Shown here one piece after another: positions 1 through 64,000 of a stretch of DNA of 64,000 nucleotides. The DNA lies in assembly GCA_002269645.1 (NCBI GenBank), contig NIVC01000909.1:1-64000 (forward strand). The letters run 5' to 3'. The DNA comes from Macrostomum lignano. Taxonomy: Eukaryota. Both the position numbers and the translations under genes were made by a program. Every line of letters begins with the position of its first letter. The first letter of the stretch is position 1. The notes under the pieces were generated by a model that had not been told where the DNA came from, ran no database searches, and saw nothing but the letters and a program-made list of their open reading frames with translations.

Positions 1-1280
1 GTGTCCATGGTAAACAGAGCTTTAGCTCATTTTGTGCGTTAAACTGTGATTAACATCAGGGTGCTTTCATATCTCCGAGATTTCATATTTCCGAAACTTC
101 ATACTTCCGAGAGGCTTAGTAATGGACTTCCTATCTCCGACACTTCAAATATCCAACACTTTATATCTCCGACACTTCATATCTCCGAAACTCCATATCT
201 CCGACACTTCATAATCATATCTCCGACACTTCATATCTCCGAAAAGCTTAACCCTAACCCTAAGCGGGCCTAGTCGAACCCTAATCCCAACGGAGAAATA
301 AAGTTTCAGAGTTGTTAAAGAGGCTGCTTTTCGAAGACACAAATTTCGTAGATATGAATGCCTCCCCCCGATCCCCCTCCCCTGTAACCCTGTAATCAAG
401 CATAATTAATCAACTACACATAATATAATGCGATGTGACACGTGGCGGTTTGTGTGCAAGAGGCCAATAAAAGAGCACGCCACACAAAGAAAAGGTTTAA
501 TTGGTCAGCAGATCTATTATTTGGGGGGGGAGGGTAGACTCAGACTCCCCCCGAATGTACACCCAAAATCTAGTCCGACAACCTACTTAATTGGAATAAT
601 TTCTTTACCCGAATGAACCAGCTTTCAGCTGAGTTAGCGAGATATATAGTCTATGAACAGTGAATGTACAGTCCGTCACACGACCAACCCCCCGCCCCCC
701 AAGCCAGCGCGTGGTCCCAAGACTAAAACATGTGCGCCAAGCGGAGGGGTGTAGGGTGGTGGGGCATACGTGGGCAAGTAAGTTCTGTCGGGCGGCTCCT
801 GTCTTTCCTGACTGACTTGCCCTGCCTGCCTCCCCCCCCCCTACCTACACCACATGGCGCACACAAAATCTCAACGCCTCGGCAGACCAAAACCGATATA
901 TCATTGCGGATAGTTGATTGTGCTGTTAGTCCGTTTAATTTTTCTGTGCATTCCCCGCCTCCAGTAAAAAACTTTTTACTATTCTTTTTCGTCATGCTAA
1001 ATATAAAATAGGCGACGGAAATAATTAAATAAAACGGCCTGACGAGACAAAAGACAGACAGTCTGGTGGCAAACAATTCTTACTGCGCTAATTGTTGCGA
1101 ACTAAAAGCAGAAGACAGCAGAGCAAGGCGAGAAGAAAGATTTTTCTGCTCCGAAAAAGGCTACTCAGTATCTTGAGTCTATTTAATAGCTGGCTCTATC
1201 ATCTTACCCGTTGTCGTTTGAAGCATCTTTTAGATTTCTGTTGGCTCAACAAAAGCATAGCCCAGAGCTACTTTTTCAAT

Positions 1281-3627
1281 ATGTCAGCCGCCAATGCTGC
1301 TAATTTGGCTGCTCAATCGCATTCGGTACCTCCTCAATCGCCGGGTCCGCCTAGACACGAGATGACACTGCAGTGGACTTTGGACACTGCCACAAGGAAT
1401 CAGCAGCAGCAGCAGCAGCAGCAGCAGCATCATCATCATCGCCATCATCAGCAGCAAAACCTGCTACTGAATGCGACTCAGTCAGCTGAAGGTGATTCTG
1501 CATACTCCAACGATGAAGCAACGCTGCCGATGCCAGCTGATTTTGGTGACACCTCGGTCGACGAAGCCTGCTCGCTGGTTGACAGCACCGCTTGGCATGA
1601 GAATGACCTGATACTGGCCGCCGAGCTGGGTGAGCTGACCATCACAGCATTGCTTTTAAACACATTCAAAGGGGGTCATTGGGGAATCACGGGACCCTTC
1701 TAGACGGAATAACTTTAATTTTTAGGTTAAACAGTAACACTTCTTTAAAAGCTAAAAATCTCGTCTGTGGCGCTAAATCTGCGCAAATGCATGCTCGTAC
1801 AGTAACTGGGAACTGGGACTTTTCCCTCTTTCATGCATTCAGCATTCCTTCAAAGTCCTCTTGGTGGTCTACCTCATCATAATTGTCTAGCTCAATTTCG
1901 ATGTCTGACTCTCACTCTCACGAATCGTTACAGAGGAGGAGAAGCCATGAAGTTAAGAATTTAGTAGAAGTTTGATATGAAAAAACGCGACAAATTTGTG
2001 ATACTCTAGACTCTAAAGGGCTCTGTGACTAGTTCATATGCTGTACATAAAAATTTGAGAGAGGCAACTGAAGAGCAGAAAGAGAGAACGGTAGGATGAG
2101 AATGAGAAGGGCTCAAGTAAGAAGTGTTATATTGGGAGATGAACGAAAAAGGCACAGGATGATAATACTAAGATCTACGCATATTTCTTGTAAAAATTAG
2201 TCAACTTTAAATTAGTGGATGCAACCTTTTTAGAATAAGCTTACCCCCTAGCTAGAGCATAGAACTTATAGAAGTAAAAATCAAACTTAACTTAGCTAGT
2301 AGCTAGTGCTATTATTGCTCTTGTTCCAACCTCGCCAACCGTAGCTTATCTCTGATTAAATGAAAAACGACACTCCTCCTTTGCAGGCAAGGCTCTGCTG
2401 GAACGAAATCGCGACCTGGAGCTTCAGTTATCTGGACTTAAAGGCCTCTGCGAGCACCAGACCCAGGAGATCGAGCTCCTGACCCGCCAGGTGCAAACCC
2501 TTCGCGGCCTGAACGACGGAAAAGCGCGAATGGTTGAAGAAGTTGACAGACAGTACGCCGAACTCGAGGCTAGAAACCGGGAACTTCTGGCAGAGCAGGC
2601 GACCGCTCGAGAGCGAGCCGCTGCCCTTGGTAAGCAGTGCTCAAACTTAGAGGCTCGAGTAGAGGAGCTCAACCAGCAACTGGAGCAGCGAGACGCTGCT
2701 GCAGCCAATGCCGCAGCAGCAGCCGCAGCAGCAGCCGAAGCCGCCGCCACAGCCGCCACCGCCAGTGCTGCATCGGAAAAGTCCGGCGATCTTTCCCGAC
2801 TTGGCCGCCTGACAAAGTCGATGGTAGCGCGGACGTCGAGCTACCCGCAGCTGCCGCCGGCTGTTGACGAACCCGATGCCGCCCTAGCAGCCGCAGCTGT
2901 TGCTAACAGCGAAGCTCGAAATCGTCGACTGCTTGCCGAGCTGGCAGCGGCTGAACAGGACGCTGAACTGGCCCGCCAGGAGTGCGCTCAGCTGCGGCAG
3001 CAGTTGTTGGAGCAGCACCAGCAGCATCAGCAACATCAACAGCGACTCCATCGACCAATGCCTCCTCGAAGCTATCGCCCATTAAAAGATGCGGACGAGT
3101 TCGAAGAATTTCTACAGGTCGGCGTTGATAACTTTAACAGTTTCGTAGTTGGCGGCAACGACGACCTGGCCTCGCCAATCGAATCTGACGTGCAGCAGAT
3201 TCGCGGAGACGCTGACTGCGGCCAGCTGCTGTCGGGCGGTACCGTGTTCTCGTCCAGAGAGAATTTATCCCGACTTGGGGCTACAAAGAAGCTGGCCGGA
3301 ACGGCCTTGGCTGAGATCTCTCTTCTCACTGAGCTAAATGATCAGTACAACCGGCTGGTTGTGGAGTACGAGCAGCTGCTGGCGGGCAAGCAGGCTCGAG
3401 TGTCCATGGCCCAAGCTCAGTCGCAGACTCTCAGCGATGACGCTCTGTTAGCAATGGGCAATGATGAAGGCGAGTTGAGTAGAGCGACTTTCGAGCAGCG
3501 GCTCAGCGGGATATTTGCCGAAGAGACAAGATCCGAACGAAAACGGCTAGTGAACCAAGACTACAGGCCCAAGTACAAAGATCTGTTCCGCGACGCAATG
3601 TCTAAACTTCGCGATATGAAATCGTAA
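1281..3627 (+). CDS. CDR2: CDR2/CDR2L (centrocortin)-like coiled-coil protein, 2 exons (1281-1629, 2387-3627), 529 aa
   Basis: A phase-1 GT-AG intron (G|gtgag ... ttgcag|GC) joins ENDLILAAELG to KALLERNRDLE..TQEIELLTRQVQTLR, matching the recalled CDR2 N-terminus (DLQLAAELGKTLLDRN..QEIEYLTKQV) with its AAxxG CC1 box. The C-terminal PKYKDLFRDAMSKLR matches the CDR2 YKxLFxEIF motif. Spliced length is 1590 nt, in frame. Confidence 0.85.
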
Positions 3628-6150
3628 AGTTTTTTAGCATTCTAATATTTGTTTCCAAGCTAATATAAATCTCTCTTCCGTTAATTAGCACCAGTTTTGC
3701 TAAAGAGTGTTTTTGTAGAGTATATTTTTATAGATTATATATTGGTTGACTGAGTTGTCAAGAAACTTACACCCGTGGGCAAATGAAGTACAAAAATGCA
3801 CTGGAGACCTATTTTTGCGGCCAAATACATTTTCGAGCTAGGAATTTTCCCGTTTTATAGTACCTGCATTAAGTACTCCTTAACTTCAAAATAAAGTTTT
3901 GTCCTTTGTCCTTGTTATGCAATACACCAATAAGTGCTTCGATCGGAAATCCAATTGGTTCAGCTTTGTAGTTAAGACTTTTAAGACAGTTTATTAATCC
4001 CGATAGAGTGGAGTCGTTCTAATGAGCTTTCAATTGCAATTTTGAGTTGCATTGTCATTGTTATGCTGCGGTCGTTTTTGGAATAAATTTCTCTTTGTCC
4101 CTGAGTTTTTTTCTGTGTCGTTATGATGACTATTAACGATAATTTTGTACTCTTGGGTCGGGCTTTTCGTAACCTATTGAATTGTTATACTTGGTTGGAA
4201 TATTTAAACTGTGTATATGATTCTGTAATTGGGTAAATTATTTAATACGCTCGTATTAGCTATTTTTCAGTGCCATAATTGGCATTGCCACTCCTATGCT
4301 TCTTTCCTCTTCATCTCATAATAAAACTTCAGGTGAATCAGGTTGTGTCAATATATGCTTCTTCACTGCGAAGGATTTTCGAACCGAACTTTTATATGGT
4401 TAATAATGTTATGCTTTTGCCTGCGCTATTTTTGCTTGAAACTTTTTTTTGGCCTTCATTTTCAATAAATATGACACATCTGTGCCAATTTATTTGTTCA
4501 ATGTTAAGGAGAGGGGCTTCAAAAGAGTTCTTTCCAATTCTTACTGTCTCGTTTGAGTCGCGTTGGATTGCCCTATGCCTGATCTTTTCATCTACGAGTT
4601 ATGCAGAACTTGACAAATATTTGTCATTCATTAGAAAGCCACGGTCACTCGCATGCCAAAATGATTGTACTGTATAGTTCATTTAATTAGCTTAAATTCT
4701 TGGCAAACTTCACTAAGTAGTGCCGAGTCAAATCATTTATTTAAGACCCATTCAAGTTGGCAGGCATCTATGACTAAATCCATGTATGAACATATTAAAC
4801 AAACGGAGTAATATGATAAACTTTAAATTAAAACCGTAAGTTTCTTCAGTCTTTGGTGAGCTGTGCAATGTTAGTCATTGAGTAGCGTTACTAGCATGCG
4901 CTACTGGTTACTGACAGTAGACTAAGTAGAATTATAATAATTTAGTTTCTTCCGAACTTAATTGCAATTGGGCATGCGATTGCTCCAACTGTTCAGTCAG
5001 CTTAAATGTGCATGTACCAATTGGATGTCATCCGGAATGGGGCCCGAAATCAGGCTCCGACTCAACTGGACTCTGAAGAAAGTATAAAATTTTCTTTGAA
5101 GGATGGCCGGGGAATTCCCAGCGTATCAGGTTTGTTTATTTGACATGCTCCAAACTTGATAAGCATAAAAATCTCTAATTTAAAGCAGTTTCACGACCTA
5201 CGCATAACTTTCCTAGAAAAAATTAAAGCATTAAAATACGGGTTGATACCCGGATATAAAATTGAATTGGTGGCCCGCCGGGCCCTATGCAATGCATCGC
5301 AGCCTTGCAATCTCTGACGATCAGAAAGCAACAATTGAAGCAAAGCAGTAATTATACTTGAGCTAGGACAAGTTAATATGCATTTCACATCTTTCCGCTC
5401 ATTATTGAGCCATATACAGGCGCGGAAAGATGAATATGCAGTCAGTCTCGACTCTCAACTGAACAAGCCCGTATATTCCAGCTGACAGCAATTAATCAAA
5501 AATAGCAGAGAAGAGAGACAGTTGTGTTTGAAAGGCTTTCATTATATTGTTGACAGGACTGCTCATAAATATGGCTCGTAAGCTTTGTGGTATATTGTTT
5601 AGACTTTTCTAATAGCTCTAGCTAGATTGCGCTGATTGTTTAAGCAGAGAAGGCGCTTCATTGCATATTGCACAATAGTTCATTTTAAAGACTAAGTGGA
5701 AGAGCAGCCAAAAGCTAAACAATAGACGCAAAAACTTTCGGTATAACCTAGCTGGTATTAGCTATAAGCCCTTGGCATGTACACCCGGTTTGCGGCATGC
5801 CGCAGCACAATTCTAAAAATGAAAATAATGGGATAGAGAAAAGCTAGCCTTTTTGAAAAAGACTATTTAACGACCTATTTACTCGCACTAAAAAGGCAAA
5901 CTCTATGAGTGCCTGCGACTCCGCGATAACGACTCTCGAAGTTGTCACCATCCGAAATCAACATGGTTGTCAACAAGCACCGCATTCGATTGCAGTCGTC
6001 ACGTACTTTGACGATATTGGTCCTGCTGTTTCTTCTGCAGGATCCGCTGGTTGTTTCATCAGATAGCAGTATGTTGACCATGATTCTAGCACCTGTGTCT
6101 TACGTATTACTTTACTGCATGCATATATACGAGTTATTATTTATTATCAA

Positions 6151-6256
6151 GTGTATTTCTCAAGGACACAGATTGTTCCGAGTGGGTCGAGAATCGAACC
6201 CCACACCTATCAGCTGGTCGTGGGTCCGACGCTCTACAACCCCCACTGACTAGCTA
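6151..6256 (-). mobile_element. 5' fragment of tRNA-derived CORE-like SINE
   Basis: The reverse complement shares tagagcgtcgga, the B-box ggttcgattctcga and cggaacaatNtgtgtccttgag with the copy at ~58745. Confidence 0.65.
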
Positions 6257-7170
6257 TATACGAGCAATAGGAGTCATCAACAGCTATCGCATCCCCCGCT
6301 GTCTCGCGGCACAAGAATGCATGCAATTAAATTAAGCAATGTCATAGCGATTCAGTAATGTTTTAAAGAACCTTGAGCATGCAGTGGCCGTAGCTTGTCG
6401 TGGATGCGTCTGTCAGCGCATACTTTTGCGAGCTCATTAGTGAAGCAGGACACCCTAATTACCCCTCTTTCCCCTCTGGCTACGCCCCTGCTGGCATCCC
6501 GTATAATATTCCGACGTCTGCCGAAGTTACCAATGTACCCAACGTCCAACATACGTCCTTGGCAAATGAGCTCTTTTACAATACATGTAAATCCACGGAA
6601 TTAGTGACGCCGCCTGCTAAAAATTCGATTCAGAGTACTAATAAAAGTAGATGAATAAAGATTTGAAACGTAAAATCTTTCATACTGCCCAAAATGCAAT
6701 CGCCATAAAGAAAATTTTTTCTTTAATTTTATGCGCAGCAAGAGTGGTAGGAGCTAAGAGGGCGTGTGGCTTTTGATTGACGGACAAAAGTTAAAAAAGC
6801 CAAAATTTGGTCTCTGTCTACTAGTACTTGCGTGAGGGTTGAACCCCACTTTTCACTAATGTTGGTTTAACGTCGGCGTAAGTACTCGTAGAAGTAACTT
6901 ACTGATTATTTTTGTCATCGACGCGTGGTAGGACATCTCCGATGTATTCGATGTTGCATTGGCGTTGTATACACGTACGCGTATCCTGATCATCATTAAC
7001 TGTTACATGTAGATGAGTCACCAATCAGATTGCTTTCTACCTCACGTGACAGCGCGAGTTAGTATAGGAAGGGGATTAACTACTGCCGAGTAGTATACTT
7101 ACCAACATAACCGACCACTACATACAAGCTATATGCTTCATTGCAACCTTGACTGATAAAAATCCCGCAG

Positions 7171-10034
7171 AAAGTTATGCTATGAAGCTGGAATCGTGGA
7201 CGTCTAATCTGTACTTGACATTTTCATGCAGCTTAGGCCAAGCCAACGTGTACTTCACTCCGCCCTCTGTGCCTTGGAACAACATTCTGGTTCAAATTCG
7301 GTCTGACTCCGGCTTTCATGCTCGCAAAGATCTAGCGATGGATAATGTTAGTTTCAATGACAATACAATTTTGAATACTAGAATACATGCATATCATATG
7401 CTATTTTTAAACCTTTTGGGCATTTGTGATGCTGATGTATAGAAATTAGCTTGCACAGGGGCGAACCCAGGATAGTAGGGGCGCCCCTAATTTAAAAGGC
7501 TTTAGCATAGCAACCAAGGGCGTTAGCACCAGGGGCTTTAGCACCAGGAGCTTTAGCACCAGGGGCTTTAGCAACCAGGGGCTTTAGCACCAGGGGCTTT
7601 AGCACCAGAGGCTTTAGCACCAGAGGCTTTAGCACCAGAGGCTTTAGCACCAGGGGCTTTAGCACCAGGGGCTTTAGCACCAGGGGCTTTAGCACCAGGA
7701 GCTTTAGCACCAGGGGCTTTAGCACCAGGGGCTTTAGCACCAGGAGCTTTAGCACCAGGGGCTTTAGCAACCAGGGGCTTTAGCACCATGGGCTTTAGCA
7801 CCAGAGGCTTTAGCACCAGGGGCTTTAGAAACCAGGGGCTTTACCACTAGAGGGCTTTAGCAACCAGGGGGGGGGGCTTTAGCACTAGAGGGCTTTAGCA
7901 CTAAGGGCTTTAGCACTAGAGGGCTTTAGCACCAGCGGCTTTAGCACTAGAGGGCTTTAGCACCAGCGGCTTTAGCACCAGCGGCTTTGGCACCAGTGGC
8001 TTTACGAGCTAGCACCAGGGGCTTTAGCACCAGGGGCTTTAGCACCAGGGGCTTTAGCAACCAGGGGCTTTAGCACCAGGGGCTTTAGCACCAGAGGCTT
8101 TAGCACCAGGGGCTTTAGAAACCAGGGGCTTTACCACTAGAGGGCTTTAGCAACCAGGGGGGGGGCTTTAGCACTAGAGGGGGGGCTTTAGCACTAGAGG
8201 GCTTTAGCACTAAGGGCTTTAGCACTAGAGGGCTTTAGCACCAGCGGCTTTAGCACTAGAGGGCTTTAGCACCAGCGGCTTTAGCACCAGCGGCTTTGGC
8301 ACCAGTGGCTTTACGAGCTAGCACCAGGGGCTTTAGTACCTGGGGCTTAATTAGCACTAGGGGTATTTCGCACCTTATTAACGAACTGGTACGCACTGTA
8401 TGTAAATGTACAAATTTAGTTTTTTGCAATGCTACACTATCAGCTTGCCCCTGTCATGCAGGTAAAAAAGCTTGTCAACTCTTCATCGGGACTGGCCAGA
8501 GTAACTTTTACTGACAGCTCAGCCTTCAACTGTTTTCCAAAGCATCAAGGATACCAAGCCTTAGTAAGTGCTTTAATTTTTTTCTTTTTGTTGCTTCATA
8601 ATATAGTTCATAAATCACGCACTAATAACTAATTGCTTCGTTTCGTTATTATCCAGGTAAAGGTCCTGAGCTTCGACAGCACAAATCAGAACTTAGGTTG
8701 CACAAGATGCGAACCATTGACAACACCTCCCGGATGTCTTTACTATCGTGAGTAAATAAAAAGCAGATCGAGTTTAACAGCTAGAGATCTGTTGGTGGGC
8801 GCCCTGTCTCTTGGTGGGTGCCCTGGGTCTCTCAGGTGGGCGACCCAGTCTATCAGGTGGGCGCCCCTGTCTCTTGGTGGGCGCCCCTGTCTCTCAGGTG
8901 GGCGCCCCTGTCTCTCAGGTGAGCGCCCCTGTCTCTTGGTGGGTGCCCCTGTCTCTCAGGTGAGCGCCCATGTCTCTTAGTGGGCGCCCCTGTCTCTCAG
9001 GTGAGCGCCCATGTCTCTTGGTGGGCGCCTTTATAGTCTCCTAGGCTGGTGGATGCCGCGTCCAAGGGGTTTGATCTTCCGTCATTCTTTCAACAAGCTT
9101 GGTTACAGCGATCCTTCATTTAGTTTTTGGAGCGCAATTTTTAAGGCATTCCCCCTTCGCGTACAGCATTGCTGTATTTATAGCCTCTGGGAAATCCAAT
9201 TTGCGTTTGGGACTTAGGGTGCACCAAAAATTTAAGGGTATACTATGCAGCCAGTTACATGCATTGTGCGCAGATTCTATGGGTGCTACAAAATATCTTA
9301 GCGCCATAAAAAGACTTCATACTTAGGGGCCCTAAGCATCGAATTCAGCATTGGGCGCTGAATTCAGTGCTGCTATACATGTAGATGTAGGTTGCTGTCC
9401 TTGGGTATTAAGAATAGAGGGCTTCATGACTCCCAGAACCTCGAAAAAGCTGCTATTTCTTGTGCAACATTCCGACATTTTGCCAACGTACCCGGACGTG
9501 GTTATAGTAATTGGATATTTACATGCATACATTTGCATGTATCACACCGACGGATAGAGTACGTCATCCGTCGGCTGAACGTTAATAAATTACAGCAGCT
9601 AAACTACAGATCGCTATAGACGTCGCGAATGCTGTACAGGCCTTGCACATTGTACTGTACATGTACCTCACCCGCGGTCAACCCCTCAACTCCATACTCT
9701 CTACACAGCAAACGGAACAATGCTGCCTGACACGAACAACTGCAGACGGGCTTCACCCCCCGACCTGACTGGGCCTAGTCTAACGTCTGGTCCTAGCAGT
9801 CCTTCGGCTGAGGTCATCGACATCAACAGAGTCACTGTTACTATTAGTGTCACTGTGTTTGTTCTTCTACTGTTAGCATTTCTGTCAGTCGTTGCAGTCA
9901 GCCATTGCCGTGGTCGATCAGCCCAGGGTGACTTAGCATCATCTAACGATTCGCTAAATAGCGTTCGGGCTAGGTTTTTCACCCAGACACTGACTGCCGA
10001 GCACCACACAGACGTCGCTTGTGGTGCTCATTGA
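7171..10034 (+). CDS. Orphan single-pass membrane protein; exons 7171-7346, 8657-8747, 9709-10034; possible upstream exons 5963-6103 and 6394-?
   Basis: The three exons join in consistent phases (DN|VKV, phase 0; YY-P|NGT, phase 1). They encode a Cys-containing extracellular region, a Ser/Pro/Thr stalk and a hydrophobic segment (VTVTISVTVFVLLLLAFLSVVAV), followed by a short tail. A putative signal-peptide exon lies at 5963, but its link to 7171 could not be resolved. Confidence 0.55.
7500..8340. repeat. 15-bp minisatellite (GGGGCTTTAGCACCA)n with a ~300-bp higher-order duplication, intronic
   Basis: Directly visible. The variant blocks (agaaaccaggggctttaccactag; ttacgagctag) each recur twice. 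Confidence 0.95.
8792..9030. repeat. 21-bp minisatellite (GGTGGGCGCCCCTGTCTCTCA)n, intronic
   Basis: About 11 visible tandem units starting ~45 nt after the 8748 donor site. Confidence 0.9.
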
Positions 10035-10876
10035 TAAGCATAGAGACAATGATTAGAACGTGATTAAAGTTGCCAATTCTTTTAATACCAAAACATACCC
10101 AGCAGCATTGAAAAGTCGCCACCCTTTGTTACAGTGAGCACTTCTTTCGACCAGCGTCTATCATCTGGCCAACCATTATGATATAAAAATACTCGAAAAA
10201 AACAATGAAAACCAGGCGAAAGCGTCAATCCATCCAATATTCGCCCTCCGCTCTTCCCAATACCTCCTCACCCAGCCAACTCTGCGTCGACTAAGGTGAC
10301 GACTTTCTAAATGTTGTTTGAGCGTATTACGTTGCTAATCAAAGTTTTTGTTTGCCATAGCCAGCCCAGAATCAGAATTCATGTAACTGTCGTGCTGTTG
10401 TATTATGTACCAAGGATCACTGTAGACTCTACTACAATGGTTCTTGACATGAAAATGCTTATGGTAACTGCTACAATTGCCTCAATTTTCTCTTTAAAGA
10501 GTCAAAAGCTAAATTGCTTTACGTGTGCACTTTTCGAGCTTCACTATACCTACACTGTAGCACTGCACTCCTAGTATTTATAGTAGTGTCTTTTGCTTCC
10601 ACTCAGAAAATTCTGTCTTTTTAATAAAGAATGTTATACACTGACTGCATAAATACTTCTATGTACAAGCTCTGGTAGAAGTTGGTCTTGCCGAACATGC
10701 ACATGCGCAAGTTCACAGGTCTAATTTTTTATCTTTTTGTAATTGAGGCACGGTAAGGAAAGCTTTATAAGATTGAGAAGCTTTAACTTCAGGAGCACAT
10801 GAGCCCAACCCCTTGGCCTTGTTTATCCCCAGCTTTTAGTTGGTGACAACCGTTGAACAAAACATCTATACTGAAA

Positions 10877-11179
10877 CATACATGCGCAACAGTCGGCCGA
10901 GTCGGCCGACTGATTTGGCGGCCAAACAAGGAAGTCGCAAAAATGCCCACCTAAAAAATACCAAAGTAGTAGTACTAAGTAGCTGACGAGGCATTTTGAC
11001 TTAATAAGACAGTCCTAGTTACTCCTGCCGTTTACCCAAAGTAGCGGTAATTTTGCTTTACGCTACCTTACGCTTGGGTTTTTTTTACATGTAAGTCGCA
11101 TTTTTGGCCAAAAACTACGTCGCATTTTGTTAAAACTAAGTCGCATGGCCGACCGAATTTTGGAGGTTGCGCATGTATG
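10877..11179. mobile_element. hAT-type MITE, 303 bp
   Basis: Perfect 14-bp TIRs (CATACATGCGCAAC / GTTGCGCATGTATG) flanked by an exact 8-bp TSD, TACTGAAA (10869-10876 and 11180-11187). Confidence 0.85.
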
Positions 11180-11187
11180 TACTGAAA

Positions 11188-11416
11188 CAACCCCCAAGGC
11201 ACAGTGAAGTGTACATGCCTTAGAACGATAAATAAAGTTAGAGTCGCTGTACACTCCTGTGAGTGTGGCCTGTGCGTACGACTGCGTATGTATCCTCGTG
11301 CTTGGGTGCCTGCTCAGGGGAGTCGGCGGAATGGACAGTAATGCCTCTCGCCGGTTGTGTGACAATGTCGCTTAAAGTGTGCCACAGTGCAAACGGCCCA
11401 TGCCTCTAATAAAAAA
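11188..11416 (+). mobile_element. 5'-truncated copy of tRNA-SINE family A
   Basis: Matches the 3' part of the 38361-38719 element (cccaaggcacagtgaagtgtacatgcc ... ctcaggggagtcggcggaatgg ... gcctctaataaaa). Confidence 0.8.
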
Positions 11417-11836
11417 TGCGTCCTTGCCAAGAGTCAACATATCCGCAGGTGATATGCAAGTCACTTAAGATTTTCTAGACTAAAAAAGATGAATTATCAT
11501 TGAAGAAAAAGCTAATTGATTTATTAAAAAACCTAGGTATCAAAAATGCCAACTGCTGTCACCACCACAGTTGTTGTACTACATTTACCGTGCTTGCTCT
11601 TCATTGCAGTTTGATCAAGCATGTATTTGGTTATACAACTAACACATACACACACACACACACACACAGAAGATACCCATGAAATTTTGAAACTACAAAG
11701 CTCAAAAAGGTGTTAAAATGGAGGGTATCATTGCTAGATGTGAATAACTAGGACTGAAGAAAAACTTTGAGTAACAAAGAGATGGTAGCAAGGTAACACT
11801 GTCCTAGGTCATTTCTGTCTATTCAACTTGTTTCGC

Positions 11837-12169
11837 TCAAGACTCGAACTTGCCAAGGATGTCTTCGTCTCGGAATAGATAATACTCGACATCGTCCAGC
11901 ATGATTTTGGTGCCGCCAAACTCGGGCAGGAGAACCCGATCACCAGCCTTGACGCTAACCGGTTGAATCTTGCCAGAGTCGAGGAACTTACCAGGACCCG
12001 TGGACACCACCGTAGCTTCCAGCACTTTGCCCATGGTTTTCTCTGGCAGAAGGACGCCGCCTTTGGTTTTTAGCTGCGGTTCAAAGCGTTGCACAAGGAC
12101 TCGATCGAGCTGCGGTAGAAAGCTTTTAGCTGCATTGGTGATCGACCGCGCTGCTGCTGCTGCTGCCAT
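11837..12169 (-). CDS. HSPE1: 10 kDa mitochondrial chaperonin (Hsp10/GroES), intronless, 110 aa
   Basis: Contains FLPQLDRVLVQR, KTKGGVLLPE, VSVKAGDRVLLPEFGGTKI and YYLFRDEDILGKF, all canonical Cpn10 motifs. Confidence 0.97.
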   Translation of the reverse strand: MAAAAAARSITNAAKSFLPQLDRVLVQRFEPQLKTKGGVLLPEKTMGKVLEATVVSTGPGKFLDSGKIQPVSVKAGDRVLLPEFGGTKIMLDDVEYYLFRDEDILGKFES

Positions 12170-13514
12170 TGTTGCTGCTTGTGTTGCTACTCAAAATGTA
12201 ACATGCATTGTAGGTGCCGGTGCAAATGGGAATGCAGTTATACCAATAGAAAGCAGAGGTGTAGCAAGACGAAAATATGGGGAGAAATTTGCTACATCAA
12301 TCTTCATTGGTTACAAAACTTTGTATCTATTCTGTTATGTTTTACCATTTAATCTTGAATCTTGATGCTATTTGTTCAACTCTATATGAACTTATGAACT
12401 ACAATACACTAAAGACCTAGTCTTGATTCCCAAAACCCAATCCTAAACCCAAGAAAAAGCTATTTCCAATCCTAATCCTGCCTGATTTCATCCTACCCGA
12501 CCTCTATATTATATTAAAGTTTCTTAAAAGATTTTTTACCTATAGGATTATAAATCTTATACAAATTAAGTCAAGAAAAAAGGACAAGATCTTATTAAAA
12601 TTCAAGATGCTATTAGTCTTTTAATTATCCTATTATCTAAATTTTGTTATTTGATTTTTGAAAATATTTATGCAAATATGTTTAACTAGGCCCAAGTAAC
12701 TGCCACAAAATATTATTTCCATAATATTAGGGGCCTATATGAAGGCATAAAGCCGAAAGAGAGTTGTATTTAGGCCTATTTAAAATAATATTTTTGGGGC
12801 CAAATATATTAAGGCCTAATTTAAGCCTATATTAGTTTTTAAGCTTACTGTTTGCAAAAAGCTATCTGCAATCTGCAATTAACAAAATAGTTCTATAGAA
12901 TAAATTTTCAATTGTTTAAAGCTTAGCTTAGCTTAGGCCTGATAACATTTAGTTAAATTTTGCTATTTGGACGTTAGGCCTACAAGTAGGCTAGGCTATC
13001 TATAAAAAGTTTAAGATTAAATTTTGAAAGTTTCAGATTCAGAAACAGAAAAAGACCTATATTTCAATTGTTACATTTAGATAAAGCTTTAGTAGGTGTA
13101 AGCCATAAGGCAAGGCCATGGGCATGGCATAGCTGGAAAAGCTTAACTTTTCAACTTAATAAAATGGAAATATGAATGATGGGAAATAAAATAAATTTTC
13201 TATGCCAAAGCCACCCTCCTGACTAAATTTAAGATTTAGGCCTAATTAATACATATTAATAGCTATAGACTGGTATAGTGTTACCTAAAAACTACAATCT
13301 TCATTTTCAAATGATGTACACATTAACATACACCAGGGTAATTCATTCATTCATTGGTAAGTTTTGGGCAATCAAAGGCTCTGCGTCTCAGCCCTTGGGG
13401 GAGGGCTCTTACGCAAATAGTTTTATTTAAAGAGTCCATTTAGAGCGAAACATACAGGGTACCTAAATTGATTATCTCGAACAGCTTTATAAAACTCTTG
13501 TGTTTGTTTTACAC

Positions 13515-15850
13515 GTATGAAACATTCGCCGACACTTATTCAGACACTTCTACAGACACTTTATTTTCTGTCGTACGGTTAGGAACAAGCATTAAATTTG
13601 TCTAGGACACTTCCTAATTCATATTTAATGAAATAAAGCAGTCCATGCATAGTTTTAATTTTGCAATTTTGTTTTTGTGCACTCGTTCCAGACTTTCAAA
13701 TTATGGCTTTTATCGCGTAGTGTGCGTGCATGCATCGTGTACAACGATTAGCTGCAGCGTGCTAAATAGTTCAATTAGGTATTAAAAGCGTACAAGGAGA
13801 CGAACCTGAAGTATTTGTACATTTTAGTTGAAGTTTAAAGTTCAAGCTTTTAGTGAATCATTGGAAAATAAAACTATCCGTTTTAAATCGTGCAACATAT
13901 TGTTTTGTCTCGGACATTTGTGACACTGTCACTTAGGGTTGCAAGGTTTTTTAAAAGAGAAACTGTTGCTTTTCCAATGCTGAAGTATTTGTGTTGTATG
14001 GATCAGGGTTTTTCGTCAAAATTTGGATGCATGTATACATCTAAACATATAAAAATGATCAAGGTTGAAGATTACCCTATGGTATAACTGTTTTCTCCAT
14101 TTTACTATTTCAAAGTGCCCACGTGAAGTTAGATTTAGCATGCCAGCCTTAAAAAATAAAAAAATCTACATAGTGTAGAATTGTATACTCCTTTATTTAG
14201 GGCTATATTATATTCCCAATATATTTGCTTAGATAAATCGAAAAGTATTTACTTTACTTGAAAAAAATAATGTTCACTACAAATATTTCAATGTAGAAAC
14301 CAGGAAACATAAACCTATCAAGTGTTATATAGAAATGAAGGATAAAGATATGGATAGAATATAATAAAGCCATTGTGGGCATTAAATATAAAACAAAAGA
14401 ATCACTTAAGGCAAAATTTGAAAAAAGTGAATTTTTGGCATGCTCCAAGAAAAAAGGCTTATAATTTGAAATATTTTTGCTTTTGTTTGACAAAAAATAT
14501 GTATAAGGCCTAGATTTATACTTTTGGGCAAGGTTTATTTTCTCTTAAAATTCTAATTGTAAATTTGCCAGTAAGCTTAAAAATTGTTGTAAGTTGAAGC
14601 TCAAATAAAATTAGTCTTAACTCCAATCTGACTTTCCAAAGTAAATCCCTAAATTATTTGTTACAATTGCTTTAAAAACTTGCCATTTCATTTATTCATT
14701 AATCATAATTTTGTTCTACAAACTGATACCTATAGAAGGTTTTTAGTTTTTAAGAAATCTGGTAACTAGTGTCAGAGAAATATGTTTATGTAGGTTTTAT
14801 ATATATATCAACCTTATATATAAAAAAGGTTGCACACTGAGATTTAAATACAGCTTCTAACATGTGTGTCCAGAGGTGAGATTGTGGCCAACTGCACACC
14901 AATAGCATACCAACTCTATACCAAATCCATACTGACATGCCAACTGTATACCAACTGTATACCAACTGTATACAAACACCATATCAACTCCATACCAACT
15001 GCATACCAACCCCATACCAATATGCCAACTGCATACCAACTCCATACCAATATGCCAACTGCATACCAACTCCATACCAACTGCATACCAACTCCATACC
15101 AACATGCCAACTGCATACCAACTCCATACCAACTATATTCCAACATGCCAACTGTATACCAACACCATACCAACTGTATGCCAACTGCATACCAACTCCA
15201 TACCAACTCCATACCAACATGCCAACTGCATACCAACTCCATACCAACTGCATGCCAACTGCATACCAACTACATACCAACATGCCAACTGCATGCCAAC
15301 TACATACCAACATGCCAACTGCATACCAACACCATACCAACTGCATGCCAACTGCATACCAACTCCATACCAACATGCCAACTGCATACCAACTCCATAC
15401 CAACTGCATACCAACTCCATACCAACATGCCAACTGCATACCAACTCCATACCAACATGCCAACTGCATACCAACACCATACCAACTGCATACCAACTCC
15501 ATACCAACATGCCAACTGCATACCAACTCCATACCAACTATATTCCAACATGCCAACTGTATACCAACACCATACCAACATGCCAACTGCATACCAACAC
15601 CATACCAACTGCATACCAACTGCATACCAACTCCATACCAACATGCCAACTGCATACCAACTCCATACCAACTGCATACCAACTCCATACCAACTATATT
15701 CCAATATGCCAACTGTATACCAACACCATACCAACTGTATGCCAACTGCATACCAACTCCATACCAACATGCCACTGCATACCAACTACATACCAACTAT
15801 ACCAACTGTATACCAACACCATACCAACTCCATACCAACTCCATACCAAG
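13515..15850 (+). repeat. Left TIR: ~1.4-kb unique AT-rich outer part plus inner (ATACCAACT[C/G]C / ATACCAACATGCCAACTGC)-type satellite
   Basis: Reverse complement of 21865-23913. The mirrored ORF-track entries (13890..14087 vs 23341..23538; 14254..14493 vs 22935..23174) are identical. Confidence 0.92.
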
Positions 15851-15990
15851 AATGTTAAATTGCGAGACTCGTAGGAACTTTTAGGTTCTCTTTTTGTACA
15901 ACTCTTGGGATACTTCTGCCATGTTGCCATCTTTCCTGACTCTTTTGATGACTAAAATCGCACTCTTCCATATTCCTGGACCAGTTATAA

Positions 15991-17037
15991 CAAGGCCCAC
16001 CGGATGCTGTTCTGCCTTGTGTAGGTGCGGTCCTACCATGCCCTTCTCTTCCTGTCATTGTGACGTTCAACAACAGCGATGAACTATCGATTCAGTCGGT
16101 TTGTCAGAGGCTTTGCGTTTGCACACGTTCATTTAATCATTCTAATATCCGTGTGCGAGACGGATTTCGTAGGTGCGGACGTGATCGAGTGTCTGTTGTC
16201 CAATTAATAACCGATCCTAGCAAGGTTGCATTTTTGCACGGTGTATATGGTTGTGGAAACAAAGGCCACCGTGGTAATGGCATTGCTTGGCTGCAGCGTG
16301 TAACTAAGCCACATCTGACGCAGTCAGTTGTCCTACGTCGAGAGGTTCCGGGTCACCATTTTCAAAGTTCAAAGCGACTGCGGAAGCAAGTTTTGCAGAG
16401 CTTTCGGCTCCTTATTTCTTCATGTGATGTGTCTGTTCTTCGTTCTCTGCTCGTTGTCTCGCGCGGCTTCAGTCAGCTACAATCGACTGTGCACCGTCGG
16501 CGTTTCATGCAGCGGCGATCACGCCCAACTGATGAGGAGCAGCGGCAGCACGCGCTGCAAGACGAGCAGCGGCATCTCGAGCTGGATGAACAGCGGCATC
16601 CGCAGATACAGGACGGCCAACGGCAACTCGCACTGCAGGAGCCGCGGCAGCTCGAGCTGGATGAACAGCGGCATCCGCAGATACAGGACGGCCAACGGCA
16701 ACTCGCACTGCAAGAGGAGCAGCGGCAGCTCGAGCTGGATGAACAGCGGCATCCGCAGATACAGGACGGCCAACGGCAACTCGCACTGCAAGAGGAGCAG
16801 CGGCAGCTCGAGCTGGATGAACAGCGGCATCCGCAGATACAGGACGGCCAACGGCAACTCGCACTGCCAGAGGAGCAGCGGCAGCTCGAGCTGGATGAAC
16901 AGCGGCAGTCCCAACAGTACGAGTGTCCCGCTCTTGGACCACTAAAACCAATGCGTCGGAGATCGCAGAGGCCCCAGAGATCTTTAAGGTCGGTCCAACC
17001 AGCGATGTCATTGCGCTCGCGAACGAGGCATGAGTAA
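15991..17037 (+). CDS. Unknown ORF inside the transposon with ~4 copies of a 78-bp (26-aa) E/Q/R-rich repeat
   Basis: The frame is open for ~350 codons from 15991, including ~170 non-repetitive codons. The repeat unit is QEEQRQLELDEQRHPQIQDGQRQLAL. There is no clear ATG and no recognised domain. Confidence 0.4.
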   Translation, partial: QGPPDAVLPCVGAVLPCPSLPVIVTFNNSDELSIQSVCQRLCVCTRSFNHSNIRVRDGFRRCGRDRVSVVQLITDPSKVAFLHGVYGCGNKGHRGNGIAWLQRVTKPHLTQSVVLRREVPGHHFQSSKRLRKQVLQSFRLLISSCDVSVLRSLLVVSRGFSQLQSTVHRRRFMQRRSRPTDEEQRQHALQDEQRHLELDEQRHPQIQDGQRQLALQEPRQLELDEQRHPQIQDGQRQLALQEEQRQLELDEQRHPQIQDGQRQLALQEEQRQLELDEQRHPQIQDGQRQLALPEEQRQLELDEQRQSQQYECPALGPLKPMRRRSQRPQRSLRSVQPAMSLRSRTRHE

Positions 17038-17884
17038 CAGACTAGGATGATGCGTGACGGAATATCGGATGCGTGTCTGTCCAGTTTGCGAGTTTGTTAT
17101 GCGAGTTTGCCAGCTTCTTTTGCGCGAAAATAAGAACGCTGGTATTCGAGCATTAAACAAAGTCATACCGTTCGTATAGCTTATTGGCTTATCTATTGTA
17201 CCATGCAACAATTTTCATTGCAACAAAGTATGTAGTTGAATGACTTCAGCGTAGTAGTAACTATGAGACAAGTATCTTATGTGGTTTTTAATCTATACTT
17301 CCTTGAACGATTAATTGTAGTTTATACTTATATTTGAACAGTTTCATTTCCTTTACCCGTATTAGTTGTCAGTCCTTGTGTTGAAATAAATTCTTTCGGA
17401 TAAATAAAGCAAAGGAATGTTTCATGGCACGTATTTTGTTGATTGGAACAATTTTTTCTTTTGTGACATTTATTGGCCTAAGTGATAAGTGACAGGTGTA
17501 CAGGTTTTACAGGCCAAAAACAATTACGATTATACTCAAATGGAGAGTATTTAGCTGCAAGAAAAGAGTATATAGTTGACACTATAAGTTTTAGAACTCA
17601 CGTTGTCCAAACGGTTTACTAACGGCGTTTAGTCCCAGCTTTTAGCGCATACAGAAAAATAGAGAATTAAAATGGCGGTAAACTATAAAATGCAAATCCG
17701 TACATGTATATATGTAGACCTTTTCAACACAGTTAAAAGTTTTTGTTATAAATACATTACACAGCACTATCATCAGTTATGAATTTATACTTTCAACGGC
17801 ATGAGACCATTACAAACACGAATAAACTCAAGAAAATAAGTAAACCGTCCACATTATGTTAATAACACGGAGATCACCAGCACG

Positions 17885-19359
17885 TTAGCCGTAAAAAAGA
17901 GCGCAGCAGTTTCGCTTCACGTCATTGAATGCCGCTGACAAAGATACTTTTCGTACAGTTAAATCACTGACACAGTAGCTAGTGCGGCCACAGAATACGT
18001 ATGCAATATAGTGACCACTATTCACGCGACTACCAATGTGAACGATGGCTGCACGAAGCTTGTAGCTTCTGCCACTCAAAGTAAGCTTCATTTCGATGGG
18101 TACAACTTTAGTGTTCTTCTCGAATAGTACAGTTTGTCCCTTTCTGCGCTTGACAGAGACTCGGCTAATTCCCATGCATATGTGCTCCGACGTTGTTGCA
18201 AGTGTTTGTGCATAGCTGCACCCCCCGACGTCGCAAGTCGGACAACGGATGTCGGTGTGGTCTTGAGTAGAAAACAGTGACTGTCTAATGAGTGCCGGGA
18301 AATCAAGCGAGTCGTCGTGATCAGGAATTGATAAACGTAGAATAGTTGCCGTGTCTCTAGGTAGCAGTCGTGTCACTTTGAAACAGGCGGAACAACTCAA
18401 AGTTGTAGAAATCTACGAAATAAAAAAGATGGATAGGAACAGTACTCATGGTGCAACTGTGAAGACCAACACACAGTGGAAGCGCGATTGAAAGGTATTC
18501 TTTGCCTTCCAGCAAAGTATATACTGTCTTCGAAGGTAACTTACAAATAAATTTAGATTCAGGATGCAGGCTTAAATCACTTTACTAAAACGCATTTAAA
18601 TAGTCATAAACTTAATAAACCGTTCACCCTTACCTCGCAGCTGAATCGCAGTTTGAGCTCAGAAAGAAACAGCATTCCGGTCAGAAACTCTAAGGCACAG
18701 TTTTGTGCCATAGGATCCATATGAAATGCTTTACTGCACCACTAAAACGCGGCTGAATGCAGCAACAGAACGTCTTTGCCTGTCATTAGGCAGTTAAGGA
18801 ACAGCGCAAGTGGTGAATCTGCATCACACGATAGTGCGCTCGTTAATGTTGCAACCAAGCATTGACTGGCGGCATTGAAAGCACAATACGTGCCCGTCGG
18901 ATTCGGTAGCCCCTCTGGCGACCGTGGCGATAGTGCAGGAAATGACACTGCAGTGTCGGCGCGTCCTAATAAAATTGGCGGTTAGGAACGAATTTACCAT
19001 CAAAATGTCCCAGTGAACAGCCCAGTCACATCCATTTAACAACAAAAAATGGCGCCTCGACGTAAGCAAAAGAAACGAAACTTAAAAGTACAAATACTTA
19101 TGGAAAGCAACATGTTGAATGCTAATTCATGGAAATTAGTAAAACTTAAAAGGGCATAATCGGTGACACGAAAAGCAAAAAAATGATAGAATCATAAACT
19201 TTAGATCTCTAATCAGAGAACAATCACGTAACAGAAACGTGCATCATACGGAACATGTTGGATTGTGCAATATAAATACCTGTGCCAGTCGAGACGGAGG
19301 AGGCCTACAAAGAGAGTTGATTGATAAGGTTGCACCTTACCCACAAGTTGCTGAGACAT
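17885..19359 (-). CDS. Ubiquitin-specific protease (USP, peptidase C19) cargo gene; exons 19359-19341 (tentative), 18965-18634, 18412-17885; in-frame TAG at 18744-18742
   Basis: Cys box GLPNPTGTYCAFNAASQCL, Q-box-like AQNCALEFL, two CxxC pairs (CSAC, CPTC), His box YKLRAAIVHIGSRVNSGHYIAYV, Asp motif SDLTVRKV and C-terminal ALFY. The intron GAG|gtaagg...tttcgtag|ATT is phase 0. Confidence 0.85.
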
Positions 19360-19919
19360 GGCACATACATTACTACGACAGATCTAGTGGGAGACGCAAA
19401 TTGTGGCGGAGTGAGTGTACGGCGCATACACAATACGTAAACCAATACAAGGGTTGACTGAAGGTATTTCTAAACTGAAAAAATGCAATTTCATCACTCA
19501 CAATTTGCTCATCTGGTAGGCTGTGACAGGTGGTATTCTGTGCTGTTGGTGCAGGTGAAATGCCCGAGCGAGACCCACTTGCAGCAGGCGCAGCTAGTGT
19601 ACAGGTCGTGGGTGCAATAGCAGGCCGAACCTGGACAATGACGGGCTGGCTGCCCGAGCGAGACCCACTTGCAGCAGGCGCAGCTAGAGTACAGGTCGTG
19701 GGTGCAATAGCAGGCCGAACCTGGACAATGACGGGCTGGCTGCCCAAGCGAGACCCACTTGCAGCAGGCGCAGCTAGAGTACAGGTCGTGGGTGCAACGG
19801 CTGGCGGAATTGATAATGCCGATTGAATGAAGCTGGTTCTTCGTCTTTTTGAGGCTCCTGACCTTTTTCAGGGATCTCCAGGTGGGTTTAACGGAGCATC
19901 AAAGCCACATTTGCGTCCT

Positions 19920-21701
19920 CTAGCACGCTTTGGGGGGGCGAATTGGATGTTGCTCGTGCTGCAACCGCTTCAGTTGCAGTTTTACGGTTGTTAGTTGCGC
20001 ACGGACAAATCTTGGTAACCTGAGCCGAGAACTTGGAGAAGGCAGTGCTTCGCTTTTGCACCAGCTGAACCATGATTCAACAGCGGCGTTGGTCACGTGT
20101 GCGCTACGATTTCCTCCAAACACTGCCACACTCCAAAGAGGAAACAGTGGCATCCACTTTCGCAATACAACCTGAACAGCCTGAGGGTAGAAAAGATTGT
20201 TCAGCACGCCATTGCCATCGCTTGCTGTCACTTCGCTTGTCAAATCGTTGAAGTACTTCGCAAAAGGTGATGAGGCTCGTAGTCCAGTCTCCAATTCAGC
20301 CAATGCGACGTCTTCTTGCACTGCATTTGAGACATTAGCAGAATCTTCAGCCACTTGGTTTTCATCAGGAATCTCCAACGAACTGAAGTCGAACCTACCA
20401 TGTAGAATTTGTAAAGCCTTCAAAGTGGCAGGATTTACCCGCCTGGAGGTAAACACCTCGACCATTGCCTTCCAAACAGCTTGGGCGCAACGCAAAGTTT
20501 TCGACGTCACTAATAGTGCAAAAGAGAGCATGAACTCGCGATAAGTAACCTTATCGATTTTATCTGGTGACTTCAAAGTCCTGGCAACAGCGCGCAGCAA
20601 ATGCGAGCTACAGATAAACACAACAGGAGATTCAGGTGGCTTCAGATCAGCACTCCGAAGTCGATTGTACTGTACACGCAGGTAGTCTGTAACACAGGTC
20701 GTGCATGCGGCTCGGAGAATACCATGAATGAAAACCCAGCTAAAGTCAGACACGTAGATTTGCGGACCTTTCTTGGGTAGTTCCCACAGTCCTATGTTGC
20801 AGTGACGAGCGAAATCTGCTAAAAAATGCATTAGCCAACTGGACACATTTTCCGAGCGCGTGACCTCCATGATGCTTTCTGATACAGCTGTTCTCTTTAT
20901 ATCCGGGGTTGCAACAACAGCACTGCACAGAAGTACAGTGCTCGGCACGTTCTGGGTCTGTCGCACAATTCCGCCGGTGGCGTCTAAGTGGAGAGGAGCA
21001 AGCTGATTGCCTTTCAGCACGTCGCGAAGCAAATCCAACTGCATGGAGGTATGGAGAATCACACTAACTGGTGCAACGTCAATCTTTTGGATATAGCCGC
21101 TAATGACTCCATCCTCGTTTATAGTCAACTTCCAGTCTTTCATTTGGAGTCTTAAATCTCTTATGTCGTCTGGAGACTTGTCGTCGGCAGCTTTTGTCCG
21201 ACTAACAGTTGTACGGACAGCAGATAGAGAGCATGCTTCGCTACCAAACAGCTCGATTGCTTTCACATAGATCTGCGTTGGCTTGGCAGCAGGGTTGGTG
21301 GCCTGAGATAAAACAAAGTTACGGCACTCTTGTGAACCTCGTTGCCACAGATAGCGATAAGAGGGACAACTTGATGGAACATCATGCCCCGAGTGCTCTG
21401 AGATTCTTTGTAGCGTCAGTGTAGAGGACTGCCCATCAGTCGGCGCCTTGTTTAAGGTGACGACGAATGCCATACTGCAACCAGAGCCTTCGGCACAGAC
21501 TAGGCGCATCCAAAGAAAACTGCAGTCCTTCCTATGGCGCTTAAATGCACGCAGTCTAACCTTATTAACTGAGAACTGACAATACTCACCATGCTGTCTT
21601 AACAGTGGATAAATGACTTGATCGAACCAAGAAGGCTTAAGTTTACAAGTTCTTGTATCAAAGTGATTCACGAAGAGATTAGTTGATATGCATGATTCCA
21701 C
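19920..21701 (-). CDS. Mutator/MULE-family DDE transposase (NOF-like), >=593 aa; 5' and 3' ends disrupted at homopolymer runs
   Basis: N-terminal C..C..H..H zinc-finger-like region (VCAEGSGC..SEHSGH), D1 LHLDATG, D2 YVSDFSW, CxxH (CSSH) and a distal E (AAVESWF), which together form the MULE catalytic signature. Confidence 0.88.
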   Translation of the reverse strand: MESCISTNLFVNHFDTRTCKLKPSWFDQVIYPLLRQHGEYCQFSVNKVRLRAFKRHRKDCSFLWMRLVCAEGSGCSMAFVVTLNKAPTDGQSSTLTLQRISEHSGHDVPSSCPSYRYLWQRGSQECRNFVLSQATNPAAKPTQIYVKAIELFGSEACSLSAVRTTVSRTKAADDKSPDDIRDLRLQMKDWKLTINEDGVISGYIQKIDVAPVSVILHTSMQLDLLRDVLKGNQLAPLHLDATGGIVRQTQNVPSTVLLCSAVVATPDIKRTAVSESIMEVTRSENVSSWLMHFLADFARHCNIGLWELPKKGPQIYVSDFSWVFIHGILRAACTTCVTDYLRVQYNRLRSADLKPPESPVVFICSSHLLRAVARTLKSPDKIDKVTYREFMLSFALLVTSKTLRCAQAVWKAMVEVFTSRRVNPATLKALQILHGRFDFSSLEIPDENQVAEDSANVSNAVQEDVALAELETGLRASSPFAKYFNDLTSEVTASDGNGVLNNLFYPQAVQVVLRKWMPLFPLWSVAVFGGNRSAHVTNAAVESWFSWCKSEALPSPSSRLRLPRFVRAQLTTVKLQLKRLQHEQHPIRPPKAC

Positions 21702-21864
21702 AAAAAACCTCCAGCAGAAAAAACTTGTGCACCAGCAGCACCTGAATGGTCACCGCTAATGGCTTCAGAAGTGTCGTTCACACTTTTCTTCGCTGCCATG
21801 CAAAGAAGCCTGAAACATGAAACAATGGTATGAATTTGCATGTTTTCGTTTAGTGTGGCATTGT

Positions 21865-23913
21865 CATGTTGGTATGTAGTTAGTATGTTGGTATGGAGTT
21901 GGTATGCAGTTGGCATGCAGTTGGTATGGAGTTGGTATGCAGTTGGCATGTTGGTATGGAGTTGGTATGGAGTTGGTATGCAGTTGGTATGGAGTTGGTA
22001 TGCAGTTGGCATGTTGGTATGGAGTTGGCATGCAGTTGGTATGGAGTTGGTATGGTGTTGGTATGCAGTTGGCATGTTGGTATGCAGTTGGTATGCAGTT
22101 GGTATGGAGTTGGTATGGTGTTACTATGCAGTTGGCATGTTGGTATGTAGTTGGTATGCAGTTGGCATGCAGTTGGTATGGAGTTGGTATGCAGTTGGCA
22201 TGTTGGTATGGAGTTGGTATGCAGTTGGTATGGAGTTGGTATGCAGTTGGCATGTTGGTATGGAGTTGGTATGCAGTTGGCATACAGTTGGTATGGTGTT
22301 GGTATACAGTTGGCATGTTGGAATATAGTTGGTATGGAGTTGGTATGCAGTTGGCATGTTGGTATGCAGTTGGCATGTTGGTATGGAGTTGGTATGCAAT
22401 TGGCATATTGGTATGGGGTTGGTATGCAGTTGGTATGGAGTTGATATGGTGTTTGTATACAGTTGGTATATAGTTGGTATACAGTTGGCATGTCAGTATA
22501 GATTTGGTATAGAGTTGGTATGCTATTGGTGTGCAGTTGGCCACAATCTCACCTCTGGACACACATGTTAGAAGCTGTATTTAAATCTCAGTGTGCAACC
22601 TTTTTTATATATAAGGTTGATATATATATAAAACCTACATAAACATATTTCTCTGACACTAGTTACCAGATTTCTTAAAAACTAAAAACCTTCTATAGGT
22701 ATCAGTTTGTAGAACAAAATTATGATTAATGAATAAATGAAATGGCAAGTTTTTAAAGCAATTGTAACAAATAATTTAGGGATTTACTTTGGAAAGTCAG
22801 ATTGGAGTTAAGACTAATTTTATTTGAGCTTCAACTTACAACAATTTTTAAGCTTACTGGCAAATTTACAATTAGAATTTTAAGAGAAAATAAACCTTGC
22901 CCAAAAGTATAAATCTAGGCCTTATACATATTTTTTGTCAAACAAAAGCAAAAATATTTCAAATTATAAGCCTTTTTTCTTGGAGCATGCCAAAAATTCA
23001 CTTTTTTCAAATTTTGCCTTAAGTGATTCTTTTGTTTTATATTTAATGCCCACAATGGCTTTATTATATTCTATCCATATCTTTATCCTTCATTTCTATA
23101 TAACACTTGATAGGTTTATGTTTCCTGGTTTCTACATTGAAATATTTGTAGTGAACATTATTTTTTTCAAGTAAAGTAAATACTTTTCGATTTATCTAAG
23201 CAAATATATTGGGAATATAATATAGCCCTAAATAAAGGAGTATACAATTCTACACTATGTAGATTTTTTTATTTTTTAAGGCTGGCATGCTAAATCTAAC
23301 TTCACGTGGGCACTTTGAAATAGTAAAATGGAGAAAACAGTTATACCATAGGGTAATCTTCAACCTTGATCATTTTTATATGTTTAGATGTATACATGCA
23401 TCCAAATTTTGACGAAAAACCCTGATCCATACAACACAAATACTTCAGCATTGGAAAAGCAACAGTTTCTCTTTTAAAAAACCTTGCAACCCTAAGTGAC
23501 AGTGTCACAAATGTCCGAGACAAAACAATATGTTGCACGATTTAAAACGGATAGTTTTATTTTCCAATGATTCACTAAAAGCTTGAACTTTTAACTTCAA
23601 CTAAAATGTACAAATACTTCAGGTTCGTCTCCTTGTACGCTTTTAATACCTAATTGAACTATTTAGCACGCTGCAGCTAATCGTTGTACACGATGCATGC
23701 ACGCACACTACGCGATAAAAGCCATAATTTGAAAGTCTGGAACGAGTGCACAAAAACAAAATTGCAAAATTAAAACTATGCATGGACTGCTTTATTTCAT
23801 TAAATATGAATTAGGAAGTGTCCTAGACAAATTTAATGCTTGTTCCTAACCGTACGACAGAAAATAAAGTGTCTGTAGAAGTGTCTGAATAAGTGTCGGC
23901 GAATGTTTCATAC
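21865..23913 (-). repeat. Right TIR: shorter inner satellite plus ~1.4-kb unique outer part
   Basis: Reverse complement of the left TIR. The satellite tract is ~0.65 kb here vs ~0.95 kb on the left. Confidence 0.92.
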
Positions 23914-24860
23914 ATTTGTTTTACATGTCTTGGAAGTTATATTTTAACAAATGTTTGCACATAAAGTAAAAACAACTTTACGTTTTTATTTTTATCTTAA
24001 AGAAAGTAAAAGCATATTTTTTGTACCTAACTAAAAATATTTTTTTTAGTAGCATAAACACACTATTTTGTTTTTCCTTGTGGTTCAAATATTGAAAAAG
24101 TAATAATTATTTTCTTGGAATTTAATAACGCTTTTTGTTTCTGTGTTTAATTAAAGCAATCTTAATCAAAATGTTAGCACGTGTATTAGTTTTATTCTTT
24201 GCTGTAAAAAATGAAATTAAATCATCATTATGCTTAGATGTAAAGTTAGAACAACAATTAAAATCAAATTATCTGGCACCAAACAATAACTGAGACCCCT
24301 CTAGAGTCTAGATTCTTGATTTTAATTCTGGAATTAAAATGACACTTTACAATGACACTAAACAATAACTGAGACCCCTCTAGAGTAGTCTAGATTCTGT
24401 AATTTCAATATTGACATTGTTTCAAAGGCTTTTCTACAATTCAGCTTACCTATTTTTACCTGGATGCAGGCAAATTCAGTGACAGAAATTGATTTCAGAC
24501 AAATTTGGCAGAAGCAAATTAAGCAAAAATATATTTTCTAGGCTAGGCAAATTACTAATTAGATAGCCTAGCAATGAGCAACCCAGCAATTCTATATAGG
24601 CCTAGGACTAACCTAAATTTAATTTTTAAAGCAATTTTTAAAACTCCTTAAATGCTCATGAAAGTGTGAAACTTAATAAAAAATTTGATTCTCCAAAAAT
24701 TTGCTTTGCATTTCTGTACAATTTCTTACTATCTAGATTGCCTAGTAGGGCCTATTTCAAGTTTATGTAAGACTAGGCCTAGGCCTAAGAGTTTAGTGGC
24801 TAGTTTTAATCTTAAGGCATCTCTTTGCCATAGAAAATCTAAATGTATTATATATATATA

Positions 24861-25115
24861 TGGGCGCATGACTAAGACCGCCACACACCAAGACCACCAC
24901 AGCTATTACTGGCTACTGGTATTGAGGGGGGGCTACCAATCTTAATCTTCTAGCAAAAGCATTGCTTTTCCTCTCATAGGTTCTTTTCTTGCTGCTGGCT
25001 CTCCTACCCACTCATCTCCTCTCTAGCACCATCTAATAACACATAAATTCAAATTTCTCCTTTAGCTCTCCAAGTGTGGCGGTCTTGGTGTGTGGCGGTC
25101 TTGGTCCGCTACATA
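24861..25115. mobile_element. Small putative MITE with imperfect inverted ends in a (TA)n context
   Basis: aagaccgccacacaccaagaccaccac (~24872) is inverted relative to gtggcggtcttggtgtgtggcggtctt (~25076), and both ends are flanked by TATATA. Confidence 0.45.
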
Positions 25116-26451
25116 TATATGTACAGCAGTAGTATCAATTGACAGTACTTCTGTTCTGTTCTAATATACATTTTTCTACAATGTACTTATTTGACAATGT
25201 AATATTAGGGCCTATATTTAAGTTTATCATAGGCTTATGTGTTTTTACTAAGCCTTCAGCCTATACTAGGCCCTATGTATGACAATGCCTTAGTTTCTCA
25301 CATTAAATTATTTTGACCTAATTTTTGTTATTTTTAGTGTAAATCATGGCTAGAGACAACCTTGAGCATCTGTTAATATTGTATCTTTACAATTGATGCT
25401 GAGTCAACTATATGTTGGCTAGCAACTTATCAATATCATCGAATAGTAACAACTTCTTCAGCAATTTTCTATACTGGTTAACATATTACTAGGCCCTATG
25501 CTATAGGCCCTATTATATAATATTCTTTTTTAAGACTTAACACTCATTTTAAATCTTTAATAAACTTGTTTTTGTTTGTTTGTTTCAAATTTTGGGTCAA
25601 AATAATTTAATGCAAGAAACTAGGACATTGCTTTATATACTATTAATGAAAGAAAAATATGGGAGTTGGTCTAATAGACAGCTTAGCTTATATAGGTGTT
25701 ATTGAAGCCTTGGTTAGATCAATAATTTAGATAGATTGTTGCCAAATTTGCTTTTACTAAATTTGTTTATATAAAATTTCTAATGGCAAATTTGCATGTA
25801 TCCATTATTATACATCTATAATACATCTTTGAGCTAGTTTTTTGTGCACAAAATATGTGTAAGCCTATTCCAAATTCTAAAATTATACTTTGAAAGTAAA
25901 AAATTTTTGCCTAAAGGCAGTATTAACCTATTTTTTCTTTTAATCTCAATCTTTCTTTTAATAAGAGAAATTTCTCTTTGAGCCTTAAAATTGCCCATTA
26001 AAATTGGTTACAAGGTACAATTTTTGCTACCTTTAAATTCAATTATAATGAAAATTTATTATTCATATATTGACTAAAACCATTATACTAGAAAAATCCA
26101 ATAAGGTTATGCTTAATTTTTTTCCTTTATTACCATTATATTGACTAGACTCCAAATTCCAAATTTGCTTTTGCCAGATTTGTTTTTCTTGATTAATCTC
26201 TATCACTAGTATTAGTTTCACCAAATTTGTTTATCGCTAAATTGCATTGATCACTACCCTATTTACTTTATGTTCTAACCTATTTAATTTAATTTTAGAA
26301 GCCTAATTGTTGTATTGAATTAGCCTACAATGTAATATTTATATTCTTATTATTCATATCATCTTAAGTCAATGGGTTTGGGTACTCAAGCAACAAATAT
26401 TTTTTACTCTATATATGCATATTGTATAGAGAGCATAATGGAAGCTAAAAT

Positions 26452-26734
26452 CATACATGCACAATAGTCAGTCAAGTTGGCCAATCTGGCAGCCAACCAA
26501 GGTAAGTTGCAAAAATGACCACCCAAGTAAATACCTAAGTAGTACTAAGTAGATAATGAGGCATTTTGACCTAATAAGACAGTCGTTACTCTTGCTATTT
26601 ACCCAAAGTTGCGTTAATTTTGCTTTAGGGTTTCTGTTATATGTATATTGCATTTTTGGCCAAAAACTATGTCACATTTTTTGTGTTAAAACTAAGTTGC
26701 ATGGCCAACTGAACTTTCAAGGTTGTGCATTGTG
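26452..26734. mobile_element. Degenerate copy of the hAT-type MITE
   Basis: Colinear with 10877-11179 (agtagtactaagtag, gaggcattttgac.taataagacagtc, gcatttttggccaaaaacta). The TIRs are decayed and no TSD is left. Confidence 0.8.
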
Positions 26735-27218
26735 CAAGGTTGGGCTAAAATTAAGATAATTATTTTCACTTCTAATGCAAAGGGCCTAGGGAAGCTTTGT
26801 GTGTCCCTAGGGTCATTGACTCGAGCAATAGGGATTTCTAAATGCATGTATGGCGTGGCATTGTGTGGTTAGGGTTTCTGTGGTCTAAAGTTAAGATAAA
26901 TGCAGATTATAGCCATTCTTGTACAATAAATCACTGAGACAGGTTAAGCTATTGACGTCACTTTTTCAATACTATATTATTGTTGTGTTTGGCATCATTC
27001 AACAGTATGTTTTTTATTTAGATATGGATATAAAACGTTTTGGTAATAGCAGAACTCTAGCAATCACCCAAAAGCAGTCTCTAACAAACTTCTATGAGTG
27101 CTAAATATTTTAGTTTGCAGATTTAAGTAGAGTTGTTGCAATATGATCCATTGCTGCATTGCTGTGATTACCATTTTTATAATGTAAATCAAACACTTTA
27201 CTTATTCTGCCAAGTAAA

Positions 27219-29486
27219 ATGTCTCGCCGAATAGACTTTTACTATGACATTGTGTCGCCATACACCTATCTGGGCTTCGAGGTGCTCTGTCGACATCGTT
27301 CAGTATGGAATTTAGCCATTCATTTTCGTCCATTTTTTCTTGGCGGCATAATGAAAGGAGCCAATAATAGGCCCCGGCTACAGTGCCACTGAAAGGCGAG
27401 CACATGATGCAATGCGACTTGCCTAGATTGGCTAAACACTACAGCGTGCCATTGGTTATGAATGACAGAGTTGTAGAGATTATGTTCAATACTGGAACTT
27501 TGTCAACCATGCGATTCTTGACTGCTCTGCAGCAGAAACAGCCTGACGCTGTTGAACCGGTAAGTAATTGTTCTGACAGCTACTGTCTGCTTTGAGGGAG
27601 AGTGGCGCCATCTACTGCAGGGTTTTGTGGGTCTGATTTGAGGGAGAGTGGCGCCAGCTACTGCAGGGTTCTGTGGGGCTGCTTTGAGGGAGAGTGGCGC
27701 CATCTACTGCAGGGTTCTGTGGGGCTGCTTTGAGGGAGAGTGGCGCCATCTACTGCAGGGTTCTGTGGGGCTGCTTTGAGGGAGAGTGGCGCCATTTACT
27801 GCAGGGTTCTGTGGGGCTGCTTTGAGGGAGAGTGGCGCCATCTACTGCAGGGTTCTGTGGGGCTGCTTTGAGGGAGAGTGGCGCCATCTACTGCAGGGTT
27901 CTGTGGGGCTGCTTTGAGGGAGAGTGGCGCCATCTACTGCAGGGTTCTGTGGGGCTGCTTTGAGGGAGAGTGGCGCCATCTACTGCAGGGTTCTGTGGGG
28001 CTGCTTTGAGGGAGAGTGGCGCCATCTACTGCAGGGTTCTGTGGGTCTGATTTGAGGGAGAGCGGCGTTATCTAGATAGTAGACTTTCTCTTCGAGTACC
28101 GAGCAGGGGATGACTAATGCTTATTTTCGAACTGTCACCAGGTGAGCCGTCAGCTGTTCTACCGTCTGTTCAGCAGCCACCAGGACGTCGCTCAGCCCGA
28201 CAGTCTGAGGGCGGCAGCAGAGGCCGCGGGTTTGTCAGCCGACGTGACCGCCGCCGCCCTGACCGACATGTTGAGCGACGAAGTGAAGAGCCGGCTTAAA
28301 TCCGTGACAGATGAGGCAGTGAAGCTGGGAGCTTTCGGATCGCCAACCTTCATTGTGCACACAGAGGACGGAAGGCAGGAGATGGTGTTCGGGTCTGACC
28401 GGTTTCACATCATCGGGGACCTTCTGGGTGAGTTTGTGTGTGAAACATCTCATTTTTGTTTTACTTTTGTAGATTTCCTCTCCTACATTGTCCCATGAGA
28501 TGTCTTAAAATAACCTTTTTTAGATTTCCTTCCAAAATTTCTCAAGGTTCACCGAACTTTTGATCAAAGATTTCTTAAAATTTCCCTCAGATTCTCTGCC
28601 GAGATTTCTTGAGATTCCCCTTTAAATTCTCTGCCGAGATTTCTTGAGACTCCCCCCTCAGATTCTCTGCCGAGATTTCTTGAGATTCCCCCTCAGATTC
28701 TTTGCCGAGATTTCTTGAGATTCCCCCTCAGATTCTTTGCCGAGATTTCTTGAGATTCCCCCCTCAGATTATTAAGATTCCCTCCTCAGATTCTTTGCCG
28801 AGATTTCTTGAGATTCCCCCTTAGATTCTCTGCCGAGATTTCTTGAGATTCCCCCTCAGATTCTTTGCCGAGATTTCTTGAGATTCTCCCTCAGATTCTT
28901 TGCCGAGATTTCTTGAGATTCCCCCCTCAGATTATTAAGATTCCCTCCTCAGATTCTTTGCCGAGATTTCTTGAGATTCCCCCCTCAGATTATTAAGATT
29001 CCCTCCTCAGATTCTTTGCCGAGATTTCTTGAGATTCCCCCCTCAGATTCTCTGCCAAGATTTCTTGAGATTCCCCCTCAGATTCTTTGCCGAGATTTCT
29101 TGAGATTCCCCCCTCAGATTCTTTGCCGAGATTTCTTGAGATTCCCCCTCAGATTATTAAGATTCCCTCCTCAGATTCTCTGCCGATACTTTATGAAATT
29201 CTCCCTCAGATTCTCTGCCGATATTTTTTGGGATTACCCCCCCCCTCAGATTTTCTGTCGAAACTTCTTGAGATTCCTTCTCCGTACGAAAGTTTTCTGT
29301 CCATATTTCTCATCCAGAACCGATTGAGGTTGCTCTAAACAATTGTAGTTACATCTCAAAATGAGTGTCCTTTTAGCCGTTGTCTTTTATCATAAATGGC
29401 AAAATAGGTGGCAATTCAACAGGTTTTGTATCTTAATTTCAGGTGTGGAATACAAAGGTCCACTAAAGCACTTGGCCAAACTGTAA
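27219..29486 (+). CDS. GSTK1: Glutathione S-transferase kappa, copy A (exons 27219-27559, 28142-28427, 29443-29486); 1-nt frameshift in exon 1
   Basis: Contains MSRRIDFYYDIVSPYTYLGFEVLCR, GAFGSPTF and MVFGSDRF, and ends in AKL (PTS1-type). Spliced length is 671 nt, one short of copy B; adding one C to the ggcccc run (~27371-27375) restores NRPPATVPLKG. Confidence 0.88.
27590..28070. repeat. 46-bp minisatellite in GSTK-A intron 1
   Basis: Unit TTGAGGGAGAGTGGCGCCATCTACTGCAGGGTTCTGTGGGGCTGCT, ~10 copies. Confidence 0.95.
28590..29290. repeat. ~35-bp minisatellite in GSTK-A intron 2
   Basis: Unit ~GCCGAGATTTCTTGAGATTCCCCCTCAGATTCTTT. Confidence 0.9.
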
Positions 29487-29905
29487 ACCTAACTTTATAT
29501 TTTATATACAATATACAAATTATTGCTGTTTTCAAATGAACTTATTGTTCAATTTGCCTCTGATTTAAAACCACCAATTAAACATTGCTTGATTGCGTTG
29601 CAGTTTTATTAAATGATTTATCACCGAATTTGTTACTGGAAACCGGCCAGCCGACAGAATTATGTACTTTTAACTATTACTATACATGTTGACTTCCTTT
29701 AGCTAGAGTTTATGTAGCTTTTATAAATTATTTTAATAAACCTAAAGTATACTGAGCATGGCATATATCTTTTTTGTCTTCGTGATTGATTCACGATTCA
29801 TTAATGATTCTTTTTACTTTTGATAATTTGTTTAGCATACTACTAAGACTGTTGGTAGGATTCAGCGTGTATTAATTAATTTAGGAATCAGGTTAAGGAT
29901 AAGAA

Positions 29906-30715
29906 CAGGGTTGCACGCCCACTAAAGAATCAGGAAAGAGGGTTGCACGCCCACTAAAGAATCAGGAAAGCGGGTTGCACGCCCACTAAAGAATCAGGAT
30001 AGAGGGTTGCACGCCCACTAAAGAATCAGGATAGAGGGTTGCATGCCCACTAAAGAATCAGGAAAGAGGGTTGCACGCCCACTAAAGAATCAGGAAAGAG
30101 GGTTGCACGCCCACTAAAGAATCAGAAAAGAGGGTTGCACGCTCACTAAAGAATCGAGATATAGGGTTGCACGCCCACTAAAGAATCGGGAAAGAGGGTT
30201 GCACGCCCACTAAAGAATCGGGAAAGAGGGTTGCACGCCCACTAAAGAATCGGGAAAGAGGGTTGCACGCCCACTAAAGAATCAGGAAAGAGGGTTGCAT
30301 GCCCACTAAAGAATCGGGATAGAGGGTTGCACGCCGACTAAAGAATCGGGAAAGAGGGTTGCACGCCCACTAAAGAATCGGGAAAGAGGGTTGCACGCCC
30401 ACTAAAGAATCGGGATAGAGGGTTGCACGCCGACTAAAGAATCGGGATAGAGGGTTGCACGCCGACTAAAGAATCGGGATAGAGGGTTGCACGCCCACTA
30501 AAGAATCGGGATAGAGGGTTGCACGCCCACTAAAGAATCGGGAAAGAGGGTTGCACGCCCACTAAAGAATCGGAAAAGAGGGTTGCACGCCCACTAAAGA
30601 ATCGGGTTAGAGGGTTGCACGCCCACTTAGAATCAGCAGAGAGGGTTGCACGCCCACTTAAGAATCAGCAGAGAGGGTTGCACGCTCACTAAAAAATCAG
30701 GATAGAGGGTTGCAA
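29906..30715. repeat. 32-bp minisatellite immediately upstream of GSTK-B
   Basis: Unit AGAGGGTTGCACGCCCACTAAAGAATCGGGAA, ~25 copies, ending ~65 nt before the ATG. Confidence 0.95.
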
Positions 30716-30779
30716 ATCATCACTAATGCTGACTGCGCATCGCCACCAATCACATCCACCTAATTCAGCCATAAGCGCA

Positions 30780-32734
30780 ATGTCTCGCCGCATAGACTTT
30801 TACTATGACATCCTGTCGCCTTACTCCTATCTGGGCTTCGAGGTTCTCTGCCGGCATCGTTCAGTATGGAATTTAGTTATTAACTTTCGACCATTTTTAC
30901 TTCGTGGTGTAATGCAAAGCACTGGCAACAGATCGCCGGGCAGTGTGCAGCTGAAAGCTGACTATATGCTTGGGCGCGACCTGCCCAGATTATCTAAGCA
31001 CTACAGAGTACCGCTGGTCATGAACGATAAAGTTGTGGAGAGAATGTTCAAAATTGGTACTATGTCAACTATGCAGTTTCTAACCGCTATGCAAAAGCGA
31101 CAACCTGATGCTGTTGAGGAGGTTAGTACTTGATTGAAATCAACTATCCTATAGTATTTAGTAACTCTCTAAGTAAGCAGCGGTGTGAGATTAAACCATA
31201 GACTATAGACTAAATAATAAAACTTTTAGTTAGTCTCTTGGCTGAGAGCTTAGTCAGCTGCTATTGGCTGAGAGAGCTTAGTCAGCTGCTATTGGCTGAG
31301 AGAGCTTAGTCAGCCGCTATTGGCTGAGAGCTTAGTCAGCCGCTATTGGCTGAGAGATCTTAGTCAGCTGCTATTGGCTGAGAGAGCTTAGTCACCCGCT
31401 ATTGCCTGAGACAGCTTAGTCAGCCGCTATTGGCTGAGAGAGCTTAGTCAGCCGCTATTGGCTGAGAGAGCTTAGTCAGCCGCTATTGGCTGAGAGAGCT
31501 TAGTCAGCCGCTATTGGCTAAGACCATAATCAACAACTTTTGGCTGAGAGCTTAGTCAGCCGGCTGATGAACTGTTACGTGATAATGCTCCATTGTAAAG
31601 ACCCTTACTAGGACGTGTTAGAAACGGTCAAATTATTCTGCTAATACCTATCAAACTGTCCCCAGGTTAGCCGTCAGCTGTTCTACCGTCTGTTCAGCAG
31701 CCACCAGGACGTCGCTCAGCCCGACAGTCTGAGGGCGGCAGCAGAGGCAGCGGGTTTGTCAGCCGACGTTACCGCCGCCGCCCTGACCGACATGTTGAGC
31801 GACGAAGTGAAGAGCCGGCTGAAAACCGTGACAGATGAGGCAGTGAAGCTGGGAGCTTTCGGATCGCCAACCTTCATTGTGCACACAGAGGACGGACGAC
31901 AGGAGATGGTGTTCGGGTCTGACCGGTTTCACATCATCGGGGACCTTCTGGGTGAGTTTGTGTGCAATTCTAGCAGCAATTTCTCTCCTACAAATTTCGA
32001 CTCAAAATATTTTTCCTAAACTCGTCTCACATTCTTCCTTTCAGAAACCTTTTTTAGTTTATCTCATTAGGAGAGTCCCTTTTTCTTAAAAACTTCTGAA
32101 AGGCCACTTTCTGGGATGATTTCCCTAAAATTTTCACTTTTAAAATCCCTTCAAAGTCCCAGTGTCTGAGAGTCCCAGTGTCTAAGAGTCCCAGTGTCTG
32201 AGAGTCCCAGTGCCTGAGAGTCCCAGTGTCTGAGAGTCCCAGTGTCTAAGAGTCCCAGTGTATGAGAGTCCCAGTGTCTGAAACTCCCAGTCTGAGATTT
32301 CCCTGAGCTCCCAGTGTCTGAGATTTCCCTGAGACTCCCAGCGTCTGAGATTTCCCTGAGACTCCCAGTGTCTGCGATTTCCCTGAGCTCCCAGGGTCTG
32401 GGATTTCCCTGAGACTCCCAGTGTCTGAGATTTCCCTGAGCTCCCAGTGTCTGCGATTTCCCTGAGACTCCCAGGATCTGAGATTTCCCTGAGCTCCCAG
32501 GGTCTGGGATTTCCCTGAGACTCCCAGTGTCTGAGATTTCCCTGAGCTCCCAGTGTCTGCGATTTCCCTGAGACTCCCAGGATCTGAGATTTCCCTGAGC
32601 TCCCAGGGTCTGGGATTTCCCTGAGACCCAGGATCTGAGATATAAACAATGCAACTATTGCAGGTATTTCATCTGTTGTTTCCATTTCAGGTGTTGAATA
32701 CAAAGGTCCACTGAGGCACCTAGCGAGACTCTGA
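30780..32734 (+). CDS. GSTK1: Glutathione S-transferase kappa, copy B (exons 30780-31121, 31666-31951, 32691-32734), 223 aa, intact
   Basis: Contains MSRRIDFYYDILSPYSYLGFEVLCR, GAFGSPTF and FGSDRF, and ends in ARL (PTS1). Spliced length is 672 nt, in frame. Confidence 0.93.
31235..31565. repeat. 28-bp minisatellite in GSTK-B intron 1
   Basis: Unit GCTATTGGCTGAGAGAGCTTAGTCAGCC. Confidence 0.9.
32155..32640. repeat. Minisatellite in GSTK-B intron 2
   Basis: Units GAGAGTCCCAGTGTCT and CTGAGATTTCCCTGAGACTCCCAGTGT. Confidence 0.9.
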
Positions 32735-33014
32735 GGCTACCGGTTCCTTTAATTCAATTTTTTTGCTTTTAGCGTTTAAATAAATAATTTTTAATGTACA
32801 ACGCTCTAGCCTGTACAAAAAATGGATTTCCTAATATTTGAAACTTTTTATACTCTTTGAAAATTGAATTTTCAATAAACAAAATTTTGCCTTATAAGCG
32901 GCTTCCATTCATGTATACAAGACTTTATTAAATGACTTAATTTTTTTCCATTCTGTATTTTTATTACTTAGTCAAGTAGTAAGGTCAAGACTGAGACAGA
33001 CAGGGCAGCCACTG

Positions 33015-36000
33015 AAGCAGGCAGGGCAGACACAGTCGCAGACAGGGCAGACACAGTTGCAGACAGGGCAGACACAGTTGCAGACAGGGCAGACACAGTC
33101 GCAGACAGGGCAGACACAGTCGCAGACGGGGCAGACACAGTTGCAGACAGGGCAGACACAGTTGCAGACAGGGCAGACACAGTTGCAGACAGGGCAGACA
33201 CAGTCGCAGACAGGGCAGACACAGTCGCAGACAGGGCAGACACAGTCGCAGACCAGGCAGACACAGTCGCAGACAGGGCAGACACAGTTGCAGACAGGAC
33301 AGACACAGTCGCAGACAGGGCAGACACAGTCGCAGACAGGGCAGACACAGTCGCAGACAGGGCAGACACAGTCGCAGACCAGGCAGACACAGTTGCAGAC
33401 AGGGCAGACACAGTTGCAGACAGGGCAGACACAGTTGCAGACAGGGCAGACACAGTTGCAGACAGGGCAGACACAGTCGCAGACAGGGCAGACACAGTCG
33501 CAGACAGGGCAGACACAGTTGCAGACAGGACAGACACAGTCGCAGACAGGGCAGACACAGTTGCAGACAGGACAGACACAGTCGCAGACAGGGCAGACAC
33601 AGTCGCAGACAGGGCAGACACAGTCGCAGACAGGGCAGACACAGTTGCAGACAGGGCAGACACAGTCGCAGACAGGGCAGACACAGTCGCAGACAGGGCA
33701 GACACAGTCGCAGACCAGGCAGACACAGTTGCAGACAGGGCAGACACAGTTGCAGACAGGGCAGACACAGTCGCAGACAGGGCAGACACAGTCGCAGACA
33801 GGGCAGACACAGTCGCAGACAGGGCAGACACAGTCGCAGACAGGGCAGACACAGTCGCAGACCAGGCAGACACAGTTGCAGACAGGGCAGACACAGTTGC
33901 AGACAGGGCAGACACAGTTGCAGACAGGGCAGACACAGTTGCAGACAGGGCAGACACAGTCGCAGACAGGGCAGACACAGTCGCAGACAGGGCAGACACA
34001 GTCGCAGACAGGGCAGACACAGTCGCAGACAGGGCAGACACAGTTGCAGACAGGACAGACACAGTCGCAGACAGGGCAGACACAGTCGCAGACAGGGCAG
34101 ACACAGTCGCAGACAGGGCAGACACAGTCGCAGACAGGGCAGACACAGTCGCAGACAGGGCAGACACAGTCGCAGACAGGGCAGACACAGTCGCAGACAG
34201 GGCAGACACAGTCGCAGACAGGGCAGACACAGTCGCAGACAGGGCAGACACAGTCGCAGACAGGGCAGACACAGTTGCAGACAGGACAGACACAGTCGCA
34301 GACAGGGCAGACACAGTCGCAGACAGGGCAGACACAGTCGCAGACAGGGCAGACACAGTCGCAGACAGGGCAGACACAGTCGCAGACAGGGCAGACACAG
34401 TCGCAGACAGGGCAGACACAGTCGCAGACCAGGCAGACACAGTTGCAGACAGGGCAGACACAGTCGCAGACAGGGCAGACACAGTCGCAGACAGGGCAGA
34501 CACAGTCGCAGACAGGGCAGACACAGTCGCAGACAGGGCAGACACAGTCGCAGACAGGGCAGACACAGTCGCAGACAGGGCAGACACAGTCGCAGACAGG
34601 GCAGACACAGTCGCAGACAGGGCAGACACAGTCGCAGACAGGGCGGACACAGTCGCAGACAGGGCAGACACAGTCGCAGACAGGGCAGACACAGTCGCAG
34701 ACAGGGCAGACACAGTCGCAGACAGGGCAGACACAGTCGCAGACAGGGCAGACACAGTTGCAGACAGGGCAGACACAGTCGCAGACAGGGCAGACACAGT
34801 CGCAGACAGGGCAGACACAGTCGCAGACAGGGCAGACACAGTTGCAGACAGGGCAGACACAGTCGCAGACAGGGCAGACACAGTCGCAGACAGGGCAGAC
34901 ACAGTCGCAGACCAGGCAGACACAGTTGCAGACAGGGCAGACACAGTTGCAGACAGGGCAGACACAGTCGCAGACAGGGCAGACACAGTCGCAGACAGGG
35001 CAGACACAGTCGCAGACAGGGCAGACACAGTCGCAGACAGGGCAGACACAGTCGCAGACCAGGCAGACACAGTTGCAGACAGGGCAGACACAGTTGCAGA
35101 CAGGGCAGACACAGTTGCAGACAGGGCAGACACAGTTGCAGACAGGGCAGACACAGTCGCAGACAGGGCAGACACAGTCGCAGACAGGGCAGACACAGTC
35201 GCAGACAGGGCAGACACAGTCGCAGACAGGGCAGACACAGTTGCAGACAGGACAGACACAGTCGCAGACAGGGCAGACACAGTCGCAGACAGGGCAGACA
35301 CAGTCGCAGACAGGGCAGACACAGTCGCAGACAGGGCAGACACAGTCGCAGACAGGGCAGACACAGTCGCAGACAGGGCAGACACAGTCGCAGACAGGGC
35401 AGACACAGTCGCAGACAGGGCAGACACAGTCGCAGACAGGGCAGACACAGTCGCAGACAGGGCAGACACAGTTGCAGACAGGACAGACACAGTCGCAGAC
35501 AGGGCAGACACAGTCGCAGACAGGGCAGACACAGTCGCAGACAGGGCAGACACAGTCGCAGACAGGGCAGACACAGTCGCAGACAGGGCAGACACAGTCG
35601 CAGACAGGGCAGACACAGTCGCAGACCAGGCAGACACAGTTGCAGACAGGGCAGACACAGTCGCAGACAGGGCAGACACAGTCGCAGACAGGGCAGACAC
35701 AGTCGCAGACAGGGCAGACACAGTCGCAGACAGGGCAGACACAGTCGCAGACAGGGCAGACACAGTCGCAGACAGGGCAGACACAGTCGCAGACAGGGCA
35801 GACACAGTCGCAGACAGGGCAGACACAGTCGCAGACAGGGCGGACACAGTCGCAGACAGGGCAGACACAGTCGCAGACAGGGCAGACACAGTCGCAGACA
35901 GGGCAGACACAGTCGCAGACAGGGCAGACACAGTCGCAGACAGGGCAGACACAGTTGCAGACAGGGCAGACACAGTCGCAGACAGGGCAGACACAGTTGC

Positions 36001-36085
36001 AGACAGGGCAGACACAGTTGCAGACAGGGCAGACACAGTCGCAGACAGGGCAGACACAGTTGCAGACAGGGCAGACACAGTCGCA
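33015..36085. repeat. ~3.07-kb 21-bp tandem array (CAGACAGGGCAGACACAGT[C/T]G)n, ~146 units
   Basis: Directly visible and highly homogeneous. The consensus unit has no stop codon in any frame. Confidence 0.97.
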
Positions 36086-36175
36086 GTCATCATAAAGAAG
36101 CCGAAGACCCAGTAGCTAAACGGTCCACTTCAGTCCCATTGAAGCAACACTCGCCCGCTATTCCTGTCTCGCCAG

Positions 36176-36723
36176 TCGTCCAGACCCGGCAGTCGGCAGT
36201 CTGTGGCGACACCCGAGCCCCAGTTGGCGGTCCAAGCAGCTCAACAACAGCAGGCACCGCCTCCGCCGCCGCCTCCGCCGCCGCTGCCACCACCGAACTC
36301 TTCCTCGGCCTGTTACTACCGCGGCGGCCCGCCGCCAAACGTCTCTATAGCTCCTAATCCGCATCACCAGCTGCCGCCGCCGCCTCATCATCATCATCAT
36401 CATCAATTGGGGCCGGCGCCGCCACCTCCCCATCCTCATCACCCTCACCAGCATCCCATGGGACCGCTGTATCATCAGCAGCATCCTCACCATCCCCATC
36501 ATCCTATGATGCGCCAGCCGCCGCCGCCTCCGCCTCTGCCGCAGAGTGGCGATCTGAGAATTCACGAGATCAACAGGCGACTGTCGCAGCGGCCCAGGGA
36601 CACCTCGATGATGTGGTGGGATGCCTTCGCTTGCGAGTTCTTTGACGATGCAGCCACTGTTCAGGTAATGATGATTTTGTCTTTGCTTAACCATGTGTCT
36701 TAGTGGCTGTCTGTCTCCCTGCC

Positions 36724-36760
<37 letters not shown>

Positions 36761-36771
36761 GCCCGCCCGCC

Positions 36772-36816
<45 letters not shown>

Positions 36817-36903
36817 GCCCGCCCGTCTGTCTGCCCGCCCGTCTGTCTGCCCGCCTGTCTGTCTGTTCGTCTGTCTGTCTTAGTGTCTGTCTGTCTGCCC
36901 GCC

Positions 36904-36940
<37 letters not shown>

Positions 36941-37015
36941 GCCTGCCCGCCTGTCTGTCTGTCTGTCTGTCTGTCTGTCTGCCTGCCCGCCTGTCTGTCT
37001 GTCTGCCCGCCCGCC

Positions 37016-37062
<47 letters not shown>

Positions 37063-40000
37063 CTTAGTGTCTGTCTGTCCGTCTGTCTTAGTGTCTGTCT
37101 GTCTTAGTGTCTGTCTGCCTGCCCGCCTGTCTGTCTGTCCATGTTTATTTTTAATCTAAAAAATTGGCGTAACAATTTAGTTAACATCTTATGCACGAAC
37201 AGAGAATTCAAGCTTATTTAAGAAGCCAATCTGAAACCTCTAGGGCAGTTTGCATTATAGCTTGTGTCAGTTTTTTAATAAATTTGGGCCAATCCCCAAG
37301 GCTACAGAAAGTGTACATGGCGTGTGAATGAGTGCACATGTATGTGCTCAAGGCTCAGCGAAATGAGCAGAATTGGCCGCAGTCATCCTATGAAATTTAT
37401 TATCATTAATTCTGTGCCTGCTTCCACCGACAGGTCTCCTTCGCCCTGCCCGAGGACCAGGCGCCCCGACTCTACAGTTATGGCCGGTCGCTCATTCCTC
37501 GCTTCTTTCACAGTCTGTTGCGCAACTGCGATGAAGCTTTCGTGCGCCTGCGCTCCTCCCAGGAGGTCCTGGTGTCCGCGCCGCCCAGGCCGCATCCTCC
37601 TGGCCCGCCGCCGCCTCCTTCTCACCTGCTGATTGTGACGAGTCCGTCTGCCGAGCTTGTGACCACCTATTGCCGCTGCCAGCCCGTCATGTGCAAGGTG
37701 ACTATGCTTGAGGCTGTTTCTGCGGGTCATGCTTAGTTATTGGTAGAACTTCAAAACAACAAAATGAGACCTATCTAGATGCTTTTTAGGGTCATTCCGG
37801 GTCATTAAGGATCAGTTGGTTTCCAAGATCCTTCCCGGTCATCAGGGGTCAGCGGGTTTTCAAGATCATTTCGGGTCGCTAAGGATCAGTGGGATTGCGA
37901 GGTCATCAAGGGTCATTAAGGGTCAGTGGGAATCACAAGGTCATTTCGGGTCATTAAGAAATCAGAGGGTTTTCCAGGTCATTCCGGTTCACTAAGGATC
38001 AATGGGATTGCAAGGTCATCCCGGGTCATTAAGAAATCAGTGGGATTGCAAGGTCATCCCGGGTCATTAAGAAATCAGTGGGACTGCAAGGTCATCCCGG
38101 GTCATTAAGAAATCAGTGGGACTGCAAGGTCATCCCGGGTCATTAAGAAATCAGTGGGACTGCAAGGTCATCCCGGGTCATTAAGAAATCAGTGGGATTG
38201 CAAGGTCATCCCGGGTCATTAAGAAATCAGTGGGATTGCAAGGCCATCCCGGGTCATTAAGAAATCAGTGGGATTGCAAGGTCATCCCGGGTCATTAAGA
38301 AATCAGTGGGATTGCAAGGCCATCCCGGGTCATTAAGAAATCAGTAAGATTGCAAGGTCAGGGGGGCCGTAGCCCAGCGGTCTAGCGCAGGCTCTGGTGT
38401 GCCAGCGACCCAGGCTCGATTCCAAGTGCAGTCACATTAATTGGGGCTGAATTGGAATCTCGGCTTGGCTCTGCTCGTGCAATTAACGGCCTTGAGAGCC
38501 AACCCCCAAGGCGCAGTGAAGTGTACATGCCTAATGTTAATATAAAGTTAGGGCCGCTGTACACTCCTGTGTGAGTGTGTGCCTGCGTACGTATCCGCGC
38601 GCTTGTATGCCTGCTCAGGGGAGTCGGCGGAATGGGCAGTAATGCCTCTCGTCGGTTGTGTGCCAATGTCGCTTAAAGTGCGCCAGGGTGCACACAACCC
38701 CCCTGCCTCTAATAAAATAAAGATTGCAAGGTCATCCCGGGTCATTAAGAAATCAGTGGGATTGCAAGGTCATCCCGGGTCATTAAGAAATCAGTGGGAA
38801 TCACAAGGTCATCCCGGGTCATTAAGAAATCAGTGGGATTGCAAGGTCATCCCGGGTCATTAAGAAATCAGTGGGATTGCAAGGTCATCCCGGGTCATTA
38901 AGAAATCAGTGGGATTGCAAGGTCATCCCGGGTCATTAAGAAATCAGTGGGATTGCAAGGCCATTACGGGTCACTAAGGATCCGGAAGTCATTATGGGGA
39001 ATTAAGCTTCACTGATTTTAAAGGTCATTTAGAGGTCATTAATCATATCGCTAATAGTCATTTAACAATTAAAAAACTCCCCAATTGCCACCCAATTAAG
39101 ATCCTCACGGAGATCAGCCTGATCATCGAGTTCTTCCTGGACGACATGCGGATTCACCTGTGGAGCATGGAGGTCAAGCAGCACCGGGAGCTGGTGCCCC
39201 GATGCGTACTCACCGCCGCCCCAGCCGCGGACGCCGCTGTGAAGTCGCCAATGACCAGAGTGGGTCTATCCAATGAGCTACTGAATTTCAGTAGGCTAGC
39301 AGTGATTCTGCAGCCAATGCAGGAGCTGATGACGCTGCAGAAGCAGCTGGGCCAGCCGCCCAGGCAATGCCTGCAGAGCGCCCTGTATCATAAGTGGCAG
39401 AAAAGCTGCGCGGCTGGCAACGGAGTCGATCCGGCATCGGGCGTCTCCGCCGCCTCTTCGTCGGGTTGTCCAACTTCGGCAACAGCGACTTCAACGGCGG
39501 CCAACGGAGGTTCGACGGCAGCTTCGGCAACCGGCGGCGCCGCGCCAGCCTCCAAGGCGAAGCCGAAGAAGAAGCGGAAAGCGGCCGATAGCGGCGCCGC
39601 CGCGACTGGCGGAGGCGGCGGTCGTGGAGGCGGCGGCAAGAAGTCGACGGCGAAAGGCGCCGCCGCCACCGCCGCTGCAGCCGCTGCAGCCGCCGCAGCG
39701 TCGGGCCCCGGGCCTAACGACGTCATGGTCGTGCTCGAACCGTCGCTTATGGGCGGCGTCGGTGGCGGCGGCGGCGGTGGGGTGGCGGCTGCGGCTACGG
39801 GCCGCCTCCACTGATGGGCCCGGGCGGCGGTGGCAGCAACTCCGCGGCGGCGGCAGCAGCGGCAGCGGCGGCAGCAGCAGCTGCGGCAGCCGCAGCAGCC
39901 GAGGCCGACGAGAGGTGCATCACCCGGCTGGAGAACGCCCAGTACGATCCCGGCCGCGTCGGTATAAACGGCGGCGGCCCGATGTACGGCGGCGGCGGCG

Positions 40001-40359
40001 GCGGCTACTACCCTCCCCCGCAGCATCCGCCCTATTCATCGGCTGGCGGCATGATTAAATACGGCCAGCCTCACGGCGGCCCGCAACCTCCGCCTCATTC
40101 GATGCAGCATCAGCAGCCAATGATGATGCCGCCGCCGCCGATGCCTCATCATCAGCATCATCATCATCAGCAGCCGCCGCCGCCAATGTCGATGCCAATG
40201 CAGATGTACCATCAGGGCCCGATGCCGCCTCAGCAGCCGGTTGGGCCGCCCTGCTCCACTTCCGGCGTCATGCCGCCAATGTCGGTGACCCACAGTCCGG
40301 CAGGCAGTATGGGGTCTTGTCGGAGTAAACCCGGGACCCCGCTGGGCATGCTGGACTAA
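36176..40359 (+). CDS. LDB1: LIM-domain-binding protein (LDB1/2, Chip); exons ~36176-36664, 37434-37697, 39101-40359; 5' end unresolved; 1-nt frameshift at 39779-39782
   Basis: Dimerisation domain DLRIHEINRRL..WWDAFACEFFDD | YSYGRSLIPRFF | EFFLDDMRIHLWSMEVKQHRELVPR; LCCD region VILQPMQELM..CLQSALYHKWQK; LID halves DVMVVLEPSLMGG and EADERCITRLENAQYD. Both introns are phase-0 GT-AG. Confidence 0.9.
36703..37140. repeat. (CTGT)n microsatellite in LDB intron
   Basis: Directly visible. Confidence 0.97.
37790..38985. repeat. 38-bp minisatellite in LDB intron, interrupted by a SINE
   Basis: Unit GGTCATTAAGAAATCAGTGGGATTGCAAGGTCATCCCG. Confidence 0.95.
38361..38719 (+). mobile_element. Full-length tRNA-derived SINE (family A), ~360 bp
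   Basis: A-box-like GGCCGTAGCCCAGCGGTCTAGCG, B-box GGCTCGATTCC, an A-rich tail, and a 15-bp TSD AAGATTGCAAGGTCA (38346-38360 and 38720-38734). Confidence 0.85.
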
Positions 40360-40569
40360 GCTATAAATGTTTATATAATATAAATTATCTAATTATTGAC
40401 TGAATCGCCCAACCCGCTGTGTAAATATATTATTAGTTACCCGCCTGCTCAGCTAACTTTTAGAGGGTTTGTATAGTTGCTGTTATGTTTAGGCTTATCG
40501 TGCTTTGCTTGTTTGTTTGTCACCCTCACTGCCTGTCACTTTTTGACCGCCACACCGTCCTTAGCTGTC

Positions 40570-41700
40570 ACTCCCTGACTGGCACTCTTGAATGTCATCC
40601 TCACTGACTGTCACTCCCTGACTATCACACTCCCCTACTCTGTCACCTCCCCTACTCTGCCACCCTCCCTGACTCTGTCACCCTCCCTGACTCCGCCACC
40701 CTCCCTGACTCTGCCACCCTCCCTGACTCTGTCACCCTCCCTGACTCTGTCACCCTCCCTGACTCTGCCACCCTCCCTGACTCTGTCACCTTCCCTGACT
40801 CTGCACCCTATCTGACTCTGTCACCTTCCCTGACTCTGCCACCCTCCCTGACTCTGCCACCCTCCCTGACTCTGCCACCCTCCCTGACTCTGTCACCCTC
40901 CCTGACTCTGCCACCCTCCCTGACTCTGCCACCCTCCCTGACTCTGCCACCCTCCCTGACTCTGCCACCCTCCCTGACTCTGTCACCCTCCCTGACTCTG
41001 TCACCCTCCCTGACTCTGCCACCCTCCCTGACTCTGCCATCTTCCTTGACTCTGCCACCCTCCCTGACTCTGTCACCCTCCCTGACTCTGCCACCCTCCC
41101 TGACTCTGTCACCTTCCCTGACTCTGCACCCTATCTGACTCTGTCACCTTCCCTGACTCTGCCACCCTCCCTGACTCTGTCACCCTCCCTGACTCTGCCA
41201 CCCTCCCTGACTCTGCCACCCTCCCTGACTCTGCCGCCCTCCCTGACTCTGCCACTCTCCCTGACTCTGTCACCCTCCCTGACTCTGCACCCTACCTGAC
41301 TCTGTCACCTTCCCTGACTCTGCCACCCTCCCTGACTCTGTCACCCTCCCTGACTCTGCCACCCTCCCTGACTCTGCCACCCTCCCTGACTCTGCCACCC
41401 TCCCTGACTCTGCCGCCCTCCCTGACTCTGCCACTCTCCCTGACTCTGTCACCCTCCCTGACTCTGCCACCCTCCCTGACTCTGCCGCCCTCCCTGACTC
41501 TGCCACCCTCCCTGACTCTGCCGCCCTCCCTGACTCTGCCACCCTCCCTGACTCTGCCACCCTCCCTGACTCTGCCACCCTCCCTGACTCTGCCACCCTC
41601 CCTGACTCTGCCGCCCTCCCTGACTCTGCCACTCTCCCTGACTCTGTCACCCTCCCTGACTCTGCACCCTACCTGACTCTGTCACCCTCCCTGACTGTCA
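40570..41700. repeat. 18-bp minisatellite (CCCTCCCTGACTCTG[C/T]CA)n downstream of LDB
   Basis: Directly visible, ~60 units. Confidence 0.95.
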
Positions 41701-42388
41701 CTACTGAATGTCATCGTCACTGACTGTCACTCAGTCAAGACTGTTACCCTCCCTGACTTTCAATCTCTCTATAAATCTCCCTGACTGGCACTCCTCTGAA
41801 GGCCTCTTGGTCAGGATGCAATCAACAAAGGTATAAAGGTACCGTAATATGTATTGTCTGCAATTGTTGATTATGTTTATTATTTCATTAATTAGCTTAT
41901 TAGTCGCTTAAACTGAAGAATAATATTCTTGCTGACCCCAGTTCATGACAAAATTTGGCTTTAACAGCTTTGCGCTCGTTTTACAATTGTCTGTTGCTTT
42001 TTTCTCATCATTTTATCTTCATTTAACAGCTTACCGAAGGAGCTGATCACAAACTGTTTCCAGCCCTCATTCTGTAGAAAATAATTTTAGGCTTTATTCT
42101 TTTTCGAATTTTAAATACGTGGCTTTTAAATTATCGCTACTTTTTTAATTCGATTGAAATCGTTTTTTTCTTGTAATCTAATCTTTTTATAGTAATTCAA
42201 TTTTTTTCTTTTATCATGGGGGCGAAATAAACTTTTTTAGTAATAATAGTAGTATGAGGATACGGCTGATCAGCATCTAGTCCGTCTGTGCCCGCTAAGA
42301 ATGGCTTGAAACTGTACATTGTCTGTTCTCTGAATTAACGCTGGCCTTTCAATTAGCTCAGCTAATCCTGTGTTTTAGCTAACTTTCT

Positions 42389-42389
<1 letters not shown>

Positions 42390-42439
<50 letters not shown>

Positions 42440-42440
42440 T

Positions 42441-42531
<91 letters not shown>

Positions 42532-42586
42532 GGCTGGCTGTCTGTCTGTCTGCCTGCCTGTCTGTCTGTCTGTCTGTCTTTCTGCC

Positions 42587-42685
<99 letters not shown>

Positions 42686-42730
42686 CTGTCTGTCTGTCCG
42701 TCTGTCTGGCTGGCTGTCTGTCTGTCTGCC

Positions 42731-42763
<33 letters not shown>

Positions 42764-42764
42764 T

Positions 42765-42795
<31 letters not shown>

Positions 42796-42796
42796 T

Positions 42797-42831
<35 letters not shown>

Positions 42832-42838
42832 TTCTGCC

Positions 42839-42879
<41 letters not shown>

Positions 42880-42894
42880 GCCTGTCTTTCTGCC

Positions 42895-42935
<41 letters not shown>

Positions 42936-42972
42936 TTCTCTGTCTGTCTTAGTGTCTGTCTGTCTGTCTTAG

Positions 42973-43003
<31 letters not shown>

Positions 43004-43030
43004 GTTTGTCTGGCTGTCTGTCTCTTTCTG
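42390..43030. repeat. (CTGT)n microsatellite
   Basis: Directly visible. Confidence 0.97.
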
Positions 43031-44159
43031 TCAACAAGACAGCTTAAATATCAACATGCAGTACTTCATAAACCAGGAACATAAGCATAGGTGTCGCAGA
43101 ATGTATAGATAGCCCAATTAATTAATGGCTATCTAATTAGCTGTATCGGTATAATTATATCTTCGCACACCGCCCTCATAGTTAGTAATAGTTTTATGGC
43201 ACAGCAATTCATTGCATTTATTTGGTTTTAATAATTGCCCTCTGCTAAACTTTTATACTGCACCCTGGAATTTAGATTTTGGTTAACGAATTTCACCTTT
43301 ACTGATGATGAAATTTAATATAGGAATTTAATTGTTATTTGTTTAATTGCTCGGCCTATCACTTTTCATTATCATGAACTTAGTTTTGTAATCGTAGAAA
43401 ATAAAGTAATTAACAAGCAATAATATTTTATTAATCAAGCATCAATGAATATTGTGACAAGTTTTTTATGCTTTGCGACTTCGAGATTCGGTAAATAAGT
43501 ATGTTGCATGCATGTGTAAGTTGTGAACTGTGTGAACTGCAGCTTGTGTAAATACACAATGCCCCCTTTTGTATCATAATAACTCTTAAATATGTCAAAT
43601 GCTTTTTTCAGCGAACACTTACGGTAATTTCCGTGTTTTTATGCCAGAAATTGTCTGATTCACACCGCTTTTTTATTGACTAATAAAATCTTTTCAATCC
43701 CTTATTAATCCTCTCGCAGGCTTCTCCGTCATTCGTGTGTTTTTTTTTCATTCGATTTCTGCAGCTTTGTTGTTTTTTAGTTGCGTTCTTTTGTTAAAGT
43801 GTTGAAGCAATTACAAATCGCTGCTGTTCTGTCTTATAAAATTCAATTTGCTTTAATTTCTACTTAATTGCTTGTTTTATATTGTTTGGGATGTCCTACT
43901 CCACTTAGGTGTGTGTTTGTAATAATTTAATTAGTTTCAGTTTTGTTTTTCTCACCTCGAATTTGCCACAACTGCCAGAATCGAGGCGATTGAAAATTAT
44001 CTCTTGTCATACATATTATATATATTTATATATAAATATTATATTTGAATGCTATGCCTGTATATTTGGGCAAAGTTCATCTAAATTAATTTGTCTTGCC
44101 TGGAATAACAAAGCTATGTGATACTGGACTCCTTCATTTATGTACGCTTCTCCTAGCTT

Positions 44160-44580
44160 TAGTTCACCCACCCCAACCGGTCCTGATTCACCCACCCCAA
44201 CCATGCCCGATTCACCCACCCCAAATAGTCCCCATTCGCCCACCCCAAATAGTCCCGATTCACCCACCCCAACCAGTCCCGATTCACCCGCCGCAACCAG
44301 TCCCGATTCACCCACCCCAACCAGTCCCGATTCACCCACCCCAACCAGTCCCGATTCACCCACCCAACCAGTCCCGATTCACCCACCCCAACCAGTCCCG
44401 ATTCACCCACCCCAACCAGTCCCGATTCACCCACCCCAACCAGTTCTGATTCACCCACACCAACCAGTCCTTATTCACCCACCCAACCAGTCCCGATTCA
44501 CCCACCCCAACCAGTCCCGATTCACCCACCCCAACCAGTCCTGATTCACCCACCCCAATCAGTCCCGATTCACCCACCGC
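44160..44580. repeat. 24-bp minisatellite (CCCGATTCACCCACCCCAACCAGT)n upstream of LANCL
   Basis: Directly visible. The same family recurs at 45830-46215. Confidence 0.93.
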
Positions 44581-44675
44581 AAGCATCATCGATTCACCCA
44601 CAACTGCAGCCGTTGCTTAATTCCACTGTGCATTGTTGTCAATGAAACAGTACTCATTTTCGCATCATCGTATCT

Positions 44676-47597
<2,922 letters not shown>

Positions 47598-47799
47598 CCT
47601 TTGCTTGTGTAGCTAACCTGATAGAATCTTGCTTTGTTGAAATTTCATGTTAATAGCTAATTGTAGCAAATGCTATGCGCGAACCGTTTCATGGACTAAA
47701 CGTCCTATATACTCATACTTACTACATAGGAAAGGAGAAGCGAGGAAATAAAGGAGCGACGAAATGGGACAGTAGAAAGTTGAACGAAGAAAAGAGAGA

Positions 47800-48440
47800 G
47801 TAGAGAGGGGAGAAGGGAGAGGAGAAAGTTGAGAAGGGAGAGGAGAAATGGGAGAAGGCAGAGGAGAAAGTTGAGAAGGGAGAGGAGAAAGTTGAGAAGG
47901 GAGAGGAGAAATGGGAGAAGGCAGAGGAGAAAGTTGAGAAGGGAGAGGAGAAAGTTGAGAAGGGAGAGGAGAAATGGGAGAAGGCAGAGGAGAAAGTTGA
48001 GAAGGGAGAGGAGAAATGGGAGAAGGCAGAGGAGAAAGTTGAGAAGGGAGAGGAGAAAGTTGAGAAGGGAGAGGAGAAATGGGAGAAGGCAGAGGAGAAA
48101 TTTAAGAAGGGAGAGGAGAAAGTTGAGAAGGGAGAGGAGAAATGGGAGAAGGGAGAGGAGAAATGGGAGAAGGGAGAGGAGAAATGGGAGAAGGGAGAGG
48201 AGAAATGGGAGAAGGGAGAGGAGAAATGGGAGAAGGGAGAGGAGAAATGGGAGAAGGCAGAGGAGAAAGTTGAGAAGGGAGAGGAGAAAGTTGAGAAGGG
48301 AGAGGAGAAAGTTGAGAAGGGAGAGGAGAAAGGGAAGAAGGGAGAGGAGAAAGTTGAGAAGGGAGAGGAGAAAGGGAAGAAGGGAGAGGAGAAATGGGAG
48401 AAGGGAGAGGAGAAGAGAGAGGAGAAAGGAGAGAAGTGAG
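47800..48440. repeat. Purine-rich 21-bp tandem array (GAGAAGGGAGAGGAGAAAGTT / GAGAAGGGAGAGGAGAAATGG)n
   Basis: Directly visible. The + strand can read (RRERRKL/RRERRNG)n. Confidence 0.9.
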
Positions 48441-48879
48441 AAGAGACAAAAAAGGAGGGGGGAGAAGAGAGCTGAAAAGAGACGCAAACTTGAGCAGGCC
48501 GGATTGCTATTGTGAATTTTCAAAGGACCCGAGGGCCGGATAAAGAGGCTTTTGAGGTCCGCAGGTGTAAACAGATGTTGACGACCGAAATTCAATGACA
48601 AAATTTCGATAAATTATATCTGTTGCAGTCAAATATTTTACAATTATCTAACATTTCTTACCCACGTTTTTGTTATTGTTTATCTATAAGTCCCTCATAA
48701 ACTCTTGGTTTCACATTTTGAATTAATAAATACACAAAAATATGCCTATTATTTCGGCACTGATTTGTTGTGTCATTATAAAACCGATCGTGTAATTCGT
48801 GTATTATTAGAGGCATGCGTGTGTTATAACTAACACCATTGGCCTTATATTTTTGGATGAGCTGTGCTCATAATGATTG

Positions 48880-49075
48880 ATACTAGAATCACCTGACTCT
48901 GGCACCACTACTCTTGGTTCAATCCGTGCGCGATCACATACATTTGAAGTTGTGCACGAAAATTGTCCAGAATGTTGTCGTGCCCCCCTCCCTCCCAAGG
49001 TACAGAGAGTGTACACATGCCTGACGATTAGAAAATTGGGGCCGTTTTACACCCTGCTTGAACTTGTGCTTGCCT
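48880..49075 (+). mobile_element. Diverged relative of SINE family A
   Basis: B-box-like ggttcaatcc plus the core cccaaggtacagagagtgtacacatgcctgacgattagaaaattggggccgttttacacc. Confidence 0.5.
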
Positions 49076-49237
49076 TTGTAAAGTATTGGCTCGCTTGTAT
49101 GGTGCTTTGCTTTTATTCTACAGGGGTCTAAGAAAAGTTGCTAGTGAATCGCAAACACGCGTAGGCTGCTTTACCTAAATTGATTGCCTTTACAAACACT
49201 TTCATGGCACTGATAAAGTCATAGATGAAAATTGGCG

Positions 49238-50839
49238 ATGTCAACAACGGAAGAACCGAATGCAGTCTGCAGCTCCAGAGCCTGCCGTTCTCCAGCTAGC
49301 GACCGAAGTCCCCTGTCTGGACTGCAACTGTGCCAGCTGCACATGCAGCGAGATCTTGCTAAGTTAACGCAACGAAAAGATGAATTGGTGCAAATGTTGC
49401 GTCTTATTGGAGACTCGTCTGATAGGTCGCTGCTGCGAGTTGAGCAGAGCGCTCTAGCCGCTGAGATTGACGATGTGAATGACGAGTTTGATGCGCTTCA
49501 GGAGAAGCTGCAGCGCTGGAGGGAGCGGATTCTGTGTCGAGTGCAGGCGGCGCACGATTCGGTGTCTGATCGGCTTAATGACGCTTCCGAGGCTGAGCAG
49601 TGCGAGAAGGACATATCAAATGCTTGTGAAGCCAATGACATGAGAAAAGTGATGGATCTCACTTCTTCGGCTGAGCTGTGGCTCGAGGATGCTAACGAGC
49701 GGCTTGAGCAGTTTACCGAAGCTCGTGTAAAGCTTCACAGTCGACAGGGCTCGGCAAGGCGCGGTCTGAGTGCGGTCTATGTGAAAGTTCGATCAGTGGG
49801 AGACGCATCCTGTGGTGTTAAACAGTTGAACTACATCATTGACAAACACATGGGTGACGTAACTAAACGGTGTTGGTTAGATGATGCGACTACTGATAGT
49901 AGTGAGGCGGTATATTCGTCGCTAGTTTGTCTTCCGGAAGCATCGGCAACAATAGACGGACTTGAGAATAGTCCGTGTCACTTGACTGCCTGCTGCAACA
50001 CTTCCGGGTTCGGTTATGATTCAACTGGTAAAGTCGCGTCCTGTGAGTCGTCAACTTCTAAACTGACTCCTCTGCCTCAGTCGTGTCTTTTCGTTTCTTT
50101 TCAAAATAAGACCGCCGATCATTTGTTGGTAACATCGCTCGATGGAGCTGTAAGAGTGAAGTACTACACTGACTTGGACTGGGATGAATGGATCAGCGGA
50201 CTCCACTGCGACAATGATAGGCAGATGTTATTTATAGCTCAATTCCTGGTTATAACCGTGACCAATCTTGGCGGAGCAGTGCGGCGAGTTATCACCGGCG
50301 ACACTCTCAACCAGAGCAATTTGCGAATCACGGCCATTGCTGGGAGTTTAGACAAAGTTTTTGCATTGAACCGGGCCTTGGGTAATGTTCTGGTAATCAG
50401 TAAGAACTCTGGTAAGCTGGAGTTTAGTATTGATGTGAGCGGCTTTGATGTCGATGGCCTTGATGAGCTCTGTCTGCATGACAACAAGCTGCTGTTGTTA
50501 AACTTTCGTAGCGGTCTTATTCATCGGGTGTGCACCATCACCGGTCAAGTTCTGGCTGCGTATCCAGACTTGTATGATGACCTAGAGCTAGTTCTTCCTG
50601 GGCAAGTAGTCATGGATAGCAGAGGCTTAATGTACGTCTCCGAGAACGGCGGTCAATTCGTGCGAGTCTTATCCTGCTGGAACGGATCGCTAATCCAGAC
50701 GTTGATTGTGGCTAAACTACAACCGTCAGACGATATGTATCGATTCGGCTTGGCTGTGATTGAAGCTGAAGATGCTACTAGCAGTCTGGTTGTCGCCAAT
50801 GAACGCGACAATTCACTACTTGTTTTTTACTTTATTTAA
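49238..50839 (+). CDS. Intronless B-box-like/coiled-coil/beta-propeller (TRIM-NHL-like, no RING) protein, paralog 1
   Basis: 533-aa ORF with N-terminal C-x4-C...C-x2-H, a coiled coil, and C-terminal propeller repeats (PGQVVMDSRGLMYVSENGGQFVRV; LVVANERDNSLLVF). Confidence 0.8.
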   Translation: MSTTEEPNAVCSSRACRSPASDRSPLSGLQLCQLHMQRDLAKLTQRKDELVQMLRLIGDSSDRSLLRVEQSALAAEIDDVNDEFDALQEKLQRWRERILCRVQAAHDSVSDRLNDASEAEQCEKDISNACEANDMRKVMDLTSSAELWLEDANERLEQFTEARVKLHSRQGSARRGLSAVYVKVRSVGDASCGVKQLNYIIDKHMGDVTKRCWLDDATTDSSEAVYSSLVCLPEASATIDGLENSPCHLTACCNTSGFGYDSTGKVASCESSTSKLTPLPQSCLFVSFQNKTADHLLVTSLDGAVRVKYYTDLDWDEWISGLHCDNDRQMLFIAQFLVITVTNLGGAVRRVITGDTLNQSNLRITAIAGSLDKVFALNRALGNVLVISKNSGKLEFSIDVSGFDVDGLDELCLHDNKLLLLNFRSGLIHRVCTITGQVLAAYPDLYDDLELVLPGQVVMDSRGLMYVSENGGQFVRVLSCWNGSLIQTLIVAKLQPSDDMYRFGLAVIEAEDATSSLVVANERDNSLLVFYFI

Positions 50840-51884
50840 CTGAAGATTTTTTGCTACTGCGAGTGCAACGTTGATAAGTCGATCTTCCATTTTTGCGGGT
50901 TCTATGCCATCTAATCAGGATGCTCAGACTGCTAACCGCTCGATTTTGAACTTTTATGGCTTTTTGCATAAAAGGTTTTCAAGCATGGTGTACAGTATTA
51001 AAATAGGAATTAAAAGTGTACAGTAATTTTTACAAACTGGTTTTAAGCTTTGCCAATATAGCGATAACTGTTTGTTCGATTTTTTAAAATATAGTTTAGG
51101 ATACGATCCATTTTTATAATATTGCCAAACTGATTCACAGAACTTCTTACTGTAGATCTTACTATACTGAATTGAGGATTGTCAAAATATTTTATTTATT
51201 TATTTGAAATTCAAGAAAATCAAAGAATAAACAACCAATGAAGTATATTTCTGCGCTTTCACTATTAAGTAATGTTTATTCAAGTTTATTTACTTAAAAA
51301 TATGTTTCTCTTGCGAGCTACCCATTACAAGCTAGCTTCTTTCCTTTACCTACCGGTAATTTGTGATTGGATAACAGTAGTATTAGAATTATCACATTTC
51401 TAATAAACTATTTCTAATTAACTTTGTAAGACAGACCGGATGTTTATGATTAGGCGCAGCCAGTTCGAAGTTTTACATCGTCGAAATCGTGATAAACGTC
51501 TCGAGCTACACTGACTAAAGTATTATTAGAATTGATATAAATTCTCACTTTTCTAAGTATGCGCGTATATTGTATCGGTTTTTTGATATGAACAATTGAA
51601 ATTTTTGACGCCATGTAATTTATGAATGCAGGTAACAAGGTAAAATTATTTGTTTACCATAGAAATTAGGGTTTTTGCTTAGGTTCAGTTTTTAATTGCA
51701 CAGTGTCTTTGACGTAGCATATTTTATTGAGGAGATGGCAGTACCAGAAGCCCCATCGTAAGGAAAGCGCCAAAGTCTGTCCGGGGCACTGCTAAAATTT
51801 GGGAACAGTGGCGCCAAGTCAGCGGGGTGGTGCCATGATTCTGTCCGGCCTGTGCCCCCCCCCCCTAGCTACGCCCGTGTGTCA

Positions 51885-53408
51885 TTACAGCAAAGAAAAC
51901 ACTCGAAGCCGGAAATTTCCACTGTCGGCAACAATCAGGAAGTGTCCTTTGTCCCCGGCGTCAATCGCAGCCAGCGCATCCGGGCAGCGGAGCGTGCTTT
52001 CGTCGTCACCCGCCTGGCCAGGGGAGCCAAGTGTTTGCAACGGGTCGCCGCTGTTGGAGAACACGCGAACAGTGTGACTCTCCGTCTCCGCTACGAATAT
52101 TCTGCCTTGAATGTCGATCGTAGCGTGACATGGCGCACTGAAGTTTTCCTCGGTTTTAGGAAAGCTATTAATTATCTCACCACTGAGGCTACTGATTTCG
52201 TGCAATTTACCCACTGAACTGTCAACCACTAGCACTTCTTTTTCGTGCAATAATATCTCGCTTACACAGCCTTTTATCAGTGAGCCGATGCTGATCATTC
52301 GCTCCAACTGATGGCTAAGATTCTTGCCAACTACTAGAATACACTTCGACTCTTGATTGAACAGGTACAAGTGAGTAGCATTTCCATCAATAGCGCTGAT
52401 GAACACGGTTTCTTGACTCAGCGTGTCTTCGGTGATCACGTGCTTCACTTCGCCGCTTAGGTCAGTCACTGTGACTGTCAGGATTTGAGCCACAAACAGT
52501 AGCTGCCTGTCATTGTCGCAGTGCAATCCGCTGATGGATTGATCATTGTTATCGAGCTCTGTATAGTACTTTAGCCTTGCCGTTCCGTCCAAGGACATCG
52601 CCAATAGGTAATCCACCGACTTCCAGTCGAATGATACAAATATGCACGGCTGAGGCAGAGCGACAATTCCCGAGTTCGACGTGTCAGCTTTCACTATTCG
52701 ACCCCACTGGTCACTACCGAATCCAGCCGTGTTTGAGCAGCACGCCAGGTGGCAGGGCTCGTCATCAAGATCGTCAATTACTGCTATCGACTCGCAAACT
52801 GACTTTGAATCACCATCGTCAAGCCAGAACTCGCTAATTACACCGTCCATGTGCCTGTCGATGATGAAGCTTAACTGCTGCACCCAGGTGGATACGTCGC
52901 CTACCGACCGTTCGACCAAACTGTGCTTGTCGTAAAACTTCGCACGGGCTTCCGTAGCCTCTTCCAGCCACAGTTCAGTTATGCCAGTCAGCTCCATCAC
53001 CTTCTTTATGTCACCGACCTCGCTAGCCTTCGACAGGTCCCGTTCGTACTGCTCAGCTTTGATGGCATCGCTGGACCTGTCGCTGATTGAATCGTGCGCC
53101 GTCTGCAGCCTGCTGACTATCCGATGCCTCCACCGCTGAAGCGTCTCTTCTAGCGCGTCGAATGTTTCATTGACTTCTTTGACTTCGGCCGCCAGGGCAC
53201 TCTGTCGAACCTGTATCGTCTTCTCGTTTTCACTGGAGTCCAATAGAGAACGCAAACTCTTCAACAGGCTGTTTTTACGCACGTCTGCATTAACTTTTTC
53301 TTTATTAAAATGAACCGGGCAGAGACGGATGCCTTGGCTAATTTCTGTCATCTTAACGAATCTGTTGCAGTACCGAAAGCTGCAGAATCTCGACTCGTTG
53401 GTGCTCAT
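51885..53408 (-). CDS. Intronless B-box-like/coiled-coil/beta-propeller (TRIM-NHL-like, no RING) protein, paralog 2
   Basis: 507-aa ORF, clearly homologous to paralog 1 (VRQSALAAEV, ISGLHCDNDRQLLF), with NHL-like PCHATIDIQGRIFVAETESHTVRVF and LIVADSGNFRLRVF. Confidence 0.82.
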   Translation of the reverse strand: MSTNESRFCSFRYCNRFVKMTEISQGIRLCPVHFNKEKVNADVRKNSLLKSLRSLLDSSENEKTIQVRQSALAAEVKEVNETFDALEETLQRWRHRIVSRLQTAHDSISDRSSDAIKAEQYERDLSKASEVGDIKKVMELTGITELWLEEATEARAKFYDKHSLVERSVGDVSTWVQQLSFIIDRHMDGVISEFWLDDGDSKSVCESIAVIDDLDDEPCHLACCSNTAGFGSDQWGRIVKADTSNSGIVALPQPCIFVSFDWKSVDYLLAMSLDGTARLKYYTELDNNDQSISGLHCDNDRQLLFVAQILTVTVTDLSGEVKHVITEDTLSQETVFISAIDGNATHLYLFNQESKCILVVGKNLSHQLERMISIGSLIKGCVSEILLHEKEVLVVDSSVGKLHEISSLSGEIINSFPKTEENFSAPCHATIDIQGRIFVAETESHTVRVFSNSGDPLQTLGSPGQAGDDESTLRCPDALAAIDAGDKGHFLIVADSGNFRLRVFSLL

Positions 53409-56133
53409 GTTGTCCTACTTTTTAGCTGATGGTTTCCAGACTCCGTAAGCCTGATTACTAGAATAGTTCCATCTGAGTTGCGCTCGGACTGTGCGATTTG
53501 GAGTGTGGCACAACACATGTGGTTAGTAAATATATACAGAAACTTTACACGTTGTGTACAAAAATAAACTTGCGGCTAATAAACTTGACACGAATCGAAT
53601 GTTTGGTCCAACGTGTACGAATGCGCTTCAGAATTTCGGTTCGGTCGGTTTGCGACTAAATAAAGAATTTTCGACCGATATTTTCATGCCAATTCTGGTA
53701 CATGCATTACAAATTTCAACTACAGATATAATCCAAGTATTTTAGTATAAATAGTTTTCCGTGTAGCTATAATATTCAAGTGTGTACAAAACTTAATTGC
53801 TGAAGCTCCAATAAAAATATATGCTCGGATCTATCAGAACTAAACAAAACTGAAATTGCACACTGTAGATGGCAGCTTGTGTTTTCTCCTCCCCTTCCCG
53901 GCCCTGACAAATGCTTTGCTACGCCGGAATGGATCGGAGCAACTCGGGCACACGAAATCCATGAACACGGGGCTAATTGACTTTCTTGCGCATGCGCACA
54001 TTCTCCAAACAAGAATTCAAGTCCCCCCCGGGCCGTCGAGATATCAAATAATTCTGCCAGAAGGTCGCATTTCCCCACAAAGCTCTAGTGTATTCACCAC
54101 TCCATTATATGCGCCAATCAGCACTGCGCCTTGCGCCCGTACATTAGTTCGACGTCGGCGACATCGCCTAAAACGTTCCGAAGTCTATTTGCGTCGCTGG
54201 AAATATGTACTTTTTACTTTGCACCGACGTATGACGTCAGCCGTCGATGTACATGTATACCGACGGGGCGGCCTTGCCAAGTCTCCAAATTTCATCAGCG
54301 CACGTCACATCGGCTAGTAGGTGTCGTCTGCATCAGCTCTGCCTTCGGTGTTCATTGGCCTTCTCTCCCAGGCGGAGCAATTCTAGACCTTCAGAAATAT
54401 GAAAGGGTGTCACTGGATCGACACGCTATAGCCTGCGTGGCCGATGACCATCATTTAAAGCAAGACATGTCATTCATTTGCTACACATGTACATGTATAT
54501 ACATGAGCGTGTATACAGTATATTTAGCATGAATATATCAGATAGTTCTTATATTTCCGTGTGAGTACATGTTCAATCAATTCTATAAATTATGGCTAAC
54601 GTATCAAAACAAACGGGCGCTCTCTCCTTCCTCATTGTATAGAATCCACTGTAAATGTCGCGTATTCATTACATTCAATCGATGATCGTCAATGATTCAT
54701 TTATTAGAAGTGCGTAAATAATGTATTTACCCGAAGTGATTGGCCACAGGGACTACTTTAGTAGGTCTGGGTGAATGTGTCTATGTACATTTACATGTAT
54801 TTGTACATACATATAACAGTACATGTATATCAGCAAACAGGACTAGACTACTTATAGAGTGAATCGAAATTGGTTACAGGGAAGTGAAATACAGCCGCTA
54901 ACAAACAAGGAATACGCGGGCGGCTTTGTTAAAGATATTTAGTTGTACGTACTGTGTCCAACTATTCCATCTGAATGTATTGAAGAGAAAGTAACATGTT
55001 TTTGATTTGATTATCAAATGACATTTGGTTATTTTATTTGTAAAAACGCTAGTTAGATTTTTTATGTTGAAAAAGAAAAAAGAATTTTTTTAAACTGTTT
55101 AGAGTCAGTTTGAAATTACCTTTAAAAAATTCAAACGAACTTTGTTTAAGCTTTTGTGTAATTATCGGGAGAACTAATTTAAACTAGCCATTATTTCATG
55201 GCTTTCTGAGAAATAATAACTCGCTTCATGCACCTTTGCCTTTGCCTATATAGTATATTAAGATTTAGTATATTTAGATTATATTATTAATGAAACTTGG
55301 ATTGAAACTTTTGTTTTATTTTATACGAACTTAGAATAGTGAGAACTGCAAAGGTTAATCGAATCATACTGATTACCGATTCAATCAAATGCAAAAGCCT
55401 TTATCTCTTATCATATGTTTCATAATGTACTAGAAATAGTTCTAATGAAATAGGTAAAAAAATTTATAATTAAATATAAAATAAAATGTTTATGCTCATT
55501 TTAAAATGGCTGTAAGTAAGATGTTAATCATCATGCAATGCATTGGCCTCAAATGTTCTGTTTCTGTTTCATAGCAACTTAATGTAATAATGTCATGATA
55601 GTTTGATAGGTAATAAGGCGTAGTATTTTCAATATGCATGCCCAAAAACCTAACCTAACCATGTAGGGTATGGAATGTATATAATATATCCCCCATATAT
55701 TATTATATTATTATCAAGCTTTTAAGTTTTTTACTAATATTTACTAAATGCAAATGCAATAATATTCATTGAATAGGAAGCTATAAAATTGCTTTCCATT
55801 TTGTATGTTTTAATATTCCATTAGTATAGAAAGGTAATTAACTAAGCAATGAGAATATTAATTTTAAATTTCAAGTATGCACTAATGGAACTTTTTAAAT
55901 AAGAAAGAATAATGCTTTTAGGGAGGAAATAGTAATATAGTAATATAATACCCATGATACATATAACTAATAATAATGCCAATATTTTAAAGAGATCTTT
56001 GCCACAAACCTATTTTCTGAAACTTATAGATAGAAATATTATTGAATAATTTCAGTTTTAAAGCAACTTTGAATCTAAGCTAAAATTGCTTCTTCTCTTC
56101 ATTATAATTTCAGCTTATATATATTAAAACATT

Positions 56134-59100
56134 ATGTATGCACACCAATTTTCTAATGGAGACATCTTAGTAGAGCAACAAAATTCATCAAGTCCAACTG
56201 TCTTATCTGACTGTGTTCAAGATTTGGCTACTAGCATCTATGCTGAATTTGAAAGGGTTGTACAGAGGTATGTACTTCTATTTTTCTTAGTGGTTAATAT
56301 AAGTAAAATGTATTGAACTAACAAAAACCATATAATCCAATTAAATTGAAAAACTGACCACCTACTTTACCAACCCACTGACTGCCCTACCAACTTGGCT
56401 GACTATTTGGCTGACCAATCCACTGACCAGCCTACTGGCTAACACACTGACCAATCTACTGACCAGCCCTCTGATCAAACTCTCTGACCAACCCACTAAC
56501 CCACTGACCAACTATAACCAATCTACTGAACAACCTACCAACCCATTGACCAACCCTCTGACCAACTAACCAATCTATTGACCGACCTACTGACCAACCC
56601 ACCAAACCACTGACAATCCCATCAACCTACTGACCAAACCACTGACAATCCCATCAACCTACTGACCAACTCTCTGACCAACTAACCAATCTACTGACCA
56701 TCTCACCAGCTTACTGACCAACCCACCACCAGATATGACGAAGACGCAGTCCGAGGCCTGATGCCCCTGGTGGTTGGCGCCCTTGAATCTCTCGAGTCCT
56801 CTTTGGCGTCGCAGTCGGACTTGCAGGCCGAACTGGGGCTGTTGCGCGCTGAGTCCGCCAGTCAGTTGGAGCGCGAAATCCGCGCCAGGCGCCAGGTTGA
56901 GGCGCTACTAGCCGCAGCTGAGGAGGCCGCATCGGAGGAGCGCGAGGCCTGGCGCAGGACTTCAGCGTCAGAAGCCGAGGCGCGTCGGCGACTCTCTAGA
57001 AGATTGGAGGAGGCTGCGGCTGCTGATGAAGGCGAGGATCAAATTGATTCTATGGGCTGGCATAATTATAGAATAATACTGAAGTAACTGATAGTTGACA
57101 ATGTGAAGTTTGTGGTGCTTCAATTTTTTTAGATTTGAAGGCATTCAAAGAAACGGAACGACTGGTTGACATATTGAATGGAGAAATTGGCGAACTGCGT
57201 GAGGCAGTGTAAGTTATTTTTTATTTTGTATTAAATAGACCTTATGCAATAACATACAAGTATATATATATTCGTACAGATAATTTCGGGGGTTACCATC
57301 TTCAGAAGCGAACTTCAGTCTACTAAAGAACGACTAACGGCTCGCGTGAGCTACGCGGATAGGTGAGCGTGTAAATTGGATCCCTTCTACCCCATTGGCT
57401 ACAACTCATTGGATCCCTTCTACCCCATTGGCTACAACTCATTGGATCCCTTCTCCATTGGCTACAACTCATTGGATCCCTTCTACCCCATTGGCTACAA
57501 CTCATTGGATCCCTTCTACCCCATTGGCTACAACTCATTGGATCCCTTCTACCCCATTGGCTACAACTCATTGGATCCCTTCTACCCCATTGGCTACAAC
57601 TCATTGGATCCCTTCTACCCCATTGGCTACAACTCATTGGATCCCTTCTCCATTGGCTACAACTCATTGGATACCTTCTACCCCATTGGCTACAACTCAT
57701 TGGATCCCTTCTACCCATTGGCTACAACTCATTGGATCCCTTCTACCCCATTGGCTACAACTCATTGGATCCCTTCTACCCCATTGGCTACAACTCATTG
57801 GATCCCTTCTCCATTGGCTACAACTCATTGGATACCTTCTACCCCATTGGCTACAACTCATTGGATACCTTCTACCCCATTGGCTACAACTCATTGGATC
57901 CCTTCTACCCCATTGGCTACAACTCATTGGATACCTTCTACCCCATTGGCTACAACTCATTGGATACCTTCTACCCCATTGACTACAACTCATTGGATCC
58001 CTTCTACCCCATTGGCTACAACTCATTGGATCCCTTCTACCCCATTGGCTACAACTCATTGGATCCCTTCTACCCCATTGGCTACAACTCATTGGATCCC
58101 TTCTACCCCATTGGCTACAACTCATTGGATCCCTTCTACCCCATTGGCTACAACTCATTGGATCCCCTACTAAACTAGAACTAATTTATTCTTCTTGGCC
58201 TAAAACTAGTTATTGCACTATAGTGGCAACATTCCAATTATAATCCTACTTTAATCCTTTAACCCACACAATTTGCAGAGACAACGAGAGTCTCCTGAGA
58301 CAACTCTGTCAAGCGGAGGAAAGCATCGTCAAATTCCAGACACAGCTGAGCAGCGAGACAGCTACAGCAGACTCTTCAGCTCAAACAGATGACACCGTCG
58401 AATGCGGCAATCACCCAGCTGTCACTCAAGTCGAAGTCACTCGATTATTAATGGAACGAAATGCCTATAAGGAGCGACTGATGGAGCTGCAGGAGGCAGT
58501 GAAAAAGGCTGACTGCATGCGAGCCGCTGCTCGACTGGATCAGATGAGGCGGCGCAATGATGAAGATGCTCAGGCTAAGGTCAGCAGCCGGGGACGCCAG
58601 CGCCAGCGGGGACGCCGGCAACAAGAGAAGCCTCAGCTTGAAAGTGGCGGCAGGGTCACAGCTGCCGTGCGAAATCTGTGAGTTTTGAGTCTTGCTTTGG
58701 CGATTTTGGCGTTATGTGGCAAACTATGCAGGACATTGGCACCAGAAATAGGTAATTAGAGCGTCGGATTTGAAAGGTCGGGGGTTCGATTCTCGATCCC
58801 TTCGGAACAATTTGTGTCCTTGAGCAAGACACCCAACTCTGCATTGCTTCAGTTTACCCAGCTGTAAAATGGGTGCCAGCATTAGCTTGGGTAATTGAGG
58901 CTGTGTGGCGACCCCCCAGTCCTTGGACTGAACAGCCGAATATAGAAAAATGTGTAGGACAGCGGCGCCAAATATAGGACTGTGGCGCCAAATATAGGAC
59001 TGTGGCGCCAAATATAGGACAGTGGCGCCAAATATAGGACAGTGGCGCCAAATATAGGACAGTGGCGCCAAATATAGGACTGTGGCGCCAAATATTGGAC

Positions 59101-59541
59101 AGTGGCGCCAAACATAGGACTGTGGCGCCAAATATAGGACAGTGGCGCCAAATATAGGACTGTGGCGCCAAATATTGTACAGTGGCGCCAAATGTAAGAC
59201 TGTCGCACCAAATATTGTACAGTGGCGCCAAGTATAGGAGAGTGGCGCCAAGTATAGGACTATGGCACCAAGTATAGGACAGTGGCGCCAAATATAGGAC
59301 AGTGGCGCCAAATATAGGACAGTGGCGCCAAATATAAGACAGTGGCGCCGGCTAAGTATAGGATTTTACTACAATACATGTAATCCTGTGATTTTAACAA
59401 ACTTCGTGTATTTTATTATATTTGATTATGATAATTAAAACTAATTTATTATAACAAAACCGCATCTTATCTCAGATTCGGCGGTCTATGGAGCTCATTG
59501 ACAACGGGACCTGCCCAGCCAGTTCTGGGCACTCCAGTTGA
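56134..59541 (+). CDS. Short JIP3/JIP4 (MAPK8IP3/SPAG9)-like RH1-RH2 adaptor; exons 56134-56267, 56733-57031, 57133-57208, 57306-57362, 58279-58579, 59476-59541; 310 aa
   Basis: RH1 VLSDCVQDLATSIYAEFERVVQR|YDEDAVRGLMPLVVGALESL and RH2 VEVTRLLMERNAYKERLMELQEAV match recalled JIP3/4 motifs. The six exons total 933 nt, in frame, with one GC donor. Confidence 0.8.
56360..56730. repeat. Loose ACTGACCAA-based repeat in JIP-like intron 1
   Basis: Many ctactgacca/ccactgacca units. Confidence 0.75.
57376..58170. repeat. 33-bp minisatellite in JIP-like intron 4
   Basis: Unit TTGGATCCCTTCTACCCCATTGGCTACAACTCA, ~24 copies, starting 14 nt after the donor. Confidence 0.96.
58745..58955 (+). mobile_element. 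tRNA-derived CORE-like SINE
   Basis: tRNA head with B-box ggttcgattc, followed by gtgtccttgagcaagacacccaactctgcattgcttcagtttacccagctgtaaaatggg, which resembles the MIR/CORE domain (gtgaccttgggcaagt..cttaacctctctg..cctcagtttcctcatctgtaaaatggg). Confidence 0.75.
58960..59350. repeat. 20-bp minisatellite (GTGGCGCCAAATATAGGAC[A/T])n at the SINE 3' end
   Basis: Directly visible, ~19 units. Confidence 0.93.
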
Positions 59542-60439
59542 TCTGAACCGCTCAATGCTGTTGGACTGATTCAACCGGACTCAAACTACGCCATAGTCAG
59601 TCTTTCTGTGCAATCCACCAACTCTGGCGGTGAATTTTAATTTATTTCTGACGCGCAACCTGCCTATTTGTCTGCGCTGATTACTAACCGCGCCCAAGTC
59701 TGCTTAACCTGTAAGTGCTAGATACTCATAAGAAATTTTTTCTACATCATTTTTTCAAGAAATAGTAAATCAATATCGTCTTTGAAATGATTATTAATAG
59801 TTTTCTTGTCACCTCCTTGTCACCGTTCTCAGTGTACTTTTATTGAGCTCTTTGTACTTTTATATTTTAATACGTTCGTAATAAAATATTTTGTTATTAT
59901 TACATTAATAATTGTGTATTTCACAATTTGGCTATGAAGAAACGATTATGTACAAACACTTAGGCAGTGTTGTTTTACACAAGATTGTAAACTTTTTTAC
60001 ATTTTCCATCTCTTTACCAAATGTATTTTAGACGCTCCGACTTCATACTCGTATTGCTGCAGTTTCAATTGTGCTTCCATCTAAATGCTTTTTTGAACCT
60101 AATTCTGGCCAAAAATACACACTTTTATATAATGCAAGACATCATCGCTTGTTGACTAACGATTCAAGCAAATCGTAAGTTTTTGTTCCGGATGAGCTCG
60201 CCAGTTACAGTTTGTGGCAGTGTGTGGCAGTTTGCCACCCACATGAGCTCGCCAAACTCTCTAGTGAATCTTGTGCGTCTGGGGCGACTCTTGTGACTGT
60301 TTAACAACTCAAACGCGTCAAATGCGACTGAGAGGCAACTGTTGCATCACAATCGCGTCACGTGATTCTAAATGTGACTCCACTTCATCAAGCAGTGACG
60401 CCACAAAAACGACTCTACGGTCCCAGAAGCGTTATACCG

Positions 60440-61050
60440 TCGCCCCAGAGTAACTAGAGTCGCCCCAGAGGCACTAGAGTCGCCCCAGAGTCACTAGAGT
60501 CGCCCCAGAGTCACTAGAGTCGCCTCAGAGTCACTAGAGTTGCCCCAGAGTCACTAGAGTCGCCCCAGAGTAATTAGAGTCGCCACAGAGTCACTAGAGT
60601 CGCCCCAGAGTCACTAGAGTCGCCCCAGAGTCACTAGAGTCGCCCCAGAGTCACTAGAGTCGCCCCAGAGTCACTAGAGTCGCCCCAGAGTAACTAAAGT
60701 CGCCCCAGAGTCACTAGAGTCGCCCCAGAGTCACTAGAGTTGCCCCAGAGTCACGAGAGTCGCGCCAGAGTCACTAGAGTTGCGCCAGAGTCACTAGAGT
60801 CGCTCCAGAGTCACTAGAGTCGCTCCAGAGTCACTAGAGTCGCTCCATAATCACTAGAGTTGCCGCAGAGTAACTAGAGTCACCCCAGAGTCACTAGAGT
60901 CGCCCCAGAGTCACTAGAGTCGCCCCAGAGTCACTAGAGTCGCCCCAGAGTCACTAGAGTCGCCCCAGAGTCACTAGAGTCGCCCCAGAGTCACTAGAGT
61001 CGCCCCAGCGTCACTAGAGTCGCCCCAGAGTAACTAGAGTCGCGCCAGAA
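60440..61050. repeat. 20-bp minisatellite (GTCGCCCCAGAGTCACTAGA)n, intergenic
   Basis: Directly visible, ~30 units. Confidence 0.95.
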
Positions 61051-61737
61051 TCGTATCAGAGTCGCAGACAATAAAACGCTTCAAAGTGATTCTGGGGCGT
61101 CTCTTTGACGACTTTTTGGCGACTTGAACCGTGACATCTCATCGTTTTAGAGCCGTCTTAGAACCACTTCTTTCCTATTCTACCTGTGTCATCTGCAACG
61201 CGTCTGAAGCGACTCTGGAGAGACGCAAGTGACTCCGTAACGCTTCTTGGCCTTGGCCTAGGTATTATTTTCATCGGGATTGGCCTTCATGACTGTGAAT
61301 CGCACATCACCCCCCTGGCCAAATTTTGTGCAGAAAAGCCCGAAACGAATCGAACCAGGGGTCGTGACACGAGTGTCGGACGCGTTCACCCCCGTCTACC
61401 CGTTATTGTGTTTGTACAATAACCATCCTAATCACTGAGTAGTCAAACTAAATTAAGAGCAAGAACAACAAATGTTTGAGTTCACGGATTCGATATTTTC
61501 TATTTAAGCATCTAAGAAAGAAAATGCACGTCTTCCATTGTTTTGTTTGCTAACAAAAAATGGCAAAAACTGAAGAGCCAAATCTTCAAGCAGTTGCTGA
61601 CACAGTCGGTTTGAGATGAGTTTGGAAAAAATTCTGATAGGAGGAAACATATGAAAACGAAAAACGAGTGCGCATTTCCGGCTGAATTCGGCGAGTCAGT
61701 TGTCAGCCGTGTTTTCTTTTCGGTCTGGTTCGACCAG

Positions 61738-64000
61738 TTAATCGCGTCGCTTTGATGCCTTCCGATGGGCGCTCATGACGCCGCCGCTGCTCAGCCTGCG
61801 ACGGCGAGTACTGGCGCGGCTTTTCGACAGCTTGGCCGCCTCTGCCGCCGACTGCGGCGCTACCGATTTTGACGATTTTCTAGTCAACACTCTGGGAAGA
61901 GCCGATCGCCATACAGTGTCCAGCTGCGTTGAAACGTCCTGGTTGTGCCTGTTGTTCAGCAGCATCCTCTCCAGCGAGTTCACTTCGCCGCGACCGGCTG
62001 CATTGGACACCTTGAAGATGCCGCTGCCGTAGCTCTGCCTCATGGTGCCTCGGCCAGGCTCGATGTGCCTCCGGCCGCTGTTCTTCGGCACCAGAGAGTC
62101 GCGCCGACGGTCGTACACGTAGCTGATCTCGTCCGGTCGGGCTCGCTTGCCCCAGCCGGAGTCCGCGCCGATCATCAGCGCCTGTCTGGCACGCTGGCGA
62201 AGACCCGGATCCAATGACGTGTTGTGCAGCGTCGACAACAGATGCTTCAGGTGCTTGGCCCCCGGGCTTATGTTACTGTTGGTCTCCGGGGTGTCCATCA
62301 CGACGGGCTCCTGAGCGTCATCCTTAGGTACAGCCGACACGACAGGGGCCGGCGCCTCCGCCATGGCTGCAGTGGCTGATGATCGTGAATTGTCGTGACT
62401 CTCCCGTCTGCCCAGCTGCTCGGAGACTTTTGAGAAGGCCAGAGCGATTGACTGCGTTTCTGAGATGCCTGCCGCATCCGGACCAGGCTTGAGCGACAGC
62501 ATTCTCTCGTGGTTTCGGTCCCACTCCCAGCGGAAGTTTTGCCGGTCCCAGGTGTAAGTTGGATAGTTCTTGTCCTGGCGGGTCTCCATGTAGGCTCGCA
62601 GTTCGCTGTCCCCGATGTGGGGATTCTTCCAGATGCCGGGCAGATCAAAAATCTGCAGCAGTACCTTGCGGATGGACATGTAGCCTTTGGACACGTTTGA
62701 GTTGATGTTAGCCAGCTCAGAGTTCATCGTTTGAGCGTCGTTCATTTGACGCAGAGTGCCGCGCAAATCTCGCGTCTTCCTGTGCAACTGGTCGATAATG
62801 TTGCGAATGTCGGGCACCTCGTAGGAATGGATCTTGGCTATGGTGTCCATCATGGAGTACAGGCTCTCCGCTTCTGACGGTTCGCCCCACCAGGTCTTCT
62901 TCATGTTGTTCACCAGATTCCACTTGGCTGATTCTTCGGCATTCTCGCCGACTAGAGGCCCGATGAACTCCTCGGACCAGGGCAGGGCGTCGTACAGTAG
63001 GGTGAAGACGATGTAGAACCAGCTCTCAATGTCCTGCGCGTAGTTTGGCTTCTCGTTGAGGAAGGTGTCAACCGCGATGAACTTGCGGGAGCCCATCCAC
63101 TCCGACGCGCAATCGTTGCCTATCTGGAAAAAGAGAATTGAGATTGGATGGTCGCGCTTTGGCAGATTCTGAAGGGGTTCCATTTATGGCATTAAAGGGT
63201 GCCGAATTGGTTTTGACCGATTGGTTTTGACCGATAACCGATTGGTTTCAAGTACGACCGTACATGCTTATGCTTCTCCAAGATTTTGGCTAAACATAAC
63301 TGTCCGTCTCCTGCATCAATTGGATTTAGGATCATTGAGATCCTATAGGTGGAAAGCATTTCTAACGTGCTTGAGACGCAATCTTCCCCTAGTGAGCTGT
63401 TTGCGTCAAGCTCTTCCCTAGCAAGTAATAACTCCAGCTCTTGCCAAATCGAACAATTATTTAATCAAAATTGACGCACCTGTTTCGAGAAGCCAAAGTC
63501 CAGCAGGTACACAGTGTTCATAGCTCGCCCGTTGCCAACCGCAATATTGTCCGGCTTCAGGTCATGGTGCACGAATCCGGAACGGTGCAGGACGTACAGC
63601 CTGCACAGAAACTGGTCCGCAATTCTGAACACCGTTCGCACCTGGAAGAACGTTTTCAACTTGTTGTCGGAGTACCAGGGCTCGAAGTAGTTGCGAAAAT
63701 CGTCAATAGACGGGCCAAGCAGCTCCATGGTCATGAAAGAGATCTTAGTTACGCCCTCCAGATTGCGGTTGTGCGTGTCGGCGAAGAACTTCACCTCTTC
63801 GCCTTGCATGTTCAGGTAGGTGAAAATGTTTTTGTACTTTGGATTCACTCCGTACTGCAGCTTGTCGCCAATGTAACCGAAGTCGAAGACCATCGGAAAG
63901 CCCACCAATAAGCGAGGATATTTTCGCCAGATGGTGTCCATGATGAGGAATTCCCGACGTAAGAATAGAAAAAACCTTGTGGCGCCGTCTTCCAGGTGGG
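61738..64000 (-). CDS. Divergent casein-kinase-1-family Ser/Thr kinase, 5'-truncated by the window; exons >64000-63480 and 63123-61738
   Basis: Contains MELLGPSIDD, RTVFRIADQFLCRLYVLH, HHDLKPDN, VYLLDFG and DIESWFY..LPW, which are CK1-type subdomains. The intron CAG|gtgcgt..ttccag|ATA is phase 0. The frame stays open to the window edge. Confidence 0.85.

What the first reader, a model, noticed from the sequence alone, without database searches (positions are those of the whole stretch)
13514..23914. Mutator/Foldback transposon that carries its own ubiquitin-specific protease (USP/C19 deubiquitinase)
Between two ~2-kb inverted repeats with an 11-bp TSD lie a MULE DDE transposase and, directly downstream on the same strand, a spliced USP with Cys box, Q box, zinc-finger CxxC pairs, His box and Asp motif. 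Established: some MULEs carry Ulp1/C48 SUMO proteases, and Drosophila FB-NOF has long repeat-containing TIRs. A C19 deubiquitinase as MULE cargo is a different protease class, and I do not recall it as a characterised system. Inference: the DUB could stabilise the transposase or strip ubiquitin marks (for example H2Aub/H2Bub) used in host silencing, giving the element a built-in counter-defence.
Basis: partly seen in the sequence, partly recalled or inferred. Interest (0 to 1): 0.9.

Follow-up and report, generated by a model that had tools for sequence, protein, structure and literature searches.

The report
Flatworm Mutator-type transposon encoding a deubiquitinase
A young, multi-copy Mutator-type "jumping gene" of the flatworm Macrostomum lignano carries a conserved ubiquitin-specific protease where its closest relatives carry a SUMO-type protease, which suggests these transposons need some ubiquitin-like deconjugating enzyme; the copy in this window is itself broken.

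Summary
Window 13513-23915 is one copy of a 10-13.5 kb foldback-type DNA transposon of Macrostomum lignano. It has about 2.2-kb inverted ends: 1556 nt are perfectly complementary, followed by arrays of an 11-bp unit. The target-site duplication is 9 bp, not 11; other copies have 8-9 bp. At least 13 distinct insertions exist, all 98-99.9% identical.

The transposase has no Pfam hit. Its AlphaFold model (pLDDT 88) matches the IS256-family transposase ISCth4 and a WRKY DNA-binding domain, so it belongs to the Mutator superfamily in the broad sense and looks Rehavkus-like.

The downstream USP passes the Pfam UCH threshold. It lies inside the ends of every full-length copy. Between transposon lineages it evolves at dN/dS of about 0.15-0.2. 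The closest transposase relatives in the same genome (40% identity) carry a Ulp1/C48 protease plus a PHD finger in that position. USPs that are 50-58% identical sit next to two other, very different transposases. A clam homologue has transposase and USP fused in one exon.

The window copy is defective: TAG in the USP, TGA and two homopolymer frameshifts in the transposase. A subfamily with a frameshifted USP still spread. How the USP is expressed, what its substrate is and what it does remain inferred. I class it as a new variant of a known kind.

The parts
13504..13512 (.). Left target-site duplication, TTGTTTTAC (9 bp)
   Evidence: The termini were defined by aligning the ends of 11 copies.
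13513..15849 (.). Left long inverted repeat: an AT-rich unique part (perfect complement of the right arm over 13515-15070), then an array of an 11-bp unit (CCAACTSCATA, about 92 units) at 14888-15849
   Evidence: The long open frames inside the array are artefacts of the repeat.
16543..16907 (.). 78-bp minisatellite (4.7 units) between the USP and the left arm. It is open in all six frames, including the + strand frame 15991-17037, and has no Pfam family above threshold.
17885..18412 (-). Last coding exon of the USP (175 codons plus TAA): CSAC (18394), CPTC (18244), His box SGHY (18019), Asp VSDL (17971), C-terminus NCCALFYG
   Evidence: (UCH 4.7e-8)
18413..18633 (-). USP intron, phase 0 (donor GAG|gtaagg, acceptor tcgtag|ATT). 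The same intron position is found in two other USP lineages.
18634..18965 (-). USP exon holding the Cys box (catalytic Cys codon 18885-18883) and the Q box. It starts at acceptor ttattag|GA (phase 1) and has no in-frame ATG before the catalytic Cys. In this copy a nonsense TAG sits at 18744-18742 (CAG in intact copies).
19341..19359 (-). Candidate first USP mini-exon, ATGTCTCAGCAACTTGTGG|gtaagg (phase 1). It is in frame with the acceptor at 18965 and would give MSQQLVG-RADTAV...
   Evidence: This is a prediction only. A parallel MSAD|gtaaga mini-exon exists in the C1176 USP lineage.
19561..19830 (-). 90-bp repeats that encode the 30-aa repeat linker at the C-terminus of the transposase. Copy number varies between copies (open frames of 795-1005 aa). 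Each unit holds a phase-1 GT (CAA|gtgggt; exon ends at 19759, 19669 and 19579) that would join in frame to the USP exon.
   Evidence: (P0151)
19376..21799 (-). Transposase gene. The ATG is at 21799. It encodes a WRKY-like zinc finger (CAEGSGC...HSGH, residue 85 onward of the 609-aa frame) and a DDE core: D256 (20984), D335 (20747), C380-x2-H383 (20612-20601) and N554/E558 (20078). An NLS-like KRARGRK...KRRR follows, then the repeat linker. In this copy it is broken by a -1 change at 21707-21702, a +1 change at 19938-19932 and a TGA at 19870-19868.
21868..23915 (.). Right long inverted repeat: an array of the 11-bp unit (about 64 units, 21868-22540), then the unique part. The terminus reads ...CATACAT, with G>A at 23914 relative to the family consensus ...CATACGT.
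23916..23924 (.). Right target-site duplication, TTGTTTTAC

Best explanation

What is shown. The family has foldback-type ends and makes 8-9 bp target duplications. Its transposase combines an N-terminal WRKY-type zinc-finger DNA-binding domain with an IS256/Mutator-type DDE core carrying the C-x2-H motif. That places it in the Mutator superfamily in the broad sense. It sits in a Rehavkus-like clade whose members usually carry a C-terminal Ulp1/C48 protease with or without a PHD finger. In this family that accessory position is taken by a divergent but complete USP/C19 catalytic domain. The USP lies on the same strand about 0.5 kb downstream. It is present in every full-length copy, is kept under purifying selection between transposon lineages, and is shared as a module with at least two other Mutator-type lineages of the same genome.

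What is inferred.
- The transposase binds the terminal and 11-bp subterminal repeats and excises and reinserts the element.
- The USP is co-transcribed with the transposase.
- The USP is translated either from its own mini-exon ATG (19359) or as a transposase-linker-USP fusion that uses the phase-1 donors in the 90-bp repeats. I lean slightly towards the mini-exon. It could reach translation after spliced-leader processing of a polycistronic transcript, but I did not examine the spliced-leader sequence.
- The USP removes ubiquitin or a ubiquitin-like modifier at the transposition site or from the transposase. This would be the job that the SUMO-type protease does in sister elements. The outcome would be either a more stable transposase and better repair, or erasure of Ub/SUMO-dependent silencing marks.

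Intact copies (C262, C139) are the likely sources of protein. The window copy and the whole USP-frameshifted subfamily B are probably mobilised in trans.
For: Structure and mobility.
- A perfect 1556-nt inverted repeat plus arrays of the 11-bp unit.
- Sixteen TIR-bounded sequences, which represent at least 13 different insertion sites with different 8-9 bp duplications.
- Copies are 98.2-99.95% identical.
- Roughly 400-bp MITEs share the terminal 90 bp.

Transposase class.
- 629 homologues at E<=1e-3; D256, D335, C380, H383, N554 and E558 are (nearly) invariant.
- The AF2 model has pLDDT 88.1.
- The best PDB matches are the ISCth4 (IS256-family) transposase at E 3.9e-4, prob 1.00, and then WRKY DNA-binding domains at prob 0.99. 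No hAT, P or other transposase appears among the 50 matches listed.
- Of 50 long homologues, 10 have a PHD finger, 7 C48, 1 OTU and 1 UCH at E<=1e-3; weaker matches to each protease family also occur.

USP.
- Pfam UCH at 38.3 bits, above the cut-off of 23.9.
- A profile search of the PDB returns almost only USPs.
- The Cys, His and Asp residues and both CxxC pairs are conserved in three lineages.
- dN/dS is 0.14-0.23 between lineages and about 0.8-1 among copies within two of the other USP lineages, which is the pattern expected of a gene that serves the transposon.

Replacement and modularity.
- The closest transposase relatives (about 39-40% identity; C1607, C130, C1803) have C48 exons (E 4.5e-6 after joining, C1607/C130) and a PHD finger (1.9e-6, C1803) in the same place.
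- USPs that are 50-58% identical lie downstream of a transposase that is 22% identical (C1176/C1753) and of an unalignable canonical MULE (C2687; PF10551 at E 1e-3, CWNH, NQSESVN, SWIM-like).

Fusion precedent and co-transcription.
- Mercenaria XP_053374366.1 has the C-terminal half of the transposase, the linker and the USP Cys box in one exon.
- The Cys-box exon has no in-frame ATG in any of the three lineages.
- GenBank model P0001 joins 19502 to 18965. The Mlig_3_7 annotation was derived from transcript assemblies (PMC5730564).
Against: - No RNA, protein or activity data were available here. The only annotated junction (P0001) puts the USP out of frame with the transposase.
- The in-frame fusion model (P0151) and the mini-exon are predictions only.
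- A search of long proteins with the hypothetical fusion found nothing.
- All subfamily-B copies share a 1-nt deletion in USP exon 2, yet they occupy at least 5 loci. The USP is therefore dispensable in cis.
- Transposase differences between subfamilies A and B (4 synonymous, 20 non-synonymous) show no purifying selection either, so B may simply be non-autonomous.
- Pfam MULE does not match the transposase, and a profile comparison with a canonical MULE of the same genome is not significant.
- Foldseek TM-scores are low (0.25-0.34).
- The USP is so divergent (GTYCAF instead of GNTCY/W) that its specificity for ubiquitin is unproven.
Confidence: 0.72

Rival explanations
1. The USP is a passenger: a host gene fragment captured Pack-MULE-style. 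It is carried along passively and does nothing for the element.
For: MULEs are known for gene capture (PMC6446971). Subfamily B spread with a frameshifted USP. The window copy carries a nonsense codon.
Against: The USP is a complete catalytic domain, not a fragment. It is present in all full-length copies. It is conserved with all catalytic motifs and the same intron position in three transposon lineages, at dN/dS 0.14-0.23. It occupies exactly the slot that a C48 protease fills in sister elements. USP fusions to homologous transposases exist in a clam.
Confidence: 0.1
2. The USP is made only as the C-terminal domain of the transposase. A single transposase-linker-USP polyprotein would be produced by splicing from a phase-1 donor in the 90-bp repeats to the acceptor at 18965. 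Alternative use of the GTGAGT donor at 19502 would give a transposase-only isoform.
For: In the clade, the protease is normally part of the transposase polypeptide. Examples are C48 at the C-terminus of P0050, P0098, P0078, P0030 and P0081. The C1803 transposase frame runs straight into the first C48 segment. The Mercenaria transposase and USP Cys box share one exon. UniProt model P0151 makes exactly this in-frame join. The Cys-box exon has no ATG.
Against: The repeat donor CAA|GTGGGT is weaker than the two alternatives. P0151 reads through the next intron, so it looks ab initio. A mini-exon with a strong donor gives an independent in-frame start in two lineages. No long fused protein was found.
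Confidence: 0.35
3. The element is not Mutator-type. Its 8-bp duplications and C-x2-H motif would instead place it in the hAT or P superfamily. (Galileo, a P element, also has foldback-like ends.)
For: Seven of the copies examined have 8-bp duplications. There is no Pfam MULE hit. Galileo shows that long foldback ends occur outside the MULEs (PMC3688188, listed).
Against: The best structural matches are the IS256-family transposase and WRKY domains. Hermes and P-element transposase structures are not among the 50 matches listed. There is no THAP or hAT dimerisation domain in Pfam. Homologues carry PHD fingers and minisatellites, as described for Rehavkus. IS256 and MULEs also make 8-9 bp duplications (my own knowledge).
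Confidence: 0.05

Closest known systems
Rehavkus / Mutator-like elements (MULE superfamily in the broad sense; Repbase, Yuan & Wessler 2011, Dupeyron et al. 2019)
   Same: A DDE transposase with the C/D-x2-H motif and an IS256-like fold. Long TIRs and 8-9 bp target duplications. A minisatellite between the coding region and one TIR. Homologues, and the sister families in the same genome, carry a PHD finger.
   Different: No PHD finger was found in this family. The TIRs are far longer (about 2.2 kb against 26-400 bp). Rehavkus has been recorded only in arthropods and annelids. The element encodes a USP. No direct comparison with a Repbase Rehavkus sequence was possible.
Ulp1/C48-carrying MULEs (Arabidopsis KI-MULEs/Kaonashi, melon, rice and maize MULEs; hydra and lancelet MuDR)
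   Same: A Mutator-type element that encodes a cysteine isopeptidase of the ubiquitin-like system next to, or fused with, the transposase. Sister families in this genome have exactly that arrangement.
   Different: The protease here has the C19/USP fold, which is unrelated to C48. It presumably acts on ubiquitin rather than SUMO.
OTU-carrying transposons (MuDR-6_HM of Hydra, Ginger1, animal Helitrons)
   Same: A deubiquitinase-type cysteine protease appended to a transposition protein. OTU also occurs in remote homologues of this transposase: P0038 clearly (8.4e-8) and P0096 weakly (E 0.0049, below threshold).
   Different: A different protease fold and a different transposase family (for Ginger1 and Helitron).
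Trichomonas vaginalis XP_001314237.1 (transposase_11 + Peptidase C19), noted by Bao, Kapitonov & Jurka 2010
   Same: It is the only published transposase-C19 association I could find.
   Different: An IS5/PIF-type transposase in a protist. It is a single protein, with no described element, copy-number analysis or selection analysis.
Drosophila Foldback (FB/NOF) and Galileo
   Same: Very long inverted ends built partly of short tandem subrepeats (Galileo abstract).
   Different: Galileo is a P-superfamily element with a THAP domain. No relationship to FB/NOF proteins was tested. Neither is known to encode a protease.

Membership tests
Mutator superfamily (MULE in the broad sense, including Rehavkus) | DDE transposase with an RNase-H fold related to prokaryotic IS256 | tested here: met
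   The AF2 model (pLDDT 88.1) has the ISCth4 (IS256-family) transposase as its top five Foldseek PDB hits (E 3.9e-4 to 1.5e-2, prob 0.85-1.00). TM-scores are low (0.20-0.34).
Mutator superfamily (MULE in the broad sense, including Rehavkus) | C/D-x2-H motif between the second Asp and the Glu, with conserved D, D and E | tested here: met
   D256, D335, C380-x2-H383, N554 and E558 are invariant or >=90% conserved in 92 homologues.
Mutator superfamily (MULE in the broad sense, including Rehavkus) | Match to the Pfam MULE domain PF10551 | tested here: not met
   No Pfam family matched at E<=10, either for the window frame or for the intact C262 protein. None of 50 homologues matched at E<=1e-3. 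hhalign against a canonical MULE of the same genome gave probability 0.3.
Mutator superfamily (MULE in the broad sense, including Rehavkus) | Target-site duplication of 8-11 bp, and TIRs | tested here: met
   The duplications are 8 bp in seven copies and 9 bp in two, including the window. The TIRs are about 2.2 kb.
Mutator superfamily (MULE in the broad sense, including Rehavkus) | N-terminal WRKY/FLYWCH-type zinc-finger DNA-binding domain | tested here: met
   A four-stranded sheet spans residues 59-117 and carries C-x5-C...H-x2-H. Foldseek matches WRKY18 and RRS1 WRKY domains at prob 0.92-0.99.
Rehavkus | PHD finger in the transposase | tested here: not met
   No PHD finger was found in the transposase or in the frames downstream of the USP that were scanned. 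A PHD finger is present in the sister family (1.9e-6) and in 10 of 50 homologues.
Rehavkus | Minisatellite before the 3' TIR; 9-bp TSD | tested here: met
   A 78-bp minisatellite lies at 16543-16907, and 90-bp coding repeats lie in the transposase C-terminus. The TSD is 8-9 bp. The defining description comes from PMC6446971.
Rehavkus | Sequence similarity to Repbase Rehavkus transposases | not testable with these tools
USP / peptidase C19 (Pfam UCH PF00443) | Profile match above the curated threshold | tested here: met
   38.3 bits against 23.9, E 1.5e-9, for the spliced product of intact copies. The paralogue exons score 32-40 bits. 37 of 38 PDB profile hits are USPs.
USP / peptidase C19 (Pfam UCH PF00443) | Catalytic Cys (Cys box), His (His box) and Asp/Asn, plus the zinc-ribbon CxxC pairs | tested here: met
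   All are invariant in three lineages. In the window copy they are present, but a TAG at 18744-18742 separates the Cys box from the rest of the domain.
USP / peptidase C19 (Pfam UCH PF00443) | Deubiquitinating activity | not testable with these tools
   This needs a biochemical assay.
Pack-MULE (non-autonomous MULE carrying captured host fragments) | No transposase; the cargo is a gene fragment under no selection | tested here: not met
   Intact transposase frames of 795-1005 aa exist in several copies. The USP domain is complete, with dN/dS 0.14-0.23 between lineages.
Ulp1-MULE (KI-MULE type) | Peptidase C48 domain encoded by the element | tested here: not met
   This family has no C48 domain. 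Sister families do: 4.5e-6, 27.1 bits against a cut-off of 20.7.

The most novel reading that the evidence does not exclude
In one clade of Mutator/Rehavkus-type transposases the accessory slot has been filled repeatedly by three unrelated ubiquitin-like isopeptidase folds (Ulp1/C48, OTU and USP/C19). The USP module also moves between unrelated transposon lineages within one genome. That pattern would mean that deconjugating ubiquitin or SUMO at the transposition site is a general, selected requirement of these elements. The likeliest purpose is to counter Ub/SUMO-dependent chromatin silencing (for example piRNA-guided silencing in flatworm neoblasts) or to steer repair of the excision break. 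The divergent USP might even have shifted to SUMO, as USPL1 has.
Probability: 0.35. Interest if true: 0.8.

Novelty: new variant of a known kind. Interest (0 to 1): 0.6.

Why it matters
Cysteine proteases of the ubiquitin and SUMO systems have been seen on transposons for about twenty years (Ulp1 on MULEs, OTU on Helitrons and Ginger), and their role remains unknown.

This family offers a natural experiment. Homologous transposases in one genome carry either a SUMO-type protease or a ubiquitin-type protease in the same position. The USP module is shared among transposons that are otherwise very different. Both intact copies and USP-dead copies are only 0.1-1% diverged. M. lignano is also the one flatworm with stable transgenesis and an active PIWI/piRNA system in its stem cells.

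The question of what these proteases do for a transposon therefore becomes directly testable here. The possibilities include stabilising the transposase, steering repair and opposing silencing.

On the practical side, the family should be added to repeat libraries. Current annotation calls the pieces "hypothetical protein" and "SPARK domain-containing protein".

Tried and rejected
- Pfam on the transposase, both the window frame and the intact C262 version: no family even at E<=10.
- hhalign of the family profile against a canonical MULE from the same genome: not significant.
- Word-indexed searches of 5.8 billion proteins with the transposase, the USP and a hypothetical fusion. They found only two M. 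lignano models for the first two queries and nothing for the fusion.
- phmmer and a 3-sequence HMM of the USP against the 150 transposase homologues. Neither detected the USP-bearing ones, and neither did regex motif scans. These homologues were found only by Pfam scanning.
- phmmer of the USP against the PDB: nothing. A profile search worked.
- Exact look-ups of P0001 and P0151 for genomic context: not on record.
I stitched copies from search loci instead.
- I rejected the 11-bp TSD.
- I rejected the long open frames inside the 11-bp and 78-bp arrays as genes.
- I rejected the homopolymer indels as reliable evidence of decay. The same insertion, assembled four times (C2602, C2024, C2417, C4515), differs by such indels.
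- I rejected a 30-nt intron around the TAG, because intact copies simply read CAG there.
- I rejected the A-versus-B transposase dN/dS as evidence about function: 24 differences are too few.

Full report
1. What is in the sequence.

The two arms 13515-15070 and 22358-23913 are 1556 nt long and 100% complementary. Inward of them, both arms continue as degenerate arrays of an 11-bp unit (CCAACTSCATA and its complement). The arrays span 14888-15849 (about 92 units) and 21868-22540 (about 64 units). Each inverted end is therefore about 2.2 kb and has a foldback-type build. The long open frames inside the arrays are artefacts of the repeat.

Between the arms, on the minus strand, lie three features. 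The first is a 609-aa stop-to-stop frame (19920-21749). The second is a block of 90-bp repeats (19561-19830). The third is a two-exon USP (18965-18634 and 18412-17888) with a Cys box, Q box, CSAC and CPTC pairs, His box and Asp. A 78-bp minisatellite (16543-16907) lies between the USP and the left arm.

2. Organism and copies.

The only close database protein is [quoted passage not shown]. The window's assembly has 764 Mb in 5269 contigs. This matches the published Mlig_3_7 assembly (764 Mb, 5270 scaffolds; PMC5730564).

A search with the terminal 400 nt finds 16 sequences bounded by inverted ends, at 97-98% identity and 7.3-13.5 kb long. It also finds roughly 400-bp MITE-like pairs that share only the terminal 90 nt.

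Aligning the ends of eleven copies gives the true termini, ACGTATGAAAC...GTTTCATACGT, with unrelated flanks. The window element is therefore 13513-23915. Its right terminus has a G>A change at 23914. Its target duplication is the 9-bp TTGTTTTAC, not 11 bp. Seven of the other copies examined have 8-bp duplications and C139 has 9 bp.

Four contigs (C2602, C2024, C2417 and C4515) hold the same insertion. This fits the known redundancy of the assembly. At least 13 distinct insertion sites remain.

Copies fall into two subfamilies. Subfamily A comprises C262, C139, C741, C2605, C31 and the window, at 99.7-99.95% identity. Subfamily B comprises C1154, C1822, C2017, C1117 and the four-fold locus, at 99.0-99.95%. 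A and B differ by about 1.2-1.8%. The family is very young.

3. State of the window copy.

Compared with C262, C139 and C2605, the window copy has four defects:
- a 1-nt loss in a T7 run (21707-21702);
- a 1-nt gain in a C6 run (19938-19932);
- TGG>TGA at 19870-19868 in the transposase;
- CAG>TAG at 18744-18742 in the USP, between the Cys box and the Q box.

Homopolymer indels are unreliable in this PacBio-based assembly, because the four assemblies of one locus differ by such indels. The two stop codons are substitutions. C262 (transposase frame 1005 aa) and C139 (885 aa) have both genes intact. Frame lengths of 795, 885, 915 and 1005 aa differ by multiples of the 30-aa repeat.

4. The transposase.

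Pfam gives no hit at all. An exhaustive HMMER search of 1.84 billion representative proteins gives 629 homologues at E<=1e-3. In an alignment of 92 of them, D256, D335, C380-x2-H383, N554 and E558 are invariant or nearly so.

The AlphaFold model built on that alignment is confident (mean pLDDT 88.1, pTM 0.76). Its best PDB matches are the ISCth4 transposase, a member of the IS256 family (E 3.9e-4, prob 1.00). After that come WRKY DNA-binding domains (prob 0.99), which match the N-terminal four-stranded sheet carrying C-x5-C...H-x2-H. No other transposase appears among the 50 matches listed. IS256 is the prokaryotic relative of Mutator, and WRKY-type fingers are typical N-terminal domains of MULE transposases; both statements come from my own knowledge.

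Among 50 long homologues, 10 carry a PHD finger, 7 a Ulp1/C48 domain, 2 a YqaJ nuclease, 1 an OTU domain and 1 a UCH domain at E<=1e-3. Weaker matches to the protease families also occur. A PHD finger, a minisatellite before the 3' TIR and 9-bp duplications are the published description of Rehavkus, which is grouped with the MULEs (PMC6446971).

I therefore place the transposase in the Mutator superfamily in the broad sense and call it Rehavkus-like. Three caveats apply. The Pfam MULE test fails. A profile comparison with a canonical MULE is not significant. No Repbase sequence could be compared.

5. The USP.

Joining the two exons of an intact copy gives 286 aa. The product matches Pfam UCH at E 1.5e-9, 38.3 bits against the curated 23.9. 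A three-lineage profile search of the PDB returns 38 chains, of which 37 are USPs (USP30, 15, 35, 36, 12, 46 and others), all at marginal E-values. It is thus a real USP domain, but a very divergent one with no evident closest paralogue.

The USP lies inside the inverted ends, on the transposase strand, in every full-length copy. The two shorter elements are deletion or rearrangement derivatives that lack most of it: C1843 (7.3 kb) and C1967 (8.0 kb, with an inverted duplicate of the transposase 5' end).

6. Relatives in the same genome.

Three loci have transposases about 39-40% identical to the window's (C1607, C130, C1803). In the same downstream position, C1607 and C130 have exons that together match Peptidase_C48 at E 4.5e-6, 27.1 bits against 20.7. 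In C1803 the joined exons gave no Pfam C48 hit. It does show the catalytic-Cys motif QQDGSSCG and weak tblastn matches to C48-bearing homologues, and it has a PHD finger at E 1.9e-6. In C1803 the transposase frame runs directly into a segment that reads like the start of the C48 domain.

Conversely, USPs that are 50-58% identical to the window's, with the same intron position, lie downstream of two other kinds of transposase. One is a transposase only 22% identical (C1176/C1753), which still matches the family profile at E 7e-32. The other is a canonical MULE that cannot be aligned with the window's (C2687). That MULE shows PF10551 at E 1e-3, CWNH, NQSESVN and a SWIM-like CSC...CAH.

The history of the USP is therefore discordant with that of the transposases. 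The USP behaves as a module that replaced C48 in this family and was exchanged among lineages.

Nei-Gojobori estimates for USP exon 2 give dN/dS of 0.14-0.23 between lineages (dS is saturated, so the values are approximate). Among copies within two of the other lineages the ratio is about 0.8-1; one small comparison gave 0.15. Purifying selection between lineages with near-neutral decay of individual copies is the signature of a gene that serves the transposon.

7. Relatives elsewhere.

Two remote homologues carry a USP C-terminal to the transposase. P0036 is RefSeq XP_053374366.1 of the clam Mercenaria mercenaria (UCH E 8.9e-6; Cys box GNTCW, Q box, two CxxC pairs). P0047 comes from an ENA assembly and retains only the Cys box.

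In the clam locus one uninterrupted exon (L087:14978-16033) encodes the C-terminal half of the transposase, a Lys-rich linker and the USP Cys box. Transposase-USP fusion is therefore real in another phylum. The clam USP and the flatworm USP are too different to say whether they share a single origin.

8. How the USP is expressed (inferred).

In all three flatworm lineages, the exon with the catalytic Cys has no in-frame ATG between the upstream stop and the Cys. It must therefore be an internal exon.

The GenBank model P0001 lies on contig C741, and the Mlig_3_7 annotation was built from transcript assemblies. P0001 joins the strong donor after 19502 to the acceptor at 18965. This puts transposase and USP on one transcript but out of frame. 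Two in-frame routes exist.
- (a) A 19-nt mini-exon, ATGTCTCAGCAACTTGTGG|gtaagg (19359-19341, phase 1), would give MSQQLVG-RADTAV.... It has a parallel MSAD|gtaaga mini-exon in the C1176 lineage.
- (b) Phase-1 donors CAA|gtgggt are present in every 90-bp repeat. The UniProt model P0151 uses one to make a transposase-repeat-USP fusion.

All of these signals are present in all copies. M. lignano processes many polycistronic transcripts by spliced-leader trans-splicing, which would suit route (a). Route (b) is the norm in the wider clade. I cannot decide between them. I lean slightly towards (a).

9. Function (inferred).

What is shown is a mobile Mutator-type element that keeps a USP under selection, in the slot where its relatives keep a SUMO-type or OTU-type protease. 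My best reading is that a Ub/Ubl-deconjugating activity helps these elements. It might protect the transposase, steer repair of the break, or remove Ub/SUMO marks used in silencing.

Bao, Kapitonov and Jurka proposed a link between transposition and the ubiquitin/SUMO pathways in 2010. They also noted one transposase+Peptidase-C19 protein in Trichomonas (PMC2836005).

One result argues against a strict requirement. All subfamily-B copies share a 1-nt deletion in USP exon 2, yet they occupy at least 5 loci. However, the B transposase also shows no sign of constraint relative to A (4 synonymous and 20 non-synonymous differences). B may simply be mobilised in trans by A.

10. Novelty and verdict.

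I found no paper describing a Mutator-type element with a C19 protease, and none on Macrostomum Mutator elements. Repbase and Dfam could not be searched.

The general phenomenon of Ub/Ubl cysteine proteases on DNA transposons is known. What is new here:
- the USP fold on a Mutator/Rehavkus-type element;
- its replacement of C48 in sister families of one genome;
- its exchange among unrelated lineages;
- its recurrence in a mollusc.

I class this as a new variant of a known kind, of moderate to high interest. It sits in an organism where it can be tested. The window copy itself is a dead member of the family.

Noticed in passing
G000 contigs C459:237600-237993, C867:213773-214190, C1237:145034-145440, C255:743008-743414; also C1293, C34, C260: Roughly 400-bp elements with inverted ends that match only the terminal 90 nt of this transposon, at 86-92% identity. 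They are probably MITE derivatives mobilised by the same transposase.
   Followed up: partly
G000 C2602:145785-157116, C2024:854-12185, C2417:1-7775, C4515:34787-43542: The same insertion, with the same flanks, is assembled four times and differs by 0-1% and by homopolymer indels. This shows the redundancy of the assembly (duplicated chromosomes or haplotigs) and gives a yardstick for its indel error.
   Followed up: yes
window 32997-36086; also 7508-8313, 27587-28074, 29907-30714, 40614-41696, 42389-43023, 47792-48433, 57375-58166, 60439-61049: The window is packed with minisatellites. The largest is a 21-bp unit repeated 147 times over 3.1 kb, with extreme purine/pyrimidine strand asymmetry. 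All six frames are open across it.
   Followed up: no
window 51885-53414 (- strand): A 509-aa open frame with an NHL-repeat match (E 1.1e-6). Other long frames (2356-3627, 49229-50839, 61738-63183) have no Pfam family.
   Followed up: no
window 15991-17037 (+ strand): A 348-aa open frame opposite to the two genes. It runs through the 78-bp minisatellite (Gln/Glu-rich repeats). It is also open in C262, but so are the other frames. It has no Pfam family above threshold, and I treat it as a repeat artefact.
   Followed up: partly
L087 (Mercenaria mercenaria CM038769.1, 79097-133104): The clam transposase-USP gene model spans 34 kb. A 4-kb interruption splits the transposase, and the USP is divided into small exons. 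The next called gene carries a Peptidase_C48 domain, which suggests a cluster of related elements.
   Followed up: partly
proteins P0032 and P0063 (Logan assemblies): Some remote homologues combine the transposase with a PHD finger, a YqaJ/viral alkaline-exonuclease-type nuclease and a C48 protease in one protein of about 1400 aa. This is an unusually rich accessory set for a cut-and-paste transposase.
   Followed up: no
G000 C1967:106046-114077: An 8.0-kb copy that keeps the transposase (with a TGA). It carries an inverted duplicate of the first 594 nt of the transposase gene in place of USP exon 2. This kind of rearrangement is expected of foldback-type elements.
   Followed up: partly
G000 C3789:95730, C1023:36671, C1564:43113, C1798:132475, C1223:123438: A further set of near-identical frames of about 173 aa, only 30-31% identical to the USP last exon and present on several contigs. 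They may be yet another repeated (transposon-borne?) USP lineage.
   Followed up: no
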